This document shows positions 1 to 64,000 of a stretch of 64,000 nucleotides of DNA, one piece after another. The notes under the pieces were generated by a model that was given only the letters and a program-made list of their open reading frames with translations, did no database searches and had not been told where the DNA came from. The DNA is taken from positions 3,488,001 through 3,552,000 of the forward strand of contig CAVYRF010000002.1 of the NCBI GenBank assembly GCA_963770895.1, given 5' to 3'. A program made the translations under genes and the position numbers. Numbering within the stretch: position 1 is the stretch's first letter; each line of letters starts with the position of its first letter. Origin of the DNA: an uncultured Acidobacteriota bacterium (lineage in GTDB: Bacteria; Acidobacteriota; Thermoanaerobaculia; Multivoradales; UBA5704).

Positions 1-1151
1 CCGGCGCCCGGCAGACCGGCAAGACAACCCTGGTGCAGCAACTGCCGAGCAAGCCGCAGCGAGCTTATCTCACCCTCGACGACCTGGATGTCCTGGAGCG
101 CGCGCGGCTCGAACCGGCGGCGCTCGTTGCCAACGCCGAGGGGCCGCTGACGCTCGACGAGGTCCAGCGATCCCCGGACCTGCTATTGGCGGTCAAGCGG
201 GCAATCGACCAGCGCCGCACGCCGGGCCGGTTCCTGCTCACTGGTTCTGCCAACCTGCTTCTGATGCGGCGAATCTCCGAATCGCTTGCGGGGCGGGCTG
301 CCTATCTCACGCTCTGGCCGCTCACTCGTCGTGAGCAGCTTGGCTTGGGGACCACCGGTGCTTGGTCGCGCTTGCTGGCGGCCGCTGATCGCGACTGGCC
401 TGCGGTGCTTTCCGCCGAGACTGCCCCGGAGGAGGACTGGCGCGCGCTGGCGCGACGCGGCGGCTATCCGACCCCCGCCCACGAGTTGGACGATGCCGAG
501 GCGCGGTCCGCCTGGTTCGCCGGCTATGTCAGAACCTACCTCGAACGCGATCTGCTGGAGATCTCGGCGGTGGCGTCGCTGGTGGATGTTCGGCGACTGA
601 TGCGGGCGATCTGCCTGCGGCTCGGGGGCCTGCTCAATCAGACGGAGGTGGCCCGCGATATCGGGATGTCCCAACCCACGGTGCATCGCCACCTCAACCT
701 GCTCGAGACCACCTACCAACTGGTCCGCCTGCCTGCCTTCACTGTCAACCGCACGAAGCGCCTGCTCAAGACCCCCCGAGTCTTCTGGTGCGATACGGGT
801 CTGGCGATGCACCTGGCAGGCGAAACGACACCGCAGGGCGCTCACCTCGAAAGCCTGGTGCTTCAGGATCTGCTGGCCTGGCGGGACTCATCACCGGTGG
901 AGGCCGAGATCCTGTACTGGCGCACCGTGGCGGGCGACGAAGTGGACTTTGTCATCGAGCAGGATGGGATGCTGCTTCCCATCGAGGTGAAGACCGGGCG
1001 CCGCCCTTCCCTTGCGGATGTGCGCTCGCTCAAGTTGTTCCGGCAGGAGTACGCGGACCGTGCACGCCCCGGCCTGCTGCTGCACACCGGAAGCGAGATT
1101 GCCTGGCTGGCCGACGGAGTGCTGGCAGCGCCATGGTGGCGGGTCTTCTAG
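1..1151 (+). CDS. AAA+ ATPase with C-terminal DUF4143/PD-(D/E)xK-like domain (5' end outside window)
   Basis: Frame 3 is open from the window start: Walker A GARQTGKTT (3-29), Walker B LTLDEVQ, LLTGSA, SLAGR, and C-terminal EVDFVIE..PIEVK. Confidence 0.9.
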   Translation, partial: GARQTGKTTLVQQLPSKPQRAYLTLDDLDVLERARLEPAALVANAEGPLTLDEVQRSPDLLLAVKRAIDQRRTPGRFLLTGSANLLLMRRISESLAGRAAYLTLWPLTRREQLGLGTTGAWSRLLAAADRDWPAVLSAETAPEEDWRALARRGGYPTPAHELDDAEARSAWFAGYVRTYLERDLLEISAVASLVDVRRLMRAICLRLGGLLNQTEVARDIGMSQPTVHRHLNLLETTYQLVRLPAFTVNRTKRLLKTPRVFWCDTGLAMHLAGETTPQGAHLESLVLQDLLAWRDSSPVEAEILYWRTVAGDEVDFVIEQDGMLLPIEVKTGRRPSLADVRSLKLFRQEYADRARPGLLLHTGSEIAWLADGVLAAPWWRVF

Positions 1152-1342
1152 CCCAGCGGCCCGTGACGAGAATGCGGAATCCGACGATGGCGGTACCCGT
1201 TTCGCCCGCAAGGCGACCATCCTGGTCGGAGCGCAGCGACGGTGAAGCTCGGATTGGGTCAAGCTGCGATGATGGCCTTTCAACGACTCGCCTGATCGCT
1301 CATCGGAAAGCCAAGGCCGCGATCTTCGGCAAACGACCACCG

Positions 1343-2593
1343 ATGAGGCAGAAACGAAGCAGCGAGAAGGAAGCGGCAGCCCTCGATCAGCTGATCGCCG
1401 AAATCATCGTCGACGCTTACGGCGACGACGAGCAGTTGTGGGCTTTCCGCGAAGCGTTCGAGCAGAACGTCGACCTGCCGTGCGACGGGTTCGTGATCGG
1501 TGAGCCGGTGTCCGTCACAGCGTTCGACTACGACGGCAACCCGCGGCGCGGCCTGATCGCCACTTGTCGTCGTGACGACGGATCGAACCACGTGATGGCG
1601 GCGGCCGATGTCGCCTTCCCCTCGCAGTCCATCGGCGGGCGGCACATTGCAGCCTACCGGAGGTGGCTCGGCCTCGAGGCACTGCCTCCTGAGGTCGAAC
1701 CCGAATCTGGCCGCAGGCGCGGGCACAAGTCCGCGGCGAGCCACCTCAACCCGACGGGGCCAGTCGAGCTCGTCGCTCTCTCGGTCAAGGAGAGGGCCGC
1801 GCGTTGCCGCCTTCTCGGAAGCGAGCGCGTCCTCACTCTGCGTGCAAGCCGGCTGTGGGAAGTCGTCCCAGGTGAGGTCCTGACCGTCCGTCCGCGCAGG
1901 CAATGGAGCTACGCCGGCCATCCGTATCTTTCGGGTGAAGTCGAGTCGTCGCGGCTCGACGTGGCGGCGCTGGGGCTCGTTCCGCTCAGGATGGAGAACC
2001 GTGGAATCTGGAACCCGGCGGACGAGTACTGGGGAGAGGCGGACGAGCCGGTCGAGGAGTGGGCCAAGTCGATCATTGCCGGTGGCCGCCGACCGGCGTT
2101 CGAAATGGAACAAATCCTGCCGTCGTCAGATCCAGATGATCCCGACTCCGACCCAATCTGCGTGTCCAACGACCTCAAGGAGGCCGGTGCAATCAGCGAA
2201 GCGCGAGCTCTGTTGATGAAGCTCTGCGAAGCAGATCTACGCTGCTTGGACGCGCACGCCCATCTCGGCAATCTTGTGTTCGACGACAGTCCCAAGCAGG
2301 CGATCCGGCACTACGAAGCCGGCGTTCGCATCGGGGAACTCTCGCTTGGCCCCACGTTCGACGGCCTACTGCCATGGGGCCTCATGGACAACCGTCCGTT
2401 CATCCGCTGCATGCATGGATTCGGCCTGTGCCTCTGGCGACTCGGTCGATTCGACGAGGCAGGGAGCGTCTTCGACCGGATGCTTTGGTCGAACCCTTCG
2501 GACAACCAAGGCGTGCGATTCCTGATCGACGAAGTGCGTCGTCATACGCGCTGGGAAGATCGTGCGTCGGAGCGGCAGCGGCCTTCCTTATAG
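1343..2593 (+). CDS. Hypothetical protein: N-terminal CcbP-like calcium-binding domain plus C-terminal TPR region
   Basis: IIVDAYGDDEQLW..VIGEPVSV motif, then DLRCLDAHAHLGNL and NRPFIRCMHGFGLCLWRLG..NPSDNQGVRFL. ATG 1343 chosen because the ORF-track start (788) overlaps the upstream gene. Confidence 0.7.
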   Translation: MRQKRSSEKEAAALDQLIAEIIVDAYGDDEQLWAFREAFEQNVDLPCDGFVIGEPVSVTAFDYDGNPRRGLIATCRRDDGSNHVMAAADVAFPSQSIGGRHIAAYRRWLGLEALPPEVEPESGRRRGHKSAASHLNPTGPVELVALSVKERAARCRLLGSERVLTLRASRLWEVVPGEVLTVRPRRQWSYAGHPYLSGEVESSRLDVAALGLVPLRMENRGIWNPADEYWGEADEPVEEWAKSIIAGGRRPAFEMEQILPSSDPDDPDSDPICVSNDLKEAGAISEARALLMKLCEADLRCLDAHAHLGNLVFDDSPKQAIRHYEAGVRIGELSLGPTFDGLLPWGLMDNRPFIRCMHGFGLCLWRLGRFDEAGSVFDRMLWSNPSDNQGVRFLIDEVRRHTRWEDRASERQRPSL

Positions 2594-2659
2594 GAGGGGC
2601 CGGCGTCGACTCTCTCACGGTCCGAGGCACTTCTCGCAGCTCGGGTGCGGGTAACGTGC

Positions 2660-2699
2660 CCTCAAAATGAGACGGCAAATTGCCAACAAACCCCCAGGG
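2660..2699. repeat. Copy A of a 40-bp imperfect direct repeat
   Basis: CCTCAAAATGAGACGGCAAATTGCCAACAAACCCCCAGGG; 35/40 identical to 4488-4527 by manual alignment. Confidence 0.85.
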
Positions 2700-2907
2700 G
2701 TTCATAGATAAGTTGCCATGTCATCCTTCGAGGACGAAAAGTAAGCCGGGGGTTATCCCGCGGACCCAAAAGACTCCGGGCGAGCACCTGCGGTGGATCT
2801 CCGTTGCGTCTCCCGCCCGAAAGCGACGATCTATTCCGACGAGACAAGCACCGATTCCATGGGAGAGACTCAACCCGAGTCGTTTCGCGGATCATGGAGC
2901 GATTCGA

Positions 2908-3317
2908 TCACAGGCGGAGCAGCAGCACGAAGTAGGTTATTCCGGCGGCTGCCGTGAGACCGATGACAACCTTCTCCTGCATGGGGAACCACACAAATTG
3001 GCGATTCTTTGTTCGGTTGTAAGCTGGTAATGACCAGCCAGGCCAAGCGCTTGACCAACAAAGAGAAGAACGCCGATACCAAAAGCTGCACGTGCCATTG
3101 GGGTCGTGGCGAGACCGAGGACAGGTAGCAGGACGACACCCGCCACAAACGTTAGCATTCCCACTATATTTACATAATCAGATGGAACGAGCCATGGGAT
3201 ACTGCCCTCGTCCCCTACTGCGGCTTCCCGTTCCAGCCGCCATTTGAAGAATGTTACCTGAAAACCGAGAATCAACCCTGTGGGCGTCCATAGGTCACGA
3301 AGAACTGGGTCTATCAT
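2908..3317 (-). pseudogene. Small integral membrane protein, frameshifted near 3021
   Basis: Hydrophobic ORF up to ..GHYQL. A shifted frame continues YNRTKNRQFVWFPMQEKVVIGLTAAAGITYFVLLLRL* with a clean TM helix and a stop at 2908-2910. Confidence 0.6.
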
Positions 3318-3350
3318 CCACTATCCTCAATTCTGCTGCTCTGTGAAAGA

Positions 3351-3773
3351 TCACGTTTCTCCTTCGGCAGCGCGCAAAGCGGCCAGGACTGCCCTGCATG
3401 CGTCGATCAGATCACCGAGCAGCGTTTCGTTGATGTCGAGGATTCCCTCGTATTCCGCGAGATTCCGTTTCTCGTGGGCCTTAGCCAGTACTCGCCACAC
3501 TGAGGGTGGGATGCCGAGGGTATGTGGGAGCGTTTGAAAAACGAGATAGCGGCTCTCAGAGCGATAGCCTAAACGGCGCAACGCAGCAAGTGCGAGGACG
3601 TGTGCAGCGTTATAAGCGAGATCAAAGCGGCTCTCGATCGAAAGCTCCGGCTTCGGGGCGTCAGCCAAGCGGGCCTCTCCCGACTGTCGAAGGCCCGCGA
3701 TCTCACCGGCCGAGGGCGCTTCGTGCTTGAGCTTGCCGGCCCGTACCAGATTCTCCAGCTCAGGTGAGGTCAT
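3351..3773 (-). CDS. HEPN-like protein (putative toxin partner of the MNT)
   Basis: RFDLAYNAAH..LAAL..GYR and HEKRNLAEYEG motifs; overlaps the 3' end of the nucleotidyltransferase gene. Confidence 0.75.
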   Translation of the reverse strand: MTSPELENLVRAGKLKHEAPSAGEIAGLRQSGEARLADAPKPELSIESRFDLAYNAAHVLALAALRRLGYRSESRYLVFQTLPHTLGIPPSVWRVLAKAHEKRNLAEYEGILDINETLLGDLIDACRAVLAALRAAEGET

Positions 3774-4362
3774 CGTCTGACCCGATCACGAAGAGCTTTC
3801 GCTGTGAAGCGATCCGGGCCGCAAACGAGTCGTCTTGCGCGACCTTGGCTCGCCAGTCGGCAAGGCTCACTATCGTCGGATTGACTGGACGAGCCAGGAG
3901 GGCTTCAGCCTGCTGCAATGCCTCGAACAGATCCGGGTAATGAAGCAAGTCGGAGATCACCATGAGGTCGATGTCGCTTCGGGCGTGGTCGTTTCCCTTG
4001 GCAACGGAGCCAAAGACGAATGCGGCGCGGATGCTTTCTGCCATCGCGCTCAGAGCATCCCGAAGTGGGTCAACGATGCCCACAGTCTTTGCGACTAGAC
4101 CTTGCAGCTCAGAGAATACCGGCGATCCTCGCCGGGCCTGGTAGTGCTTCTGATTCCCGACGCGAGTCACCTCGACCAACCCCGCCTCCTCCAAACGTGA
4201 GAGCTGACGGTGGACTGCGCCAACGCCGCCATTCACCAACCGGATTAACTCGGAGCTTTGGAAGCGGCGGTCGGGCTGTCCGAATAGGAATCTTAGAACA
4301 CGCTGCTGAATGGGCGTGAAGAGCGCATCGGCCAGGCCGCTCTCGGAGGTCTCTCTTCCCAT
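3760..4362 (-). CDS. HTH-minimal nucleotidyltransferase (MNT) fusion, putative antitoxin/regulator
   Basis: N-terminal wHTH (SSELIRLV..GVGAVHRQLSRLEEAGLV) and MNT motif FVFGSVAKG..SDIDLMVI; start at ATG 4362. Confidence 0.85.
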   Translation of the reverse strand: MGRETSESGLADALFTPIQQRVLRFLFGQPDRRFQSSELIRLVNGGVGAVHRQLSRLEEAGLVEVTRVGNQKHYQARRGSPVFSELQGLVAKTVGIVDPLRDALSAMAESIRAAFVFGSVAKGNDHARSDIDLMVISDLLHYPDLFEALQQAEALLARPVNPTIVSLADWRAKVAQDDSFAARIASQRKLFVIGSDDDLT

Positions 4363-4487
4363 TTCGGGTAGGATTATACCCAATCGGAAGCTGGTGGGCG
4401 ATGGCTGAGTGCGCCCAAGGCGCCCCTTCAGGAGGCGGTTACCGAGGGTCCGGGGGTGCCGCTGGGCTCCTGGACGGGGAAGGGCGT

Positions 4488-4527
4488 CCTCAGAATGAGA
4501 CGGCAAAAGGGCAACACACCCCCAGGG
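4488..4527. repeat. Copy B of the 40-bp imperfect direct repeat
   Basis: CCTCAGAATGAGACGGCAAAAGGGCAACACACCCCCAGGG; same orientation as copy A. Confidence 0.85.
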
Positions 4528-4897
4528 CTGCGTGCACCTTTTGTGATCCGCTGCGGGGCCGGCTTCCACGCCCTATTTGCCACTCCATCTCTCCGCACCC
4601 ATTTGCCGACCACCTGAAGAGCGTCCGGCCTCCGTCCAGGAAGCTCGCGGAGGCGGGCCAGAACTCGTGATACTCCGTCGCCGTCGCTCGGCGCAGAAGC
4701 TCGACCGCAACCATCGGAGAGACCGGGCTCGGATAGCGAGACTGGCTGAGCACGCGGATGAAGCCGTTCTGCGTCACGGCACACGAGGCCCAGCCCAGGC
4801 GGATCTCGGTCGAGATCCACTCGCGGGCGTGGCGGTGATCGACGTGATCGCGATCGAGCAAGGCGACCAGCGCGTTGACATCGAGCAGAGCGCGCAC
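4490..4897 (-). pseudogene. vapC: VapC PIN-domain toxin, C-terminally truncated
   Basis: MRALLDVNALVALLD..H..H..W..C.VTQNGFIRVLS..HEFWP is typical of VapC. Similarity stops near 4630 and the expected distal acidic motifs (TDxYLxALA, TFD) are missing. Confidence 0.75.
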
Positions 4898-5030
4898 TAC
4901 CCGAGATCCTCCTCGCGGAGACGGTCGACCATCTCGTTCGAGATGACGGTGCCTCGGGGAGGGAGAGGTTGGAAGCCGTAGAAGGCTTCAGATTCAGCGA
5001 AGTCGCCGGCTTGGCCCTGCGGGTGACACC
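4897..5030 (-). pseudogene. vapB: VapB antitoxin C-terminal fragment
   Basis: Frame reads ..AESEAFYGFQPLPPRGTVISNEMVDRLREEDLG*. Its TAG overlaps the vapC GTG. An in-frame stop lies just upstream and the RHH N-terminus is missing. Confidence 0.65.
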
Positions 5031-5055
5031 TGAGCCCCGCTGCTCAACTGTTCGG

Positions 5056-8034
5056 TCAGGATTTCGCCACATTCTTGGAAGCGTCTGCCGGGGGGCGCTC
5101 CGGGCCGGCGGCTGCCAGGCTTTCGGCTTTGCGGGCGATGAGCAGGTGGCCGGCGGCGCGGGCGTCGCGGGCCAGGGCTTGCAGGTAGGCTTTGGCGGGC
5201 TGGGGATGGCGGCGGAAGTCGATTTCCCCCTGGACCAGGCGGGCTTCCAGGACCAGGGCCAGGGCGCGGGTTTTTTCGGCTTTGGCCTGGGCGGCCTGGG
5301 CGAGGGCTTGGGCTTGGTCCAGGCGGCCGGCGGCGGCGGCGGCGCGGGCCTGGGCCAGCATGACGAAGAGGTTGGGGAGGGTCTGGTGGTTGGCGCGGAG
5401 GGCGTCGGCGGCTCGCGCGCAGTCGGCGGCGGCGGCGGCGTCCTGGTGGAGCTTGATCTCGGCCAGGGCGGCGAGGGCCAGGGCGAGGGCGCTGTTGCCG
5501 GACTCGTGGGTGAGCGCGAAGGCCTGGGCGGCCTGGCGAGCCATGGTCAGGGCTTCGGCGGGACGGCCCTGCTCGATGCGCAGCTGCGCCAGGTCGAGGC
5601 GGGACTGCGCCACGGTGTCCTGGTCGCCGAGGAGCTGGCGGCTGGCGAGGGAGGAGCTGAGGAAGCGGTCGGCTTCGCCCAGGCGGTCCTGGGCCATGAA
5701 GACCATGCCCAGGTCGTCGTCGTGCCGTGAGGTGCCGCTCGGGTCGTGCAGGGCCTGGCTGAGAGCGAGCGCCTCCTGGTAGCCGCGCAGGGCCTGGTCG
5801 AGCTTGCCGGCGGCAAACTGCGTGTCGGCGATCGAGCCGATGCAGAAGGCGGCGTACTCGCGGTCGCCGATCTGGCGGCTGATCGCCAGCGCTTCCTGCT
5901 GCATGGCCAGAGCCTTGTCGATGTCGCCTTGGTCGGCGAGGGCGTTACCGGTGGCGGAGAGCCCCCAGACGATGCCGCGGCGGTCGTTGATCTCGCGGCT
6001 CAGGGCGAGCGCCTGGCCGGCGCTGTGCAGGCACTCTTCGACGTTGCCTTGCATCCAGTCGGTGTTGGCGATGTCGCTCCAGGCGTGGGCGGCGCCCTTG
6101 CGGTTGCCGGTGCTCTGGAAGGTGGCGAGCGCCTGGCGGTAATCGGCGATGGCGCCGTCGTAGTCGCCGCGGCTCCCCTTGGCGTTGGCGATGCCGACGA
6201 GGGCTTCGGCTTCGCGGTTGGTGTCGCCCAGGCCGTGGAAGATGCGCACGGCTTCCCCCCAGGCGGCGTCGGCGTCGGCGACCTGGCCGAGATTGCCCGC
6301 CGCCGAGGCGGCGGCCAGCAGCGCCTCGCCCAGCAGCAGCGGCAGCCCGCGCGCCCGCCCCACCAGGATGGCGCGCTGGGCGGCGCCCAGCTCGTCGCGC
6401 CAATCGGAGAGCGCGGCGCTGGCGGCGGCTTCCGCCAAGTCGATGCGCGGGTCGCGGCTGGCCGCGGGCGACCGCTGGCGCAGGGAGGCGATGACGGTGA
6501 GCGCTTCCTCGGCCCGGCCGCCCGCGACCTCGGTGCGGACCAGGTTGAGGCCGTATTCCAGGTTGTCGGGAAAGAAGGCGAGGAGGGCGCGGTCGGTGTT
6601 GGCGGCAGCGGCCCAATCCTTTTGCGCTTCGGCCAGCGCCGCGGCGATCTCCAGTTGCTGCTCGCGCGTCAGCTGGTGCGACAGCGCCAGGGCCTGCCTG
6701 GCCTCGTCCACCGCCAGCTGGTCGTAGCCCAGGGTGGCGAGCGCCTGGCTCAAGGCGGCGTGGGCGAGCGGGAAGCCCGGCTCGATGGCGGCCGCCTGGG
6801 CCAGCCGGGCGCGGGCGCCCAGGGCGTCGTACTGGCGGAGCTTTTCCAGCCCCTCGGCGTAGAGGCGTGTGGCCCCTTCGCTGGCGGGCAGCGCGGCGGC
6901 GGCGGCGGCGATGCTCTGCACGGCGGCGCCTTCCAGTCCCAGCCTGGCGCGCAGCAGGTGGGCGGTTTCGTCGACCAGCAGGAAGAGGCGGTGGCTGGCG
7001 CCGGTGCGCGACACGGTGCAGAGCGTCTCTCCCGACGCGGCGCTCTGCAGCACGACGTCGAGCCGCATCTGCTCGCCGTCGGGCCCCGGCGTGGTGGCGT
7101 AGAACCCCTTGACCACGAAATCCGTCGCCAGCTGCCAGCGCGCCGCGGCCAGGGCGTCCCGCGCCAGGGCCCCCGGCTCCGGCGGCAGGGTGCGGGCGAA
7201 CCGCGCCGCTTCGGCGCCCGGCACCAGCCTGAGCTTTTCGCCGGCGGCGAGGTCGGCGCTCATCATCTCGGCCAGTGCCGTGGCCATCCACTCCGACTCG
7301 CTGTGGTGGGTGAGGTTTTCGAAGCCCAGCACCGCGACGGCGGGCCGCGACGGCAGAGGCGCCGCCGCCAGCGGCGGGGCCGCCCCGGCGCGGGCCGCCC
7401 GACCCTGGCCGTGGCCGTGGGCGCCGCCGACGGCCCACCAGACGGCGGCCGCCACGGCCAGGCAGCCGGCAGCGGCGGCCGCCGCTCTGGCACGCCATGG
7501 GCGCCGGGGACGCTGCGGCGCCGCGTCCCCGCGCCGCGGCGCCGGTTCCGCCGGTTCAGCCACTGCCGGTCCGGCTGGCTCCGCCGCCAGTTCAGCCGCC
7601 ACCGATCCAGCCGCTGCCGGTCCAGCCGCCACCGATCCCGCTGCCTCCACCGCCGGTGCAGCCGCTGCCGGGTCGGCCGGCGCCACCACCTCTGCCTGGC
7701 TGAGGTCGGTGCGCTGGACCGGCGCGACGAAGCGGTAGCCGATGCGCGTGACCGTTTCGACGAAGGTGGTGTCGGCGTCCACCTTTGCCAGGGCGCGGCG
7801 GATGAGCCACACGTTCTTGGCGAGGTTGCTCTCCTCGACGACCGTGTCCGGCCAGACCCTGGCGAACAGCTCCTCCTTGGTGACCAGGTGTCCGGCGCGT
7901 TCGACCAGGCAGAGCAGCACGTCGAAGGACCGCGGCTTGAGCGCGATCGCGGTGCCGCCGGCCAGCAGCCGGCGCTCGCGCGCTTCCAGCAGGAAGCTGC
8001 CGAAGCGGTAGCTTTCGGGATGCACCTCGGTCAC
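5056..8034 (-). CDS. CadC/ToxR-like winged-helix regulator with TM helix and TPR repeats
   Basis: YRFGSFLL..LKPRSFDVLLCLVERAGHLVTKEEL..VEESNL..ETVTRIGYRF, a TM segment, a TolB-like AVAVLGFENL motif, then many TPRs; start near GTG 8034. Confidence 0.85.
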   Translation of the reverse strand: MTEVHPESYRFGSFLLEARERRLLAGGTAIALKPRSFDVLLCLVERAGHLVTKEELFARVWPDTVVEESNLAKNVWLIRRALAKVDADTTFVETVTRIGYRFVAPVQRTDLSQAEVVAPADPAAAAPAVEAAGSVAAGPAAAGSVAAELAAEPAGPAVAEPAEPAPRRGDAAPQRPRRPWRARAAAAAAGCLAVAAAVWWAVGGAHGHGQGRAARAGAAPPLAAAPLPSRPAVAVLGFENLTHHSESEWMATALAEMMSADLAAGEKLRLVPGAEAARFARTLPPEPGALARDALAAARWQLATDFVVKGFYATTPGPDGEQMRLDVVLQSAASGETLCTVSRTGASHRLFLLVDETAHLLRARLGLEGAAVQSIAAAAAALPASEGATRLYAEGLEKLRQYDALGARARLAQAAAIEPGFPLAHAALSQALATLGYDQLAVDEARQALALSHQLTREQQLEIAAALAEAQKDWAAAANTDRALLAFFPDNLEYGLNLVRTEVAGGRAEEALTVIASLRQRSPAASRDPRIDLAEAAASAALSDWRDELGAAQRAILVGRARGLPLLLGEALLAAASAAGNLGQVADADAAWGEAVRIFHGLGDTNREAEALVGIANAKGSRGDYDGAIADYRQALATFQSTGNRKGAAHAWSDIANTDWMQGNVEECLHSAGQALALSREINDRRGIVWGLSATGNALADQGDIDKALAMQQEALAISRQIGDREYAAFCIGSIADTQFAAGKLDQALRGYQEALALSQALHDPSGTSRHDDDLGMVFMAQDRLGEADRFLSSSLASRQLLGDQDTVAQSRLDLAQLRIEQGRPAEALTMARQAAQAFALTHESGNSALALALAALAEIKLHQDAAAAADCARAADALRANHQTLPNLFVMLAQARAAAAAGRLDQAQALAQAAQAKAEKTRALALVLEARLVQGEIDFRRHPQPAKAYLQALARDARAAGHLLIARKAESLAAAGPERPPADASKNVAKS

Positions 8035-8182
8035 ATGCGGCGCCTCGGGGGCTGGTGAAAGTAAGAGGAAGCGGCGAAGAACGTTCGCCCAGGACAAGTC
8101 TAGCCTTCGCGTTCGATGCTCTGCAAGGCGAGCGAGATCTGCCCGCCATTTGGGCGAGGCGGTCACGCCTCAGGAGGAGAAC

Positions 8183-9436
8183 ATGCGACGAACCGCGACA
8201 GCCTTTGCGCTTCCGATGATTCTGGCCTTGACTCTGGCCCTGGCGGGCGGCTCCCGCGCGCACGCCGGCGTGCTGTACGCCGTGGGCGACCCCGGAATCA
8301 TGAAGATCGACACCAACACCGGCGCGGTGCTCGGCGTGCTGGCGGCGCAACCGCCGACTGGCGAATTCTTCAGCCACATCCTGCTCGACCGCAAGGGCGA
8401 GCTCCTGGCTCAAATCGGACCGGACGATACGGGCACCGCCGCAGCAGCCGGCCAGGTCGTGCGCATCTCTCCGCTGACCGGCGCCATCACCGGCACCTTT
8501 GTCACCGCCGGCAGCGGCGGCCTGGCCAATCCGGACGGCATGGCGTTCGGCGCGGACGGCAACCTGTACGTGCTGGACTTCGCCGAGGACAACCTCTGGG
8601 TCTTGCGCAAGTACGACGGCACCAGCGGCGCCTTCCTGGGAGTCGTCGCCAATATCGCCACCGGCTTTCTGACCGGGCCGGTCTTCGGTCCGGACGGCAC
8701 GATCTACCTGACCGACAATTCCATGGGTACCATCCGCAAGTTCGACGGCGCCACCGGCGCGCCGATCGGCTTCGTGGTGCCCGCCAACGAGGCTCCCGAC
8801 GCCTACGGCCTGACGTTCGGTCCGGACGGCAACCTGTGGGTGTCGGTGAGCGCGCCGACGCCCAGGCTGCGCGTCTATAACCCGGCCAACGGCCAGCTGG
8901 TGCGCGACGTGACGCCGATCAACTTTCCGCGCTCCAACAACCTGCAGTTTGCCGCCGACGGTTCGCTCTACATCACCACGCCGGAGGTGCCGCCCGGCGG
9001 CATCCTGAAGCTGGCTCCCGGCGCCGGCTCGGTGACGCAGCTGGTGGCGAGCAGCGTCACCATCGTGGCGGAAGCGTTGAGCCTCACCTGCAATCCGGAG
9101 GTCAACCAGGTCTGCATGCTGGACGGCAGGTTCCGTGCCGAGGTCAGCTGGCAGACCGCCGCCGGCCAGCAGGGCCAGGGCCGGCCGATCTCCTATTCGG
9201 ACGACACCAGCGAGTTCTGGTTCTTCGGTCCCGGCAATCTCGAAATGGTTGTCAAGATGATCGACGGCTGTTCGCTCAACCAGCACTATTGGATGTTCGC
9301 CGGCGGCTTGACCAACGTCGCCGTCACCTTGACCGTCACCGATACGCAGACCGGCATCGTGAAGACCTACAGCAATGCACAGAACGCGGCGTTCAAACCG
9401 ATCCAGGACACGCAGGCATTCGCCAACTGCTCCTGA
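8183..9436 (+). CDS. Secreted beta-propeller (NHL/Vgb-like) protein with conserved Cys-bounded C-terminal domain
   Basis: AGGAG RBS, signal peptide, repeated FGPDGNLYV-type blades, C-terminal FWFF..N.EM..K..DGC..TNV..TVTDT domain. Confidence 0.8.
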   Translation: MRRTATAFALPMILALTLALAGGSRAHAGVLYAVGDPGIMKIDTNTGAVLGVLAAQPPTGEFFSHILLDRKGELLAQIGPDDTGTAAAAGQVVRISPLTGAITGTFVTAGSGGLANPDGMAFGADGNLYVLDFAEDNLWVLRKYDGTSGAFLGVVANIATGFLTGPVFGPDGTIYLTDNSMGTIRKFDGATGAPIGFVVPANEAPDAYGLTFGPDGNLWVSVSAPTPRLRVYNPANGQLVRDVTPINFPRSNNLQFAADGSLYITTPEVPPGGILKLAPGAGSVTQLVASSVTIVAEALSLTCNPEVNQVCMLDGRFRAEVSWQTAAGQQGQGRPISYSDDTSEFWFFGPGNLEMVVKMIDGCSLNQHYWMFAGGLTNVAVTLTVTDTQTGIVKTYSNAQNAAFKPIQDTQAFANCS

Positions 9437-9464
9437 GCGCGCAGAGAAAGAATCGAGTGGAGCC

Positions 9465-9998
9465 ATGAAAGACATGCACGGTACCCTCGCCGCCTTCCTT
9501 GCCCTTGCAGGCCTGCTCGCCGCCTGTAACAGCCGTCCGGCCGTCCAGGGGAGCGGTGCGCCGTCTTCCCACGCCGGCGGGGCGGCGGCGAGCGCCGGGA
9601 CCCCCTGCGATCGCCAGCTGATCACCGCCGCCGACCTGGCCGGCATCCTCGAGTCACCGATCATCGGCAGCAAGAACCTGCAAGGAGATCCGCAGTCCTG
9701 TTCCTTCACGACCGGTAGCTTCCCGGCCGTCGAAATCAGCCTGCGGCCGACCAACGGCCGGATCACCGTCGAAACCTGGAACTCCGGCAAGATGCCGCTG
9801 GCCGCCACGCCGCTGGCCGGCGTCGGCGACCACGCCGCATGGGTGCCCAGCCTCAACGAGCTGGACGCCGAAAAGGACGACGTCCTGTGCGTCATTGGAG
9901 CGCCCGCGCCAAGCCAGCACTATCGCAACGCGCAGGCCGAGCTGCAGCAGCGCCTGGGCGCGTTGTGCAACAAGATCTTCGCCGCCAACGCCCGCTGA
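9465..9998 (+). CDS. Putative lipoprotein
   Basis: Lipobox LLAA-C after a hydrophobic stretch; four further Cys; follows the upstream gene closely. Confidence 0.7.
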   Translation: MKDMHGTLAAFLALAGLLAACNSRPAVQGSGAPSSHAGGAAASAGTPCDRQLITAADLAGILESPIIGSKNLQGDPQSCSFTTGSFPAVEISLRPTNGRITVETWNSGKMPLAATPLAGVGDHAAWVPSLNELDAEKDDVLCVIGAPAPSQHYRNAQAELQQRLGALCNKIFAANAR

Positions 9999-10148
9999 CG
10001 CAGTGCGGCGCGCACTGCCGCCGTGGCGGCCGGCGGCAGTGCGTTGATCGATACGGTCTCGCTCTCGCTAAAAATGATCAGTTGCGCGACGAAGCGCTGT
10101 TGTGAGGCGGTTCCTTGATATATGGTCGCGCCGCGAGAGGAGACATCC

Positions 10149-11867
10149 ATGCTGAGGAGCCGCGTACGTTTCATACCCGTGCGGAAGGCCGGCCGGCGCC
10201 CGGAGCGCCGGCGTTGCGGGTCGCTGCTGCTGGCCGCGGCCGTCGGGTTGCTGGCGGCCCGGGTGGGCGCGGCGCAGTCGATCACGATCGATGATTTTTC
10301 GACCAACCAGTCGGCCCTCACGCTGACCTACCCGCCGGCGGGGACCTCGGCTTCGTCAAGCGTCTCCGGGACGGGCATCCTGGGTGGCGAGCGCGATCTG
10401 CAGCTCAACCTGACCGGCGGCGTGATCGCCGGCAATACGGTGTCGGCCACGGTGTCCAGCGGGTTCTTCTCCTACTCCCAGGATGCCACGATCGCGGGCA
10501 GCGCCGTCGTGCAGTGGGACGGCACGGACGGCTCTCCCTCCCTGGCCCCCACCGGCCTGGGCGGCGTCGACCTGACGGTCGGCGGGGCGCAGGACGCCCT
10601 TGTGTTGTCGGTCTTCTATGACGACCTTCCCATCTCGGTCACCTTGCAGGTCTATACCGACGCGTCCCACGCCTCCCAGGCGGTGATCAGCCTGCCGGGC
10701 CTGCTCTTTTCCTCGACGTCGTTCGTCGTGCCCTACTCGGCCTTCACGCCCACGATCGGTTCGGGCGCCGACTTCACCAACGTCGGCGCGATCGTCATGC
10801 AGATGGGCTCGAAGGTCACCGCGCCGGACGTGGTGCTGGACTTCCTGCAGACCACGTCGACCCTGAGCGCGTTGCAGAGCGTCGCAATCTCCAACGACGT
10901 GAACGGCAATGGCATGGCCGACCCGGGCGACACCCTGCGCTACACGGCGATCGTGAGCAATCCGACCGACGCCGCGGGCTTTTCCGCAACCGGCGTGGCG
11001 TTTGCCAGCGCCATCGATCCTGACGTCAGCCTGGTGGTGGGCTCCGTGACCACCACGCAGGGCACCGTGACGACCGGCGACGCGGCCGGCGACGGCAGCG
11101 TCGCCGTCAACATCGGCACGATCGCCGACGGGGGCTCGGTCACCATCACGTTCGACGTCGTCATCAAGAGCCCGCTGCCGGCCGGGGTGACGCAGATCAG
11201 CGACCAGGGGAAGGTCACCAGCAGCAGTCTGTCCAACCTGCTGACCGACGACCCCTCTCAGCCTGGCGCCGCCGATCCGACCGTGATCGCGGTCGTCAGC
11301 TCTCCCGCCGTCGCCGCCACCCTGACCTACGCCCTGGCCGTCGACGCCAACCTCAACGGCAAGGTCGACCCCGGCGACACCGTCAAGTACACGGCGGTGA
11401 TCAACGACAGCGGCGACCAGAACGCGGCGGCCGTCGTCTTCGCCGCCAGCATCGACCCCAACGCCAGGCTGGTCGCTGGCTCGGTGACGACCACGGCGGG
11501 CTCGGTGACGACCGGCAACGGCGCCGGGGACGCCAGCGTCGCGGTCGCGTTGGGCACCCTGCCGGGCAACGGCGGCACCGCGACGGTGACCTTTGAGGTA
11601 CAGGTCGACGACCCGCTGCCGCCGGCCGTGACGCAGATCTCCGAGCAGGGGACGGTGATCGGCTCCAACTTCGCCTCCACGCCGACCAACGACCCCACGA
11701 CCCCGGCTCCCCTGGACGCGACGGTGACGCCGATCAACCGGGAGGCCATTGCCCAGGTGCCGACGCTGGGCGGCTGGGGCCTGCTGGCGCTCGCCGCGGC
11801 GCTGCTGGCCCTGGGCCTGCACCGGATGCGCCGCACCGCCACCCCGCACGCGCCGTATCGGAATTAG
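10149..11867 (+). CDS. Surface protein with two DUF11-like repeats and an IPTL-CTERM-type sorting signal
   Basis: Two D.N.NG..DPGDT..YT repeats; C-terminal VPTLGGWGLLALAAALLALGLHRMRR (motif, TM helix, basic tail). Confidence 0.8.
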   Translation: MLRSRVRFIPVRKAGRRPERRRCGSLLLAAAVGLLAARVGAAQSITIDDFSTNQSALTLTYPPAGTSASSSVSGTGILGGERDLQLNLTGGVIAGNTVSATVSSGFFSYSQDATIAGSAVVQWDGTDGSPSLAPTGLGGVDLTVGGAQDALVLSVFYDDLPISVTLQVYTDASHASQAVISLPGLLFSSTSFVVPYSAFTPTIGSGADFTNVGAIVMQMGSKVTAPDVVLDFLQTTSTLSALQSVAISNDVNGNGMADPGDTLRYTAIVSNPTDAAGFSATGVAFASAIDPDVSLVVGSVTTTQGTVTTGDAAGDGSVAVNIGTIADGGSVTITFDVVIKSPLPAGVTQISDQGKVTSSSLSNLLTDDPSQPGAADPTVIAVVSSPAVAATLTYALAVDANLNGKVDPGDTVKYTAVINDSGDQNAAAVVFAASIDPNARLVAGSVTTTAGSVTTGNGAGDASVAVALGTLPGNGGTATVTFEVQVDDPLPPAVTQISEQGTVIGSNFASTPTNDPTTPAPLDATVTPINREAIAQVPTLGGWGLLALAAALLALGLHRMRRTATPHAPYRN

Positions 11868-11959
11868 CCGCGGACCGCTGGCTGGCCCCTGCCGGTGGGA
11901 TCGGCCGGCGGTGGCGAAGGGCCGGACGGTGCTACCCTGGGCGCAAAAGGAGGGTCCCC

Positions 11960-12310
11960 ATGCACCGACCAGATGCGGTGGGCCGCCGGTGGGCGGGTTG
12001 GGTAGGGCTTTGGGCGCTCGTGCTCCTGCTGGCGCCGCTTGGCGGCTGCCGGCAGCGCCCGGCTTCCGCTGGCGCGCCTGTGGGCGCCGGCGGGGATGCC
12101 CCGGCCGCCGGTAACCAGAGCGAAGCCGAGAAGACCCGCCAGATGGAGGAGAAGGCCCGGCAGCTGAACGACCAGGCGAGCGACATCAAGAACATGCAGG
12201 GCACCGAGCAGGAGAAGATCGACGCCGTGAACAAGCTCGAGCAGGAGCGCCAGGATCTCAACAAGACCGGCGGCGACGGCGGAACGCCCGCGGCGCCGCC
12301 CCCGCAGTGA
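11960..12310 (+). CDS. Small putative lipoprotein with coiled-coil
   Basis: Lipobox-like LGG-C, charged helical C-terminus, AGGAGG RBS upstream. Confidence 0.65.
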   Translation: MHRPDAVGRRWAGWVGLWALVLLLAPLGGCRQRPASAGAPVGAGGDAPAAGNQSEAEKTRQMEEKARQLNDQASDIKNMQGTEQEKIDAVNKLEQERQDLNKTGGDGGTPAAPPPQ

Positions 12311-12463
12311 GTCAAAAAGGGCGCGTGAGCGTGGGCGCAGGCTCCTTGCATTCCATGGGGATTGACCTCAAACTACGCTCAGGGAGTACCCCCACCAGCG
12401 ACTCGACCCTCTAGCCTTGAGTCGACGGGTCGCCCGGGGCGCTCCACAAGGGGGACCAGGCAC

Positions 12464-14422
12464 ATGTCGAAAGGCACCATGCGGCTCCAGACTCCTCTCG
12501 TGCGGGACAACGGCGTTCTGCGGCCGGCCAGCTGGGACGAGGCTTTGGAGCGCGCTGCCCAGGGTTTTCGCGCGGCGGTGGAACGGAAGGGACCGCAGGC
12601 GTTCGGTCTCTTCAGCTGCTCGAAGACCACCAACGAGATGAACTTCATGGCACAGAAGTTCGCTCGCGTGGCTTTGGGCAGCAACAATATCGACAGCTGC
12701 AACCGTACCTGACACGCCCCCAGCGTCGTCGGTCTGGCGACGGTCTTCGGAATGGGCGGTGGGACGACCTCCTACCAGGAGATCCACGAGACGGATCTGC
12801 TCGTGCTGTGGGGCAGCAACGCCCGCGAGACGCATCCGATCTTCTTCCATCACGTCCTCAAGGGGATCCACAACGGCGCGCGGCTGTACGTCGTCGATCC
12901 GCGGCGGACCACCTCCGCCGAATGGGCGGTGGGGCACATGGCGCTCAGCGTGGGGACCGACATCGCCCTGGCCAACACCCTGGCGCGCGAGATCCTGGTC
13001 TCGGGGCTGGAAAACCGCTCGTTCATCGAAAACGCCACCAGCGGCTTCGACGAATACCGCGCCAGCATCATCGACGAATGGACCCTGGAGCGGGGCGCGG
13101 CGGTGACCGGGGTGCCGCCGGCGGCGATCCGCGACATGGCGCACGCCTACGCGCGCGCCGATCGCGCGGTGATCTGCTGGACGCTCGGCATCACCGAGCA
13201 TCACAACGCGGTCGACAACGTGCGGGCGCTGATCAACCTGGCGCTGCTCACCGGCCACGTCGGGCGCTACGGCTCCGGGCTGTCGCCTTTGCGCGGCCAG
13301 AACAACGTGCAGGGCGGCGGCGACATGGGCGCCCTGCCGGACCGCCTGGCGGGCTTCCAGCACGTCGAAAACGACGAGGTGCGCGGCCGCTTCGAGCGCG
13401 CCTGGGGAGTGCGCATCCCGCCGAAGAAGGGCTGGCACCTGAGCGGCATGTTCGACGCCATGGAGCGCGGCGACATGACGGCGCTCTACGTCATCGGCGA
13501 AAATCCGGCCAGCTCCGAGGCCGACCAGCATCGCACCGTGCGGCTGCTGTCGGGGCTCGACACGCTGGTGGTGCAGGACATGGTGATGACGCGCACGGCC
13601 GAGCTGGCCGACGTGGTGCTGCCGGCCGCCGCCGGGTGGTGCGAATCCGACGGCACGGTGACCAACAGCGAGCGGCGGGTGCAGCGGGTGCGGCGCGCCC
13701 TGCCGCCGCCGGAAGGGGTGCGCGACGACATCCAGATCATCCTTGGCCTGGCGCGGCACCTGGGATGCGACCTCGGCGACCCGACGCCGGAACAGATCTG
13801 GGACGAAGTGCGGTCGCTGAGCCCGATGCACGGCGGCATGTCGTATGCGCGGCTGGAGGGCGGCGGCCTGCAGTGGCCGTGCTACGACGACTCGCATCCG
13901 GGCGAGCTGTTCCTGCACGCGCGCCTGTGGGAGCGCCCGGTGCTCGGGCCGCGGGCGCCTTTCGGCGTCGTGATCGACGAGCCGCCGGTCGAAGAGCTGA
14001 GCGCAGAGTTCCCGCTGCGCCTGACCACCGGCCGGCGCCTGGATTCCTACAACACCGGGGTGCAGACGGGCCTTTTCGCCTCGCCGCTGCGGCGCCGCGA
14101 AACGCTCGACCTGGCGGCCGCGGATGCGCGGCGGCTGGGCATCGCCGACGGCGACATGGTGCGCATCGTGTCGCGGCGCGGCACCGTGCTGGCGCCGGCG
14201 CGCATCGATCCGGGGATGCTGGAAGGACTGGTGTTCCTGACGCTGCACTTCCCCGACCAGGTGGCGACCAACGAGCTGACGGTCGATTTTGTCGACCCGC
14301 TGTCCGGCACCTCCGAGTTCAAAGCCGCGGCGGTGCGGGTCGAGCCCGCCGGCGTGCCGCTCGCGGCAGAGGCAACCGCGGCGGCGGCCAAGCCGGCGCA
14401 CCACCTGGCGCCGGTCGGTTGA
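12464..14422 (+). CDS. fdhF: Selenocysteine-containing formate dehydrogenase catalytic (Mo/W-bisPGD) subunit; Sec TGA at 12710-12712
   Basis: The two track ORFs are in one frame joined by IDSCNRT-TGA-HAPSVVGL. Sec-His pair, LRGQNNVQG Arg motif and a C-terminal molybdopterin-binding domain are present. Confidence 0.9.
12713..12742 (+). promoter_or_regulatory. Bacterial SECIS element
   Basis: Hairpin CGUCGUC-GGUCU-GGCGACG (12724-12742) begins 11 nt after the TGA and carries the GGUCUG seen in the E. coli fdhF SECIS. Confidence 0.85.
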
Positions 14423-14483
14423 GGGCTGTCGGCGCGCGGCGCGGCGGACCGCGGATCTCGAGCTGCTTGCCAGGCTGACCGGC

Positions 14484-16595
14484 ATGGACCTGCACTTCAC
14501 TGGCGATTCGCCTTCCGCAGAGGAGCAAGACGCCGTCGACGCCTGCCTTGCCGCGTTGACCGGCGGGGCCGTCCCCGCCGCTCCGCCGGAGGGGGCCGCG
14601 GCGATGGCATTCGTGGCCTCGCCGCAGGGGTTGCGCCAGTACCTGCTGCCGGCGCTGCATGCCCTGCAGGGCCGGATGGGATGGATCAGCCCCGGCGGCC
14701 TCAACCACGTGTGCCGGCGGCTGGGCGTGGCGCCGGCCGACGCGTTCGGCGTGGCCGGCTTCTACGCCCTGTTCCAGACCCGCCCGCAGCCCCCGGTCGC
14801 CGTCCACGTCTGCGACGACATCGGCTGCCGCTTCGCGCCGGCCGGCGGCGAGGCCCTGTGCGCCGCGCTCGCCCAGGTGCTCGGTCCCGAGGGCGGCGGC
14901 GCGCACGCCGCCCCGGCGCGCGGCCAGGCCCCCGGCGCTGCCGGCGATGTCGCCGCTGGCGGTGATGGCGGCGAGGGTAGCGCCGCCGGCGATGGTGGCG
15001 GGCCTGGGAGGCGCGCCGACGCCCGCGCCGGCGGCAACGGCCACGGCGATGGCGGCGCCGGGATGCCCGGCCTGGCCGGCGTCACCTGGCATCGCAGCCC
15101 CTGCCTGGGCCTGTGCGAGCGGGCGCCGGCGGCGCTGGTGATCGCCGCCGGCAGCTCGCCGCGCGAACGGGCGGTGGCGCCGGCCTCCGTGGCCGCGCTG
15201 GTGGACCTGGCGGCGGCATGGGCCAAGGAGGGGGAGGAGACCGGAGGCGGCGCCGCCGGCGAGCCGGCTGCGGGCCAGGCTGCGGCCCGCGAGACCGAGT
15301 CGCCGGCCCAGGCGGTGGCCGTTTCCGTGCCGCAGGTCGGCGGCAAGGAGGAGCCGGGCGGCCCGCTGCGGCTGCTGGCCCGCGTCGGCCGGATCGACCC
15401 CGGAAGCCTGGACGACTACCGCGCCGCGGACGGCATGCTGGCGCTGCGCCGCGCCCTGGAGATGGGGCCGGAGCGGGTGGTGCGCGAAGTGCTCGATGCC
15501 AAGCTGGTGGGGCGCGGCGGCGCCGCCTTCCCCACCGGCCAGAAGTGGCAGGGCGTGCGCTCGGCGGTGCTGCCGCGCTTCCTGGTCTGCAACGCCGACG
15601 AATCCGAGCCGGGGACGTTCAAGGACCGGGTGCTGATGGAGGGCGACCCCTACACCCTGATCGAGGCGATGGCGATCGCCGGCTTCGCCACCGGCTGCGA
15701 GCAGGGGTACCTCTACATCCGCGGCGAATACCCGCTGGCGACCGAGCGGCTGGCGCACGCCATCCGGCGCTGCCGCGACCACGGTTTCCTGGGCCCCGAC
15801 CTGCTGGGCCACGGCGTGCGCTTCGACATCGAGCTGCGGCGCGGCGCCGGCGCCTACATCTGCGGCGAGGAGATGGCGCTGCTCAACTCGCTGGAAGGCC
15901 GCCGCGGCGAGCCGCGCAACAAGCCGCCCTTTCCCACCCAGGTGGGCCTGTTCGGCAAACCCACGGTGATCAACAACGTCGAAACGCTCTACAACATCCC
16001 GGCGATCGTGATCGGCGGCGGCAAGGCCTTTGCCGCCCTGGGCACCGAGCGCTCGACCGGTCCCAAGCTGTTTTGCGTCTCCGGCCACGCGCGGCGCCCG
16101 GGCGTCTACGAAGTGACGTTCGGTGTGACGCTGCGCCAGCTGCTCGACCTGGCCGGCGGCATCGGCGGCAGCGGCCGGCTCCAGGCCGTGCTGCTGGGCG
16201 GCGCGGCGGGCGGCTTCGTCACCCCCGAGGAGCTGGACGTGCCGCTGACCTTCGAAGGCACCCGCGCCGCCGGCGCCAGCCTGGGCTCCGGCGTGATCAT
16301 GCCGTTCGACGACACCGTCGACCTGCGCCAGGTGCTGCGGCGCATCGCGCAGTTTTTCCGCGACGAGTCGTGCGGTCAGTGCGTGCCCTGCCGCGTCGGC
16401 GTGGTGCGCCAGGAGGAGGTTCTGCACCGCCTCGCGGTCGACCGCCCGCTGGGATCGATCCGCCAGGAGGTGGGTCTGCTCAAGGAGCTGGGCCAGGTGA
16501 TGCGCGACGCGTCGATCTGCGGCCTGGGCCAGACGGCGTCGTCCGCGGTGGAGTCGGCGCTGGCCAAGTTCCCCATCTTCCAGGAGGCGCAATGA
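14484..16595 (+). CDS. NuoE-NuoF-like fused diaphorase subunit (2Fe-2S, FMN/NAD, 4Fe-4S)
   Basis: LLPALHALQ..C.DIGC..CLGLC, then GRGGAAFPTG, CNADESEPGTFKD, GAYICGEE and ESCGQCVPCR..CGLG. Confidence 0.9.
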   Translation: MDLHFTGDSPSAEEQDAVDACLAALTGGAVPAAPPEGAAAMAFVASPQGLRQYLLPALHALQGRMGWISPGGLNHVCRRLGVAPADAFGVAGFYALFQTRPQPPVAVHVCDDIGCRFAPAGGEALCAALAQVLGPEGGGAHAAPARGQAPGAAGDVAAGGDGGEGSAAGDGGGPGRRADARAGGNGHGDGGAGMPGLAGVTWHRSPCLGLCERAPAALVIAAGSSPRERAVAPASVAALVDLAAAWAKEGEETGGGAAGEPAAGQAAARETESPAQAVAVSVPQVGGKEEPGGPLRLLARVGRIDPGSLDDYRAADGMLALRRALEMGPERVVREVLDAKLVGRGGAAFPTGQKWQGVRSAVLPRFLVCNADESEPGTFKDRVLMEGDPYTLIEAMAIAGFATGCEQGYLYIRGEYPLATERLAHAIRRCRDHGFLGPDLLGHGVRFDIELRRGAGAYICGEEMALLNSLEGRRGEPRNKPPFPTQVGLFGKPTVINNVETLYNIPAIVIGGGKAFAALGTERSTGPKLFCVSGHARRPGVYEVTFGVTLRQLLDLAGGIGGSGRLQAVLLGGAAGGFVTPEELDVPLTFEGTRAAGASLGSGVIMPFDDTVDLRQVLRRIAQFFRDESCGQCVPCRVGVVRQEEVLHRLAVDRPLGSIRQEVGLLKELGQVMRDASICGLGQTASSAVESALAKFPIFQEAQ

Positions 16596-17665
16596 GCGGC
16601 AGCGGCGGCGACACCTCGGCAACTCCGGTCACCTCGGCGAACCCCGACGACACCGGCCCCCGGGCGCTCATCCCGGTGCCGCGCGGCCCGGTGCCGGTGG
16701 CGCCGCCGCCGCGCCCGCGCGCCCAGGTCGAGCTGACCATCGACGGCCGCCCGGTCACGGTGCCGGAAGGGTCCACCCTGCTCGACGCGGCGCGCCGCCT
16801 GGCGATCGACACGCCCACCCTCTGCTTCCTGGAGAACCTGACCCCGGTCAACGTCTGCCGCGTCTGCGTCGTCGAGGTCGAGGGCGCCCGCACCCTGGTG
16901 CCCGCCTGCTCGCGCAAGGCCGAAGCCGGCATGGTCGTGCACACCGATTCGCCGCGCGTGCGGCTCAGCCGGCGCCTGGTCCTGGAGCTGCTCTCTTCGT
17001 CGGTGGACGTATCGACCGCGCCGCAGCTCCAGCGCTACATGCGCGACTACGACGCCGCGCCCGAGCGCTTCGGCCCCGCGGCGCCGCCCGCCGCGGCCGG
17101 CGAGCGCGACGCCGCCCGCCCGGGCCACCACCACGCGCCGCCCGTCGAAGACGGTGCCGGCGCGCCGGAAGGGGCGGCCGTGGCGGCGCCGGCCGCGGCG
17201 ACCGTCGGCCAGCCGGTCAAGGTGGACAACGACCTCTACGTGCGCGACTACTCGAAATGCATCCTCTGCTACAAGTGCGTCGAGGCGTGCGGCACGGATG
17301 CCCAGAACACCTTCGCCATCGCCCTGGCCGGCCGCGGCTTCGACGCCCGCATCTCGACCGAGTACGACGTGCCGTTGACCGATTCGGCCTGCGTCTACTG
17401 CGGCAACTGCATCGGCGTCTGCCCGACCGGCGCCCTGATGTTCAAGAGCGAGCACGACCTGCGCCAGGCCGGCGCCTGGGACGAGCCCGCCCAGACCCAG
17501 GCCGACACCATCTGCCCCTACTGCGGCGTCGGCTGCACTCTCACCGTGCACGTCCAGGAAGAGCGTATCGTCAAGGTGACTTCGCCGATCGAGAGCAGCG
17601 TTACCAACGGCCACCTCTGTATCAAAGGGCGTTTCGGCTGGGAGTGGGTGAACCTGCGCAAATAG
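16592..17665 (+). CDS. Fe-S subunit: NuoG-like 2Fe-2S and 2x4Fe-4S plus C-terminal molybdopterin-oxidoreductase 4Fe-4S domain
   Basis: PTLC..CRVCVVE..C, CILCYKCVEAC, CVYCGNCIGVCP, then TICPYCGVGC..LCIKGRFG. ATGA overlap with the previous gene. Confidence 0.9.
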   Translation: MSGSGGDTSATPVTSANPDDTGPRALIPVPRGPVPVAPPPRPRAQVELTIDGRPVTVPEGSTLLDAARRLAIDTPTLCFLENLTPVNVCRVCVVEVEGARTLVPACSRKAEAGMVVHTDSPRVRLSRRLVLELLSSSVDVSTAPQLQRYMRDYDAAPERFGPAAPPAAAGERDAARPGHHHAPPVEDGAGAPEGAAVAAPAAATVGQPVKVDNDLYVRDYSKCILCYKCVEACGTDAQNTFAIALAGRGFDARISTEYDVPLTDSACVYCGNCIGVCPTGALMFKSEHDLRQAGAWDEPAQTQADTICPYCGVGCTLTVHVQEERIVKVTSPIESSVTNGHLCIKGRFGWEWVNLRK

Positions 17666-17677
17666 CGCGCCGCGGCG

Positions 17678-18469
17678 TCAGCGCCGGCCGAGCTGCGGCA
17701 GGGTCACGTCACCCGCGGGGCAGTGGAGGCTGAGACGCAGCGAGGCGTTTTCGGCGGCCAGCACCTTGACCGGCTCTCCCAGGTCCGCCGCCAGGCGGTC
17801 CAGCCCGGCGGTTTCGGCCGCGGGGCCCAGAACGGTCAGAGATACCAGGGTGCAGCCGGCAGGCGAGTCGACGGCGGGGTGGGTGGTGGTGGGGCTCCAT
17901 TCGATCAGGAAGGGTTTGAGCCTGCCGTCGGGGAGGATCTCCGCGGTGCGCCACGCGAGCAGCTTGCCATCGGGCCGCAGGCGCGAGCCCGGCTGCAGCG
18001 GGCCGGTCTGGATGCCGTCCGCCTGGAGGCGGGCGATCGCCGCGTCGGCGTGACGGGCGCCGACGGCCCAGCCGACAGGCGTCAGCTCATGCAGCTGCGA
18101 TAGCGCCTGCGCCAGGCCATCCGCGCCCGCGCCAGGCTGGGGCGCGATGAGCTCCAGGTAGGTGTGCGGCCCCAGGCTGAGCAGCGCATTGCGGGTGCCG
18201 CGGCCGGGGTGCTGGCCGCCGCGTGCCGGAGCCACGCCGGTGAGCGCGGTCAGCTGGCGGATGCCGGCATCCAGGTCGGCAATCCCAACAAGGACGTGGT
18301 CGAGGGTCAGTTTGGACATGGTGGTGTCAGCGGACATGACCGGCGCGGCCGCGACGGGGCTCAATCCCAGAACTGGCGCGAACCCCACGGCGCCGCAGAC
18401 CAGCAGGACGCCGAACGGAACCGCCACGGCGGTCGTCCGGCGCTGGTGCTTTCGGCGGCGCCCCGGCAT
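17678..18469 (-). CDS. VOC/glyoxalase-like (Glyoxalase_3) protein, possible signal peptide
   Basis: LDHVLVG..GGQHPGRGTRNALL..YLELIAP..PFLIEW motifs. Confidence 0.8.
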   Translation of the reverse strand: MPGRRRKHQRRTTAVAVPFGVLLVCGAVGFAPVLGLSPVAAAPVMSADTTMSKLTLDHVLVGIADLDAGIRQLTALTGVAPARGGQHPGRGTRNALLSLGPHTYLELIAPQPGAGADGLAQALSQLHELTPVGWAVGARHADAAIARLQADGIQTGPLQPGSRLRPDGKLLAWRTAEILPDGRLKPFLIEWSPTTTHPAVDSPAGCTLVSLTVLGPAAETAGLDRLAADLGEPVKVLAAENASLRLSLHCPAGDVTLPQLGRR

Positions 18470-18689
18470 CGATTGATACTAGCGGAAAAAGGCGGCGCTT
18501 GCCGCGCCGACGTCCAACGGTGGCGAAGCGAAGCGTCTCTCCCATGGCAACTCCGCGCCCCAGGCGCTGGCAGCCATGGCCGCGAGGAACGCCCGTAGCC
18601 ATCTATCTATAGGCTTGTGTCCAAACAGGGCTCTCAATAGAATTTTTGCGGTACCTTCATCGTATAGCCATGGCTGGAAGGGCTTCGGA

Positions 18690-21600
18690 ATGCGACTTTG
18701 CATGTGTCCTTGGACACGAAAGGCGCGATCGCTCACCACGCTCGTCTTGCTCTGGACGGCGCTCACGACCGGTGGAGCCGAAGCCTCTGGTCCGGCCGTG
18801 GTATCCAGCTTGTTGCTGACGCCGGTATCGGAGGACTTCGAAATCTGCGAAGGGGGCGCCGCTGCCTGGGGATGGACATCCGACACAGCGCACCGCAACG
18901 ATCTCTATTTCGTAAGCTCCGCCGGTAAGGTGAAGTCTTCGTGGACGTTGGGTGATCCTATTCAGCGGGTTTTCACGATCTCGAACTGCAAGACCATTTG
19001 GGTTCTCTCTTCCAACTTGAAGCATCTCTCAACGATCAACAGAGAGACCGACGACCCCCACTCGACGCCACCGTCGGTGACCACGGACGATGAGATCAAA
19101 CTGGTGATCCCATCTGAAACCGGCGACAAAGCTTGGGTGATTTACCAATCCAGGCGTCCCGATGTTGCGTTAGCCATGCGAGAGGGGAACCGGGTCATCG
19201 TCAAAGCGCTATCAGGCCTGGCGAAGGACCTGCAAACCTCGTACTCCGCAAGCGCGGAACACGGCAACAAGCTATGGGTGGTGCCGTTCAACGGCAACGG
19301 CGTCTTGCTCCTCGATGGCCGCAACGTGCGCAGGTACTTTAATGTTGAGATGGCGGCAATCAATGCAAGTAATGACCAGGCGCTCGCTTGGGCATTGCCG
19401 AGGCCGCCACGGAAAGGAGTCTACGCACTTACCGCGCGCGGTGAGATCCTCAACCAGGGCAGGCCGTTTCTCGACGACGTGGAATTTCACAGTCTCGAGA
19501 TCAGGAAAGGAGAAGGTGCGTATATCTGGGCGATCAGCCACGACGACCAACTTTACGTGCTGGAATCGAGGCCGTCCGGTGGTTCTTGGCAAGTGAAGGT
19601 CGTCAGCCGCCCCAGGCTGGGTGGCCAGGTGCGCGCTGGAACGATCGTATCCGTAGGCGACGGCGCCGCTGCATGGCTGGTTCCTCCCGCTAGAAGCGGA
19701 ACCCGCCAGAGGTGGAACCAGCTCTGGCGCTTGGAGGTTCGCGACGAGAACGTCGAGATCGAACTTGTGCCGCCCGACCTGTACGATGGCAAGCCAATCC
19801 GGCAGCTCTATTGGAGCGCTGAGGATCGCGGCCACTTCTGGATCATGAACTCTGATCTGTCGATTTACGAGATTGCTGTGTCGGCCGGGATCGCACCGTC
19901 CACAGCCAAGAAAGTGGTCGACTTCCCCTTGTCGAGCCTGAGCCTGGAAGGCATTTACCCCACGAATCTTGTCAACCATTACTGGGTCAAGACAGCGTCC
20001 TTTTGCTCGCTCATGAATACGGCGCCCGACATCGGGGTCGCCCAGGTCGTCTTGGGCGACACGACCTTCGATCTCGAGACGCATCCGTTGCCCATTATCC
20101 GGCATCAGATCGCCGCCGGCCGGACGGTTGACGCAAGCATCCGGCTGCCGGGTGTGCTTGCGGTGACTCGCGCGGCCAGCCCTGCGGGGCTGCAAGGGAC
20201 CGCTGGCATGCACTTGGAGCTGACCCTACTGAAGCAAGGCGGGCAAAACGCCTCCGCCTTCGCCGGCGGTGAGGGCGGGCTGGGGGACGGCGTTGCGTTC
20301 CTGCCGTTGTGGGTCAACGGCAAGCGCGCCTGGGGCGACGTCTTTGACATGGAGCTGCACGGTCACGACGCCGAGGGAGGCTCTGATGTTCGCATCCGGT
20401 GGAGAGGCATCAAGTTCTCGCCTACTTTGGCTGAAGCGATACTCGCGAGCCCTTACCTCAAGGGCCTGGTGATCTTCCTCCTGCCCACGCTGCTGCTCTT
20501 GGTGGTGCTGAAGAAAGAGATCGCGGGCCGGCGCTGGATTCCGATCGCGATCCCGTTGCTCGAAATGCTGTTCCTCAAGTGGCTTCCGGACAGCGCCGTG
20601 GTTTCGCCTGCCGAGCTGGCGACCGTGGCCTGCGCTTCGCTGGCTGCGCTGCTGCCGGTGGGCGCCTTCTCACCCCGGCTGTTCCGCGAGTTGGCATCAC
20701 TGCTGCCCTATCGGCTGGCGGCGCCCTTTGCCATGCAGGTGCGGGCTATCCGCGGCCGGGTCTTCGCCGACTACTGCACAGAGCTGGAGGACCGGCTGGA
20801 GATCCTGCGTCGGGATGCCAATGACGAAAGCTATATCGCAGCCCCAGTGAAGATCGTCGAAGGCTCGCCAAGGACCTCGCCGCCCGTTGGTGCGACGCTG
20901 CGGGTGGGTGACGTGCACAGCCTGCAGCAAGACGCCAGTGAACGCAGCAGCGTCTTGATTGTCGCCCCTGGGGGACGTGGCAAGAGCGCGCTCTGGAACG
21001 AGCTTCTATGGCGAAGCCTGAAGGCCTTTAAGGCCGACCCTTTCTGCCCGTTGCCGGTGATTGGTGATGCCGGCGGTACCACGGTCGAGAAGATGATCGA
21101 GGCGGGGCTGGGGCGATACGCGATTTCCGCGGAGCATACCGCTACCCAGTTGGCCGCCGGCGAGCTCATGGTGTGGGTTGACAATGCCAGCACCACCAAC
21201 TTGGCGGTGTCCGTGCTGGAGGCGTTCTTGCGTTCAAAGAACGGTGAGTGGACCCGATTGTGCTTGGCGACACGGCCGAACAGAGATTTTCGAGCCGCGT
21301 TGCAACAAGGTGCATCCAAGTGGGTGGCGATAGAGCCGTGCGGCCTCGACGAGGAATCAGCAAAGGCTTTTTATTGGGAGTATGCAAAGCAGGACGCTGC
21401 GCATCTCAAGAAAGAGTTCAATGCTGACGCGGTACGTCGCCGGCGAGACCGGCTCCTGCCCGCCTGCCGCGGCAAGGACGGTAGCTATTTACCACTGCTC
21501 GTCAGGCTCTGCAGCCGTGCCGACACCGACGAAGCGAGCTCCATCAACGAGATCTATCGGATCACGCTTGAAAAACTGATTGAGAGAGTTACCGGCGGCG

Positions 21601-22283
21601 CCACCGAGGCGACCGCAAAGATGGTGCGAGGCGCGGAACAGCTGGCGCTGGATAGCTATTGGGAGGATCAATCCCGCAGCTTCTCGCGGGAGCGCCCCGC
21701 TCCTGAACAGACGCAGCTGGTCGACGATCTCTTGCGCGCGGGTGTCCTGGCGGTTGCCGATAGCCAGGATTGGCGGCAGCACGTATCGTCAAATCCTCAG
21801 TATGTTCGCTTCTTTCACGAATCAGTACAGTCGTACCTGACGGCGAAGGGGCTCGCGAATGCGAAGAGCTGGAAATGTTTTGGCAGAGCTGCGGGCGATC
21901 GGGATTTCTTGAAGGCAGAAATCGATCTGGGCGACGGAGTCGGACCAGAATTGTTTCAGATGTGTCTCCACGTGTTTGAACCGAAATGGAAGCTCAGGCA
22001 GACACTGGAGGCAGAGCTGATGCAATGGACCGAGATCTATCGCGAAGTACTGAGGATAGTGGACGTGAAAAAGGGGTTGACCCCTGCCGACCAGCTGGCG
22101 CTCGAGGCAAAGCTGACAGGGCCACCGAGCGATGCCTCCGGGTACCTCCGTCTGGCCGTCAAGCTGGCGCTGGAAGAGGATGCGAAGAACGATAGTGCGG
22201 AGCACCTGGGCCGTCTATTTGCCCAGGTCGCGCCAATTGCGTGGGAGCAAGCGGTGGCGAACAACCTGGTGAGAGTCGCATGA
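18690..22283 (+). CDS. Membrane-anchored NACHT/STAND-like NTPase with large exported N-terminal beta-rich (propeller-like) region
   Basis: Signal-like N-terminus, recurrent xWV/xWI strands, hydrophobic helices ~20460-20730, Walker A APGGRGKS (~20964), LMVWVDN, YLPLLVRL and RFFHESVQSYLTA. Lower GC than the flanks. Confidence 0.7.
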   Translation: MRLCMCPWTRKARSLTTLVLLWTALTTGGAEASGPAVVSSLLLTPVSEDFEICEGGAAAWGWTSDTAHRNDLYFVSSAGKVKSSWTLGDPIQRVFTISNCKTIWVLSSNLKHLSTINRETDDPHSTPPSVTTDDEIKLVIPSETGDKAWVIYQSRRPDVALAMREGNRVIVKALSGLAKDLQTSYSASAEHGNKLWVVPFNGNGVLLLDGRNVRRYFNVEMAAINASNDQALAWALPRPPRKGVYALTARGEILNQGRPFLDDVEFHSLEIRKGEGAYIWAISHDDQLYVLESRPSGGSWQVKVVSRPRLGGQVRAGTIVSVGDGAAAWLVPPARSGTRQRWNQLWRLEVRDENVEIELVPPDLYDGKPIRQLYWSAEDRGHFWIMNSDLSIYEIAVSAGIAPSTAKKVVDFPLSSLSLEGIYPTNLVNHYWVKTASFCSLMNTAPDIGVAQVVLGDTTFDLETHPLPIIRHQIAAGRTVDASIRLPGVLAVTRAASPAGLQGTAGMHLELTLLKQGGQNASAFAGGEGGLGDGVAFLPLWVNGKRAWGDVFDMELHGHDAEGGSDVRIRWRGIKFSPTLAEAILASPYLKGLVIFLLPTLLLLVVLKKEIAGRRWIPIAIPLLEMLFLKWLPDSAVVSPAELATVACASLAALLPVGAFSPRLFRELASLLPYRLAAPFAMQVRAIRGRVFADYCTELEDRLEILRRDANDESYIAAPVKIVEGSPRTSPPVGATLRVGDVHSLQQDASERSSVLIVAPGGRGKSALWNELLWRSLKAFKADPFCPLPVIGDAGGTTVEKMIEAGLGRYAISAEHTATQLAAGELMVWVDNASTTNLAVSVLEAFLRSKNGEWTRLCLATRPNRDFRAALQQGASKWVAIEPCGLDEESAKAFYWEYAKQDAAHLKKEFNADAVRRRRDRLLPACRGKDGSYLPLLVRLCSRADTDEASSINEIYRITLEKLIERVTGGATEATAKMVRGAEQLALDSYWEDQSRSFSRERPAPEQTQLVDDLLRAGVLAVADSQDWRQHVSSNPQYVRFFHESVQSYLTAKGLANAKSWKCFGRAAGDRDFLKAEIDLGDGVGPELFQMCLHVFEPKWKLRQTLEAELMQWTEIYREVLRIVDVKKGLTPADQLALEAKLTGPPSDASGYLRLAVKLALEEDAKNDSAEHLGRLFAQVAPIAWEQAVANNLVRVA

Positions 22284-22287
22284 GGTC

Positions 22288-24012
22288 GTGACCGAGCATG
22301 GCGCGGCGGAGCGGCCGACGATCGCTGCGCGGTTGGCGGCGGGGCTGAGCGGCGACGGCGCCTTCTATGCGCTGTTGACGCTGCTGGTCTGGGGGGCGAC
22401 GGCGCCGCTGGCCGGGTTGTGGCAGGACGACACGTCGCTGCTGTTTATCGCCTTGCAGCGGCATGGGCGGGGGCTGGCGACGCTGCTGGCGCCGGCCGTC
22501 GGCCCGCTGCGGCGGCTGAACGATCTGCCGTACGCCCTGGCGCTGGACACGCCGCACCCGGTGCGGGCGCTGCAGGGGATGTGCGGGGCGCTGTGGGTGG
22601 GGCAGGCGCTGGTCGCGGGCTGGATCGCGGGGCTGCTGCTGCCACGGCGGCCGCTGGCGCGGCTGCTGGTGGTGGCGTTGACGCTGACGGCGACCAGCGA
22701 CTACCTGACCGACAACCTGACGGCGGTGGGCTACAACTTCGGGGTGCTCACCTTCCTGGTCTCCCTGGGCAGCGGGCTGCGCTTCCTGCGCTGCGGCGGC
22801 GCGGCCTGGCTGGCGGCCGCCGTGACGGCGCTGGCGGTGAGCCTGCTGACCCTGGAGGTGTGCATGCCCGCGCTGCCGTTCCTGCCCCTTCTGGTTGCCT
22901 GGCTGGCGGGGCCGCGGCCGCGGCGACGGTCGGTGGCGCTGCTGGTGGCCTGGGGGGCGGTGGCGGCGCCGCTGGTGCTGATCGAATGGCGTTACCTGCA
23001 CGATGCCACGGGCTACGCCGCGGTGGCGATGCTGCCGATGAGCCGCGCCCAGTTTGTCGGCCGCGCGCTGGACCTGTGGACCGCCAACTTCCTGCCGTGG
23101 CGGTGGGCTTTTCGCCCCGAGGTTTGGTTTCCCAGGCCGCCCGCCGTCATCCCCGGCGCGCTGATGGCGGCCGCGGCGGTCGTCGCCGTCGCCGCTCTGG
23201 CGGTGCGCGTGCGGCGCACGCTGGGCGCGGCGCCGCAGGCGGAGCCGCCGCCGGCCAGCGCGCTGCGGGTGCTGGGGCTCGCGGCGCTGCTGGCGCTCAT
23301 GGCGCTGGCCGCCAACGCCGCGTTCGCCCAGGTGCAGATGGCCGAGATCCACTACCGCACCCACGTGCTGTCGCGGATCTGGGTGTCGCTCGCGCTCGGC
23401 ATCGTGGCGGCCTGGGGCGCGGCGCGCTGGCCGCGCCGGCGGCTGGCGTGGCTGGTGGTGCCGGCGCTGTTCGTCGGGTTTGGCACCTGGGGCGGCCTGG
23501 ACCGCCAGGACCAGTGGCTTGCGACCTGGCGCCAGCACCGGCGCGAGCTGCTGTCCATCGTCAGCGCCGCGCCGGCGGTGCGCCAGGGCACCGCGGTGAT
23601 CCTGCGCAGCGATCCGCTGCCGCCGCGGTACCTGGCGACCCAGGTCGACTACTTGGCGCACGACTGGATGGCGCTGCTGTACGACCAGCCGGACATCGAC
23701 AGCCTGCGGCTCGATGCGCGCCTGGGCAGCGGCTGCCGGCCGCTGGCGAACGGGCTGGACTGCTGGCACATGGGCAAGGCCGCATGTTTTGCCGCGCAGA
23801 CCTGCCCGCCCGACCACATCGCCTTCGACCGCCTGCTGGTGTTCGATTTTGACGCGGCGGCCGGGGTCTACCGGCTGCGGCAGTCGCTGACCGGCGACCC
23901 GCTGGCGGCCGGAGTCGCGGCGCCGGCCGCGGCGGCGTCCTACCGGCCCGCCGCGCGCATCGTGGAGCGGCCGCTGACCACGGCGCAGCGCCGCCTGCTG
24001 CTGCTGCCTTGA
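22288..24012 (+). CDS. Polytopic membrane protein, GT-C-like glycosyltransferase candidate
   Basis: WQDD motif after the first TM, about 10 TM helices and a periplasmic C-terminal domain. Confidence 0.6.
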   Translation: MTEHGAAERPTIAARLAAGLSGDGAFYALLTLLVWGATAPLAGLWQDDTSLLFIALQRHGRGLATLLAPAVGPLRRLNDLPYALALDTPHPVRALQGMCGALWVGQALVAGWIAGLLLPRRPLARLLVVALTLTATSDYLTDNLTAVGYNFGVLTFLVSLGSGLRFLRCGGAAWLAAAVTALAVSLLTLEVCMPALPFLPLLVAWLAGPRPRRRSVALLVAWGAVAAPLVLIEWRYLHDATGYAAVAMLPMSRAQFVGRALDLWTANFLPWRWAFRPEVWFPRPPAVIPGALMAAAAVVAVAALAVRVRRTLGAAPQAEPPPASALRVLGLAALLALMALAANAAFAQVQMAEIHYRTHVLSRIWVSLALGIVAAWGAARWPRRRLAWLVVPALFVGFGTWGGLDRQDQWLATWRQHRRELLSIVSAAPAVRQGTAVILRSDPLPPRYLATQVDYLAHDWMALLYDQPDIDSLRLDARLGSGCRPLANGLDCWHMGKAACFAAQTCPPDHIAFDRLLVFDFDAAAGVYRLRQSLTGDPLAAGVAAPAAAASYRPAARIVERPLTTAQRRLLLLP

Positions 24013-24028
24013 CCTTGGACCTGGGGGC

Positions 24029-24784
24029 TCAGCGGTGGGCGGCGAGCCAGGTGGTGAGGGGGTCGATCCAGGCGGGATTGGGGCGATAGAAGGTGCCGTG
24101 ACCCTGGCCGACGTGCAGGACGGTTTCGCTGTGCTCGAAGGGGGTCCTGGAGGCGGCGAAGAACTTGGCGCAGCTGGTCGAGAGATCGTCGGCGGCGTCG
24201 TAGAGCGACAGGACGGGGCTGGCGAAGCTGAGGTGATAGGGATTGAGCCAGTCGCCGCAGCCGGCCAGGCTGACGGTGCGGACGCCGGCATGGTGGAGCC
24301 TGGCGGCGGCGAGGAGCGCGATCGCGCCGCCTTTGGAGAAGCCGACGACGGCAACGTGATGCGGCGGAACGCCGGCGGCGAGCAGGGCGGCGACCTGGGC
24401 CGCGACCTTGGCGGCGTAGGCCGTGGAGTCGGTGTCCTTGGGGCGCACCTGGCTGACGACGGTGAAGCCGCGGGCGGCCAGGGCGTCCAGGATCTGGCGG
24501 TATTCGTAGACCCCGAAGCGCGGGCTGGTAGGTCGCGGGCCCTGGTCTTCGATGATTCTGCCGTGCAGATAGATCAGGTAGTCGGCGCGCGGATCGACGT
24601 GCGCCGGCAGCTCGGGCAGGACGCTGCCGCCCGGCGCCGCCGCGGCCGCGTGCCGGACCGGCAACAGGCACAGTGCGCCCGCCGCCGCCAGGCAGAGACC
24701 CAGGCGCCGCAGCCGACCGAGGACGCGGGAGCGCCGGCGGCGCGGCCGCGGCGTCGGGGAGTTGTCGGCGGTTGGATGTGCCAT
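24029..24784 (-). CDS. Secreted alpha/beta hydrolase
   Basis: YLHGRIIE, nucleophile elbow GFSKGG, and D and H (GHGTFY) triad candidates; only the 3' part of the long track ORF is coding. Confidence 0.75.
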   Translation of the reverse strand: MAHPTADNSPTPRPRRRRSRVLGRLRRLGLCLAAAGALCLLPVRHAAAAAPGGSVLPELPAHVDPRADYLIYLHGRIIEDQGPRPTSPRFGVYEYRQILDALAARGFTVVSQVRPKDTDSTAYAAKVAAQVAALLAAGVPPHHVAVVGFSKGGAIALLAAARLHHAGVRTVSLAGCGDWLNPYHLSFASPVLSLYDAADDLSTSCAKFFAASRTPFEHSETVLHVGQGHGTFYRPNPAWIDPLTTWLAAHR

Positions 24785-24821
24785 GGCTTTGGCGATCGTA
24801 TCAAGGGTGCGATGCGTCCGC

Positions 24822-24858
24822 CGCGACTGCCGCGACTGCCGCGACTGCCGCGACCGCC
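24822..24858. repeat. 9-bp tandem repeat (CGCGACTGC) x3-4 in the divergent intergenic region
   Basis: Directly visible: cgcgactgc cgcgactgc cgcgactgc cgcgaccgc. Confidence 0.8.
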
Positions 24859-24946
24859 GCGTCCGCCGCGGTGTCGCAGGCGCGAAGGGTTCATGCATGG
24901 GCTGTACAATACCCCTTGGGATCATCCGGGCACTTGGAGGAGCGTG

Positions 24947-27871
24947 ATGCGAAAACCCCTTGCAGGTTGGCTGGTCGCCGGTCTGGCGCTGCTGGCTGCC
25001 ACGGCCGGCGCCCTGGCTCCGGCCGCCGGCGATCCGGCGGCGCCCGGCCGTCCGGCGGCGGCCCCCGGCGATGCGCCGGCGGTGTCCGGCGATCCGGCGG
25101 TGGCGCTGCCGGTCGACCCGGCGGTGAGCAGCGGGCGGTTTGCCAACGGTTTGACCTGGTATATCCGCGACAACGCCCGGCCCGAGAAGCGGGCGGAGCT
25201 GTGGCTGGCGGTCAATGCCGGCTCGGCGCTGGAGGACCAGGACCAGAAGGGGCTGGCGCATTTTGTCGAGCACATGTGCTTTGACGGCACGCGGCGGTTT
25301 CCGCGCCAGGCGATCGTCAAGTACCTGGAGTCGATCGGCATGCGTTTCGGGCCGGACTTGAACGCCTTCACCAGCTTCGACGAGACCGTGTACACGATCA
25401 AGGTTCCGACCGACCAGCCGGAGTTCGTCGACAAGGGGATCGAGATCCTGTCGGAGTGGGCGCACGCGGTGAGCTTCGAGGCGCAGGAATTCGAGCGCGA
25501 GCGGGGGGTGGTGATCGAGGAGTGGCGCTCGCGGCGCGGCGCCGACGCGCGGATGCGCGATCTGCAGCTGCCGATCGTGCTGGCCGGGTCGCGGTACGCC
25601 GACCGGCTGCCGATCGGCACCCTGGACAGCCTGCAGCATGCCCGGCGCGAGGAGCTGGCGCGCTTCTACCACGATTGGTATCGCCCCGACCTGATGGCGG
25701 TGATCGCCGTCGGCGACTTTGGCGCCTATGGCCGCGCCCGGCTCGAAAAGCAGCTGCGCGACGGCTTTGCCGGGTTGGCCAACCCTTCGCCCGAGCGCCC
25801 GCGCGCGAGCTTTGCGGTGCCGGCGCACGACGCCACCCGGTTTGCCATCGCCACCGACAGCGAGGCGACGACCAGCCGCGCGGCGATCGAGGTGCAGCAA
25901 CCCCGGCAGTCCGATCTGCGTGTCGGCGACTTCCGCCGCAAGCTGATCGAAAGCCTGTACCACGGCATGTTGAACGCCCGCCTGTCCGAGGTGGCGAAAC
26001 GTCCCGACGCGCCGTTCCAGGTCGCGTTTTCGTTCGCCGGTTCGCCGGTGCGCCCGCTGGAGTCGGAGACCGCGACGGCGGTGATGCGCAACGGCGCTCT
26101 GCTGCCCGGCGTGCAGGCGCTGCTCACCGAGGTGGAGCGGGTGCACCGGCACGGCTTCTCGGCCGCCGAGCTGGAACGCCAGAAGGCGATCCGCCTGCGC
26201 CAGCTGGAAAAGCGCCTGGCCGAAAGCGACAAGTCCGAGTCGGGCCAGCGCGCCGCCGAGATCCTGCAGCTGTTCCTGGAGTCCGAGCCGGTGCCCGGCG
26301 AGGCGTTCGAGCTGGCGCTCACTCGCCAGCTGCTGGGCAGCATCGAGCTGGCCGAGGTGAACCGCCTGGCCGCCGGCTGGAGCGGCGAAGCCAACCGCGT
26401 GATCGAAATCGACGCGCCCGCCAAGCCGGACGTGCCGGTGCCCAGCGAAGCGCAGCTGCGGCAGGCATTCGCCGCGGTGCAGGCGAGCACGGTCGCCGCC
26501 TGGGAGGATCGCACGCAGGAGGGACCGCTGGTGCCGCATCCGCCACGGCCCGGCACGGTGGTTGCGGAGACGCGGATCGCCGAGCTGGGAATGACCGAAT
26601 GGCGGCTCGACAACGGCGTGCGCGTGGTGCTCAAGCCGACCGACTTCAAGAACGACGAGATCCTGCTGTCCGGCTTCGGTCCTGGCGGCATGTCGCTGGT
26701 CCCCGACGCACAGGTCACCTCCGCGGAGCTGGCAACCACGGTGGTCAGGGCTGGCGGCCTGGGAACCTTTGACGACGTGACCCTGCGCAAGGCGCTGGCC
26801 GGCAAGTCGGCCAGCGCCAGCGTTTCGATCGCCGGCTTCGATCAGCGGGTGCGAGGCACGGCATCGCCGCGCGACGTGGAGACGATGTTCCAGCTGCTCT
26901 ATCTTTCGTTCACCGCGCCGCGCCGCGACCCGGATGCCTACCAATCCACGCACGCGCTGCTCACGACGGTGCTGGAAAATCGCTCCGCCGAACCGCGAGA
27001 AGTGTTCAATGACGCGATGCAGGCAGCGCTCCATCCGGGCGACCCGCGCGAGCGTCCGCTGACCATCGAGCGGCTGCGCGAGCTGGACTACGACACCGCC
27101 TTCCGTCTCTACCAGGAGCGCTTCGCCGACGCCGGCCAATTTACCTTCGTCCTGGTGGGCAGCTTCACGCCGGACACCATCCGGCCGCTGGTGCTCACCT
27201 GGCTTGGCGGTCTGCCCAGCACGGCAAGCAAACAGAGCTGGCGCCCGGTCGGCGGTCCGCTGCCGGCAGGGGTCGTGCGGGTCTCCACGGTGCAGGGCAA
27301 GGAGCCCAAGAGCGCGGTGCGGCTGGTCTTCACCGGCGAGAGCCGCTATTCGGTGGACGACGCCCACCAGCACACGGCGCTGCTGGAGCTGCTCCAGCTG
27401 CGCCTGCGCGAGGTCTTGCGCGACGACATGGGCGGTGTCTACGGTGCCAGCGTGTCCGGCAACCTCGCCTTCCGGCCCTGGGGCCACTATTCGGTAAGCA
27501 TCGGGTTTTCGTGCGCACCCGAAAACGTCGACAGCCTGACCCGCGCCGTGTTCCGCGAGATCGCGGCGATCAAGGACCAGGGCGTCGACGCCGAGCACGT
27601 CGCCAAGCTGAAGGCAGCGGCTCGCCGCACGCGGGAAACCAACGTCAAGGAAAACTCTTTCTGGAGCAACATCCTGACGGTCTACTACCTGTCCGGCTGG
27701 GACCCGCGCGAGATCCTGCACTTTGACGCGCGCGTCGAGCAGACGACCTCCGCCACCCTGCAGGCCGCGGCCCGCCAGTACCTTGTCGACAACCGCTACG
27801 TCCTGGGCGTGCTTTCGCCCGCCGCCGCCGGCGCGCCGGCGGGCGCTGCCACCAAGGGGAGCGGCATGTAG
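24947..27871 (+). CDS. M16 family zinc protease (PqqL-like)
   Basis: Signal peptide, inverted zinc motif GLAHFVEHMCF, LNAFTSFDETVY, ERGVVIEEWR and two-half architecture. Confidence 0.92.
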   Translation: MRKPLAGWLVAGLALLAATAGALAPAAGDPAAPGRPAAAPGDAPAVSGDPAVALPVDPAVSSGRFANGLTWYIRDNARPEKRAELWLAVNAGSALEDQDQKGLAHFVEHMCFDGTRRFPRQAIVKYLESIGMRFGPDLNAFTSFDETVYTIKVPTDQPEFVDKGIEILSEWAHAVSFEAQEFERERGVVIEEWRSRRGADARMRDLQLPIVLAGSRYADRLPIGTLDSLQHARREELARFYHDWYRPDLMAVIAVGDFGAYGRARLEKQLRDGFAGLANPSPERPRASFAVPAHDATRFAIATDSEATTSRAAIEVQQPRQSDLRVGDFRRKLIESLYHGMLNARLSEVAKRPDAPFQVAFSFAGSPVRPLESETATAVMRNGALLPGVQALLTEVERVHRHGFSAAELERQKAIRLRQLEKRLAESDKSESGQRAAEILQLFLESEPVPGEAFELALTRQLLGSIELAEVNRLAAGWSGEANRVIEIDAPAKPDVPVPSEAQLRQAFAAVQASTVAAWEDRTQEGPLVPHPPRPGTVVAETRIAELGMTEWRLDNGVRVVLKPTDFKNDEILLSGFGPGGMSLVPDAQVTSAELATTVVRAGGLGTFDDVTLRKALAGKSASASVSIAGFDQRVRGTASPRDVETMFQLLYLSFTAPRRDPDAYQSTHALLTTVLENRSAEPREVFNDAMQAALHPGDPRERPLTIERLRELDYDTAFRLYQERFADAGQFTFVLVGSFTPDTIRPLVLTWLGGLPSTASKQSWRPVGGPLPAGVVRVSTVQGKEPKSAVRLVFTGESRYSVDDAHQHTALLELLQLRLREVLRDDMGGVYGASVSGNLAFRPWGHYSVSIGFSCAPENVDSLTRAVFREIAAIKDQGVDAEHVAKLKAAARRTRETNVKENSFWSNILTVYYLSGWDPREILHFDARVEQTTSATLQAAARQYLVDNRYVLGVLSPAAAGAPAGAATKGSGM

Positions 27872-27928
27872 GTAGTTCACAACGCCGTCCCGAACGTTCT
27901 GGCGTTCCGGTGGTGCGGGCTGCCGGGC

Positions 27929-29491
27929 TCAGGGCAGCTGCAGAAAGTCGCTCAAGCCGTCGGCGTCGGCGCGGCCGATGGCGCGGGCCAGGTTGAGCTT
28001 GGCGAGGTTGTGGGCGAACAGGCTGTTGATGCGGTCCAGCTCGGCGGCGGCCAGGGACTCTTCGGTCTGCACGACTTCCAGGTTGTCGGTGACGCCGGCG
28101 GCGAAGCGCTGGCGGGTCAGGTCCAGGCTTTCGCGGGTGACGTCGAGGTTGCGCTGGGCGAGGTCGACCTGGCTGGCGGCGGCTTGCAGGTCCAGGTAGG
28201 CCTTGCGGACTTCGGCTTCGACCTGGGCGGTGAGGTCGGCCAGCTCGGCGCGCCGCTGGTCGAGCGCGGCGGCGGCGGAGTCGGCGTGGCCGCCGGCGCG
28301 GCCGCCTTCCCAGATGGGCACGTGCAGGATGCCCACCAGGGTGTAGGTGGGCTGTGAATCGGCCAGGGTGGTGCCGATCTTGCCGTAGTCGGCGTTGAAC
28401 GACAGCGAGGGGAGGCGCTCGTCGTGGGCGGCGGCCAGCGCCAGCTCGGCGGCGCGCACCTGGGCGCCGGCGGATTGCAGGTCGGCGCGCTGGCCGGCGG
28501 CCTGACGCAGGGCGTCGTCCAGGGCGAGCGCCGGGGCGGCGGCGAAGGGGATCTCCTGGTCCAGGTCGTAGCGATCGGTGGGGGGCAGGCCGATCATGCG
28601 CGCCAGGTCGATCTTCTGCTTGGCAAAATCGTTTTGCAGCGAGGTGAGGCGCTGCTGCTCGGCGAGCTCCTGCACCTGGGCGCGATTGACGTCGAGCTGG
28701 GCGACCAGGCCGACGGAGCGCTGCTGGGCGGTCTGCTGGTGGAAGGCCCGCGCGCTGTCCAGGCGGGCGCTGGCCGATTCCATGCGAGCCCGCGCGGCGC
28801 AGGCTTGCAGGTAGGCGCCGCCGACGCCCAGGACGATCTCGGCGCGGGCGTCGGTCATCGCCAGGCGGTTGGCGCGCAGGGTCTGGGCGGCGGCGCGGTA
28901 GTTGTTCCAGGCGACCAGGTTGAGCACCTGCTGCGACAGGCGCGCCCGCAGGTCGAAGTAGTGAAACGGTCCCACCACGCTGGGCAGCGCGAAGCCGGGG
29001 GCGTGCAGGCTGGTGAAGCCGAAGGCCGCCAGGTCGACCTTTTCGTCGGTGCCGGTCAGGTCGCCGGTGAGGTTGGGCAGCAGCGCGCTGAGCGCGGCGC
29101 GGCTCTGGCCCGCCGCCTGGTGCACCGCCTGGGTCAGGCCGACGATGCCGAGGTTGTAATCGAGGCCGCGGCGGACGGCGTCGCGCAAGGTGAGCTTGCC
29201 GGCGAGCGGCGCGCCGGTTGCCGGGACGCTGCCGGTGTAGGCGCCGCCGATCTGCAGGCCGGGATTGAGGGTGTCGACGCTCGCGGTGGTGCCGGGAACC
29301 GGCGACTGGATCGCCGTCACCGACCCGCCTGGCGCGCCGCGGCCGGACAGCGGCAGCGGCGCGGCCTGGGTGGTGGCGCCGCCGCCGCCGCCCGGCGCCT
29401 GGGCGGCTGAAGGCGCCGCGGCAGCCAGCAGCGCCGCGACGGCAAGAGCGGCGGCAAGGCCGCTGGGTTTAGCCGGGAGCTTCCCGCACAT
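27929..29491 (-). CDS. TolC-family outer membrane efflux protein
   Basis: LTLRDAV..NL, LLPNL, coiled-coil repeats; last gene of the efflux operon. Confidence 0.88.
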   Translation of the reverse strand: MCGKLPAKPSGLAAALAVAALLAAAAPSAAQAPGGGGGATTQAAPLPLSGRGAPGGSVTAIQSPVPGTTASVDTLNPGLQIGGAYTGSVPATGAPLAGKLTLRDAVRRGLDYNLGIVGLTQAVHQAAGQSRAALSALLPNLTGDLTGTDEKVDLAAFGFTSLHAPGFALPSVVGPFHYFDLRARLSQQVLNLVAWNNYRAAAQTLRANRLAMTDARAEIVLGVGGAYLQACAARARMESASARLDSARAFHQQTAQQRSVGLVAQLDVNRAQVQELAEQQRLTSLQNDFAKQKIDLARMIGLPPTDRYDLDQEIPFAAAPALALDDALRQAAGQRADLQSAGAQVRAAELALAAAHDERLPSLSFNADYGKIGTTLADSQPTYTLVGILHVPIWEGGRAGGHADSAAAALDQRRAELADLTAQVEAEVRKAYLDLQAAASQVDLAQRNLDVTRESLDLTRQRFAAGVTDNLEVVQTEESLAAAELDRINSLFAHNLAKLNLARAIGRADADGLSDFLQLP

Positions 29492-29529
29492 CGATCTCTC
29501 CTTGGCGCTTCAGGGCGGCGTCCACGGTG

Positions 29530-30738
29530 TCAGCCGAGCTGCTGCCGGAAGCGCCAGACGCTGGTCGACACCAGCAGCAGAGCGAACAGCAGCAGCGCCA
29601 GCAGGTGGGGCCACAGCGTGACGAAGCCGCTGCCCTTGATCATGTTGGCGCGCGCGATGACGCCGAAGTGGAAGACGGGGTTGAAGACGGTGAACGGTTG
29701 CATCCAGCGCGGCATGGCTTCGGCGGGGGTGAGCGCGCCCGACAGCGAGGACAGCGGCGGCGTGAGGAAGAACGTCACCAGCTGCGCCTGCTGGGCCGAC
29801 TTGGTGAAGGTGGCGATGAAGGTGCCGATGCCGATGCCGGTGAGCAGGCAGAGCGCGGCGCCCACCACGACGACCAGGATGTTGCCGCGAAAGGGCACGT
29901 GAAAGACGAAGCGGATGATGGCGATCGCCGTCAGCGTCATGCCGCAGAGCAGCACGAAGGGGGGCGCGATCTTGGCGACGATGATTTCAGAGGTGCTGGC
30001 GGGGGTCATCAGCAGCTGCTCGAGCGTGCCCGCTTCGCGCTCCTTGACCATGGTGGTCGAGGCGATGATCGAACCGTTCATGATCAGCAGCATGCCGAAC
30101 AGGCCGGTGACCACGAACCAGCTGGTGGTCAGCGCGGGATTGAACAGGAACGCCGGCACCAGCACCGCCTGGCCGCGCATGCCGGCTGTCGGTGGCGGTG
30201 GAGCGGACAGCGCCGCCTGTCCCGCCGGTGTCGCCGGCGCCGGCGGCAGCGGGGCGCGGATGCCGGCGGCGGCCAGGCCCTGGTTGTAGCTCTGCACGAT
30301 GCCGGTGGCGTAGCCGGCGCCGAGCGCCGCGGTGTTGGCGTTGACCGCGTTGAGCAGCACCTGGATGGTGGGCGCGCGGCCGCGGCGCAGGTCGCGGGCG
30401 AAGCCGTAGGGGATCACCACGCCGGCATCCAGGCTGCCGCGGCTGATCGCGTCGCCGAGCGCGGCGGGCGAGGCGTACGAGCCGGACAGCTGAAACGCCT
30501 TGCTTTCGGTGAGCGCTGCCGACAGCTCGCGGCTTTCGGGAGTGCGGCTGTCATCGACCACGCCCAGGTGGAGATTGGCTACCGCCGGGCTGAGCACGCT
30601 GCCGAACAACAGCAGCTGCAGGACGGGCGGCAGGATGAGCGACATGAGCACCCGCCGGTCGCGGCGGATCTGGTCCAGCTCCTTGGCGACCAGGGCCCGC
30701 ATCCGGTGATTCAACCAGCCGCGCAAAAGGTTTCGCAT
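29530..30738 (-). CDS. ABC-2 permease (YbhR-like)
   Basis: KELDQIRRD, KEREAGTLEQLLMTP, LSGALTP..MPRW. Confidence 0.9.
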   Translation of the reverse strand: MRNLLRGWLNHRMRALVAKELDQIRRDRRVLMSLILPPVLQLLLFGSVLSPAVANLHLGVVDDSRTPESRELSAALTESKAFQLSGSYASPAALGDAISRGSLDAGVVIPYGFARDLRRGRAPTIQVLLNAVNANTAALGAGYATGIVQSYNQGLAAAGIRAPLPPAPATPAGQAALSAPPPPTAGMRGQAVLVPAFLFNPALTTSWFVVTGLFGMLLIMNGSIIASTTMVKEREAGTLEQLLMTPASTSEIIVAKIAPPFVLLCGMTLTAIAIIRFVFHVPFRGNILVVVVGAALCLLTGIGIGTFIATFTKSAQQAQLVTFFLTPPLSSLSGALTPAEAMPRWMQPFTVFNPVFHFGVIARANMIKGSGFVTLWPHLLALLLFALLLVSTSVWRFRQQLG

Positions 30739-30768
30739 CGCTCGCTCGATTCGCCGGCTCGATCCGGT

Positions 30769-31950
30769 TCAATAGGGCAGCTGCATGCGCCGCAGGGTGC
30801 GCCAGCCGAGGGTGTAGAACAGCGTGCCGCTGGCGCCGATGATCAGGACCTTGTACCAGGTGGCCGGCCAGCCGCCGCCCTGGAGCAGCGCGTCGCGCAC
30901 GATTTCCACGTAGTAGCGGCCCCAGACGAAGTTGGACAGCCAGCGCAGCCCGACGGGGATGTTGGCGACCGGGTAGAGCAGCCCTGACAGCATGAAGACC
31001 AGCAGGAAGCCGCCCAGCAGCACGGCCTGCATCGCCGCCAGCTGGTTGGGGATCGCGGCGCCGACCATGGTGCCGAACGCCGAGACGCAGAAGGCGTACA
31101 GGACGGTCGCGACCAGGAACGGCGTCGGATCGCCGACGAAGCCGACGCCGAACAGGGTGAAGAGCAGCCCGATGAGCAGCGCGCACTCGCCGAAGGTCAC
31201 GATCATGAAGGAAAAAATCTTGCCTAGCAGCAGCTCGTGGGCGGAAATATTCGATACGTACACCTGCAGGATCGTTTTCTGTTCGCCTTCCTTGGCCATC
31301 GCCAGGCTTGCCAGGAGCGGTGGGAACATCGACACGGCGAGCACGAAGATGCCCGGCCCGAAGAACTTCTTGGACGACAGCCCGGGGTTGTACCAGAGCC
31401 GCACCACCGGCCGCACGCCGGGGGCGCCGGCGCCCGCGCCGCCCGCGCCGCCGGGGCCAGCCGGCGCCCGCGCCGCCGCGCCGGCTGCGCCGCCGGGGCC
31501 GGCGGCAGTGGCGTTGAACGCCGCGGTGACGCTGGCGGCGTAGGCGCCGATGAGCTTGGCGGTGTTGGCGTCCGAGGCGTCGACCAGCATCTGCACCGGT
31601 GCGGCGGCGCCGCGCGCCAGGTCGCGGCCGAAGTGCGGCGGGATGATGAGGGCGCCGCGCGCGGCGCTCGCAACCAGGGCGGATTCGGGCGAGCGGTCGG
31701 GCGGCCACGCCACGACGCGGAAGGTGAGCGAGGCGCGGAAGGCGTCGGCAAGACGCAGCGACGCCGGCGAACCGTCCAGGTCCTGGATGAGGATGGGGAG
31801 GTCGGAGACGGTGAGCGACAAGGCCGACCCGATCAGCACCAGCTGCAGCAGCGGCAGCCCGAGCGCCAGCGCCACGGCGAGCGGGTCGCGCAGCAGCTGG
31901 GTGAGCTCCTTGCGGGTCTGGGCGACGATGCGTCGCAGGGGATTGTGCAT
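30769..31950 (-). CDS. ABC-2 permease (YbhS-like)
   Basis: RKELTQLLRDP, WYNPGL, LSGLLYPVANIP. Confidence 0.9.
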   Translation of the reverse strand: MHNPLRRIVAQTRKELTQLLRDPLAVALALGLPLLQLVLIGSALSLTVSDLPILIQDLDGSPASLRLADAFRASLTFRVVAWPPDRSPESALVASAARGALIIPPHFGRDLARGAAAPVQMLVDASDANTAKLIGAYAASVTAAFNATAAGPGGAAGAAARAPAGPGGAGGAGAGAPGVRPVVRLWYNPGLSSKKFFGPGIFVLAVSMFPPLLASLAMAKEGEQKTILQVYVSNISAHELLLGKIFSFMIVTFGECALLIGLLFTLFGVGFVGDPTPFLVATVLYAFCVSAFGTMVGAAIPNQLAAMQAVLLGGFLLVFMLSGLLYPVANIPVGLRWLSNFVWGRYYVEIVRDALLQGGGWPATWYKVLIIGASGTLFYTLGWRTLRRMQLPY

Positions 31951-31968
31951 GGCTGGCTGGTCGCTCCC

Positions 31969-33957
31969 TCAGTCTTCGGCCGCCACCTTGCCTTGCAGGC
32001 GCGCCCGCTCGACGATCTGGATGAAGGCGTCTTCGAGCGACAGGCGCCCCTGGCGCGCGGCGAGGACGCGGATGCCCGCCGCGTTGAGCTTGGCGGTCAG
32101 GTCGCGCAGGGCCTGGTCGGGTTGCTCGTCGGTGAAGACGTGCAGGCGATCGCCGAAGACCGACACCCGCCAGGGCTCGATCTCGGTGCGCAGCAGGTCG
32201 GCGGCGCGCTGCGCCGGGTCGGCCACCAACTCCAGGAGGTGGCCGGGCTGCTGGCTCTTGATCCCGGTCGGGGTCCCTTCGGCGACCAGCTCGCCGGCGA
32301 CCATCAGGCCGAGCCGGTTGCACTGCTCGGCTTCCTCCAGGTAGTGGGTGGTGACCAGGATGGCGGTGCCGGTGTCGGCCAGCCGGTTGATCAGCGTCCA
32401 GAAGGAGCGGCGGGCCAGCGGATCGACTCCCGAGGTGGGCTCGTCCAGGAACAGCACGCGCGGCTCGTGCATGATGGCGGCGCCGAAGGCGACGCGCTGC
32501 TTCCAGCCGGTGGGGAGGCTGCCGACCAGCTGGTTTTCCTTGCCGGTGAGGCCGGCGAAGGCGACCACCCAGCGGATCTTTTCGGCGCGCTCGGCGGGCG
32601 GCACGCCGTAGACGCCGGCGAAGAACTCCAGGTTGCTGGCCAGCGGCAGGTCGTCGTACAGCGAGAACTTCTGCGACATGTAGCCCACCCGCTGGCGCAC
32701 CTCGCGCGAGCGCACGTCGCCGCTTTCGCTCGCCAGCTGCACCTTGCCGCTGGTCGGATCGAGCAGGCCGCACAGCATGCGGATCATCGTCGTCTTGCCG
32801 GCGCCGTTGGCGCCGAGCAGGCCGTAGACCTCGCCGTAGCTCACCTGCAGGCTCACCTGGTCGACCGCGGTGAAGGCGCCGAACTGCTTGGTCAGGCGGT
32901 CGCCGCCGATCGCCACCTGCCCCTTGCCGGCGGCGTGATCGTGGCGGCCGGGGAAGGGCACCCGCGGCACCTCGTAGCCCAGGCTGCGCAGTCGCGCCAC
33001 CAGGACGTTTTCGAGCATCGGCTGGTCGCGTTGCAGCTCGATGCCGTCACCCAACGCCTGGCGGACGGCGTGCTCCGCCTGGTCCGGCTGGTGGACCAGC
33101 AGGTCCAGGCGGTCGCCGAAGCGCTGGATGTCATCGATCGGCTGGTCGGGGCCGCAGATGGGGGCCAGGGCGCGCTCGGCGGCGCCGAGGTCGGCGGCGC
33201 GCAGCTCCAGGCGGGTGGCGCCCAGGCTGGCGCGCAGCTGGGCGGGGGTGCCGACCTGCTGGATGACGCCCTGGTGCAGGAACGCCACCCGATGGCAGCG
33301 CTCGGCTTCGTCCAGGTAGGGCGTGGCGACCAGGATGGTCAGGCCGTCGGCGGCCAGGTGCACGAGCGCGTCCCACAGCTCGCGGCGCGACACCGGGTCG
33401 ACGCCGGTCGTGGGCTCGTCGAGCAGCAGCACGCGCGGTTGCGGCACCAGCGCCGCGACCAGGGCCAGCTTCTGCTTCATGCCGCCGCTCAGCTTGCCGG
33501 CCAGGCGGTCGGTGAAGCGGTCCATGTCGAACATGCGCAGGTAGCGCAGGCTGCGCTCGGCGATCTGGTGCGGCGGGATGAGGCGCAGATCGCCGATGTA
33601 GCGGATGTTTTCGGCGACGCTCAGGTCGAGGTAGAGGCTGAAGCTCTGCGTCAGGTAGCCGGTCTGCGCCCGCATCTCGCGCGCCGGGCGGCCGAACACG
33701 CGGGCGCTGCCCGCGGTCGCTTCCATGACGCCGGCGAGGACCTGAAAGGTGCTGGTCTTGCCGGCGCCGTCGGCGCCGATGAGGCCGAAGATTTCGCCCT
33801 CTTCGACGGTGAAATCGATGCCGCGCACGGCCTTGACCGCGCCGTACTCCTTGCTGAGCGACTGGACCTGAATGGCGCCGCGCGGCTGGCGGGCCGGCGC
33901 TGCCGGCGGCTCCGCCACCGTCGCGGCCGTCGCCGTGGGGGCGGCGGCAGGGCTCAC
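31969..33957 (-). CDS. Dual-ATPase ABC subunit (YbhF-like)
   Basis: GADGAGKT, LSGGMKQK, LLLDEPTTGVD, then second GANGAGKTT and FLDEPTSGVD. GTG start overlaps the HlyD stop. Confidence 0.92.
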   Translation of the reverse strand: MSPAAAPTATAATVAEPPAAPARQPRGAIQVQSLSKEYGAVKAVRGIDFTVEEGEIFGLIGADGAGKTSTFQVLAGVMEATAGSARVFGRPAREMRAQTGYLTQSFSLYLDLSVAENIRYIGDLRLIPPHQIAERSLRYLRMFDMDRFTDRLAGKLSGGMKQKLALVAALVPQPRVLLLDEPTTGVDPVSRRELWDALVHLAADGLTILVATPYLDEAERCHRVAFLHQGVIQQVGTPAQLRASLGATRLELRAADLGAAERALAPICGPDQPIDDIQRFGDRLDLLVHQPDQAEHAVRQALGDGIELQRDQPMLENVLVARLRSLGYEVPRVPFPGRHDHAAGKGQVAIGGDRLTKQFGAFTAVDQVSLQVSYGEVYGLLGANGAGKTTMIRMLCGLLDPTSGKVQLASESGDVRSREVRQRVGYMSQKFSLYDDLPLASNLEFFAGVYGVPPAERAEKIRWVVAFAGLTGKENQLVGSLPTGWKQRVAFGAAIMHEPRVLFLDEPTSGVDPLARRSFWTLINRLADTGTAILVTTHYLEEAEQCNRLGLMVAGELVAEGTPTGIKSQQPGHLLELVADPAQRAADLLRTEIEPWRVSVFGDRLHVFTDEQPDQALRDLTAKLNAAGIRVLAARQGRLSLEDAFIQIVERARLQGKVAAED

Positions 33958-35333
33958 GGCGCGACCCGCTTGGACGGCCAGGCGTCGCGGGTCAGGATCT
34001 CGCCGTCGGCCGGCATGCCCGGCTTGGCGTAGCCGGCAGCCGCCTGCGGCCCGAGCTGCAGCTTGACGCCGACCACCTGCTTGACGCGGTCTTCGCGGAA
34101 GTAGGTGTTTTCGGGGGTGAACGACGCCGCGGGGTCGATGCGCGACACGAAGGCGTCGACCGGCTGCCGGGGATTGGAGTCCAGGTAGAGCCGCGCCGCC
34201 TGGCCCACCCGCACGGCGCCGATCTGGCCTTCGGGGACGAAGCCGCGCAGATAGACCTTGTGGAGGTCGAGCAGGGTGACCACCGGCGTCCCGGCGGTGA
34301 TCACTTCGCCGGGTTCGACGGTGCGGGTGCTGATGGTGCCGGCAAACGGCGCCGTCACCACCAGGTCGCGGCGGTTGGCCTGCGCTTCGGCGAGCTGCGC
34401 CTGGGCCTGGCCGATCTGCGCCGCGGCGCTGGCCGCCTGCGCCTGCTGCTGCACGATCTGGGCGCGCACGGCGTCGACGCGGGCGACGTGGATGTCGGGA
34501 TTGTCCAGGTTGGCCTGGGCGGTGGCCAGGGCGCCGCGCGCCGCTTCGGCGCGCCGCTTGGCGGCGGCGGTCGCCGCCGCCTGCTGGCCGGCGGTGGCCA
34601 CGGCCTGCTTGCCCTGGCGCTCGGACACGGCGCCGGTCGCGGCCAGCTTGGTATAGGCGTCCTGGTCGAACAGGGCCAGCTGCAGCGCCGCCTCCTGCTG
34701 CGCCGTATCGGCTTCGGCGGCGGCCAGGTCGGCGGTCGCCTGGCGCACGCGTCCGGCGGCGTCTGTGGTGGCCTGCCGGGTCTGGATCTGCTCCTGGCGC
34801 AGCTGGTCCTGCAGGATGGTGATCTGCTCGAGCGCCGCGCGGCTCTGCGCCTGGGCCTGGGCCAGCGCGGCGCGGGCCTGGTCTTCGCGCGCCCGCACCT
34901 GGTCGTCGGCGAGCACCGCCAGCACGGCGCCGGCCGCCACCACGTCGCCCTCGCGCACCCGCACCTGCAGCACGCGGCCGCCGGTGTTGGGCGCCACCGC
35001 CGAGTCGTCGCCCTCGATGCGGCCGCTGACCGTGACGATGTTGTCCGGTACGTGCGGTCCGGCAAAGAACACGCGCCACGCCACGATGCCGGCCAGAACG
35101 ACCGCCGCCGCCAGCAGGATCCACTTGATCCGCGAGCCGGCCGCCGGCCTGGCCGGCGGCGCGGCGGGTTCGCCGGGGGGTGCGGCGGGATCTGCCGGCG
35201 GTGCGGCGGCGGGCCTGCCCGGCGCGGCCGTCTGCGCCGGCGGCGCGGCTGCCGCGCCGTCCTCTGGCGAAGCGGATTGCGGGTCCCGACGTTCCGTCTG
35301 GACGCGGGCGTCGGCGGCTGGCGATTGCGTCAT
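33954..35333 (-). CDS. HlyD-family membrane fusion protein (YbhG-like)
   Basis: N-terminal TM, SGRIEG, VREGDVV, APFAG, ASFTPEN, KPGMPADG. Confidence 0.9.
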   Translation of the reverse strand: MTQSPAADARVQTERRDPQSASPEDGAAAAPPAQTAAPGRPAAAPPADPAAPPGEPAAPPARPAAGSRIKWILLAAAVVLAGIVAWRVFFAGPHVPDNIVTVSGRIEGDDSAVAPNTGGRVLQVRVREGDVVAAGAVLAVLADDQVRAREDQARAALAQAQAQSRAALEQITILQDQLRQEQIQTRQATTDAAGRVRQATADLAAAEADTAQQEAALQLALFDQDAYTKLAATGAVSERQGKQAVATAGQQAAATAAAKRRAEAARGALATAQANLDNPDIHVARVDAVRAQIVQQQAQAASAAAQIGQAQAQLAEAQANRRDLVVTAPFAGTISTRTVEPGEVITAGTPVVTLLDLHKVYLRGFVPEGQIGAVRVGQAARLYLDSNPRQPVDAFVSRIDPAASFTPENTYFREDRVKQVVGVKLQLGPQAAAGYAKPGMPADGEILTRDAWPSKRVAP

Positions 35334-36067
35334 GGTCGGGTCCTCGGTGCGCGGGTGGCGGCGTCGTGCCGCTGCCGGGCGGCGGCGTCGCGGCGGTGTC
35401 CGGCGCCGGCCTCCCGCAGGTAGGCGAGCGAAAAGTCGGCGATGTGGTCGGCGATCGGTCCCACCCTGGCGGGCGTCAACTGGTCCTGCGGCCACAGCTG
35501 CGCCAGCAGCGGCGAGCCCAGCACGTAGAACAGGATCTGCCCCACGATGCTGTAGGCGCACAGGTGCGTCTGGGGATCGTCGGCAGGCAGGTCCAGGATC
35601 TTGCCGATCAGCTCCAGCATGCGCGCGAACAGCGGCCGGCTCACGGTTTCGGTGATGTGCGCCAGCGCCGGCGTGGGGTGGGCGAACTCATGCGCCATGA
35701 TGCCCAGCTGCCAGTCCGCCAGGCCGCGCCGCGCCGCGCCTTCGAGCCGGGCGCGGATCACGGCGCGCAGCATCTCTTCGGGCGGCGCGTCGCTGTCGAA
35801 AGCGTCGCGCATCGCGTCGATGCGGGACGCCTTGACCGATTCCTGCAGCACCGCCGTGTACAGGCCCAACTTGTCGCCGAAGTGATAGTTGATCGCCGCC
35901 ACGTTGGCGCCCGCCCGCCGGCAGATCTCCCGCACCGTCGCCGCCTGGAAGCCGCGCTCCGCGAACACCCGGCCCGCCGCCTCGATCAGCTTGTCGCGCG
36001 TCGCGTCGCTCCCCGCCGTCCCCCTGGCCGAGTCCGTGCCCGCCCTGCTGGATGCCGCGCGCGCCAT
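35330..36067 (-). CDS. TetR-family regulator (CecR/YbiH-like)
   Basis: HTH TVREICRRAGANVAAINYHFGDKLGLY; first gene of the ybh-like operon. Confidence 0.88.
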   Translation of the reverse strand: MARAASSRAGTDSARGTAGSDATRDKLIEAAGRVFAERGFQAATVREICRRAGANVAAINYHFGDKLGLYTAVLQESVKASRIDAMRDAFDSDAPPEEMLRAVIRARLEGAARRGLADWQLGIMAHEFAHPTPALAHITETVSRPLFARMLELIGKILDLPADDPQTHLCAYSIVGQILFYVLGSPLLAQLWPQDQLTPARVGPIADHIADFSLAYLREAGAGHRRDAAARQRHDAATRAPRTRP

Positions 36068-36077
36068 GGCAAACAGA

Positions 36078-36107
36078 AGTTTAAAGCGCGTGTTTGACTT
36101 GCGTCAA
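36078..36107 (-). promoter_or_regulatory. Putative sigma70 promoter with overlapping TetR operator
   Basis: Minus strand TTGACG-N18-TAAACT, 10 nt upstream of the TetR ATG; imperfect palindrome TCAAAC-N5-CTTTAA in the spacer. Confidence 0.5.
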
Positions 36108-36790
36108 GAGACGGCGTCGGCGGCCGCCATGAACTGAAAGATGAATTCGAACAGCTCCAGATGGTTCTGGGCGGCCTGGGCGTCGTCGCCCCACACGGTC
36201 AGGCCGTGGTCGCGGATCAGGAATCCGGGCAGGCGCGGCGGCGCGGCGCGGAAGCTCTCTTCCATCTGGGCCGCGATGTCCGGCACGTGGGTATGGTTGG
36301 GGAAGTGCGCGACCGCCACGGCCGGGCGCTCTTCCCAGACGCCCAGACCCTTGAGCATCTCGATTGGCGGCAGGCGGACGTGCGCCGCGGAGCCGGCCCG
36401 GTACGACACCACGTTGGCGGCGACGGTGTGCACGTGATAGCAGGCGGCAGCCTGGGGGAAGAGGCGATAGACGACCTGGTGCAGCGCCGCCTCCGCCGAC
36501 GGCCGGTCCTGGTCGCGGCCGCGCTCCAGCAGGTCGCCGTCCGGCCCCATGCGCACGAAGTCGCGCCGGCCCAGGGCGCCCTTGCCCTTGCCGCTGGCGG
36601 TGATCCAGAAGGAGCGGTCGGGCAGCCGGAGTGACAGGTTGCCGGCGGTACCCATCATCCAGCCGCGGCCGTACAGGCGGCGCGCCGTGGCCGCCAGCGC
36701 GCGGCGCGGGTCTTGCTGCCGCGGCGCGGCGCCGGGCGCGTCCTGCCGGGTTGGGGAGTGCGGTGCGGCGTCCTCGGGCGGCGAGCTCAA
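36104..36790 (-). CDS. mtnB: Methylthioribulose-1-phosphate dehydratase
   Basis: GWMMGTAGNLS, ITASG..KG, RPSAEAALH, CYHVHT, EMLKG, LIRDHGLTVWG; TTG start after AGGAG. Confidence 0.9.
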   Translation of the reverse strand: MSSPPEDAAPHSPTRQDAPGAAPRQQDPRRALAATARRLYGRGWMMGTAGNLSLRLPDRSFWITASGKGKGALGRRDFVRMGPDGDLLERGRDQDRPSAEAALHQVVYRLFPQAAACYHVHTVAANVVSYRAGSAAHVRLPPIEMLKGLGVWEERPAVAVAHFPNHTHVPDIAAQMEESFRAAPPRLPGFLIRDHGLTVWGDDAQAAQNHLELFEFIFQFMAAADAVS

Positions 36791-36945
36791 GCGGGCTCCT
36801 TGGGGAGGCGGGTGGAAGGTGGCGGGCGCGGGGACAAGGGCGCGGCCGTCACAGTAACAGTGGCGGAGTGCTGTCCACAAGTGATCAAATCGGTACACAA
36901 GAGGAGTGAGGCGGGACAGCTGCGCCTCAATAAGGAGACCATGCC

Positions 36946-37515
36946 ATGGCCATCGTGACCTACCGCGAATCGGGGCGGGTGCTCGAAGATGCAGCGGCGA
37001 TCGGCGACGCCCTGGCGCCGTTGGGGATCTGGTATCGCCGCTTCGAGGGCTCGGATCAGCTTGCCGACGACGCCACCGATCAGCAGATCCTGGACGCGTA
37101 TCGCGAACCGATCGAACAGCTCATGGCCGAAGGCGGCTACGTCACCGCCGACGTGATCAATATCAAGCCCGAGGTGCCCGGCCTGGAAGGCATGCTCAAC
37201 CGCTTCAACAAAGAGCACTACCACGACGAAGACGAAGTGCGTTTCATCGTCCACGGCCGCGGCCTGTTTCACATCCACCCGCAGAGCGAGCCGCGCGAGG
37301 TGTTCAGCATCGAAGTGCTCAAGGGCGACATGATCCGCGTGCCGCGCGGCACCCATCATTGGTTCGACCTGTGCGCCGATCGCACCATCCGCGCCATCCG
37401 CCTGTTTCAGGACCAGTCGGGCTGGACGCCGCACTACACCCAAAGCGGCACCGACGCGCGCCACCAGCCGCTCTGCTTCGGGCCGCGCTACCTGCCGCAC
37501 GCTCCGGCGCTCTAG
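36946..37515 (+). CDS. mtnD: Acireductone dioxygenase
   Basis: EHYHDEDEVRF, GDMIRVPRGTHHWF, AIRLFQDQSGW. Confidence 0.92.
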   Translation: MAIVTYRESGRVLEDAAAIGDALAPLGIWYRRFEGSDQLADDATDQQILDAYREPIEQLMAEGGYVTADVINIKPEVPGLEGMLNRFNKEHYHDEDEVRFIVHGRGLFHIHPQSEPREVFSIEVLKGDMIRVPRGTHHWFDLCADRTIRAIRLFQDQSGWTPHYTQSGTDARHQPLCFGPRYLPHAPAL

Positions 37516-37528
37516 GAAAGCCTTGCCG

Positions 37529-38329
37529 ATGGCTCTACCGGTTGGATTGCGCGGCGTGCTGACCGATATCGAAGGCACGACGACGGCGATCTCGTTCGTC
37601 TACCAGACGCTCTTTCCGTACGCGGCGGCGCGGCTGGATGCCGTGTGCGCGCGGGCCGCGGCGGCGAGCGGCGCCGGCGGCGACAGCGCCGGCGACGTCG
37701 CACAGGTTGCCGCCGCGGTGGACCTGCTGCGCGGCGAATACGCCGCCGAGGCGGCTGCTGCCGCCGCGCCGCTGCCCGACTTTGGCGACGGTGCGCCCTA
37801 CGCCCACTACCTGATGGCTCAGGACCGCAAATCGACCGGCCTCAAGGCGCTCCAGGGCTTGATCTGGAAGCACGGCTACGACAGCGGCCGGCTGGTCAGC
37901 CAGGTCTTTGACGACGTGCCGCCGGCGCTCGCCGCCTGGCGGGCGGCGGGGCTGCGCCTGCGGGTGTTCTCTTCGGGCAGCCGGCAGGCGCAGCAGCAGC
38001 TGTTTGCGCGCACCGAGCACGGCGACCTGACGGCGCTCTTCGACGGCTTCCACGACACCACGACCGGGCCGAAGCGCGAGGTGGATGCCTACCGCAAGAT
38101 CGCGGCGGCCTTCGCGCTGCCGCCGGCGACGCTGCTGTTTCTGTCCGACGTGGCCGCGGAGCTGGACGCGGCGGCGGCGGCCGGGTACGCCACCGCGCTG
38201 GTGGTGCGGCCCGGCAACCCCGCGCAACCCGCGGGGCCTCACCCCGTGGTGCGCAGCTTTGACCAGCTGCTGCCGGATGCGGCGCCGGCCGCGGCGGCGG
38301 CGCTTGCTGGAAGGGATGGTGCGACATGA
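37529..38329 (+). CDS. mtnC: Enolase-phosphatase E1
   Basis: LTDIEGTT, LFPYA, DRKSTGLKALQGLIW, FSSGS, FLSDV.ELDAA. Confidence 0.92.
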   Translation: MALPVGLRGVLTDIEGTTTAISFVYQTLFPYAAARLDAVCARAAAASGAGGDSAGDVAQVAAAVDLLRGEYAAEAAAAAAPLPDFGDGAPYAHYLMAQDRKSTGLKALQGLIWKHGYDSGRLVSQVFDDVPPALAAWRAAGLRLRVFSSGSRQAQQQLFARTEHGDLTALFDGFHDTTTGPKREVDAYRKIAAAFALPPATLLFLSDVAAELDAAAAAGYATALVVRPGNPAQPAGPHPVVRSFDQLLPDAAPAAAAALAGRDGAT

Positions 38330-39408
38330 AAACGATCAAGGTGCTGGTGTGGGATCTGGATCACACGCTGTGGGACGGCGTGCTGCTGGAAGGCGACGCG
38401 GTGCGCCTGCGTCCCGCCGTCGAAGACCTGCTGCGCGAGCTGGACGCGCGCGGCATCCTGCTGTCGATCGCCAGCAAGAACGATCACGATGCGGCGATGG
38501 CCCGCCTGCGCGAGCTGGGCGTCGCCGATTATTTCATCTATCCGCAGATCAGCTGGAACGCCAAGTCGCAGGCGATCGCGAACATCGCCACCTCGATCAA
38601 CGTCGGCCGCGACGCCATCGCCTTTGTCGACGACGACCCGTTCGAACGTGACGAGGTGCGCCATGCGCATCCCGAGGTGACGGTGCTCGATGCGCAGGAG
38701 GTCGCCGAGCTTGCCGGGCGCCCTGAATTCATGCCGCGCTTCATCACCGACGAATCGGCGCTGCGGCGCCGCATGTATCAGGCCGATATCGAGCGCAACC
38801 GCGCCGAAGCGGATTTTCAAGGGCCGCAGGAAGAGTTCCTTGCCGGCCTGGGGATGAAGTTCACGATCCATCCGGCGCAGGAATCGGACCTGCGGCGTGC
38901 CGAAGAGCTGACGGTGCGCACCAACCAGCTGAACAGCTCGGGGCAGACCTATTCGTACGAGGAGCTGGACGCGTTCCGCCGCTCGCCGCACCACCTGCTG
39001 CTGGTGGCCGGGCTGACCGACCTGTACGGCACCTATGGCAAGATCGGCCTGGCGCTGATCGAAACGCAGCCGGACGTGTGGACGCTCAAGCTGCTCCTGA
39101 TGTCGTGCCGCGTCATCTCGCGCGGCGTCGGCAGCATCCTGGTCAGCCACATCCTGCAGCTTGCGAAGGCGGCCGGAGCGCGGTTTCAGGCGGAATTCAA
39201 ATCGACGTCGCGCAACCGGATGATGCTTGTGACCTACAAGTTTTCCGGTTTCCGCGAGGTGGCCAAAAACGGCGAGCTGCTGGTGTTCGAGCACCCCCTG
39301 ACCGGCGTGCAGCCGTTCCCCGCCTATGTCGATGTGGATCTTTCGGCGGGCGGCGAGGACGCGGCGCCCGCACCGGCAGATCAGCCGGCGATTCTGGCAT
39401 CACGATGA
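38326..39408 (+). CDS. fkbH: FkbH-like glyceryl transferase/phosphatase (HAD-IIIC)
   Basis: VWDLDHTLWDG, SIASKND, FVDDDPFER, RTNQLNSSG, LLMSCRVISRG; ATGA overlap with mtnC. Confidence 0.9.
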   Translation: MKTIKVLVWDLDHTLWDGVLLEGDAVRLRPAVEDLLRELDARGILLSIASKNDHDAAMARLRELGVADYFIYPQISWNAKSQAIANIATSINVGRDAIAFVDDDPFERDEVRHAHPEVTVLDAQEVAELAGRPEFMPRFITDESALRRRMYQADIERNRAEADFQGPQEEFLAGLGMKFTIHPAQESDLRRAEELTVRTNQLNSSGQTYSYEELDAFRRSPHHLLLVAGLTDLYGTYGKIGLALIETQPDVWTLKLLLMSCRVISRGVGSILVSHILQLAKAAGARFQAEFKSTSRNRMMLVTYKFSGFREVAKNGELLVFEHPLTGVQPFPAYVDVDLSAGGEDAAPAPADQPAILASR

Positions 39409-39421
39409 GGGAGGAGACACA

Positions 39422-40360
39422 TTGCAGACGATAGGGGTCATCGGCGCCGGGGTCATGGGAACCGGCGTCGCACAGGACGTTGCACAACACGGACGACAGG
39501 TGATCCTGATCGACCTGGACGACGCCCGGCTCGAACGGGCAAAACGCGAGATCCGCGCCAACCTGCGCATGCAGGGCTTCTTCCGCCCGCCGGCCGCGGC
39601 CGCGGCTGCGACCGCGGCGACCATGGCGGCGGGGGCAGCCGCGGCACCGGCGGCGGCCAAGCCGGCCGCGGGTCCGCTCGGCGGCGGCAGCCCCGCGGTC
39701 CTGGCGCGCATCCAGTTCACCACCGACTATGCTCAATTGGCGGCGGCCGACTTCGTGGTCGAGAACGTCGTCGAAAAGTGGCCGGTCAAACAGGGCGTCT
39801 ACAAGCTCCTGGACGCGCACTGCCCGCCCGAATGTGTGTTTGCCGCCAACACCTCGGCGATCTCGATCACCAAGATCGGCGGCGCCACCGGCCGCCCCGA
39901 CCGCGTGCTCGGCATGCATTTCATGAACCCGGTGCCGCTCAAGCCGATGGTCGAGGTGATCCGCGGCTTTCATACCTCCGAAGCGACGCTGGCGCGGGCG
40001 CACCAATTCCTGGCGCTGCTCGGCAAGGAGGGCATCGTGGTCAACGACATGCCCGGCTTTGTCACCAACCGCGTGCTGATGCTCACCATCAACGAAGCGA
40101 TCTTCCTGGTGCAGGACCAGGTGGCGGCGCACGACGACGTCGATCGCATTTTCAAGGGCTGCTTCGGCCATAAGATGGGGCCGCTCGAAACCGGCGACCT
40201 GATCGGCCTGGACACCATCCTGTTTTCGCTGGAAGTGCTGTACGAAAGCTACAACGACGACAAATACCGGCCCTGCCCGCTGTTGCGCAAGATGGTCGAC
40301 GCCGGTCTGCACGGCCGCAAGAGCGGTCGCGGCTTCTACACCTACGATACGGCGGACTAG
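39422..40360 (+). CDS. fkbK: 3-hydroxyacyl-ACP dehydrogenase (FkbK/ZmaG-like)
   Basis: GAGVMGTG, ANTSAI, GMHFMNPVP, PGFVTNRVL, MGPLETGDLIGLDT; TTG start. Confidence 0.85.
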   Translation: MQTIGVIGAGVMGTGVAQDVAQHGRQVILIDLDDARLERAKREIRANLRMQGFFRPPAAAAAATAATMAAGAAAAPAAAKPAAGPLGGGSPAVLARIQFTTDYAQLAAADFVVENVVEKWPVKQGVYKLLDAHCPPECVFAANTSAISITKIGGATGRPDRVLGMHFMNPVPLKPMVEVIRGFHTSEATLARAHQFLALLGKEGIVVNDMPGFVTNRVLMLTINEAIFLVQDQVAAHDDVDRIFKGCFGHKMGPLETGDLIGLDTILFSLEVLYESYNDDKYRPCPLLRKMVDAGLHGRKSGRGFYTYDTAD

Positions 40361-40366
40361 AGAGCC

Positions 40367-40636
40367 ATGAACGACGTTCAAACCCACATCAAGACCTTTC
40401 TGTCGCGCTTTTTCCGCAATCACGACCTGCAGCCCGACGAAGACATCTTCGCCCTGGGCTTCGTCAACTCGCTGCTCGCCATGCAGCTGGTCAACTTCGT
40501 CGAAAAGGAGTTCGGCGTCACCATCGAAGACGAAGACCTCGACCTGGACAACTTCCGCACCCTGCACGCCATCGACGCCCTGGTCGAGCGCAAGCGCGCC
40601 GGCGGCGCCCCCGCCCCGGCCCCGGCCGCGGGTTAG
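40367..40636 (+). CDS. fkbJ: Stand-alone acyl carrier protein (FkbJ/ZmaD-like)
   Basis: DIFALGFVNSLLAMQLV..EKEFG..DLDLDNFRT; NSL phosphopantetheine site typical of this ACP class. Confidence 0.88.
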   Translation: MNDVQTHIKTFLSRFFRNHDLQPDEDIFALGFVNSLLAMQLVNFVEKEFGVTIEDEDLDLDNFRTLHAIDALVERKRAGGAPAPAPAAG

Positions 40637-40653
40637 CAGGGACGGCGCCGCCG

Positions 40654-41829
40654 ATGAGCAGCGAAGCGCCCAGGGACGGGGACGGCGATCCCGGCATGCG
40701 CCTGGAACTGTCGGCGGCGCAGCGCGATGCGCGCGAGCGCTGCCGCCAGTTTGTCGCCGAATGGGTGGCGCCGCACGCGGGCGAATGGGACCGGGCGGGC
40801 CGCATGCCGCCGCAGGTGATCGACCAGGTGCGGCAGCGCGGCTACCTGGGCTCCCACCTGGCGCCGCAGCTGGGCGGCGGCGGCCTCGACCCCATCGCCT
40901 ACGGCCTGATCACCGAACAGATCGGGCGCGGCTGCTCGTCGCTGCGCTCGCTGCTCACCGTGCACGACATGGTGAGCGAAGCGATCCGCCGGTGGGGGAG
41001 CCCGTACCTCAAGCGCGAGGTGGTGCCGCGCCTGGCGCGCGCTGAGCTGCTGGCAGCGCTGGCGCTGTCGGAACCCGACGTCGGCAGCGACGCCGCCTCC
41101 GTCCAGACCGTCGCAGAGCGCGATGGCGACGCCTACGTGCTGCACGGGCGCAAGCGGTGGATCACCTTCGGCATGGTCGCCGACCTGTTTCTGGTCTTCG
41201 CCCGCTGCGGCGGTCAGGTCGCCGCCTTCGCCGTGCCGGCCGACGCCGCGGGTCTGACCCGCCAGCCGATCACGACCGTCGTCGGCACCCGCGCCTCCCA
41301 CCTGGCCGAGCTCACCTTCGACGGTTGCCGGGTGGCGCCCGAGCACCTGGTCGGGCGCGTCGGCTTCGGCTTTACCCACGTCGCCCTGACCGCCCTCGAC
41401 CACGGCCGCTACAGCGTCGCCTGGGGCGCCGTGGGCATCGCCCAGGCCTGCCTGGACGCCTGCCTGGCCTACACCGCGGAGCGCCAGCAGTTCGGCAAAC
41501 CGATCGCCGGCCACCAGCTGGTGCAGCAGAAGCTCACCCGCATGATCGTCGACGTCCGCGCCGCCCGCCTGCTCTGCTGCCGCGCCGGCTACCAGCGCTC
41601 GATCGGCGCCCCCGACGCCGCGGGCGAAACCCTGATCGCCAAGTACCACGCCTCGCGCGCCGCCACCAGCGCCGCCAACGATGCGGTGCAGCTGCACGGC
41701 GCCAACGGCCTTTCCCAGGACTACCCGGTCGAGCGCTACCTGCGCGACGCCAAGGTCACCGAGATCATCGAAGGCAGCACCCAGATCCAGGAGGTCGCCA
41801 TCGCCGCCTATCCGCCGGGCGACCTGTGA
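40654..41829 (+). CDS. fkbI: Acyl-ACP dehydrogenase (FkbI/ZmaE-like)
   Basis: GRGCSSLRSLLTVH, ALSEPDVGSDA, GRKRWITFG, RDAKVTEIIEGSTQIQ. Confidence 0.88.
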   Translation: MSSEAPRDGDGDPGMRLELSAAQRDARERCRQFVAEWVAPHAGEWDRAGRMPPQVIDQVRQRGYLGSHLAPQLGGGGLDPIAYGLITEQIGRGCSSLRSLLTVHDMVSEAIRRWGSPYLKREVVPRLARAELLAALALSEPDVGSDAASVQTVAERDGDAYVLHGRKRWITFGMVADLFLVFARCGGQVAAFAVPADAAGLTRQPITTVVGTRASHLAELTFDGCRVAPEHLVGRVGFGFTHVALTALDHGRYSVAWGAVGIAQACLDACLAYTAERQQFGKPIAGHQLVQQKLTRMIVDVRAARLLCCRAGYQRSIGAPDAAGETLIAKYHASRAATSAANDAVQLHGANGLSQDYPVERYLRDAKVTEIIEGSTQIQEVAIAAYPPGDL

Positions 41830-41924
41830 CCGTCCGCGGCCCCGTGGCGCAGATGATGCACCCAACGCAGCCATGCCGCCCAACCGTGCGGCGCGCTGCA
41901 AATTCTTGCCTTGGGAGAGCGTGC

Positions 41925-43064
41925 ATGCCAGCCAGAGAGCCCGTCGAACGCCACAATCCCCCGTCCGCCGGCCGGCCCGCGCCGCGGTCCATCCCGGCTG
42001 CCGCCGCCTGGCGCCGCTGCGCCCGGCTGACCCTGGGCGCCGTCGTCCTGCTGGGCGCCGCGGCGACCGTCCCGGCGGCGCGAGCCGCCGGCGCCGCCGC
42101 GGCACCGCCGGCGGACCTGGCCGCCGATCTGACCGCCATGGAAGATGCCGACCGCGCCTTTGCGCGCCTGTCGCGCCAGCAGGGGTTGAAGGCGGCCTTC
42201 CTGGCCTACATGGCCGACGATGCCGTGCTCTTCCGCCCCGGCCCGGTGCCAGGTCCCGCCTACGTCGGCGCCCGGCCCTCGCCCGCCATCGATCTCGTCT
42301 GGGCGCCGGTGCACGCCGTCGTCGCCAAGAGCGGCGACCTGGGCTACACCACCGGCCCCTACCAGGTGCGTGACCTCGACGCCGCCCACGCCGTCGAAGA
42401 CCAGGGCTGGTACGTCACCATCTGGCGCAAGCAGCCCGACGGCAGCTGGAAACTCATCGTCGACCAGGGCGTCTCCACCCCGCCGCCCACCGGCATCGCC
42501 GCCACGCTGATCGCCGCCGCCGCCGCCGGCACCGCCGGGACCGCCAGCGGCGCGGCCGCGGCAGCCCCGCCAGCCGCCGGCAGCACTGCCACTCCGCCGG
42601 CCGCCGGCACCGCCGGCGCCGCCGGGATGGCAGCCGGCTCGGCCCCGCAGGACGCCGCGCAAGGCCTGGTGATGCGGGCGGACCGCGACTTTGCCGGCGA
42701 CGCCAACGTCCACGGCCCGCGCGCCGCCTACATGACCAGCCTGGCGCCCGGCGCCCGCCTCTACCGCCAGGACGCCGCCCCCGTCGAAGGCCGCGACGCG
42801 ATCGGCAAAGCCCTTTCCGGCGGCCACCAGCCCAACCCCGGCGGCCAGGCCACCGCCGCCGGCGTTTCCGCCGCCGGCGACCTGGGCTACACCTACGGCT
42901 CAACCGCCGTCACCGGCCCCGCCGCCCTCTCCAAGAGCGCCACCGCCGCCGCCACCACCAGCATGTACCTGCGCCTCTGGCAGCGCCAGGGCAGCGGCAC
43001 CTACACCATCATCTTGGACCTGATGAAGCCCCTGCCGCCACCGGCGCCGGAGGTTCACCACTAG
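41925..43064 (+). CDS. Secreted protein with two NTF2-like/DUF4440 domains
   Basis: Signal peptide; duplicated AD..FA..G..AA..GDLGYT.G..Y..IW.KQ.DG motif. Confidence 0.75.
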   Translation: MPAREPVERHNPPSAGRPAPRSIPAAAAWRRCARLTLGAVVLLGAAATVPAARAAGAAAAPPADLAADLTAMEDADRAFARLSRQQGLKAAFLAYMADDAVLFRPGPVPGPAYVGARPSPAIDLVWAPVHAVVAKSGDLGYTTGPYQVRDLDAAHAVEDQGWYVTIWRKQPDGSWKLIVDQGVSTPPPTGIAATLIAAAAAGTAGTASGAAAAAPPAAGSTATPPAAGTAGAAGMAAGSAPQDAAQGLVMRADRDFAGDANVHGPRAAYMTSLAPGARLYRQDAAPVEGRDAIGKALSGGHQPNPGGQATAAGVSAAGDLGYTYGSTAVTGPAALSKSATAAATTSMYLRLWQRQGSGTYTIILDLMKPLPPPAPEVHH

Positions 43065-43077
43065 GCCCAGGGGGGGG

Positions 43078-44880
43078 CTAGTTGGTGGTGAGGGGCAGGG
43101 GGAGGTCGGCGGTGGAGGAGAGGTTGAGCTGGCCGCGGCCTTCGGCTTTGGAGCGGTAGAGGGCTCGGTCGGCGGCGCGGAGGAGCTCTCCCTGGTTGTC
43201 GCCGCTTTCGGGATAGAAGCTGATGCCCAGGGAGGCGGTGACTTTGAGGGTGTCGCCCTCGTGGTCGACCGGCTGGGCGATGAGGCGCAGCATGGATTCG
43301 CCGATCTGGATGGCTTCGGTGACTTCGAGGTCGAAGAGCAGCAGGGCGAATTCGTCGCCGCCCAGGCGGGCGAGGGTGTCTTCCTGGCGGAAGCTCTTGG
43401 CCAGGCGGGAGGCGATGTCGCGCAGCAGGTGGTCGCCGGCGTCGTGGCCGAAGGTGTCGTTGATCGGTTTGAAGCCGTCCAGGTCGAGGTAGAAGATGGC
43501 CAGGCGGCGGTCGTGGCGCTTGGCCTGGGCGAGGGCGAGCGACAGCCGGTCGTCGAACTGGGCGCGGTTGCCGATGCCGGTCAGGCGGTCCTGGAAGGCC
43601 TGGCGGGCCAGCTCTTCGCGCGCCTGGCGGCGGGCGGTGACGTCGAGGGCGTGGCCGAGAGCGTAGGGGGGCGCGGCCGGATCCTCGACCATCTGCTCGA
43701 TATAGAGCCAGGTGCGCTGCTCGCCGTCGCGGCGGATCACATCGATGGTGATCTCCTGACGCTTGCGAGCGCGCAGGGCGGCCAGGTGGTCGCCGAAGCG
43801 GGCGGCGCTTTCGGCGGTCATATAGTCGGTGAAGCGCCGGCCGCACATCTGCTGCCCTGCGTAGCCGAGCTCCTGGGCGGCGGCGGGGTTGACCGCGACC
43901 AGCACGCCGTGGGTGTCGTGGGCGCAGATATAGGACGGGCTGGCTTCGAACAGCTCGCGATAGCGCCGTTCGCTGCCGGCCAGGGCGTCGACGGCGCGCT
44001 GGCGGCCGGCGTTGGCGCGGGCGAGCGACGAGGTTGCCGCCCACACCACGAAGCCGAGCAGCAGGATGGTGCCGACCGCCATGAGGGCGATGCCCAGCTC
44101 GATGCGGAACCAACCCTGGCGCTGCCCCAGGTAACGCAGCCAACCCAGGAGCAGCGGGATGGCGGTGGTGGAGGCGATCAGCCGCCGGGCCAGGCGGCCG
44201 GCTTCGTCGTCGCTGCACAGCAGGGCGACCAGGCCGCGGTCGGGGCGCGCCATCAGCGCGCCCGCGGCGAGCATCGCCAGGCAGAAGGCGGTGTTCACCG
44301 CCATGCCGTTGTCGGCGTGCGGGACGAGCGTCGTGCCCAGGTAGGCGTAGGCCACCAGGACGGCAAAGCTGAACGCCGCGGTCAGGGACAGGGCGGCGGC
44401 GGACAGGGTGGTGCCCGCCGCGGGCCGCGCCGGGCGGCCGATCCTGGCCGGCGGGTCGAGCCATATCAGGCCAAGACCCAGCAGCAGCAGGCAGGTCGCG
44501 GTGCTGGCCATCATCCGGCTGTTGCCTGCGTTGATCTTCTGCGGGAAAAGCCACAGGTCGACGCCGCCGACGCCGGTCGCCGCGTGCAGCAGGCGCAGGG
44601 CGCCGATGGCCGCCGTGCCCGCGGCGGCGACGATCCCGGCCCGCCGCCGCGCCGCGCTGGCATCGACCGGATGGAGCGCCAGGAGCGCCAGCGCCGCGCA
44701 GACGATGGCGATCGCCGTCGCCGGGTTCATCGCCACCAGGTTGGGGTTGACGCGATACAGCCAGGGAATCGCGGTCACCCATCCCACCAGCGCCAGCGTC
44801 GCCACCGCCAGCGCGCAGGCGCTCGCAATGGCCGGAAAGGCGGTGGCAGACCGCCCGGTCGTGGTCTTTGCGGTGGGCAT
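43078..44880 (-). CDS. Membrane-bound PAS-GGDEF diguanylate cyclase
   Basis: About 7 TM helices, PAS (SERRYRELFE), D.LTG..NR, DLDGFKPINDTFGHDAGD, RLGGDEF; start uncertain (44880 or 44961). Confidence 0.9.
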   Translation of the reverse strand: MPTAKTTTGRSATAFPAIASACALAVATLALVGWVTAIPWLYRVNPNLVAMNPATAIAIVCAALALLALHPVDASAARRRAGIVAAAGTAAIGALRLLHAATGVGGVDLWLFPQKINAGNSRMMASTATCLLLLGLGLIWLDPPARIGRPARPAAGTTLSAAALSLTAAFSFAVLVAYAYLGTTLVPHADNGMAVNTAFCLAMLAAGALMARPDRGLVALLCSDDEAGRLARRLIASTTAIPLLLGWLRYLGQRQGWFRIELGIALMAVGTILLLGFVVWAATSSLARANAGRQRAVDALAGSERRYRELFEASPSYICAHDTHGVLVAVNPAAAQELGYAGQQMCGRRFTDYMTAESAARFGDHLAALRARKRQEITIDVIRRDGEQRTWLYIEQMVEDPAAPPYALGHALDVTARRQAREELARQAFQDRLTGIGNRAQFDDRLSLALAQAKRHDRRLAIFYLDLDGFKPINDTFGHDAGDHLLRDIASRLAKSFRQEDTLARLGGDEFALLLFDLEVTEAIQIGESMLRLIAQPVDHEGDTLKVTASLGISFYPESGDNQGELLRAADRALYRSKAEGRGQLNLSSTADLPLPLTTN

Positions 44881-45154
44881 CGTATCGTTTAACGTTTCCA
44901 CCAAAGCGGCCTGGAGCCAATCAGCGGCGCGCCCGATTCTCTGTAGGAATCCGTCTGACACGCGGAGTCAGACCGCCGCCGGCCCTGCCGACGCCTCCGC
45001 CGTGAGGCGCCGCCCGTCCTGATACTCGTGTATGTACTTTACCTTAACACATCGTTGCGCGCGCTGATGGCCCGCGGCGCGCCCAGCGCGGGCCGCCGGG
45101 AGCACCAGCCGCTGTTCGGCAAGCGCCAGGGACACAGGTGCTGAGCGACCGGCG

Positions 45155-47141
45155 CTAACCGCCTCCCAGGATTCGTCCCAGCATGTCGAGCAGGTTACCC
45201 GCCAGCCGCCCCATCGCTGGGAACTGGCTTGCTGCCAGGCCGAGCAGCGGCACCAGGCCATAGATGAGGATCTTCGACCAGAAGGACCAGTTGAAAGTAA
45301 TAGCATCGGCGGTGGTCCTGCCGATGGTGCTCAGCGCCGGGTCGTGCTCCATCTGTACGAAGACCACGATCACCGTGGCGCACATCGCCATCAATAGGAG
45401 GCAGAGCACCAGCAGCGTCGGGCTCTTCGGCTCGAAGTGGCCACATCCCATAGTTGCCGCTCGCTGCAATCCATACGCTGGGCGCCGGTGTCGGCCTCCC
45501 CATCAGCTCGCCGGCGGCAAGGTACACCCCTTCCTGCAACTCGCTGGCGAACTGCCGCCGGACGGTGGGATCGGGCGTCGCCGGCGACGGTATGCCGCCA
45601 CCGCCCTCGGTCACCATGGGAAAGCTGGAGATGGCCAGCGTGCCGAACATGGCCTGGTTGTATTGCGGATGGACGTAGAGCAGGTCGGCTTCGAACACGA
45701 ACAGGCTGGCGCCGGGAATCCAGCGGCGCACCTGTTCGGCCAGGAACAGCTCGTCCTTGACGTCGGTCGCCACGATCCCGACGTACGAGAACCTCTCGCG
45801 GGACAGCTGGCGTCCGACATTGGCGATCGTCACGTCGTAGATGCGCGTGGCGAGCGGGCTCTGCTCGGCAATCACGTCCACCGGCGGCTGGCGGTCGGCA
45901 AGGCTCACGTCCAGCGCGGTCTTGGGTGCGCTCACCGCCCTTGCCGAGGTCCCTTCGCCGGCGGCCGCAGGCTGGCCGGCGGCGGTGGTCGCAGCCCAAG
46001 CGTTGCGCAGCCCATACAGCTCGGTCGGGAACCTCACCTTGGTGAGGCGGCGCAGGAGAGGAGCCGCCTGCGTCGAGCTCCACAGCGAATTGCCGTAGGT
46101 TGTGTCGTTTTCGACCAACAGCACCGCGCGGTCCAGGTTCCAGCCCATCTTGTCCTGGAGGAAGCGGAGGGCGGTTTCGATGAGCGTTTCTTCGTCCACG
46201 ATCGTGCGGCTGAAAAGCACCCGTGACGGGCCGGTGATGTCAGCGAGGGCCTGTTCAACTCTCGGCGCCGCAGCCGATCCCGACACCAGGCGGAAGCAGA
46301 CGTCGGGTGGCGCGTTGTCGATCGCCAGGCGCAGCGAATCCGCCGCGCCTGAGTAGGTCGGCCCCAGAACCGGCAGCTCCACGCGGTCGGTGCAGGCGGA
46401 TGCCGCTGCGGTGGTCGGATGGCCCAGGTCGAGGTCGGCACGGCAGGCGGCGGCGTGAAGGCCGGCGATGAAGGAGACGGCGCTGTGGAAAGCCCTCTTG
46501 TGGATACCCTGTTTCGGCGTCTCGCCGACCAGGAAGACCGCCAGCAGCGATCCCCTGCGGTCGTTTCCGGTGCGCCGGAAAAGCAGCATGCCCGCTGCAT
46601 CCTGGTACGCCTTTTCGTCCAGTGCTTTGGACTGAGTCCAGGGGAGCCAGTTGCGGTCGAGCTGGTAGCTGGCATCGGCAAGAGCGCTCTGCACCGCTCG
46701 CAGCTCCAGGTCGAAGTCCGCTGCCAGGCCGGATTCCACCGGATCGGCCACCAGGACCATCATGTATTCGAGGCGCAGTCGATGATCGCGAGCAGCCAGT
46801 GCAATGCTCTCCCAGGCTCCGCCAGGAGGTTCGCTGGGCTCTGGCGAGAGGTCCAGGCGGACCGGTTCGCCGCCAACGCTGCCATGCAGCTCGAGGACAT
46901 CGTGTGGCCGCGCCTTGGGCGGCGCAATTTCCAGCTGTTCGCGGTAGAGACGCGCGTAGTCGCGGTATGCGGATCCAGTCGTGCCGTCGTCCGCCGGCGC
47001 CGGCTCGGCGCTTGCGGCGCCCGCGTCAGGGGCCGCCGGATGAGGCGGCACCTGAACCACCGGCGCCGGGGCCAAGCCGCGGGCGAGGAGCAGCGCCACC
47101 GAGGCCGCGCCGATGAGAAAAGGCGTCTGCTTGAGGTCCAT
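45155..47141 (-). pseudogene. Large hypothetical membrane protein, apparently internally deleted/frameshifted near 45440
   Basis: The long periplasmic-type ORF reads to ..GNYGMWP. Another frame then immediately gives FEPK..TM..QMEHDPALS..FNWSF..GLVPLLGLAASQFP, a plausible C-terminus. Confidence 0.6.
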
Positions 47142-47427
47142 ACGGCTGGTGCCCCCCCTTTTCCGCTGCGCCGCTCACCGATCTGCCCTGGTTACCTGAG
47201 ACGGACAGCGCACCGCTTTTTTGCTGATCCCTTGAGACACGGCGGAGATACCCGTCGGGGGAGCCGCGCCGCGAGTGAACGAGCCCTGGGCTCCCAAGAG
47301 GCCGGCCGAGGCAGCTATCCTTCGACCCTGCGCCACCCCGGTACGCTGGTCAGGGCAGGGCGAATTTGTTAGAACTCGCGGCGCGCGGCAACGTCCTGTG
47401 GCCAGGCCGCCTGGAGGGAGATCCGAC

Positions 47428-48399
47428 ATGAAGGCGGCAATCGTGGTGGAGGCTGGGAGGACGCCGGTGTACGGCGAGTTTCCTGAACCGCAGGCAGGTC
47501 CGGGGGAGGAGCTGATCCAGGTCGCGGCGGCGGCGTTGACGCCGCTCACCAAGGGCCGCGCGTCGGGCTCGCACTACAGCTCGGCGGGGCAGTTTCCGGC
47601 GGTCGTCGGGGTGGATGGCGTGGGGCGCACGGCGGCGGGGCAGCGGGTCTATTTCGTGCTGCCGAAGCCGCCGCAGGGGGCCATGGCGGAGCGGGTTGCG
47701 ATCGGCAGGGAGCGGTGCGTGGTGCTGCCCGACGACGTGGATGACGTGACCGCGGCGGCGATCGCAAATCCCGGCATGTCGTCCTGGGCGGCGCTGACCG
47801 AGCGGGCGCACCTCAAGGCCGGCGAGACGGTGCTGGTCAACGGCGCGACCGGGACGTCAGGGCGCCTGGCGGTGCAGATCGCCAGGCACCTGGGCGCTGC
47901 CCGGGTGATCGCGACCGGCCGCGACGCGGCCACCCTGGAGGAGCTGCGGGGGCTGGGCGCCGACGTGACGATCTCGCTGGCGCTGGCGCCGGGCGACCTG
48001 GAGGCCGCCCTGTCCGCCCAATTCGCGGCGGGCGTCGACGTGGTGCTGGACTATCTTTGGGGCGTCAGCGCCCAGACCGCGATCGTCGCCGCGGCCAGGG
48101 CGGGCAAGGACGGCGTGCCCGTCCGTTTTGTGCAGATCGGCAGCTCGAGCGGCGCCGATGTGGTCCTGCCCGGCGCCGCCCTGCGCTCGTCGGCGCTGGT
48201 GCTGATGGGCAGCGGCATCGGCAGCGTCCCGCTTGCCGGCCTGGTGAACGCGATCCGCGGCGTCATGCAGGCCGCCGGCCCCGCCCGCCTGTCGGTCAAG
48301 ACCGAAACCGTGCCCCTGGCGCAGGTCGAGCAGGCCTGGCAGCGGGACAGCGGCAGGAACCGCATCGTGTTCGTGATCGATGCGCCCGCCAGGAGTTAG
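47428..48399 (+). CDS. Zinc-independent MDR / quinone oxidoreductase-like dehydrogenase
   Basis: GVDGVG, VLVNGATGTSGRLAVQIA, VDVVLDYLWG. Confidence 0.88.
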   Translation: MKAAIVVEAGRTPVYGEFPEPQAGPGEELIQVAAAALTPLTKGRASGSHYSSAGQFPAVVGVDGVGRTAAGQRVYFVLPKPPQGAMAERVAIGRERCVVLPDDVDDVTAAAIANPGMSSWAALTERAHLKAGETVLVNGATGTSGRLAVQIARHLGAARVIATGRDAATLEELRGLGADVTISLALAPGDLEAALSAQFAAGVDVVLDYLWGVSAQTAIVAAARAGKDGVPVRFVQIGSSSGADVVLPGAALRSSALVLMGSGIGSVPLAGLVNAIRGVMQAAGPARLSVKTETVPLAQVEQAWQRDSGRNRIVFVIDAPARS

Positions 48400-48409
48400 A
48401 CTGCTTGCC

Positions 48410-49918
48410 ATGTCACCTCTCACTCGTCGTGAGCTGATTGCTGCCACGGCTGCGTCTGCGGCCTCCCTCGCCCTGCCGCGCATGTTGCGGGCGGACGACG
48501 GTCTGGCGTCGATCCAGGCCGAGATCGTGAAGCGCCATGCGGAGGGCGTGGCGCGCCTGCAGGAGTGGGTGCGGCAGCCCTCGATCGCGGCCGAAAACCG
48601 CGGCATGAACGAGGGCTGCGACCTGATGATGCGGCTGGCCCGCGAGGCCGGGTTCCAGCAGGTGCAGAAGGTGCCGACCGACGGGCAGCCGGGTGTCTTC
48701 GCGACCCTGGACGCCGGTGCGGCGCGCACCGTCGGCCTGTATTTCATGTACGACGTCAAGCAGGTCGATCCTGCGGAATGGTCGTCGCCGCCGTGGGCGG
48801 CGGCGCTGGTCGACAAGCCCGAGTTCGGCAAGGTGCTGATCGGCCGCGGTGCGGTCAATCAAAAGGGGCCGCAGGCGGCCTTCCTTGCCGCGCTGCACGC
48901 CATTCACGGCGCCGGCCGCAAGCTGCCGGTCAACCTGGTCCTGGTCGCGGAAGGCGAAGAGGAGATCGGCTCGCCGCATTTCCGCCAGGTGGTGTGGCGG
49001 CCGGAGGTAAAGGCAGCGCTGGCCCGCTGCACCGGGGTGTTCATGCCGGCGTCGTCGCAGGACCCGGACGGCACGGTGACGGTGACGTTGGGCGCCAAGG
49101 GCGTCGTCGAGCTGGAGCTGGTGGCGAGCGGCGAGAAGTGGGGCCGCGGCCCCAAAAAAGACGTCCATTCGGCCAACCGGGCGCGGCTGGACAGCCCGGC
49201 GTTCCACCTGGTGCAGGCGCTGGCGACGCTGGTGACCGCCGACGGCGACCCGGCCATCGACGGCTTTGCCGACGCCGTGCGGCCGCCCTCGGCGGCGCAG
49301 CGCCAGATGGTGGACGTGGCGGCGGCGCGCATGCAGGAGGCGACCGCCAAGCGCATGACGTCGGCGGTGCGCTGGGCGCACGACGCGGGGTGGCACGATG
49401 CGCTGACCCGCTTCGCCTTCAATCCGACGGTGAACATCGAAGGGCTGGTGGCCGGCTACACGGGCCCGGGCGGCAAGACGGTGCTGCCGCACCGCGCCGT
49501 CGCCAAGCTGGACCTGCGCCTGGTGCCCGACATGACGTTCGACGGGTCGGTTGCGGCGCTGCGGGCGCACCTGGCCAAGCGCGGCTTTGGCGACGTCGAG
49601 GTGAACCCGAGCGGCGGCTACGACCCGACCTCGACCGATCCCGGCGCGGCGGTGATCCGCGCCGCGGTTTCCGTCTACCGGCGGGCGCACATCGATCCGA
49701 TCCTGTGGCCGCGCAACGCGGGCTCGTACCCCGGCTACGTGTTCACCGGACCGACCCTGAACCTGGGGGCGGGGCATTTCGGGCTCGGCCACGGCAGCGG
49801 CGCCCACGCTCCCGACGAATACCTGGTGATCGAGTCGTCCAATCCCCAGGTGGCGGGTTGGGACGGCGCGGTGCGCTCGTTTGTCGACTACCTGTACGAG
49901 CTTGCCACCATCGCCTGA
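48410..49918 (+). CDS. Tat-exported M20/M25/M40 metallopeptidase
   Basis: TRRELI twin-arginine signal, MYDV, GRGAVNQKG, EGEEEIGS, AHAPDE. Confidence 0.88.
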   Translation: MSPLTRRELIAATAASAASLALPRMLRADDGLASIQAEIVKRHAEGVARLQEWVRQPSIAAENRGMNEGCDLMMRLAREAGFQQVQKVPTDGQPGVFATLDAGAARTVGLYFMYDVKQVDPAEWSSPPWAAALVDKPEFGKVLIGRGAVNQKGPQAAFLAALHAIHGAGRKLPVNLVLVAEGEEEIGSPHFRQVVWRPEVKAALARCTGVFMPASSQDPDGTVTVTLGAKGVVELELVASGEKWGRGPKKDVHSANRARLDSPAFHLVQALATLVTADGDPAIDGFADAVRPPSAAQRQMVDVAAARMQEATAKRMTSAVRWAHDAGWHDALTRFAFNPTVNIEGLVAGYTGPGGKTVLPHRAVAKLDLRLVPDMTFDGSVAALRAHLAKRGFGDVEVNPSGGYDPTSTDPGAAVIRAAVSVYRRAHIDPILWPRNAGSYPGYVFTGPTLNLGAGHFGLGHGSGAHAPDEYLVIESSNPQVAGWDGAVRSFVDYLYELATIA

Positions 49919-49990
49919 AGCCGGAACGGCCTGCCGTCGAGCACGCAGGTTGCGCGGGCTCGCCGGCAGGCGGATGGCCGCTACCGCGGG

Positions 49991-52771
49991 CTAGCCGCAG
50001 GGCAGCGCGCTGGTGTCCTGCACCGGCGGCGCCGCCGTCTGGTCGTCGTTGTGGTAGCTCACCGACTTGCCGGTCGTGGTGTCGGTGACGGTCACGGTGA
50101 ACGCGACGTTGGTGCCCGCGGCGTAGAAGACCCAATATTTGTTGTCGACCGCGCAGCCGTCGAGCACCTTGATCAGCATCTCGGGATTGTCCTGGGCAAA
50201 GAACCAGAACAGGCCGCCTTGGTCGACGCCCAGGGTTTGCAGCGCGATCGCCTGGCCGTCGCCCGAGCTGCCGCCGCCCTGCGCGGTGTGGTAGTGCACG
50301 CCGATCTGGAAGCGGTCGTCGATGCAGAGCGAGGTGGCGGTCGTCGTGCAGCCGGAGCCAGCCGCCACCCCCCCGGCGGGCGCAGGCGCGGGCATGGCGG
50401 CGGGCGCGGCGTCGCTGCCGGTGGTGCAGGCGAAGGCGGCGGTGTCCTGGATCGGGATGGCCGCGGTGCCGTCCTTGTTGGAGTAGACCTTGCTGCGGCC
50501 GAGCTTGGTGTCGGTAACCGTCACCTGGAAGCCGACGTTGGTGGCGGCGGAATCGAAGACCCAGAAATGCTGGTCGACGGCGCAGCCGTTGAGCACCTTG
50601 ATCAGCATCTCGGGGTTGAAGCTGTCGAAAAACCAGAACAGGCCGCCGTGGGAGACCCCGGCGGTGGCAAGCGAGATCGCCTGGCCTTTGCCGGAGCTGC
50701 CGCCGCCCTCGGTGGTGCTGTAGCTGGAGGTGATCTGCCACCGCCGGTCGCCCGGCTGGTCGTCCAGGCAGAGGGTCGTCGCCCCCGAGATGCAGCCGCT
50801 GCCGCTGAACACGTAGGCCGCCCCCTCCATGGGCTGCGCCGCGACGGTGGCGAACTCCGCGGTCACCGCCACCGTGGCGCCGTCGGCGCTCACCGCGACG
50901 GTACCGAAGAGGTCCTTGGCGACGCCGTCCGCGGCGGTCATCTTGGCCGCCTCGGTGGTGTCGGACCAGCCGGCGGCGGGCCTGACGAAGACGTACGCCG
51001 CTCCCTGTTGGGCGTGTCCGGCCACGGTGGCGTTGCCGGCTCCGCCCAGCACGGTCGTGCCGTCGCCGTCGATCGCCACCGAGTAGCCGAATTCGTCGTG
51101 CGCGGCGCCGTCGGATTCGGTCAGCTCGGCGGTCTGGGTCGCGTCGGTCCAACCGCTGGCGGGCTTGACGAAGACGTACGCCGCACCCTGCAGGGTGTGG
51201 CCCAGGATCGTGGTGCCGTTGGCGCCCGCCACGACGGTCGAGCCGTCGCCGCTGAGCGCCGTCATGTCCCCGAGCCCGTAGTCCACTTCGCCGTCGGTCG
51301 CGGTGAGCTTGGCCACCTGGGCGCCGCTGCCGCTGGCCCAGCCGCCGGCCGGCATCGCGAACACGTACACCGCCCCCTGCGCGCGCCGCCCGCCGATCGT
51401 CGCCCCCGAAGCGCCCACGGCGAGGGTGGCGCCGTCGGCGCTCACCGCGACGTTGCCGCCAAATCCGTTGTCCTTGGCGCCGTCCGCCGCGGTGAGCTTG
51501 GCCTTTTGCACCCCGGTCATCCACCCGGTGGGGGAGCGCTGGAACAGGTATGCGGCTCCCTGGAAGCTGTTGGCGCCCACGGTCGCGTCGAAGGCGCCGC
51601 CGACGATGGTCGAGCCGTCGCCGCTCACCGTGACGCAGCCGAGGTTGTCGCCTGCCAGGCCGTCGGAGGCGGTCAGCTTGGCAGTCTCATGGATGCTGGC
51701 CCAGATCGCGCCTGGCCTCAGGAAGACATAGGCGGCACCCTGGCCTTCCTGGGTCCCGATCGTGGCATAGGGGGCGGCCGCGACGACCGTCGAGCCGTCG
51801 GCGCTGACCGCTACGCCGCCCGCGTCGGTACCCAGGTAGTCGCCCGCCTGACCGTCCGATGCGGTCAGCTCCGCCGCCTGGGTGCCGTTGGCCCAACCGC
51901 CGGCCGGCCGCACGAATACGTAGACGATCCCCTGCGCATCGCGGCCGGCGACGGAAGCGCCCGGAGCCGCCACCGCGATGGTCGAGCCGTCGCTGCTGAT
52001 CGCCACGCTGCTGCCCAGGTAGAACTTGGCGCCGCCGTCCGAGGCCACCAGCTTTGCCGATTGCACGAAGGGGTCCACGGTCAGCGGATAGGTTGCGCCC
52101 GCGTCGCCGACCCGCACCACCAGGTCGCCGTGGTCGAGCGCGAAGCGAGCGGGCAGGTCGCGGCCGCGCGCGTCGTAGGCCGCCAGGCCGCCGTAGCGCA
52201 GCACCGCTTCGCCGGACGCCGCCAGCGCCACGCTGCGGCCGTCGGCCGCGATCGTGGGCCGCAGGTCGCCGCCGAGCCGCATGGCGATGCGCAGGTCGCC
52301 GCGCCCCGATGGCCGCCGGCGCACCGTCCAGCCCTGCTCGAGGCCCGCCGGGCCGTTGACGTACCATGCGGTGGCCCTGTCGTCGCCGAATTCGACCCGA
52401 TTGGCCCGGACGGTGGGCGCCGGCCGCGCCGCGAGCGGCAGCAGGCTGCCGTCGCGCCCGATCGACGCCGGCGCCAGCGCCCAGCTGCGGCCGCCCGCCG
52501 CCACGGCCAGGCCGCCGTCGCGGATGGTCGCCGTCGCCCCGCCGCGCATGGTCACGGCATAGCCGCTGCCGCCCGCGGCGGCGAACGCAAAGGCCGCATC
52601 CGACCGTCCCATGCTGGCCGAGATGAGCGACTCCAGCGCCGGCGACTGGGCGACCGGGGTCACGGCGGGTGCCGCGGCGGCGGCGGCCGCCATCACCGCA
52701 TGGAGGAGAAACAAGCTGCCGAACACGAAGACGGGCCAATCGCAAGAACGCGCTGCATTCCGTGGCGACAT
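49991..52771 (-). CDS. Secreted FG-GAP-repeat propeller protein with two copies of the Cys-bounded C-terminal domain
   Basis: Signal peptide, WYVNGPAGLEQG/YPLTVDPFVQ domain, about 7 KLTASDG..G.SVA.S.DG.T..GA..QGAAYVF repeats and two FWFF..NPEMLIKVL.GC domains. Confidence 0.85.
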   Translation of the reverse strand: MSPRNAARSCDWPVFVFGSLFLLHAVMAAAAAAAPAVTPVAQSPALESLISASMGRSDAAFAFAAAGGSGYAVTMRGGATATIRDGGLAVAAGGRSWALAPASIGRDGSLLPLAARPAPTVRANRVEFGDDRATAWYVNGPAGLEQGWTVRRRPSGRGDLRIAMRLGGDLRPTIAADGRSVALAASGEAVLRYGGLAAYDARGRDLPARFALDHGDLVVRVGDAGATYPLTVDPFVQSAKLVASDGGAKFYLGSSVAISSDGSTIAVAAPGASVAGRDAQGIVYVFVRPAGGWANGTQAAELTASDGQAGDYLGTDAGGVAVSADGSTVVAAAPYATIGTQEGQGAAYVFLRPGAIWASIHETAKLTASDGLAGDNLGCVTVSGDGSTIVGGAFDATVGANSFQGAAYLFQRSPTGWMTGVQKAKLTAADGAKDNGFGGNVAVSADGATLAVGASGATIGGRRAQGAVYVFAMPAGGWASGSGAQVAKLTATDGEVDYGLGDMTALSGDGSTVVAGANGTTILGHTLQGAAYVFVKPASGWTDATQTAELTESDGAAHDEFGYSVAIDGDGTTVLGGAGNATVAGHAQQGAAYVFVRPAAGWSDTTEAAKMTAADGVAKDLFGTVAVSADGATVAVTAEFATVAAQPMEGAAYVFSGSGCISGATTLCLDDQPGDRRWQITSSYSTTEGGGSSGKGQAISLATAGVSHGGLFWFFDSFNPEMLIKVLNGCAVDQHFWVFDSAATNVGFQVTVTDTKLGRSKVYSNKDGTAAIPIQDTAAFACTTGSDAAPAAMPAPAPAGGVAAGSGCTTTATSLCIDDRFQIGVHYHTAQGGGSSGDGQAIALQTLGVDQGGLFWFFAQDNPEMLIKVLDGCAVDNKYWVFYAAGTNVAFTVTVTDTTTGKSVSYHNDDQTAAPPVQDTSALPCG

Positions 52772-52871
52772 CCTGCCTCCAGTCCGGATAGCGGGTTCCT
52801 CCGGCGGACCCGACATAGCCTAATCTTATCAGTGAAGAACCACCGGCAATCCTGCTGACATTGCACGAAAG

Positions 52872-53456
52872 GTGATGGTAATGAAAGCATTTACAAGTTG
52901 CGCCGTGGCCATGGTCGTAGTCGCCTTCCGCCTGGCCGCCCAGCCTGCTCCGGCCGCGCCGGTGGCTCCGATGGCTCCGCTGGCTCCGCTGGCTCCGATC
53001 ACCGCTGCCGATCCGTTCCACGCTCTAGCCTTTCTGGAAGGAACCTGGGAAGCCAGGGCCCAGGGCGACCAGGGGGTGGCCGCCAGCGGCACCTACACGT
53101 TCGCGCGTGAGCTGGGGGGGCACGTGCTGGCGCGTCACAGCACCAGCGACGCGGGATGCAAGGGCCCGGCAAGCTTCGACTGCGAGCACCGCGACCTGCT
53201 GCTGGTGTACCAGGATGCGGCTGGGCAGCCGCTCAAGGCGATCTTTTTTGACAACGAGGGACACGTCATCCATTACGACGTGGCGGCGCCGGACGCGTCG
53301 ACCGCGGAGCTCCTTTCCGACCCGGCGCAGCCCGGCCCGCGGTTTCGCCTTGTCTATCAGCTGCAAGGTGGCGTGATGTCCGGCAAGTTCCAAATGCGCC
53401 TGCCGGGTCAGGCCGATTGGAAGTCCTACCTGGAGTGGAGCGGCAAGCGCAAGTAG
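52872..53456 (+). CDS. Secreted hypothetical protein (beta-barrel-like)
   Basis: Signal peptide, APx repeat linker, LAFLEGTW, FFDNEGHVIHY, YLEWSG. Confidence 0.7.
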   Translation: MMVMKAFTSCAVAMVVVAFRLAAQPAPAAPVAPMAPLAPLAPITAADPFHALAFLEGTWEARAQGDQGVAASGTYTFARELGGHVLARHSTSDAGCKGPASFDCEHRDLLLVYQDAAGQPLKAIFFDNEGHVIHYDVAAPDASTAELLSDPAQPGPRFRLVYQLQGGVMSGKFQMRLPGQADWKSYLEWSGKRK

Positions 53457-53487
53457 CGATCGCAGGACGATGCCCGCGGGCGCCGGG

Positions 53488-54477
53488 TCAGGAACGGCCG
53501 AAGCGCGAGCCGGCGGCGCGCCCCGCCGCCGCGGCGGCGGCGGAGCCGGGTGGTGCCGGCGCCGGATCCGGGGCGGGCGCCGCGTCCCCATTTGCGGCCG
53601 GCGCCGCGGACGGCGGCGCGGATGGCGGCGGCGCCGCCGGTTGCACCGGTTTGGCATTGGGCAGGGGCATGCCTTCACGGTCGAAGGCGATCTTGAGGCG
53701 CTCGATCGCCGCGCCGCGCGCGGCCTGGTAATCGGCAAGAGTGGTGGTTTTGATCCAAAAGCCGACGACGAGATCGATCGCGCTGTCGCCCGGCTCCTGG
53801 TAGAACACGTCGATGTCGCCGTCGCGGAAGGGAGCGTTGGACAGGGCCACTGACGCCACCTGTCTTGCCTTGGCCAGGTCGACTTCGTAGGCGACCTTCA
53901 GCTTGAGATCGACGCGCCGCTTGCCGCTGGTTGTAAAGTTAGTGATCACGTCCTCGAACACTTTCTTATTGGGCAGCAGCACCACCTGCCCCTGCGGCGA
54001 GCGGATCTCGGTCCACAGCAGGCTGACGTGTTCGACGGTGCCCAGGATGCCGTTGGTTTCGATCAGGTTGCCGGTCTGAAACGGCCGCTGGACGGAAAGG
54101 TAGATGCCGGCGATGAAGTTGGATGCGATGCCCTGAAACGCAAGGCTGAGGGCCAGTCCGACGATGCCGGCGCCGGCCAGCAGCGACGTCACCGCGCGGT
54201 CGAGACCGATGATTCCCAAGCTGCAGAACAGGCCGGCGGTGATCAGCACCACGTAGAACGTCTGCGCCAGCAGCTCGTTGACTTGCGGGTTTTGAGAGAT
54301 TCGCCGCAGCAGACGCAACACCACGTCGCGCGTGCCGCGGGCGACGAACCAGAACAGCACCATCACCACCAGTGCCAGCAACAGGTTTGGCATCACCAGG
54401 ATGGTGTCGCGCAGCCAGGTTGCGATCTTGCTTACAAGCAGGTCCCAGGTCTGATCCAGATGAATGAGCATAGCCAT
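53488..54477 (-). CDS. mscS: Small-conductance mechanosensitive channel
   Basis: SLLAGAGIVGLALSLAFQGIASNFIAGI..RPF..G.VE..LPN..NFT; only the 3' part of the track ORF is coding. Confidence 0.88.
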   Translation of the reverse strand: MAMLIHLDQTWDLLVSKIATWLRDTILVMPNLLLALVVMVLFWFVARGTRDVVLRLLRRISQNPQVNELLAQTFYVVLITAGLFCSLGIIGLDRAVTSLLAGAGIVGLALSLAFQGIASNFIAGIYLSVQRPFQTGNLIETNGILGTVEHVSLLWTEIRSPQGQVVLLPNKKVFEDVITNFTTSGKRRVDLKLKVAYEVDLAKARQVASVALSNAPFRDGDIDVFYQEPGDSAIDLVVGFWIKTTTLADYQAARGAAIERLKIAFDREGMPLPNAKPVQPAAPPPSAPPSAAPAANGDAAPAPDPAPAPPGSAAAAAAGRAAGSRFGRS

Positions 54478-54617
54478 GGCACTCCTCGCGGAGCGCAACT
54501 GCAAAAGCCGGGCCGGCAGCCGTTGCGCGGTTCGTGCCGGGAACGCCGCGCGTTGCCGCGGCGAGCGCGGAGAGACGACGAGCGCGCACCTATATTCAGG
54601 CGGCCAGGAGAGCTCGA

Positions 54618-57600
54618 TTGCCGGCAGATGGATGTAAAAGGCATGACGAAATCGCTGCGACTCTGCGTCGGCAGGTGGCGCGCGTTTTGGATGTCGATGC
54701 CGCACGGCTGCCGGCGGACCGCCCGCTGGTGGCGTTGGGCCTGGATTCGCTGGCCGCGGCCGAGCTCGCCGCGGCGATCGAAGAGGTCTTCGGCACGCCG
54801 CTGGAGCTTGCGGCGCTGCTTGCCGGCCCCACCCTGGACGAGCTGACCGAAAGCATTTGCGCCGCCGCGGCGCCTGCGGCTGTTGCGCCTCCCGCGGCCG
54901 CCGCGGCGCCGGCCGCCGCCGCGCCGCCAGCAGCGCCGCCGCCAGCAACCGCGGCGCCGCGGGCAACTGCGCTGCCGGCCGCGAACGATGCGGCGCCGCC
55001 GGCGGGCGAGCCGATGTCCTGGGGGCAGCGGGCGCTGTGGCTGGTCGAGCGGATGGCGCCCGACAATCGCGCCTACATCCTGGCCGGCGCGGCGCGGGTG
55101 CGCGGCGGCTTCGACGTGCCCAACCTGCGCCGTGCGGTGGCGCTGCTGGTCGAGCGCCACGCGGCGCTGCGCGCCAACTTCGTCGAGGGCGGCGACGGCG
55201 TGGTGGTGCAGGTGACGCGCGACGCGCCGGCCTACGGGTTCGTGGAGCTGGACGGCGCGGCCCTGCGCCAGGCGAGCGACCCGGAGGTGGCCGTGGCACT
55301 GGCGCGCGAGGCCTACGCGCCGTTCGACCTGGCGGCGGAGCCGCTGCTGCGCCTGGTCGTCTGCCGGCGCGGCGGCACGGATCATTGGCTGGCGCTGGCG
55401 GTGCACCACACGGTGGCCGACTTCTGGTCGATGGGGGTCCTGGTCGCTGACCTGGGCGCGCTGCTGCTCGGCAGGAGCCTGCCGCCGCCGGCCGCCACCT
55501 ACCGCGACTTCGTGCGCGCCCAGGGCGAGCTGCTGGCGTCGCCCGCGGGCGAGCGGCTGGCGGCGTACTGGCGGGAGGCGTTGCCGGCGGGGTTGCCGGT
55601 GCTCGACCTGCCCACCGACCGGCCGCGGCCGGCGCTGCAAACCTTCCGCGGCGAGACGCGCTGGTGCGAGCTGCCGGCGGCGGTCGTGGCGCGCCTGCGG
55701 GCGCTCGGCAGGCAGCACGGCGCGACCTCGTTCATGACCCTGCTGGCGGCGTTCCTGGTGCTGCTGGAGCGGCTCTCCGGCCAGCCGCGGATCCTGGTGG
55801 GCACGCCGACGTCGGGGCGCTCGTCGCCGGCGCTGGCCGGGGTGGTCGGCTACTTCGTCAACCCGGTGGTGTTGCGCGGCGACGTCGCGGGCGATCCTGA
55901 CTTCGCGACGCTGCTGTCGCGCGTGCGGCAGGAAGCGCTGGCCTCCCTGGCGCACCAGGGGATGCCGTTTCCGCTGGTCGCCGAGCGCCTGGCGGCGGAG
56001 CGCGACCCCAACCGGCCGCCGGTGTTTCAGGTCCTGTTCGGGCTCTACCGCGAGCGCCGCCGCGCCGACCAGGGGCTGGCGGGGTTCGCCCTGGGAGCGG
56101 GGGGCGTCGGGCTCCAGCTCGGCGGTGGCGGCGGCGGCGCCGGCGATGCTGGCGCTGCCGGCGATGCTGGCGATGTGGGCGCCGCCGGCGGCCTTGTCCT
56201 CGAATCGGTGGCCCTGGTGCGGCCGGGGGCGCAGTTCGATCTCAGCCTGTCGCTGGGCGAGATCGGCGGCGCGCTGGGCGCCACGCTGGAGCTCAACGCC
56301 GACCTGTTCGACGCCGCGACCGGGCTGCGCCTGCTCGGCCAGTTCACCGTGCTGGCGGCGGCGATCGCGGAGCTTGGCGCCGGCACCGGTGCCGGCGGGG
56401 TGTCGCAGCTGCCCTGGCTGACAGCGGCCGAAACGCAGCAGCTCCTGGAATGGAACGACACCGCCGCGGCGCTGCCGCGCCAGGTCTGCCTGCACCAGCT
56501 GATCGAAGCGCAGGTGGCGCGGACGCCCGGCGCGATCGCCTGCGAGGCGCCGCTTGGCGGCGGCGGCTGGGAGAGCCTCACCTATGGCGAGCTGGACGCG
56601 CGCGCGGCGCGCCTGGCCGGCCGGCTGCGCCGCCAGGGGGTGGGGCCCGAAACGGTGGTCGCGATCGCTGCCGAGCGGTCGCTGAGCCTGATCGTCGGGC
56701 TGCTCGCCATCCTGAAGGCGGGCGGCGCCTACCTGCCGCTCGATCCCGCCTACCCGCCCGACCGCCTGCGGTACATGCTGCAAGACTCGGGCGCGCCGGT
56801 GCTGCTGCGGCAGCGGCGGGCGGCGCCGGAGGATGGCGCCGGCGGCGCGCCGGCGGGCGGCCCGGCGGATTTGCCGGACCTGGCGGAGCTGGCGGCGGCG
56901 AGCGGTGTGGCGGACCTGGACCTGGACGAACCGGCAGCGGACGAGCCGTGGCAGCGGCCGGCAGTCGGCGCGCAAAACCTGGCGTACGTGATCTACACGT
57001 CGGGTTCGACCGGGCGCCCCAAGGGGACGATGAACACCCACCGCGGCATCGTCAACCGCCTGCTATGGCTGCAGGAGAAGGACGGGCTGGACGCGACCGA
57101 CCGCCTGCTGCAGAAGACGCCGGCAAGCTTCGACGTGTCGGTGCCCGAGCTGTTCTGGCCGCTCCTGGCGGGCGCGCGGCTGGTGATGGCGGCTCCCGGC
57201 GGTCACCGCGACACCGCCTACCTGCTGGCGACGCTGGCCGAGCGGCAGATCACCGTGGTGCACTTCGTGCCGGCGATGATGCGGGTGTTTTTCGAGCACC
57301 TGGCGGCGGCGGCCGGTGCCGCGGCGGGGGCGCCGGCGCTGCCGCGGCTGCGGCGCGTCCTGGCGAGCGGCGAGGCGCTGCCCTGGGACCTGCAGCAGCA
57401 GTGCGCGGCGCTCCTGGGCGTGCCGCTGCACAACCTGTACGGCCCCACCGAAGCGGCGGTCGAGGTGACGCATTGGGCTTGCGATCCGGACAGCCGGCGC
57501 CAGCTGGTGCCGATCGGCCGGCCGGTGGCCAACACCGCGATCGTGCTGCTCGATCACCGCGGCGCGCGTGTGCCGCAGGGCGTCCCCGGCGAGCTGCACA

Positions 57601-60600
57601 TCGGCGGCGTGCAGCTGGCGCGCGGCTATCTCGGCCGCCCTGAGCTGACCGCCGAACGGTTCGTCCCCGATCCGCTGGCACAGGATGCCGCGGCGGCGGG
57701 CGCGCGGCTGTACCGCACCGGCGACCTGGCGCGGTACCTGGCGGACGGCGCCGTGGACTACCTGGGGAGGGCGGACGACCAGGTGAAGGTGCGCGGCTTC
57801 CGTATCGAGCTGGGCGAGATCGAGGCGGTGCTGGCCGCCCATCCGGCGGTCGCCGCGGCGGCCGTGGCGGTGCGGGCGGTGGGCGGCGGCGGTGGCGCGG
57901 CGGACCGGCGGCTGGTCGGCTACGTGGTGGCGCGCCCGCCGGGCGTGGCGGCCGCGAGCCCCACCGACGACGAGCTGCGCGCGTGGTTGGGCGAGAAGCT
58001 GCCCGATTACATGGTGCCGGTGCACTTCCTGCGGCTCGACCGGCTGCCGTCCAGCCCCAGCGGCAAGCTCGACCGCCGCGCCCTGCCGGCGCCGTCCCGC
58101 CGGCTGCCGGGCGGCGGTGCGACGGCGCCGCGCACGGCGACCGAGGCGGCGTTGGCCAGGCTCTTCGGCGAGGTGCTGGGCCTGGCCGGCGGCGGGGCGG
58201 GTGCCGGCGCGCCGCCGCGGGTCGGCGTCGACGACAGTTTTTTTGCCTTGGGCGGCCATTCGCTGCTGGGCACGCGGCTGCTGGCGCGGGTGCGGCGCGA
58301 CCTGGGCGTCGAGCTGCCGCTGGCCGACCTCTACCGCGAGCCGACCGTCGCCGGCCTGGCGCGGGCCGTCGCCGCGGCAGCGGCCGCGCCCGGCGCCGCC
58401 GCGGCAGCGGCCGTTGGCGCAGCGCCGCGCCCGGTTCGCGGCGGCGGCCTGGCGCCGCTGTCGTTCGCGCAGGAGCGCCTGTGGTTCCTCGACCGGCTGG
58501 AGCCGGGCAGCGCCGTCTACAACATGCCCGCGGCGGTGCGCCTGGACGGCATGCTATCGCCGCCGGCGCTGGCCGCGGCGCTCACCGCGATCGTCGGGCG
58601 GCACCAGGCGCTGCGCAGCCGCTTCCTGGTCGCCGCCGACGGCTCGCCGCGGCAGATGGCCGCGCCGGCGCGGCCGGTCGCGCTGCCGCTGATCGACCTG
58701 ACGGCTTTGTCGGAGGCCTTGGCGACCCCGGAGCGGCCGGGGGAAGCGGCAGTCCCGGAGATTCCGGAAACCCCGGAAAACCCGGACGGCGCGGACGTCT
58801 CGAAGGCCTCGGGGACCCCGCGGACGCCGGAGATGCCGCGGACCCCCGCGGGCACGGCGGCGGCGGATCTGCTCGCCGCGCTGGGGGCGGCGCCGTTCGA
58901 CCTGGCGGCCGGGCCGCTGCTGCGCACGACCCTGCTGCGGTTGAGCGCGCGCCGGCACCTGCTGCTCATCGTGTTGCACCACGTCGTCGGCGATGGCTGG
59001 TCGCTGGGCGTGCTGTTCGCGGAGCTTGCCGCCTTCTACGGCGCGGCGATGGGCGGTTGGGGTGGCGACGCCGTGCCGCCGCCGGCGCTGGCGTTCCAGT
59101 ACAGCGATTTTGCACGCTGGCAGCGCCAGCGGTTGGCGGGCGAGCGGCTGGCGGCGGAGCTCGCCGCCTGGCGCTCGGCGCTGGCCGGGGCGCCGGTCCA
59201 CCTGGCCCTGCCGACCGACCGGCCGCGGGCGGAGCGCCGCGGCACGCGCGGCGCCGTGTGTCGGGTGGCGGTGGGCAAGGAGCTGAGCGCCGCGGTGGCG
59301 GCGCTGGCCGCGGCGCACGGCGCGACACCGTTCATGGTGCTGCTGGCCGCCTGGGCGGCGGTGCTGGCGCGCGCCGGCGGCCAGGACGATCTGCTGGTGG
59401 GGGCCGCGGTCGCCAACCGCACGCTGGTCGAGCTCGAGCCGCTCATCGGCTGCTTCGTCAACACCCTGGCCCTGCGCTGCGACCTGGCGGGCGCCCCGAG
59501 CGCCGTGCCGCTGCTCGCCCGCGTCCGCCGCACGACCCTGGAAGCGTTTGCGCACCGGGAGCTGCCATTCGAAAAGTTGGTCGAAGACCTGGCGCTGCCG
59601 CCCGACCTGTCGCGCACGCCGCTGGTGCAGACGCTCTTCGTGCTGCAGGAAGCGCCGCTCGATCTGCGCCTGTCCGGCCTGAAACTGGAAGTCGAGGAGG
59701 TCCCCACCCACACCGCCAAGTTCGACCTGATGCTCGACCTGACCGCGACCGCCGCCGGTTTCTCCGGCATGCTCGAATACGCGACCGGCCTGTTCGACGC
59801 GGCGACGGCAGAGCGCCTGGCGGGCCGGCTGGTCGGCACCCTGGCGGCGATGGTGGCCGATCCCGCGGCGCCGGTCGTCGACCTCGCGGCGCTGGCGCCG
59901 GAGGAGCGGGCGCAGGCCGCGGCCGAGCCGCCGCCGCGCGTCGCGGCGGCAGGTGCGGGGCGCGGCGGGAGGGCAGGAGCGGCCGCAGCCGCCGGAACGG
60001 GGTTGGGTGAGGCGCCGGGCGGCATGGCGCGGGCGGCGGCCGCCGGGCCGCCGCCCGTCGCGGCGCCTCCTGCCGGGTGGGTCGAAACGGCGCTGGCGCG
60101 GCTGTTCGCCGAGCTGCTGGGCATCGACCCCGCGGCGGTGGGCGCGCGCGACAGCTTCTTCGCCCTGGGTGGGCACTCCCTGCTCGCCGCACGTCTGCTG
60201 GCGCGGGTGCGGCGCGACCTGGGGGTCGACGTGCCGCTGGCCGAGCTCTACCGGGAGCCGACCGTGGCGGGCCTGGCGCGCGCTGTTGCCGCAGAGGCTG
60301 CGGCGGCCGCGGTGGGAGCGGCAGGCGCAGTGGGCGGCGATGCCTTCGCGGCGCCGCCGGCCCCGTCGTCGCGGCCGCGGCCGGACAGCGGCCAGGGCGG
60401 CCCGGCGCCGCTGTCGTTCGCCCAGGAGCGGCTGTGGTTTCTCGACCGCCTGGAGCCGGGCGGCGCCGTCTACAACATGCCCGCGGCGGTGCGCCTGGAC
60501 GGTCCGCTGTCGCTGCCGGCGCTGGCGGCGGCGCTGTCCGCGATCGTCGCCCGGCACGCGGCGCTGCGCAGCCGCTTCGTGCCGGCGGCCGACGGTTCAC

Positions 60601-63600
60601 CGCGGCAGGTGGCGGCGCCGCCGCGGCCGATCGCGGTGCCGCTGATCGACCTGAGGGCGCTGCCACCGGTGGCGCCGGACCCCGAGGCGCTGGAGACCTT
60701 GCCACCCGGGGAGTCCCCGCAGGCAGCGGTCAGCGGGGAGACCATGGCGTCCTGCAACCCGGCGCGGACGCCGGCGAGCGGCGCGGAGGCGGCGCGCCAG
60801 CTGGCCGCGCTGGCGCTGGTGCCGTTCGACCTGGCGGCGGGCCCCCTGCTGCGCGCCGCGGTCCTGCGGCTGGGCGAGCGCCGGCACCTGTTGGCGGTTT
60901 GCGTACACCACATCGCTGCCGACGGCTGGTCGCTGGGAGTGCTGCTCGGCGAGCTTGCTGCCTTCTATAACGCGGCGCTCGCCGGCTGGGGCGCGGCCGT
61001 GCCGCCGCCGGCGCTGGCGTTCCAGTATGCCGACTTTGCGCGCTGGCAGCGCGAGCAGATGGCGGGCGAGCGCCTGGCGGCGGAGCTTGCCGCCTGGCGT
61101 GCGGCGCTGGCCGGCGCGCCGGTTGAGCTGAGCCTGCCGACCGATCGGCCGCGGCCCGAGCGCCGCGGCACCCGCGGCGAGCGCCTGCGGGTGGCGTTGG
61201 GCAAGGATCTGAGCGCCGCGGCGGCAGCGCTGGCCGCGGCGCACGGTGCGACGCCGTTCATGCTGCTGCTGGCCGCCTGGGCGGCGGTGTTGGGGCGCGC
61301 CGGGGACCAGGACGACCTGCTGGTGGGCGCCGCGGTCGCCAACCGCACCCTGGTCGAAGTCGAGCCGCTCATCGGCTGCTTCGTCAACACCCTGGCCCTG
61401 CGCTGCGACCTGGCGGGCGCGCCGAGCGCCGCGACGCTGCTGACCCGCGTGCGGCGCGCGACGCTGGAAGCGTTTGCGCACCAGGAGCTGCCGTTCGAAA
61501 AGCTGGTCGAAGACCTGGCGCTGCCGCCCGAGCTGTCGCGCACGCCGCTGGTGCAGACGCTCTTCGTGCTGCAGAACGCGCCGCTCGCGCTGCGCGTGCC
61601 GGGCCTGGCGGTGGCGGTGGTGGAGGTCGCGACCGGCACCGCCAAGTTCGATCTGACGCTGGACCTGGGTGAAACGGCGGCGGGATTTGGCGGCGCCATC
61701 GAGTACGCGACCGACCTGTTCGACGCGGCGACGGTCGAGCGCCTGGCTGGCCGGTTCGTCGACGTGCTGGCGGCGATGACGGCCGATCCGGCGGCGCCGG
61801 TCCTGGACCTCGCGCCGCTGGCACCGGGGGAACGGACGCAGCTCCTGGTGCCTGGCCGCCGCGCGGCGCCGCCGCCCCGGGTCGCGGCGCGACGGGTGCC
61901 GTTGTTGGCGTCGTTGGCGCCAGGGGCAACAGTGGGGGCGAGGACCGGCGGCGCCGGAGCCGACGCTGCGCGGTTCGCAGGCGCAGAGGCTGGAGCGGCG
62001 GGGACGGTGGCCGGGGCGGCGACCGGCACCGTCGAAGCCGTCGTCGCGCGGCTGTTTGCCGAGGTGCTGGGATTGACCCCGGACGAGATCGCCAGCGCCG
62101 CCGACGGTGGTGCGTTTATTGCCGAGAACGGCAATTTTTTTGCGCTCGGCGGTAATTCCCTTTCGGCCGCGCGGCTGCTGGTGCGGGTGCGTGCCGAGCT
62201 GGGCGTCGATCTGCCGGTCGCCCTGGTGTTTCAGCGTCCGACGGTGGCCGGCATCGCGGCGGCGGCAAAGGCGGCGCTCGCGGCACTTGCTGCGCCCACG
62301 GACCTCGCGAACCCCGCGGACCCCGCGCAGCGCCGGCGTGCGGTGCGGCCGCCGCTCGTGGCGCTGCCGCCCGCGGCGCGGCCGGGTCCGCTCGTGCCCA
62401 GCTTTGCGCAGGAACGGATGTGGTTTCTCGATCAGCTGGAGCCCGGCAGCGCCACCTACAACATGCCCGGCAGCCTACGGCTGACGGGGCCGCTGGCCGT
62501 GGCGCCGCTGGCCGCCGCGCTCGCCGGCGTGCGGCGGCGCCACGAGGTGCTGCGCAGCCGCTTCGCGGCGGGCGACGGCGCGCTCGCGGTGTGGGTGGCG
62601 GCCACGCCGCCGGCGGCGGACCTGGCCCTGCCGGTGATCGACCTGGCGGCGCTGCCGGCCGCCGTGGGCGCGGCGGCGGCGGCGCGGCTGGCGCAGGCCG
62701 AGGCGCGCCGCCCGTTCGACCTGGCGGCGGGGGCGCTGCTGCGCACCGTGCTGCTGCGGGTGGCGGCGGACGATCACCTTCTGCTGCTGACGATGCACCA
62801 CGTGGTGAGCGACGGCGCATCGTTGGAGCTGGTGGCGCGCGAGGCGGCGGCGCTCTATACCGCGGGTCTTGGCGGCGCGCCGCCCGATCCGCGGGCGGTG
62901 CCGCCGCTCGCCGTGCAGTATGCCGACTACGCCGCCTGGCAGCGCGGCTGGCTGGGCAGCAGCACCCTGGCCGCGGAGGTGGCCTGGTGGCGCGAGCGGC
63001 TGGCGGGAGCGCGCGGCGCGCCGCCGCGGCTCGATCTGCCGGCCGACGGGCCGCGGGCGGCGGCGCCCGGCTCGCGCGGCGCCCGCTGCGCGGCGGCGGT
63101 GCCGGCGACGGTGACGGCGGCGCTGCGCACGCAGGCGGTGCGGCAGGGGGCTGCGCTCTTCATGGCGCAGGCGGCGGCGCTCGGCGTCCTGCTGCTGCGC
63201 GCCACCGGCCAGAGCGACCTGGCGCTCGGCACGCCGGTCGCCAACCGCGGCGTGCAGGCGCTCGCCGACCTGGTCGGGCTGTTCGTCAACACGCTGGTGC
63301 TGCGGCTCGACCTGGGCGGCAATCCGACCTTCCGGACGCTGCTGGCGCGGGTGCGCGACCAGGCGCTGGCCGCCTACGATCACCAGGAGCTGCCCTTCGA
63401 GCAGCTGGTGGCCGAGCTTGGCCTGCGGCAGGACGGGGCGGCGACGCCGCTGTTCCAGGTCATGCTGGCGGAGCAGCCGCGGCTGCCGGTGCCGGTTCTG
63501 GCCGGGCTTGCCGTTGCAGCGTCTGCCGGCGACAGCGGCACCGCCAAGTTCGACCTGTCGCTGGCCCTGACGCCGGTCGCCGGCGACGCCCTGGCCGCCA

Positions 63601-64000
63601 CGTTCACCTATCGCGCCGGCCTGTTCCAGGGGGCGACCGTGGCGCGCCTGGCGGGGCACTGGCAGAACCTGCTGGCGGGGATCGCCGCGGCGCCCGACAC
63701 GCCGCTGTCCGAGCTGCCCCTGCTGTCCGCGGCGGAGCGCCACCAGCTGCGCTGCGAATGGAACGCCGCCCCCTGGGAGCCGGCGGCGGGTCTGCTGATG
63801 CACACGCCGTTCGAGCGCCAGGCGATCCGCGTGCCGGACGCGGTGGCGGTGGTCGCGGTGCACGACGGCGGCGACGGCCCGGCGGCGATCCGCGGGGCGG
63901 AGCACCTGACGTATGCCGCGCTTGCCGCGCGCGTGGCGCGCCTGGCGGCGCGGATCGCGGCGTACGGCGCCGGCCCCGAGCGGGTGGTGGGCATCTGCGC
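54618..64000 (+). CDS. Non-ribosomal peptide synthetase, T0-C1-A1-T1-C2-T2-C3-T3-C4-A2..., runs off the window end
   Basis: Frame 3 from TTG 54618 (AGGAG RBS). Motifs: GLDSL (Ser 54747), HHTVADFWS, YTSGSTGRPKG (~56994), YGPTE, YRTGD, GGHSL (58260), HHVVGDG (58977), GGHSL (60177), HHIAADG (60906), GGNSL (62157), HHVVSDG (62796), EWN/LTY at the start of A2. All motifs checked are in one frame. Confidence 0.92.
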   Translation, partial: MPADGCKRHDEIAATLRRQVARVLDVDAARLPADRPLVALGLDSLAAAELAAAIEEVFGTPLELAALLAGPTLDELTESICAAAAPAAVAPPAAAAAPAAAAPPAAPPPATAAPRATALPAANDAAPPAGEPMSWGQRALWLVERMAPDNRAYILAGAARVRGGFDVPNLRRAVALLVERHAALRANFVEGGDGVVVQVTRDAPAYGFVELDGAALRQASDPEVAVALAREAYAPFDLAAEPLLRLVVCRRGGTDHWLALAVHHTVADFWSMGVLVADLGALLLGRSLPPPAATYRDFVRAQGELLASPAGERLAAYWREALPAGLPVLDLPTDRPRPALQTFRGETRWCELPAAVVARLRALGRQHGATSFMTLLAAFLVLLERLSGQPRILVGTPTSGRSSPALAGVVGYFVNPVVLRGDVAGDPDFATLLSRVRQEALASLAHQGMPFPLVAERLAAERDPNRPPVFQVLFGLYRERRRADQGLAGFALGAGGVGLQLGGGGGGAGDAGAAGDAGDVGAAGGLVLESVALVRPGAQFDLSLSLGEIGGALGATLELNADLFDAATGLRLLGQFTVLAAAIAELGAGTGAGGVSQLPWLTAAETQQLLEWNDTAAALPRQVCLHQLIEAQVARTPGAIACEAPLGGGGWESLTYGELDARAARLAGRLRRQGVGPETVVAIAAERSLSLIVGLLAILKAGGAYLPLDPAYPPDRLRYMLQDSGAPVLLRQRRAAPEDGAGGAPAGGPADLPDLAELAAASGVADLDLDEPAADEPWQRPAVGAQNLAYVIYTSGSTGRPKGTMNTHRGIVNRLLWLQEKDGLDATDRLLQKTPASFDVSVPELFWPLLAGARLVMAAPGGHRDTAYLLATLAERQITVVHFVPAMMRVFFEHLAAAAGAAAGAPALPRLRRVLASGEALPWDLQQQCAALLGVPLHNLYGPTEAAVEVTHWACDPDSRRQLVPIGRPVANTAIVLLDHRGARVPQGVPGELHIGGVQLARGYLGRPELTAERFVPDPLAQDAAAAGARLYRTGDLARYLADGAVDYLGRADDQVKVRGFRIELGEIEAVLAAHPAVAAAAVAVRAVGGGGGAADRRLVGYVVARPPGVAAASPTDDELRAWLGEKLPDYMVPVHFLRLDRLPSSPSGKLDRRALPAPSRRLPGGGATAPRTATEAALARLFGEVLGLAGGGAGAGAPPRVGVDDSFFALGGHSLLGTRLLARVRRDLGVELPLADLYREPTVAGLARAVAAAAAAPGAAAAAAVGAAPRPVRGGGLAPLSFAQERLWFLDRLEPGSAVYNMPAAVRLDGMLSPPALAAALTAIVGRHQALRSRFLVAADGSPRQMAAPARPVALPLIDLTALSEALATPERPGEAAVPEIPETPENPDGADVSKASGTPRTPEMPRTPAGTAAADLLAALGAAPFDLAAGPLLRTTLLRLSARRHLLLIVLHHVVGDGWSLGVLFAELAAFYGAAMGGWGGDAVPPPALAFQYSDFARWQRQRLAGERLAAELAAWRSALAGAPVHLALPTDRPRAERRGTRGAVCRVAVGKELSAAVAALAAAHGATPFMVLLAAWAAVLARAGGQDDLLVGAAVANRTLVELEPLIGCFVNTLALRCDLAGAPSAVPLLARVRRTTLEAFAHRELPFEKLVEDLALPPDLSRTPLVQTLFVLQEAPLDLRLSGLKLEVEEVPTHTAKFDLMLDLTATAAGFSGMLEYATGLFDAATAERLAGRLVGTLAAMVADPAAPVVDLAALAPEERAQAAAEPPPRVAAAGAGRGGRAGAAAAAGTGLGEAPGGMARAAAAGPPPVAAPPAGWVETALARLFAELLGIDPAAVGARDSFFALGGHSLLAARLLARVRRDLGVDVPLAELYREPTVAGLARAVAAEAAAAAVGAAGAVGGDAFAAPPAPSSRPRPDSGQGGPAPLSFAQERLWFLDRLEPGGAVYNMPAAVRLDGPLSLPALAAALSAIVARHAALRSRFVPAADGSPRQVAAPPRPIAVPLIDLRALPPVAPDPEALETLPPGESPQAAVSGETMASCNPARTPASGAEAARQLAALALVPFDLAAGPLLRAAVLRLGERRHLLAVCVHHIAADGWSLGVLLGELAAFYNAALAGWGAAVPPPALAFQYADFARWQREQMAGERLAAELAAWRAALAGAPVELSLPTDRPRPERRGTRGERLRVALGKDLSAAAAALAAAHGATPFMLLLAAWAAVLGRAGDQDDLLVGAAVANRTLVEVEPLIGCFVNTLALRCDLAGAPSAATLLTRVRRATLEAFAHQELPFEKLVEDLALPPELSRTPLVQTLFVLQNAPLALRVPGLAVAVVEVATGTAKFDLTLDLGETAAGFGGAIEYATDLFDAATVERLAGRFVDVLAAMTADPAAPVLDLAPLAPGERTQLLVPGRRAAPPPRVAARRVPLLASLAPGATVGARTGGAGADAARFAGAEAGAAGTVAGAATGTVEAVVARLFAEVLGLTPDEIASAADGGAFIAENGNFFALGGNSLSAARLLVRVRAELGVDLPVALVFQRPTVAGIAAAAKAALAALAAPTDLANPADPAQRRRAVRPPLVALPPAARPGPLVPSFAQERMWFLDQLEPGSATYNMPGSLRLTGPLAVAPLAAALAGVRRRHEVLRSRFAAGDGALAVWVAATPPAADLALPVIDLAALPAAVGAAAAARLAQAEARRPFDLAAGALLRTVLLRVAADDHLLLLTMHHVVSDGASLELVAREAAALYTAGLGGAPPDPRAVPPLAVQYADYAAWQRGWLGSSTLAAEVAWWRERLAGARGAPPRLDLPADGPRAAAPGSRGARCAAAVPATVTAALRTQAVRQGAALFMAQAAALGVLLLRATGQSDLALGTPVANRGVQALADLVGLFVNTLVLRLDLGGNPTFRTLLARVRDQALAAYDHQELPFEQLVAELGLRQDGAATPLFQVMLAEQPRLPVPVLAGLAVAASAGDSGTAKFDLSLALTPVAGDALAATFTYRAGLFQGATVARLAGHWQNLLAGIAAAPDTPLSELPLLSAAERHQLRCEWNAAPWEPAAGLLMHTPFERQAIRVPDAVAVVAVHDGGDGPAAIRGAEHLTYAALAARVARLAARIAAYGAGPERVVGIC
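58230..61830 (+). repeat. Intragenic tandem duplication of a T-C unit (period ~1920 bp)
   Basis: Long near-identical stretches, e.g. ctgtcgttcg(c/g)caggagcg.ctgtggtt.ctcgaccg.ctggagccggg and gccgctcatcggctgcttcgtcaacaccctggccctgcgctgcgacctggcgggcgc, occur in both copies. Confidence 0.85.

Follow-up and report, generated by a model that had tools for sequence, protein, structure and literature searches.

The usual view of bacterial NLR-related and Avs proteins is that they sense phage proteins in the cytoplasm, their domains following the order effector, NTPase, sensor. The 64,000-nt window analysed here, from an uncultured Acidobacteriota soil bacterium (GCA_963770895.1 CAVYRF010000002.1:3488001-3552000), carries a gene that an initial annotation had read differently, as a membrane receptor with its sensor outside and a NACHT/STAND NTPase inside. 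Is this architecture likely, is the protein intact, and what might it do? The answer we prefer, with modest confidence, is that the locus encodes an intact polytopic inner-membrane receptor-like protein, probably acquired horizontally, that most likely senses envelope-level threats in a conflict or immune context.

An open reading frame of atypical composition

The gene for the NACHT receptor-like membrane protein is present as a single copy in its genome and lies on the + strand (18690..22283; 1197 codons plus stop). It runs from an ATG at 18690 to a TGA at 22281-22283, open throughout and free of frameshifts. Starting instead at an in-frame ATG at 18576 would lengthen the protein by 38 residues; ATG 18690 was retained as the start because homologues start at the hydrophobic leader, GGAAGGG is found 7 nt before 18690, and 18576 falls inside an AT-rich stretch. 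By direct reading, the upstream intergenic region (18470..18689, + strand) is AT-rich at about 18590-18665, and a sigma-70 consensus scan of this region gave no promoter-like site.

As first proposed, the gene forms a single-gene islet of lower GC. Its GC content is 0.608 (60.8%), with 500-nt bins at 0.58-0.66 within the gene versus 0.70-0.80 in the flanks, and its GC3 is 0.73 compared with 0.85-0.95 in the six neighbouring genes. Its occurrence is patchy: it was found in none of 9 same-genus genomes, in 1 of 36 same-family genomes, in none of 400 other Acidobacteriota genomes and in 1 of 120 genomes of the order of Cystobacter. Atypical composition and patchy occurrence are compatible with the horizontal acquisition suggested initially, which we consider probable. 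No mobile-element signature was seen on the gene flanks.

A putative exported sensor

Domain calls were checked, as the initial annotation had proposed, on AF2 models of residues 1-600 (pLDDT 83.3, pTM 0.79), covering the propeller and β-sandwich, and of residues 575-1197 (pLDDT 91.3, pTM 0.88), covering the TM-NACHT part. The signal-like peptide noted earlier corresponds to residues 1-32 (18690..18785, + strand), with a basic n-region, a hydrophobic core, an A-E-A motif before S32 and a model helix at 8-25; homologues carry signal or lipobox leaders. The hydropathy of this leader is 1.78, under the threshold of 2.0 used for the family scan.

The following region, described as about 580 residues of Trp-rich β repeats, resolves into two domains. 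Residues 37-461 (18798..20072, + strand) are all-β in the model and are predicted to form an exported propeller of about nine blades. One Trp per blade is conserved, at a spacing of about 46 residues (60, 104, 149, 196, 234, 280, 329, 384 and 432), as are Cys53 and Cys100. The best VIA match of the ectodomain was a nine-bladed propeller (Z 23.1, 363 aligned, rmsd 4.3), followed by further nine-bladed propellers of eIF3b/eIF2A at Z 21.0-17. The top Foldseek matches were the periplasmic sensors of Bacteroides hybrid two-component systems (BT4663, E 2.2e-12; BT4673, E 7.6e-12), with low TM-scores of 0.21-0.32. Residues 479-576 (20124..20417, + strand) constitute a second, membrane-proximal domain, a β-sandwich by the predicted strands, with W571 found in 18/18.

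Membrane helices and predicted topology

The hydrophobic block contains three helices in the AF2 model, in agreement with the initial count of about three. TM helix 1 (residues 588-606; 20451..20507, + strand) would run from out to in and is indicated by hydropathy, the model and the family alignment (family mean hydropathy 1.76). TM helix 2 (residues 617-631; 20538..20582, + strand), predicted to return from in to out, is less hydrophobic (1.12) and is called from the model, with W616, P618 and an acidic residue conserved. TM helix 3 (residues 640-660; 20607..20669, + strand), again out to in, is called from hydropathy (2.07) and the model. It is followed by conserved basic juxtamembrane helices (residues 662-709; 20673..20816, + strand), helical in the model, around which S661-P662, F665, R666, P673 and P679 are conserved.

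Topology was called from hydropathy, charge bias, AF2 models and homologues. On family average, loop 1 contains 2.4 K+R and loop 2 contains 0.64, compared with 7.25 over the 40 residues that follow TM3, and this positive-inside pattern supports an N-out, C-in orientation with three spans. A strongly hydrophobic N-terminal stretch is present in 49 of the 84 long family members, 14 of these 49 being lipobox-like. Leaders and charge bias thus support the predicted receptor-like arrangement put forward at the outset, in which the N-terminal sensor is exported and the C-terminal NTPase stays in the cytoplasm.

Both large domains could instead be cytoplasmic, if the leader were neither cleaved nor exported and the hydrophobic block formed a two-helix hairpin anchor. 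At a strict threshold the hydropathy scan retains two strong segments only, in the 1197-aa protein as in its relatives P0003 and P0004, and the leader scores below threshold. TM2 is weakly hydrophobic, and two helices instead of three would make the proposed topology unworkable. However, the strong leaders and lipobox-like Cys of the long relatives, the three modelled helices, the charge bias and the conserved Cys pair within the N-terminal domain all argue against an all-cytoplasmic protein, which we consider extremely improbable.

A NACHT-type STAND module

Residues ~715-1164 (20832..22181, + strand) comprise the putative NBD, HD1, WHD and HD2. Foldseek matched this module to NLRC4 (E 2.8e-11) and NOD2 (E 7.7e-10) among 186 matches at E<=1e-3. 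In VIA, NOD2 was best (Z 17.1, rmsd 4.2, 385 aligned) and ranks 1-7 were all animal NACHT NLRs (Z 17.1-14.7); other clades scored lower (plant NB-ARC 12.4, Cdc6/Orc1 10.8, MalT 10.1, Apaf-1 9.1). The predicted conformation is nearer to closed ADP-bound NLRs, with an rmsd of 4.2 versus 11.4 for the active-complex NLRC4 chain. Moreover, hhalign aligned the family profile with three proteins of the same genome that score above the Pfam NACHT cut-off (95.9%, E 5.4e-9, 286 columns from Walker A to the WHD motif). The 1197-aa protein itself gave no match to PF05729 (NACHT) at E<=1 and is absent from the own-genome PF05729 matches; among the modules of family members, that of P0039 scores highest against Pfam NACHT, at 24.4 bits, under the gathering cut-off of 26.7. 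Sequence-profile searches from the family to solved NLRs reached none. Fold matches, profile-profile comparison and motifs nevertheless agree with the class assigned initially, and a NACHT-type STAND NTPase of NBD-HD1-WHD-HD2 build, with a closed NOD2/NLRC4-like predicted conformation, is strongly supported.

The motifs singled out earlier are all present, and a sensor-1 motif can be added to them. The Walker A/P-loop APGGRGKS (residues 759-766; 20964..20987, + strand) is invariant in alignment A1, and its G, G and K in alignment A2; GGRGKS (761-766) fits GxxxxGK[ST], the G, G and K being invariant in 45 aligned sequences. The sensor-1 motif A-T-R-P (residues 860-863; 21267..21278, + strand), of the S/T-R-P type that NACHT proteins have after strand 4, retains R in 45/45 and P in 39/45, and hhalign pairs its Arg with the equivalent Arg of Pfam-defined NACHT proteins. 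YLPLL is found at 933-937. The winged-helix motif RFFHESVQSYLTA (residues 1040-1052; 21807..21845, + strand), aligned to the own-genome NACHT motif, includes FFHESVQSYL at 1041-1050, which is of the F-x-H-x-S-x-Q-x-[FY]-L type and whose His is conserved in 44/45.

Walker B is atypical, as annotated. In NACHT proteins this motif is a hydrophobic strand ending in Asp and followed by one or more further acidic residues, of the D-G-h-D/S-E type. In LMVWVDNAST (residues 826-835, LMVWVDN being 826-832; 21165..21194, + strand), D831 is kept, as in 45/45 sequences, and the Glu four residues further on, present in 39/45, is replaced by Thr at position 835, a residue seen there in 1/45, the 1197-aa protein alone. 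The family sequence D-G-L-S-E and the own-genome NACHT consensus DGLDE thus compare with D-N-A-S-T. NLR activation is driven by nucleotide binding, not hydrolysis. From the absence of the Glu, the protein is predicted to bind nucleotide and probably to hydrolyse it slowly.

Loss of this catalytic Glu could mean a functionally impaired copy, and the gene might be a decaying relic, transferred in and non-functional in this genome. Thr does replace a residue conserved in most aligned relatives, and the one further copy detected in this bacterial family (G021) is broken across four frames and contains one in-frame TGA. Yet all 1197 codons are open, and the protein retains Walker A, the Asp of Walker B, the Arg of sensor 1, the His of the WHD and all nine blade Trp. 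In the closest relative, P0003, the Glu is likewise absent (Ala at this position) and the conserved part is full-length, which points to a tolerated subgroup variant; dependence of NLR activation on binding speaks in the same sense. We therefore regard a relic as very unlikely.

The protein ends in a helical tail (residues 1165-1197; 22182..22280, + strand), with no recognised domain; the last two model helices are 575-592 and 597-622 in the model's own numbering. Pfam, NCBIfam and PADLOC searches with the 1197-aa protein returned 0 families at E<=1, and no effector domain fused to the NACHT module was recognised, so the description of a short tail lacking a recognisable effector holds. PADLOC-DB v2.0.0, including its NLR/Avs-type models, likewise gave 0 families, which leaves the protein with no match to a described defence system. 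On 45 family members, PADLOC yielded HEAT-type and a few weak unrelated models, none over the NTPase.

A family with a constant core and variable exported domains

Relatives form 229 representative clusters (50% identity) at E<=1e-3, most matching residues ~540-1190 only, in Acidobacteriota, Myxococcota, Planctomycetota and Bacteroidota. Across the family the TM-NACHT core does not change, whereas the exported N-terminal domain varies: among 37 scanned members, signal peptides are followed by HEAT repeats in 8 and by Sortilin-Vps10 in 1. In 13/13 pairs, conservation is lower in the ectodomain than in the cytoplasmic part (25-32% vs 30-51% identity). At the other end, EAD1 is found at the C-terminus, after the tail, in 2/37 members, both under the Pfam cut-off, and 1 member has a second STAND module; no signalling output domain (kinase, cyclase, DNA-binding) was found in the 37. 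These alignments and scans strongly support a sizeable, uncharacterised family in which a constant TM-NACHT core is combined with exchangeable exported domains.

Inheritance differs within the family. The closest genomic relative, L007, has a foreign-looking composition (GC3 0.49 vs ~0.9), and G021 and L028 are broken copies. Within Archangiaceae, orthologues share 72-97% identity and keep their synteny across genera, a pattern that resembles stable vertical inheritance more than the turnover of defence genes. Homologue neighbourhoods, whose inspection had been recommended, gave a negative answer: across 24 genomic and 18 metagenomic loci no conserved neighbour or partner gene was found, the immediate neighbours being housekeeping-type genes of many kinds. 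Around the 18690-22283 gene there is no defence island; the nearest PADLOC candidate genes are 14 kb away, behind core metabolic genes.

Comparison with known systems

The closest structural matches over NBD-HD1-WHD-HD2 are the animal NLRs NOD2, NLRC4 and NLRP3 (5irm, 4kxf, 7vtq; Z 17.1-16.3), which share the Walker A, sensor-1 Arg and WHD His motifs. Identity is 12-16%, and the 1197-aa protein has no LRR, CARD, PYD or Walker-B Glu; unlike these NLRs, it is predicted to be membrane-integral with an extracytoplasmic sensor. In the KAP family of P-loop NTPases, as Aravind et al. reportedly described in 2004, TM helices are inserted within the P-loop domain. Membership was rejected, since all three TM helices are N-terminal to NBD strand 1 and PF07693 gave no match. 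Avs/AVAST proteins, used in bacterial defence, share the STAND NTPase sensor build. They are cytoplasmic, with an N-terminal effector, a central STAND and a C-terminal TPR-like sensor; the order here differs, TPR and effector are missing, and Avs5 reached only Z 9.3 and 9.0, so this assignment was also rejected.

The Bacteroides hybrid sensors BT4663 and BT4673 (4a2l/4a2m, 3ott) resemble the N-terminal part in having an exported β-propeller, a small β domain and then a membrane helix, but they have two propellers and a histidine kinase output. Assignment to this class (Reg_prop + Y_Y_Y) was discarded: there is no Pfam match and no kinase, and the likeness is at fold level, with a low TM-score.

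Antiphage bNACHT proteins (Kibby et al., 10.1101/2022.07.19.500537) share, according to the accessible part of that report, the NACHT-type STAND core and single-gene organisation; the bNACHT01-like clade also lacks an effector domain, and a sensor class with TM regions is proposed to read membrane or periplasmic signals. As outlined there, sensors lie C-terminal to NACHT and effectors mostly N-terminal, whereas the 1197-aa protein has its exported domain and three TM helices first and NACHT last. It also matches no PADLOC model and is not known to confer a defence phenotype. 'Transmembrane STAND ATPases' fused to proteases are named as a class in Pepco systems (10.1101/2025.11.14.688446, accessible part); the 1197-aa protein carries no protease. 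In the sea cucumber membrane NLRs AjNLRC4 and AjNLR-new (J Biol Chem 2026, PMC13133943), the available text places the sensor outside and NACHT inside. These are animal proteins with Ig domains and another number of TM helices; the likeness considered here is architectural.

The word 'undescribed' of the initial annotation is too strong. Relatives are already in databases, as hypothetical or 'NACHT domain-containing' proteins, and the accessible parts of the bNACHT and Pepco reports refer to bacterial NACHT/STAND proteins with TM helices as a class. A description of an exported sensor, three TM helices and NACHT was not found in the literature consulted.

Possible mechanism and role

The leader probably exports the nine-bladed propeller and the membrane-proximal β-sandwich to the periplasmic side. 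From there, the following course can be proposed by analogy with STAND/NLR proteins. An envelope ligand would bind or cluster the ectodomain. The TM and juxtamembrane segment would relay this signal and free the closed NACHT state; nucleotide exchange would follow, and NACHT modules would assemble at the membrane. As output, the TM helices and the basic juxtamembrane helices might perturb the membrane once clustered, or the protein might recruit a partner from another locus; a few relatives have an EAD1 adaptor domain at the C-terminus. Oligomerisation of the NTPase and a pore formed by the TM bundle, both put forward initially, are kept here as proposals. At the cell surface, the protein may thus pick up signals or threats, the latter envisaged as phage and contact-dependent attack.

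The candidate defence or signalling receptor of the initial annotation keeps its receptor build, while its defence role is putative: no conserved partner and no adjacent defence gene were found, and the syntenic Archangiaceae orthologues fit a conserved cellular role equally well. An ordinary, non-immune transmembrane receptor would read an environmental or cell-cell cue, a glycan for example, with NACHT as a nucleotide-gated scaffold by analogy with MalT and no death or anti-invader output. The Foldseek resemblance to BT4663 and BT4673, a membrane-proximal β domain in the same layout as in two-component sensors, the missing effector, partner and defence island, the Archangiaceae synteny and the absence of PADLOC matches over the family NTPase are all in keeping with this. 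However, generic nine-bladed propellers fit better than those sensors with their low TM-scores. No kinase, cyclase or DNA-binding output occurs in the scanned members, whose sole add-ons, EAD1 and a second STAND, are parts of conflict systems, and occurrence is extremely patchy, with broken copies. We view ordinary signalling as a possible but rather doubtful account.

We give conflict or defence a slight edge over ordinary signalling. EAD1, the second STAND module, broken copies, patchy occurrence and foreign composition, here and in L007, are conflict-type hints. Phage defence has also been reported for bacterial NACHT proteins that lack an effector (Kibby et al., 10.1101/2022.07.19.500537, accessible part). 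Against the preferred reading as a whole stand the missing Pfam, NCBIfam and PADLOC matches, conserved neighbours, defence island and mobile-element signature, with the stable Archangiaceae synteny, the weak TM2 and the absent Walker-B Glu.

A bolder extension, which we think unlikely, would make the whole family prokaryotic cell-surface pattern-recognition receptors. Propeller, HEAT or Sortilin-like periplasmic domains would detect invaders or attackers before or during entry, and a NACHT ring would gather the 3-TM and basic juxtamembrane segments until the inner membrane was breached or depolarised. If true, this would be a one-protein, resistosome-like abortive response, uniting TLR/RLK-type outside sensing and an NLR inside switch in a single bacterial protein.

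With a large exchangeable sensor predicted outside the membrane, a NACHT switch inside and no effector, the family allows direct tests of whether bacteria read extracytoplasmic cues through NLR-type switches and of how a signal passes the membrane to a STAND module. Genetics is feasible, since Archangium, Cystobacter and Stigmatella are cultivable hosts. An immune role would carry the resemblance between bacterial and eukaryotic innate immunity over to surface receptors; a signalling role would give bacterial transmembrane sensing a new class of output.

The receptor gene

A long plus-strand ORF spans positions 18576–22283, and the ATG at 18690 gives a protein of 1197 residues. This start was kept because an AT-rich, promoter-like stretch lies within the preceding 114 bases, because GGAAGGG is present 7 nt upstream of the ATG and because a hydrophobic leader opens the homologues. 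Use of a start at 18576 would turn the leader into a signal anchor and leave the topology of the large domains the same. A consensus scan found no sigma-70-like promoter for the gene. Among public runs containing this sequence no RNA run is listed; its DNA occurs in soil metagenome runs. The GC content, in 500-nt bins, is 0.58–0.66 across the gene compared to 0.70–0.80 on both flanks, and GC3 is 0.73 compared to 0.85–0.95 in six neighbouring genes. The initial annotation had described a single long ORF on a lower-GC islet, which these values and the ORF call bear out, and every sequence motif it had named for the protein is found where it had been placed.

Predicted structure of the exported part

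The AlphaFold2 model of residues 1–600, calculated from 19 sequences (pLDDT 83.3, pTM 0.79), comprises a leader helix (residues 8–25), a large all-β domain (residues 37–461) and a second β domain (residues 479–576) continuing into a helix (residues 580–597). By VIA the large domain is closest to nine-bladed propellers (Z 23.1, 363 residues aligned, rmsd 4.3), and the eIF3b/eIF2A propellers come next (Z 21.0–17). In the alignment, each blade carries one conserved Trp, with a spacing of about 46 residues (positions 60, 104, 149, 196, 234, 280, 329, 384 and 432). Cys53 is kept in 11 of 13 and Cys100 in 11 of 14 sequences of the ectodomain alignment. The Foldseek matches leading by E-value are the periplasmic sensors of the Bacteroides hybrid two-component proteins BT4663 (2.2e-12) and BT4673 (7.6e-12), which likewise carry a small β domain ahead of a membrane helix; however, their TM-scores with the receptor ectodomain are low (0.21–0.32). 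The domain at residues 479–576 was barely covered by the fold searches.

Membrane helices and topology

A second AlphaFold2 model, of residues 575–1197, was calculated from 45 sequences (pLDDT 91.3, pTM 0.88). It places three membrane helices at residues 588–606, 617–631 and 640–660, followed by conserved basic juxtamembrane helices (residues 662–709). Averaged over the 45-sequence alignment, the TM1–TM2 loop holds 2.4 Lys and Arg residues and the TM2–TM3 loop 0.64; the 40-residue stretch past TM3 has 7.25. Of the 84 members among P0002–P0152 with 600 or more residues ahead of the P-loop, 49 have a strongly hydrophobic stretch within their first 60 residues, and 14 of these 49 also have a lipobox-like Cys. 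The remaining 35 are mixed, with borderline leaders and many gene calls that start within the propeller; about a dozen of their leaders score 1.5–2.0, that of the receptor protein (1.78) among them. The sequence data fit a topology with the N-terminus out, three spans and the C-terminus in, which is also the sole arrangement that lets the NTPase reach nucleotide. The weak point of this prediction is TM2, with a mean hydropathy of 1.12; a strict scan detects two segments only. The outside sensor and inside NTPase proposed initially are thus supported, at the level of prediction, by the family leaders, the charge bias and the three-helix model. A four-copy complex prediction for residues 575–719 scored 0.00 against a mark of 0.42, with the fold of the partner uncertain.

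The cytoplasmic NACHT module

Beyond the basic helices the model contains an α/β NTPase with helical and winged-helix domains. Foldseek matched it to NLRC4 (E 2.8e-11), NOD2 (7.7e-10) and numerous NLRP3 entries. When it was compared with 48,161 representative chains using VIA-align, the top seven matches were all animal NACHT NLRs: NOD2 (Z 17.1, rmsd 4.2, 385 residues aligned), NLRP9 (16.6), NLRP3 (16.3, 15.6 and 15.5), NLRP2 (15.2) and NLRP1 (14.7). Lower ranks were occupied by plant NRC2 (12.4), Cdc6/Orc1 (10.8), MalT (10.1), Avs5 (9.3 and 9.0) and Apaf-1 (9.1). The closed, ADP-bound forms fit the model better than the NLRC4 chain of an active complex (rmsd 11.4).

Sequence libraries miss this relationship. 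Pfam, NCBIfam and PADLOC gave no match to the receptor protein at E≤1, the protein is not among the PF05729 matches of its own genome, and profile searches of solved chains reached no NLR. In the solved-structure sequence and profile searches Bms1 appeared (E 0.92 and 0.021), a chance P-loop match only. The family module gave sub-threshold NACHT matches in 5 of 37 scanned members, the best at 24.4 bits compared to a cut-off of 26.7. At least four other proteins of the source genome, encoded outside the window (L054–L057, on G000:C2 and C1), pass the Pfam NACHT cut-off; they are cytoplasmic-looking and about 950–1440 residues long. Three of the four were aligned for comparison, the fourth being omitted as its P-loop was not found in the longest frame. 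Profile-profile comparison (hhalign) of the family with this alignment gave 95.9% probability (E 5.4e-9, 286 columns), with Walker A, Walker B, the sensor-1 Arg, P-L-L and the winged-helix His motif in register. The assignment of the P-loop domain to the NACHT/STAND class therefore stands on fold matches, motifs and this profile-profile match. Feature matches in the ESM Atlas, all below 0.9 and to assorted STAND clusters, serve as a lead only. The domain order rules out that the receptor protein is a KAP NTPase or an Avs protein.

The Walker B Glu, present in 39 of 45 aligned sequences, is Thr in this protein and Ala in its nearest relative. From this replacement, nucleotide binding with slow hydrolysis is predicted for the subgroup.

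A constant core and variable exported domains

When 1.84 billion cluster representatives were scanned in full with HMMER, 229 proteins passed E≤1e-3, of which 195 reached 1e-10 and 128 reached 1e-30. The majority of members have 1100–1400 residues and match residues of about 540–1190 only, the propeller being matched as well in about 15. Among 37 scanned members, 8 carry HEAT repeats after the signal peptide and one a Sortilin-Vps10-type propeller. Identity is 25–32% in the ectodomain compared to 30–51% in the cytoplasmic part, and was lower in the ectodomain in 13 of 13 pairs. The TM-NACHT core is constant across the family, the exported domains attached to it are exchangeable, and a known effector is absent. 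That the receptor protein itself carries no recognised effector, as first noted, agrees with the empty domain searches. Further additions occur among P0050, P0103 and P0090 of the scanned set: a C-terminal EAD1 in two members (23.8 and 20.8 bits, below the cut-off of 24.2) and a second STAND domain (nSTAND1/NACHT) beyond the family module in a member of 1679 residues. An immune role for this membrane NACHT receptor and the pore-effector function initially suggested for its TM bundle are both unproven; a variable sensor on a constant core, together with the EAD1 and second-STAND additions, argues for the immune role.

Hosts include Acidobacteriota MAGs, a Thermoanaerobaculia MAG, Pyxidicoccus, a Phycisphaerales MAG, Mucilaginibacter and, within the Archangiaceae, Archangium, Cystobacter, Hyalangium, Vitiosangium, Stigmatella and Melittangium; the locus lists come from one peptide pattern and are not a census. 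An apparent natural split between ectodomain and TM-NACHT part in the Phycisphaerales MAG (two ORFs, L030 5494–9818) was rejected, as the junction contains N bases.

Distribution and origin

The receptor gene is single-copy in its 8.16-Mb genome and was not found in any of nine same-genus genomes (84–94% complete). One of 36 same-family genomes, G021, has a copy, the sole other one among 60 relatives. This copy (L006 5833–9418, G021:C1) is spread over four frames, contains a single in-frame TGA and has a lower GC than the flanking DNA. Either a pseudogene or an error-rich assembly would account for this. A search of 400 further Acidobacteriota genomes (E≤1e-10) did not recover the gene; among 120 further genomes from the order of Cystobacter, one has a copy. 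The closest genomic relative, L007, is 43% identical over the C-terminal module and is also atypical in its host (GC3 0.49 compared to about 0.9).

The same-genus match to the upstream NuoEF-like block stops at about 17666–17700, and the genes 3′ of the receptor gene map to unrelated places in same-genus genomes. The gene therefore lies at a synteny break. The window contains no tRNA and no integrase-like ORF marking the insertion, and the flanking direct or inverted repeats are only short, GC-rich chance matches. Horizontal acquisition, judged probable from the outset, is the simplest reading and is supported by the lower GC, the patchy occurrence and the synteny break. Patchy occurrence, broken copies and foreign composition would also suit an immune function.

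Upstream of the break, parts of an FDH/NuoG-like system lie in odd order at 12752–17665 on the plus strand: Molybdopterin and Molydop_binding domains (12752–14422, plus strand), a NuoE/NuoF-like fusion (about 14289–16595, plus strand) and a plus-strand ORF with Fer2_4, 4Fe-4S and Molybdop_Fe4S4 (stop at 17665). Since the same-genus matches end at the same point, this block was not truncated by the islet.

Gene neighbourhood

An opposite-strand Glyoxalase_3 gene lies upstream of the receptor gene. A 574-residue ORF (22288–24012, plus strand) starts 4 nt past the receptor stop and is followed by an M16 peptidase gene. Its composition is native (GC3 0.95), its coding strand is rich in T, and Pfam, NCBIfam and PADLOC give no match to it. 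It is probably no functional partner, because its homologue in a same-genus genome occupies an unrelated position.

The all-against-all BLAST of six-frame ORFs from 24 genomic loci was noisy, owing to out-of-frame ORFs in high-GC DNA, and the neighbour search was therefore redone with GC3-guided gene calls and Pfam scans. No partner gene common to different lineages was found across the 24 genomic and 18 metagenomic loci. The immediate neighbours are diverse (DUF2911/TPR, ice-binding/He_PIG, Imm26, SH3, HtrA, MFS, PTS, histidine kinases, NERD, thioredoxin, β-lactamase, radical SAM, FGE-sulfatase and Schlafen/AlbA_2). As they are of many kinds and none is shared beyond the Archangiaceae, the receptor gene looks like a single-gene unit. 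Limited to the Archangiaceae orthologue group is a DUF4184/Zn-dependent phospholipase-C-like gene, directly 3′ on the same strand (L023 9760–10515, L029 9639–10478, L040 8547–9386, L042 1947–2720). It could be an effector or just inherited synteny; its linkage is inseparable from descent because the wider synteny is also conserved among these orthologues. In a Thermoanaerobaculia MAG (L009 9797–11505), two ORFs of 256 and 313 residues come directly after the receptor gene, each stop codon overlapping the next start; neither has a Pfam match.

The orthologues of the Archangiaceae, syntenic across genera and 72–97% identical, speak against an immune role, as do the lack of a defence-island context around the receptor gene and of a PADLOC match. 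Among the 20 genes scanned with PADLOC from 4.5 to 37 kb in the window, a TPR match was the only result. What looks like a small defence-like cluster lies 14 kb upstream (3–4569, GC3 lowered to 0.65–0.81), with strong matches to the PADLOC candidates PDC-S01 (3–1148, plus strand, E 1.2e-105), PDC-M05B (3354–3773, minus strand, 8.5e-61) and PDC-M05A (3763–4569, minus strand, 9.3e-77).

Relation to known systems

According to the accessible text of the preprint by Kibby et al. (10.1101/2022.07.19.500537), bacterial NACHT sensors are placed C-terminal to the NTPase, a ‘TM regions’ sensor class is suggested to detect cues from the membrane or periplasm, and an effector-less clade is noted. Likewise limited to accessible portions, Kaur et al. 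(2020, 2021) treat membrane-proximal conflict systems and EAD adaptors, a 2025 preprint (10.1101/2025.11.14.688446) protease-fused ‘transmembrane STAND ATPases’, and a 2026 paper (PMC13133943) sea cucumber membrane NLRs, one with extracellular Ig and intracellular NACHT. TM-bearing NACHT/STAND proteins are mentioned there as classes, but neither those portions nor full-text searches yielded a family that combines a signal peptide, an exported repeat domain such as the propeller, three TM spans and NACHT as the last domain; supplementary tables may list members. PADLOC, run on the receptor protein and the family NTPase, upholds the initial view that no described defence system is matched. The claim of an undescribed receptor stands in part: the architecture was not found described in the portions consulted, but relatives are already in databases as ‘hypothetical protein’ or ‘NACHT domain-containing protein’, and a TM-bearing class is in the literature. 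We rate it as an uncharacterised receptor-type architecture of bacterial NACHT proteins, yet one with members already deposited.

Proposed mechanism

Computation supports the domain order, NACHT fold and motifs of the receptor protein; how it may work is suggested by analogy with STAND/NLR proteins. An extracytoplasmic ligand would bind or cluster the exported domain, and the three-helix block with its conserved basic juxtamembrane helices would relay the signal. The closed NACHT module would then open, swap nucleotide and assemble at the membrane. The output may come from the TM and juxtamembrane helices once they have assembled, or from a partner recruited at the C-terminus, the site of EAD1 in rare relatives.

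Follow-up and report, generated by a model that had tools for sequence, protein, structure and literature searches.

We describe a nonribosomal peptide synthetase (NRPS), apparently of the lipopeptide type, from a very NRPS-rich soil bacterium, in which two consecutive modules have a condensation (C) and a carrier (T) domain without an adenylation (A) domain and, judged from their sequences, look functional. A-less modules that are served by the A domain of another module are already known; here there are two in a row.

The gene starts within the 64,000-nucleotide stretch of DNA that we analysed (the window), at position 54534, and its 3' end is 16 kb beyond the window, at window-equivalent position 80096. 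It is a single unbroken ORF of 25.6 kb that encodes 8520 aa without a stop, with the domain order T0-C1-A1-T1-C2-T2-C3-T3-C4-A2-T-C-A-T-C-A-T-C-A-T-C-A*-T-TE. The ratio of A domains to modules is 5:8, and a working A domain is absent from three of the eight modules. In the first 3155 aa Pfam matched six Condensation and four PP-binding stretches and only two AMP-binding stretches, namely A1 and the start of A2 at the end of the window. Domain boundaries were set with HMMs built from the NRPS's own domains and converted to window coordinates (Table 1). Pfam, motifs and these HMMs all gave the order A1-T1-C2-T2-C3-T3-C4-A2 that an earlier note had read from this DNA, and its claim of an open frame holds over the full 25.6 kb. 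The domain string of that note is extended by T0-C1 upstream and by five more modules and a TE downstream. All ten C domains of the genome nearest to C1 were the first C domain behind an N-terminal T domain.

Table 1. Features of the NRPS gene within the window (window coordinates; identities at the amino acid level)
Feature	Position	Strand	Evidence
NRPS gene, 5' 9.5 kb of 25.6 kb	54534..64000	+	ORF; GC3 0.91 in frame
T0, N-terminal ACP-like carrier (LGLDS)	54651..54857	+	Pfam, motif, own HMMs
C1, starter-type condensation domain (HHTVADF)	55008..56426	+	motif, own HMMs
A1, pocket DVPHLSLVE (Ser-like, Pro at third position)	56484..58088	+	Pfam, own HMMs, pocket residues
T1 (GGHSL), cognate carrier of A1	58143..58373	+	motif, own HMMs, identity comparison
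C2 (HHVVGDG), condensation domain, A-less module 2	58452..59900	+	motif, own HMMs, dN/dS, tree
Linker 1, 60 aa, 73% Ala/Gly/Pro, without A remnant	59901..60080	+	HMMs, Pfam
T2 (GGHSL), 79.7% identical to T1	60081..60290	+	Pfam, own HMMs, identity
C3 (HHIAADG), 75.8% identical to C2, A-less module 3	60405..61826	+	motif, own HMMs, dN/dS
Linker 2, 68 aa, 56% Ala/Gly/Pro, without A remnant	61827..62030	+	HMMs, Pfam
T3 (GGNSL), older carrier, 55-59% identical to T1/T2	62031..62270	+	motif, own HMMs, identity
C4 (HHVVSDG), condensation domain, complete module 4	62394..63731	+	Pfam, own HMMs, tree
A2 start (pocket DVVTVGRVS), continues past window	63852..64000	+	own HMMs, pocket residues

Modules 2 and 3 are bare C-T units. 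In both C-to-C segments, Pfam at E<=10 matched PP-binding alone, with no adenylation match. Our own A-domain HMM, run with filters off, gave nothing significant in the linkers (E = 0.56 and 0.16), while a real 87-aa remnant in a paralog was recovered at 1e-9 in the same run as a positive control. These modules therefore fit the definition of an A-less (C-T) module, with no A domain or recognisable remnant, and the double absence proposed earlier is borne out by Pfam, by the HMM and by linkers of only 60 and 68 aa. The linkers start with LAALAPEER (aa 1784) and LAPLAPGER (aa 2426). At the amino acid level the first ~25 aa of linker 2 are homologous to linker 1 and PPPRVAA is common to both; in a DNA alignment of the two linkers and the A1-T1 junction, homology was confined to the first ~100 nt of the two linkers.

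The remaining parts of both modules have the features of working domains. C2 and C3 are predicted to be catalytically competent condensation domains: both are full-length (own C-domain HMM covered at 1-443; Pfam PF00668 Condensation, E = 0) and carry HHxxxDG motifs at aa 1482 and 2125, as does C4 at aa 2755. T2 and T3 combine a PP-binding fold (Pfam E-values of 2.1e-18 and 2e-14, respectively) with a GGxS serine, and phosphopantetheine attachment is predicted for both. The serine motifs lie at aa 1240 and 1879 (GGHSL) and 2539 (GGNSL). This motif scan agrees with the earlier reading that all T serines and HHxxxDG motifs are intact.

T2-C3 is a diverged tandem copy of T1-C2. The repeat has a period of 1917-1953 nt, and its blocks are 78-91% identical at the nucleotide level. 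T3 and C4 (50%) are no nearer to the repeated unit than to the NRPS's other domains; therefore a single T-C unit was copied. The repeat period and the T1/T2 and C2/C3 identities (Table 1) confirm that the modules arose through duplication of a T-C unit. The duplication had been called recent and ~1.9 kb long: the duplication itself stands, but "recent" holds in a relative sense only, as dS between the copies is 0.3 (NG86) to 0.85 (YN00).

To assess selection on the copies we used dN/dS, which was 0.21 for T1/T2 (NG86) and 0.55 (NG86) or 0.16 (YN00) for C2/C3. A control pair of equal divergence from complete modules, C5/C6, gave 0.36 (NG86) and 0.147 (YN00). NG86 was used for most pairs, and at a GC3 of ~0.9 it probably underestimates dS. 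The NG86 value for C2/C3 is somewhat over that of the control, which may reflect some relaxation. Both T-C copies are under purifying selection and look maintained, with dN/dS like that of the control pair of complete modules, and modules 2 and 3 are for this reason taken not to be decaying. The dN/dS comparison of C2 and C3 that had been suggested as a check thus favors copies that are kept, C2/C3 matching the control by YN00. Between FFALGGHS and the domain end, T2 differs from T1 at five positions (counted by eye), which suggests that the carrier face seen by A1 is largely retained in T2.

No ortholog of the double A-less module was found in 40 relatives, at 74 genome loci or at 75 metagenome loci. 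The relatives gave single T-C matches only (44-62% identity). In genome contigs, apparent full-length matches of ~1.6 kb proved, when the 74 loci were re-scanned with our own HMMs, to be one T-C unit matched by both ends of the query, and none of the 75 loci in metagenome contigs matched the query's C2 end or linker. No other double C-T-C-T was present among the ~150 loci examined. Our literature search found no description of a C-PCP-C-PCP arrangement, which does not make the double A-less module unpublished.

How are T2 and T3 charged? We give about even chances to the reading that one of the NRPS's own Ser-type A domains, A1 or A4, charges both of them, giving an N-acyl Ser-run. A1 or A4 would aminoacylate T2 and T3, and C2 and C3 would each add one further Ser. 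As a loader, A1 would have the advantage of lying directly upstream, and its own carrier, T1, was the template of T2. The predicted product is N-acyl-Ser-Ser-Ser-X-Leu-Ser-Asx-(residue 8), in which residue 8 would likewise be put on a carrier that has only a dead A domain in its own module. The peptide would then have been lengthened by duplication of a T-C unit without duplication of an A domain. We favor an A domain of the line itself as the loader, a mechanism with experimental precedent (PMC7539972, PMC11586506 and bioRxiv 10.1101/560987), because there is no stand-alone A domain nearby and the nearest other A-bearing ORFs are >100 kb away: no A-bearing ORF of at least 400 aa occurs between C2:3423516 and 3542474 or between 3568093 and 3677359 on the contig, and no A-domain gene was found among the neighboring genes scanned with Pfam. 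A dedicated stand-alone A or A-T gene is absent from the neighborhood, as in A-domain sharing of the HMWP2, Ttm and rhodamide type.

The earlier note had A1 charging three carriers. A-domain sharing within the line survives as the best reading; the specific choice of A1 has no advantage over A4, an equal candidate. The pocket of A4 is DVWHMSLVD, which we take to be a canonical Ser code, and that of A1 (Table 1) is one we take to be Ser-like. A1 has Pro where 40 Ser-coded A domains in the genome have Trp, and of its solved relatives the second A domain of the linear gramicidin synthase LgrA ranks best, with EntF lower in the list. A1 may thus have a substrate other than Ser.

The C-domain tree tracks the specificity of the following A domain. 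As a control, all seven nearest neighbors of C4 precede A domains of the DVxxVGRxS type, as does C4 itself with A2. Among the nearest full modules of C2/C3, 8 of 17 are Ser-coded, as compared to 40 of 222 genome-wide (hypergeometric P = 0.004, an overstatement because paralogs are non-independent); these Ser-coded neighbors are distant (tree distance 1.1-1.4) and drawn from related modules. The placement of C2 and C3 among the C domains of Ser modules fits the predicted Ser run. We also considered a dedicated clade of C domains for A-less modules and rejected it, as these domains are scattered in the tree beside ordinary modules. The A domains that precede A-less modules share no common code, in this genome or at seven loci in other genomes.

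It could be speculated that the A domain serving T2 and T3 acts in trans and is encoded outside this gene (in another NRPS, or as a free A or A-T protein), as in WS9326A and syringomycin. The genome encodes ~240 A domains of the NRPS type and has a few ORFs of A-T or A-T-TE layout, and the last module seems to need a specificity that is absent from the A domains of this line. However, trans loaders are usually clustered with their NRPS, whereas here the ~100 kb on each side are free of A-bearing ORFs, no candidate was found among the Pfam-scanned neighbors and the only MbtH-like gene is ~1 Mb away. We therefore regard trans loading as quite unlikely, documented though trans A-T didomains are in the account of PMC7539972. 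The earlier note also offered FkbH-derived units, and we consider it very improbable that the cassette at window positions 38263-41826 supplies T2 and T3 with glyceryl or hydroxymalonyl units. This cassette does encode an FkbH domain protein (TIGR01686, 275 bits vs a cut-off of 146.65), together with a 3-hydroxyacyl-CoA dehydrogenase, an ACP and an acyl-CoA dehydrogenase, and no PKS partner was found among the genes scanned there. The idea is nevertheless unsupported because the cassette is conserved in relatives that do not possess this NRPS: an FkbH homologue (58-79% identity) occurs in 22 of the 40 relatives, and the NRPS has an ortholog in 0 of 40. In addition, the cassette has its own ACP and lies 12.7 kb upstream, and the unrelated genes in between, on mixed strands, encode a GGDEF protein, a dehydrogenase, an M20 peptidase and an FG-GAP protein; T2 was copied from T1, an ordinary amino-acid carrier; and C2 and C3 fall among ordinary amino-acid C domains. 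The cassette is thus neither clustered nor co-inherited with the assembly line, as would be expected for an FkbH-loaded carrier.

Another possibility is that modules 2 and 3 are passengers, either because the chain passes from T1 onward past both or because the gene was recently crippled and is decaying. Three of the eight modules are without a working A domain, and the absence of an ortholog in 40 relatives implies a young gene, possibly a failed recombinant. A loss is seen at several stages in the genome and some A-less carriers elsewhere look relaxed (dN/dS is 0.94 for T4 of C1_1190302), and the NG86 value for C2/C3 is slightly over the control. We consider this unlikely, however, as the 25.6-kb frame is open, every HHxxxDG and GGxS motif of the A-less modules is intact, and T1/T2 dN/dS is low and C2/C3 is like the control by YN00 despite a dS of 0.3-0.85. 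Moreover, in the last module the dead A domain drifts while C8, T8 and TE do not, as would be expected if its C-T parts are still used. In myxochromide S the skipped module reportedly has a defective carrier. Modules 2 and 3 are not skipped modules of this type, as neither carrier nor C domain is inactivated and dN/dS is well below 1.

Mis-assembly of the A-less junctions is likewise unlikely, and we give it a very small chance. The region is repetitive, and the authors of the rhodamide study voice the same concern about the A-less modules that they describe (PMC11586506). Public read contigs are just 88-423 bp and none spans a whole junction. However, the copies differ by 9-22% in nucleotide sequence and would be easily resolved by assemblers, the linkers at both junctions consist of unique sequence and preserve a reading frame that is open over 25.6 kb, and similar A-less modules with other linkers occur four more times in the genome and also in other genomes. 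Two stretches, 60048-60295 from linker 1 into T2 and 61988-62214 from linker 2 into T3, are matched by short contigs of run X2 with one mismatch each, which is weak support as this run is possibly the source sample. Run X1 contigs match C3 and C4 at ~96-98% and therefore point to a near relative in another sample. These two public runs (Logan contigs) are of low depth, and "joints" with sides of 20-28 nt look like cross-matches among NRPS repeats.

A loss is not confined to this gene: 13 of 268 modules in the genome are A-deficient, the last module of this NRPS among them, and they range from 200-aa remnants to clean linkers. The older paralog C2_4105817 is similar to this NRPS in its C1 (62% identity), A1 (72%), C2 (60%) and A2 (65%), and its third C domain is 63% identical to C4. 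It has a Ser-coded A1 followed by a module with an 87-aa A wreck, in which YRTGD has become RRTGR and A8-A10 are gone. Taken with the present NRPS, this arrangement shows that an A-dead module behind a Ser starter has persisted in two lines that are ~40% apart in protein sequence. The counterparts in C1_1190302 of two Gly modules from the paralog C2_4060873 are modules 3 and 4, of which one has an A remnant and the other is A-less; module 1 of C1_1190302 retains a Gly A domain. The last module of our NRPS keeps only a dead A remnant with 63% identity to the full A domain of a paralog (A10 Lys lost, dN 0.26), whereas C8 (77%), T8 (84%, dN/dS 0.14) and TE (72%), compared to the same paralog, are still constrained. 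The A code of that paralog, DAHITTHVV, has no counterpart among A1-A5; the rule that the same specificity is present elsewhere in the line thus appears to fail for the NRPS's own last module. Tentatively, bare T-C duplication may be a route to a homo-oligomer run that shares one A domain, with A loss recurrent and sharing a regular economy in this lineage. As part of the same tentative reading, A domains may have been repeatedly deleted where the same protein still activates that amino acid.

A close known parallel is yersiniabactin synthetase HMWP2/HMWP1, where, in the order that we take HMWP2 to have, A-less Cy-PCP modules follow an A-PCP. As here, an A-less condensation-type domain and a carrier stand right behind a complete first module on the same polypeptide, and the proposal is that several carriers receive one and the same amino acid from a single A domain. 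In contrast, the condensation-type domains there are heterocyclisation domains and those here ordinary C domains, and the present protein has two A-less modules in succession, produced by T-C duplication, with loading that is predicted. According to the account in PMC7539972, the A domain of HMWP2 is responsible for three cysteines, of which it loads one in cis and the others onto two other PCPs. The same source describes a C-PCP "A-less module" in the multimodular WS9326A synthetase of Streptomyces calvus; there, two dedicated A-PCP didomain proteins encoded in the cluster provide the amino acids, and no such genes are near this NRPS. The Ttm line for thalassospiramide (Tistrella) has two A-less NRPS modules and, as described in bioRxiv 10.1101/560987, needed no extra pathway-specific genes in a heterologous host; that account gives no stand-alone A gene nearby, as is the case here, and has the A domains of other modules supply the orphan carriers. 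Unlike ours, the A-less modules of Ttm are described as non-adjacent, in a hybrid trans-AT PKS line with pass-back and skipping from a different phylum. The rhodamide synthetase (Rhodococcus) is likewise a lipopeptide NRPS with a starter C domain and two A-deficient modules: in the account of PMC11586506, modules 5 and 12 are without a functional A domain, with A6 or A9, Ser-specific A domains of other modules, as the proposed source of Ser. Its A-less modules, by that account, are neither consecutive nor mutual duplicates, and mis-assembly is left possible by its authors.

This NRPS does not overturn current understanding. In genome mining, a count of A domains would predict too short a peptide for this line, which has five A domains for eight modules. 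Should a neighboring A domain indeed load T2 and T3, the protein would be a natural model of how a chain can be extended when only a carrier and a condensation domain are copied, a design that NRPS engineers could imitate. Pairs of paralogs with and without an A domain, part of a natural series of A losses in the genome, would allow the rules of cross-module loading to be tested. The paralogs reveal which A domain was lost, and the 13 A-deficient modules could show when A loss is tolerated.

In the source genome (G000; 8.16 Mb, 3 contigs, 71% GC), where the window spans G000:C2:3488001-3552000, the focal NRPS is a single ORF that starts with GTG at window position 54534 and extends beyond the window end, with no stop up to window-equivalent 80096 (8520 aa). 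Motif positions, Pfam and HMMs built on its own domains concordantly gave the order T0-C1-A1-T1-C2-T2-C3-T3-C4-A2-T4-C5-A3-T5-C6-A4-T6-C7-A5-T7-C8-A*-T8-TE. As the earlier note had claimed, the frame is unbroken (open for 25.6 kb) and the A domain is missing after both C2 and C3. C2 and T2 are separated by 60 aa (linker 1; 73% Ala/Gly/Pro) and C3 and T3 by 68 aa (linker 2; 56%), compared to an Ala/Gly/Pro content of 38% in the whole protein. A Pfam search for an A domain in both C-to-C segments at E<=10 returned PP-binding only. With filters off, an A-domain HMM gave E values of 0.56 and 0.16 for a remnant in linkers 1 and 2, while a true 87-aa remnant of a paralog, the positive control in the same run, scored 1e-9. 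Again as claimed, C2, C3 and C4 have intact HHxxxDG motifs, and T1 (GGHS), T2 (GGHS) and T3 (GGNS) have intact serine motifs. The double A-less feature is real. What the earlier note did not include is a third A-deficient module, the last, where all that is left of the A domain (A*) is its C-terminal ~200 aa; together with modules 2 and 3, this leaves three of the eight modules without a working A domain.

Positions and properties of features of the focal NRPS and the window
Feature	Position	Strand	Detail
ARD-family cupin + acireductone synthase	window 36934-38326	+	methionine-salvage genes; TIGR01691, 208 bits (synthase)
FkbH protein + 3-hydroxyacyl-CoA dehydrogenase + ACP + acyl-CoA dehydrogenase	window 38263-41826	+	FkbH = TIGR01686, 275 bits; hydroxymalonyl/glyceryl-ACP type
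A1	window 56484-58088		pocket DVPHLSLVE
C2	ends window 59900		own-domain HMM
T2	starts window 60081		own-domain HMM
C3	ends window 61826		own-domain HMM
T3	starts window 62031		own-domain HMM
A2			pocket DVVTVGRVS
A3			pocket DAWFLGHVV
A4			pocket DVWHMSLVD
A5			pocket DATKMGHVG
A*	L009:14339-14947, past the window end (window-equivalent 78339-78947)		A6-A8 recognisable; A10 lysine lost (replaced); no A1-A5 core motifs

The A-less junctions are probably not an assembly artefact, because the copies are 9-22% apart in DNA, the junctions consist of unique, in-frame sequence, and the 25.6-kb frame is open. Contigs of two public sequencing runs are 88-423 bp long. In one run (X2, perhaps the source sample), the passage from linker 1 to T2 and that from linker 2 to T3 are each covered by a contig with a single mismatch. 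In the other (X1), contigs align to C3 and C4 at about 96-98%, indicating a close relative in a different soil sample.

The ~1.9-kb T1-C2/T2-C3 duplication described earlier was recovered as a repeat spaced at 1917-1953 nt, whose blocks are 78-91% identical in nucleotide sequence; at the protein level T1 and T2 are 79.7% and C2 and C3 75.8% identical. T3 (55-59%) and C4 (50%) are no nearer to T1/T2 and C2/C3 than to other domains, and the two linkers have their first ~25 aa in common, including PPPRVAA, and diverge beyond. Judged from these identities, the simplest history would be an ancestral single A-less module, C2-T3, followed by a single tandem duplication of T1-C2 plus the linker start.

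By NG86, dN/dS was 0.21 for T1/T2, and the check on C2/C3 that the earlier note had proposed gave 0.55 (YN00 0.16) compared to 0.36 (YN00 0.147) for C5/C6, a control pair of the same divergence with both members from complete modules. The last module (C8-A*-T8-TE) served as an internal control, with C2_2132115 (named by contig and start), a paralogous NRPS whose A domain is complete, as reference. A* was 63% identical to this reference (dN 0.26), compared to 77% for C8, 84% for T8 (dN/dS 0.14) and 72% for TE. By this comparison, the dead A piece drifts while its C-T neighbors do not.

One possibility for the supply of T2 and T3, raised in the earlier note, is delivery of units by the FkbH cassette, which does lie inside the same window. 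However, the cassette is 12.7 kb upstream of the focal NRPS with unrelated genes between, it has an ACP of its own, and an FkbH homologue occurs in 22 of 40 relatives while the focal NRPS was found in 0 of the 40; this delivery is therefore unlikely. No PKS was found among the scanned genes of the window. The methionine-salvage pair is directly upstream of the FkbH gene.

The main reading of the earlier note, a shared A domain, is reasonable. No other A-bearing ORF was found within about 100 kb and no A domain among the scanned neighbor genes; the sole MbtH-like gene is about 1 Mb away. All A domains were aligned to read their pocket residues, and by reference specificity codes we take A1 and A4 to be Ser-like, A3 Leu-like and A5 Asn/Asp-like. 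At the third pocket position A1 has Pro, as against Trp in 40/40 Ser-coded A domains of G000, and its substrate may be shifted; among solved structures it is most closely related to the second A domain of LgrA, followed by Txo2 and Txo1, with FscH and EntF lower down. The C-domain tree tracks the downstream A domain, in that all seven nearest neighbors of C4 precede an A domain of DVxxVGRxS type. Of the 17 full modules nearest to C2/C3, 8 are Ser-coded, compared to 40 of 222 overall (P 0.004, overstated because the modules are related). From its serine motif onward, T2 keeps almost the entire sequence of T1. Taken together, the lack of a nearby A-bearing ORF, the pocket codes, the Ser enrichment in the tree and the likeness of T2 to T1 favor a mechanism in which T2 and T3 would be charged with Ser, or the true A1 substrate, by A1 or A4. 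The pocket pattern D-V/I-x-x-V/T/I-G-R-V/I-S is found in about 14 G000 modules, including that of A2, and the C domains of these modules cluster tightly.

The closest relative of C2/C3 is the paralog C2_4105817 (G000:C2:4105817-4128301), with the order T-C-A(DVWHISLVD)-T-T-C-A*-T-C-A(DIVNVGRIS)... and a wrecked, 87-aa A remnant in its second module. It is 62% identical to the focal NRPS in C1, 72% in A1, 60% in C2/C3 and 65% in A2, and its third C domain is 63% identical to C4. Its first A domain (Ser code) is followed by two T domains in true tandem, with 63 aa between them. Two further paralogs, G000:C1:1190302-1212474 and G000:C2:4060873-4099107, are 52-81% identical, domain by domain, across modules 1-5. 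Modules 3 and 4 of the former, one with an A remnant and the other A-less, align with two consecutive Gly-coded modules of the latter, and module 1 of the former still has a Gly-coded A domain. G000 thus has two A-dead modules in a row at a second locus, which suggests that A loss is tolerated where another A domain of the line still activates that amino acid. The last module of the focal NRPS does not fit such a rule: its lost A domain was of DAHITTHVV type, which this line lacks.

G000 is very rich in NRPS genes: it has 268 C domains and gives 255 matches to the A-domain HMM, of which about 240 fall in NRPS genes. Thirteen of the 268 C domains belong to A-deficient modules: a full C domain leads directly into T in six and into an A remnant in seven, some of which (e.g., C1_1029797 and, at an ORF end, C2_1923442) are possibly split or interrupted A domains. 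Some NRPS genes (e.g., G000:C1:940728-956181 and G000:C2:2119981-2142755) show up as stop-to-stop ORFs that overlap one another in different frames, which may be assembly frameshifts or genuine gene boundaries and could inflate the tally of remnants at ORF ends. The longest remnants have about 200 aa and the shortest 87 aa; five of them start at A-HMM positions 322-331, which suggests that in-frame deletions have repeatedly removed the C-A linker through A5 and stopped just short of motif A6. C domains of A-deficient modules form no clade and each lies beside ordinary modules in the tree, so A was lost repeatedly and there is no special family of C-T modules. The second module is also A-less in two further lines (G000:C2:3935832-3952901 and G000:C1:1518395-1526104) of order T-C-A-T-C-T-C...; the C domains of these second modules have long branches (tree distance ~1.4), and one is nearest to starter-type C domains. 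ORFs starting T-C number 28 in G000, and 10/10 nearest relatives of domain C1 are starter C domains of such ORFs; N-acyl initiation is therefore locally the norm.

The nearest public-genome loci are labelled Acidobacteriota or Thermoanaerobaculia. In one relative (G011) the order is A-T-C-A-T-C-T-C-A-T..., the A-less module again being second after the starter. A single A-less C-T module was present in 7 of 74 public-genome loci (Acidobacteriota, a Longimicrobium MAG and a Sorangium strain), in a search biased towards A-less junctions where one of the seven is perhaps the G011 locus and the counts are not additive. In 75 metagenome loci selected by T-C match, C was followed by A 127 times, by T 0 times and by a remnant once. 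C-T-C-T was found at 0 loci among G011, the 74 public-genome loci and the 75 metagenome loci.

An A-less C-PCP module is known for WS9326A, and A domains serve other modules in viomycin, andrimid, syringomycin and yersiniabactin (PMC7539972). For rhodamide, PMC11586506 proposes that Ser for two A-less modules comes from other modules, and a preprint (bioRxiv 10.1101/560987) shows a line with two A-less modules that is functional in a foreign host with no extra genes. Cross-module A sharing is therefore established as a principle. What sets this case apart is that the A-less modules of the focal NRPS are consecutive and were made by copying T-C alone, and that one genome itself holds a whole series of A-loss states.
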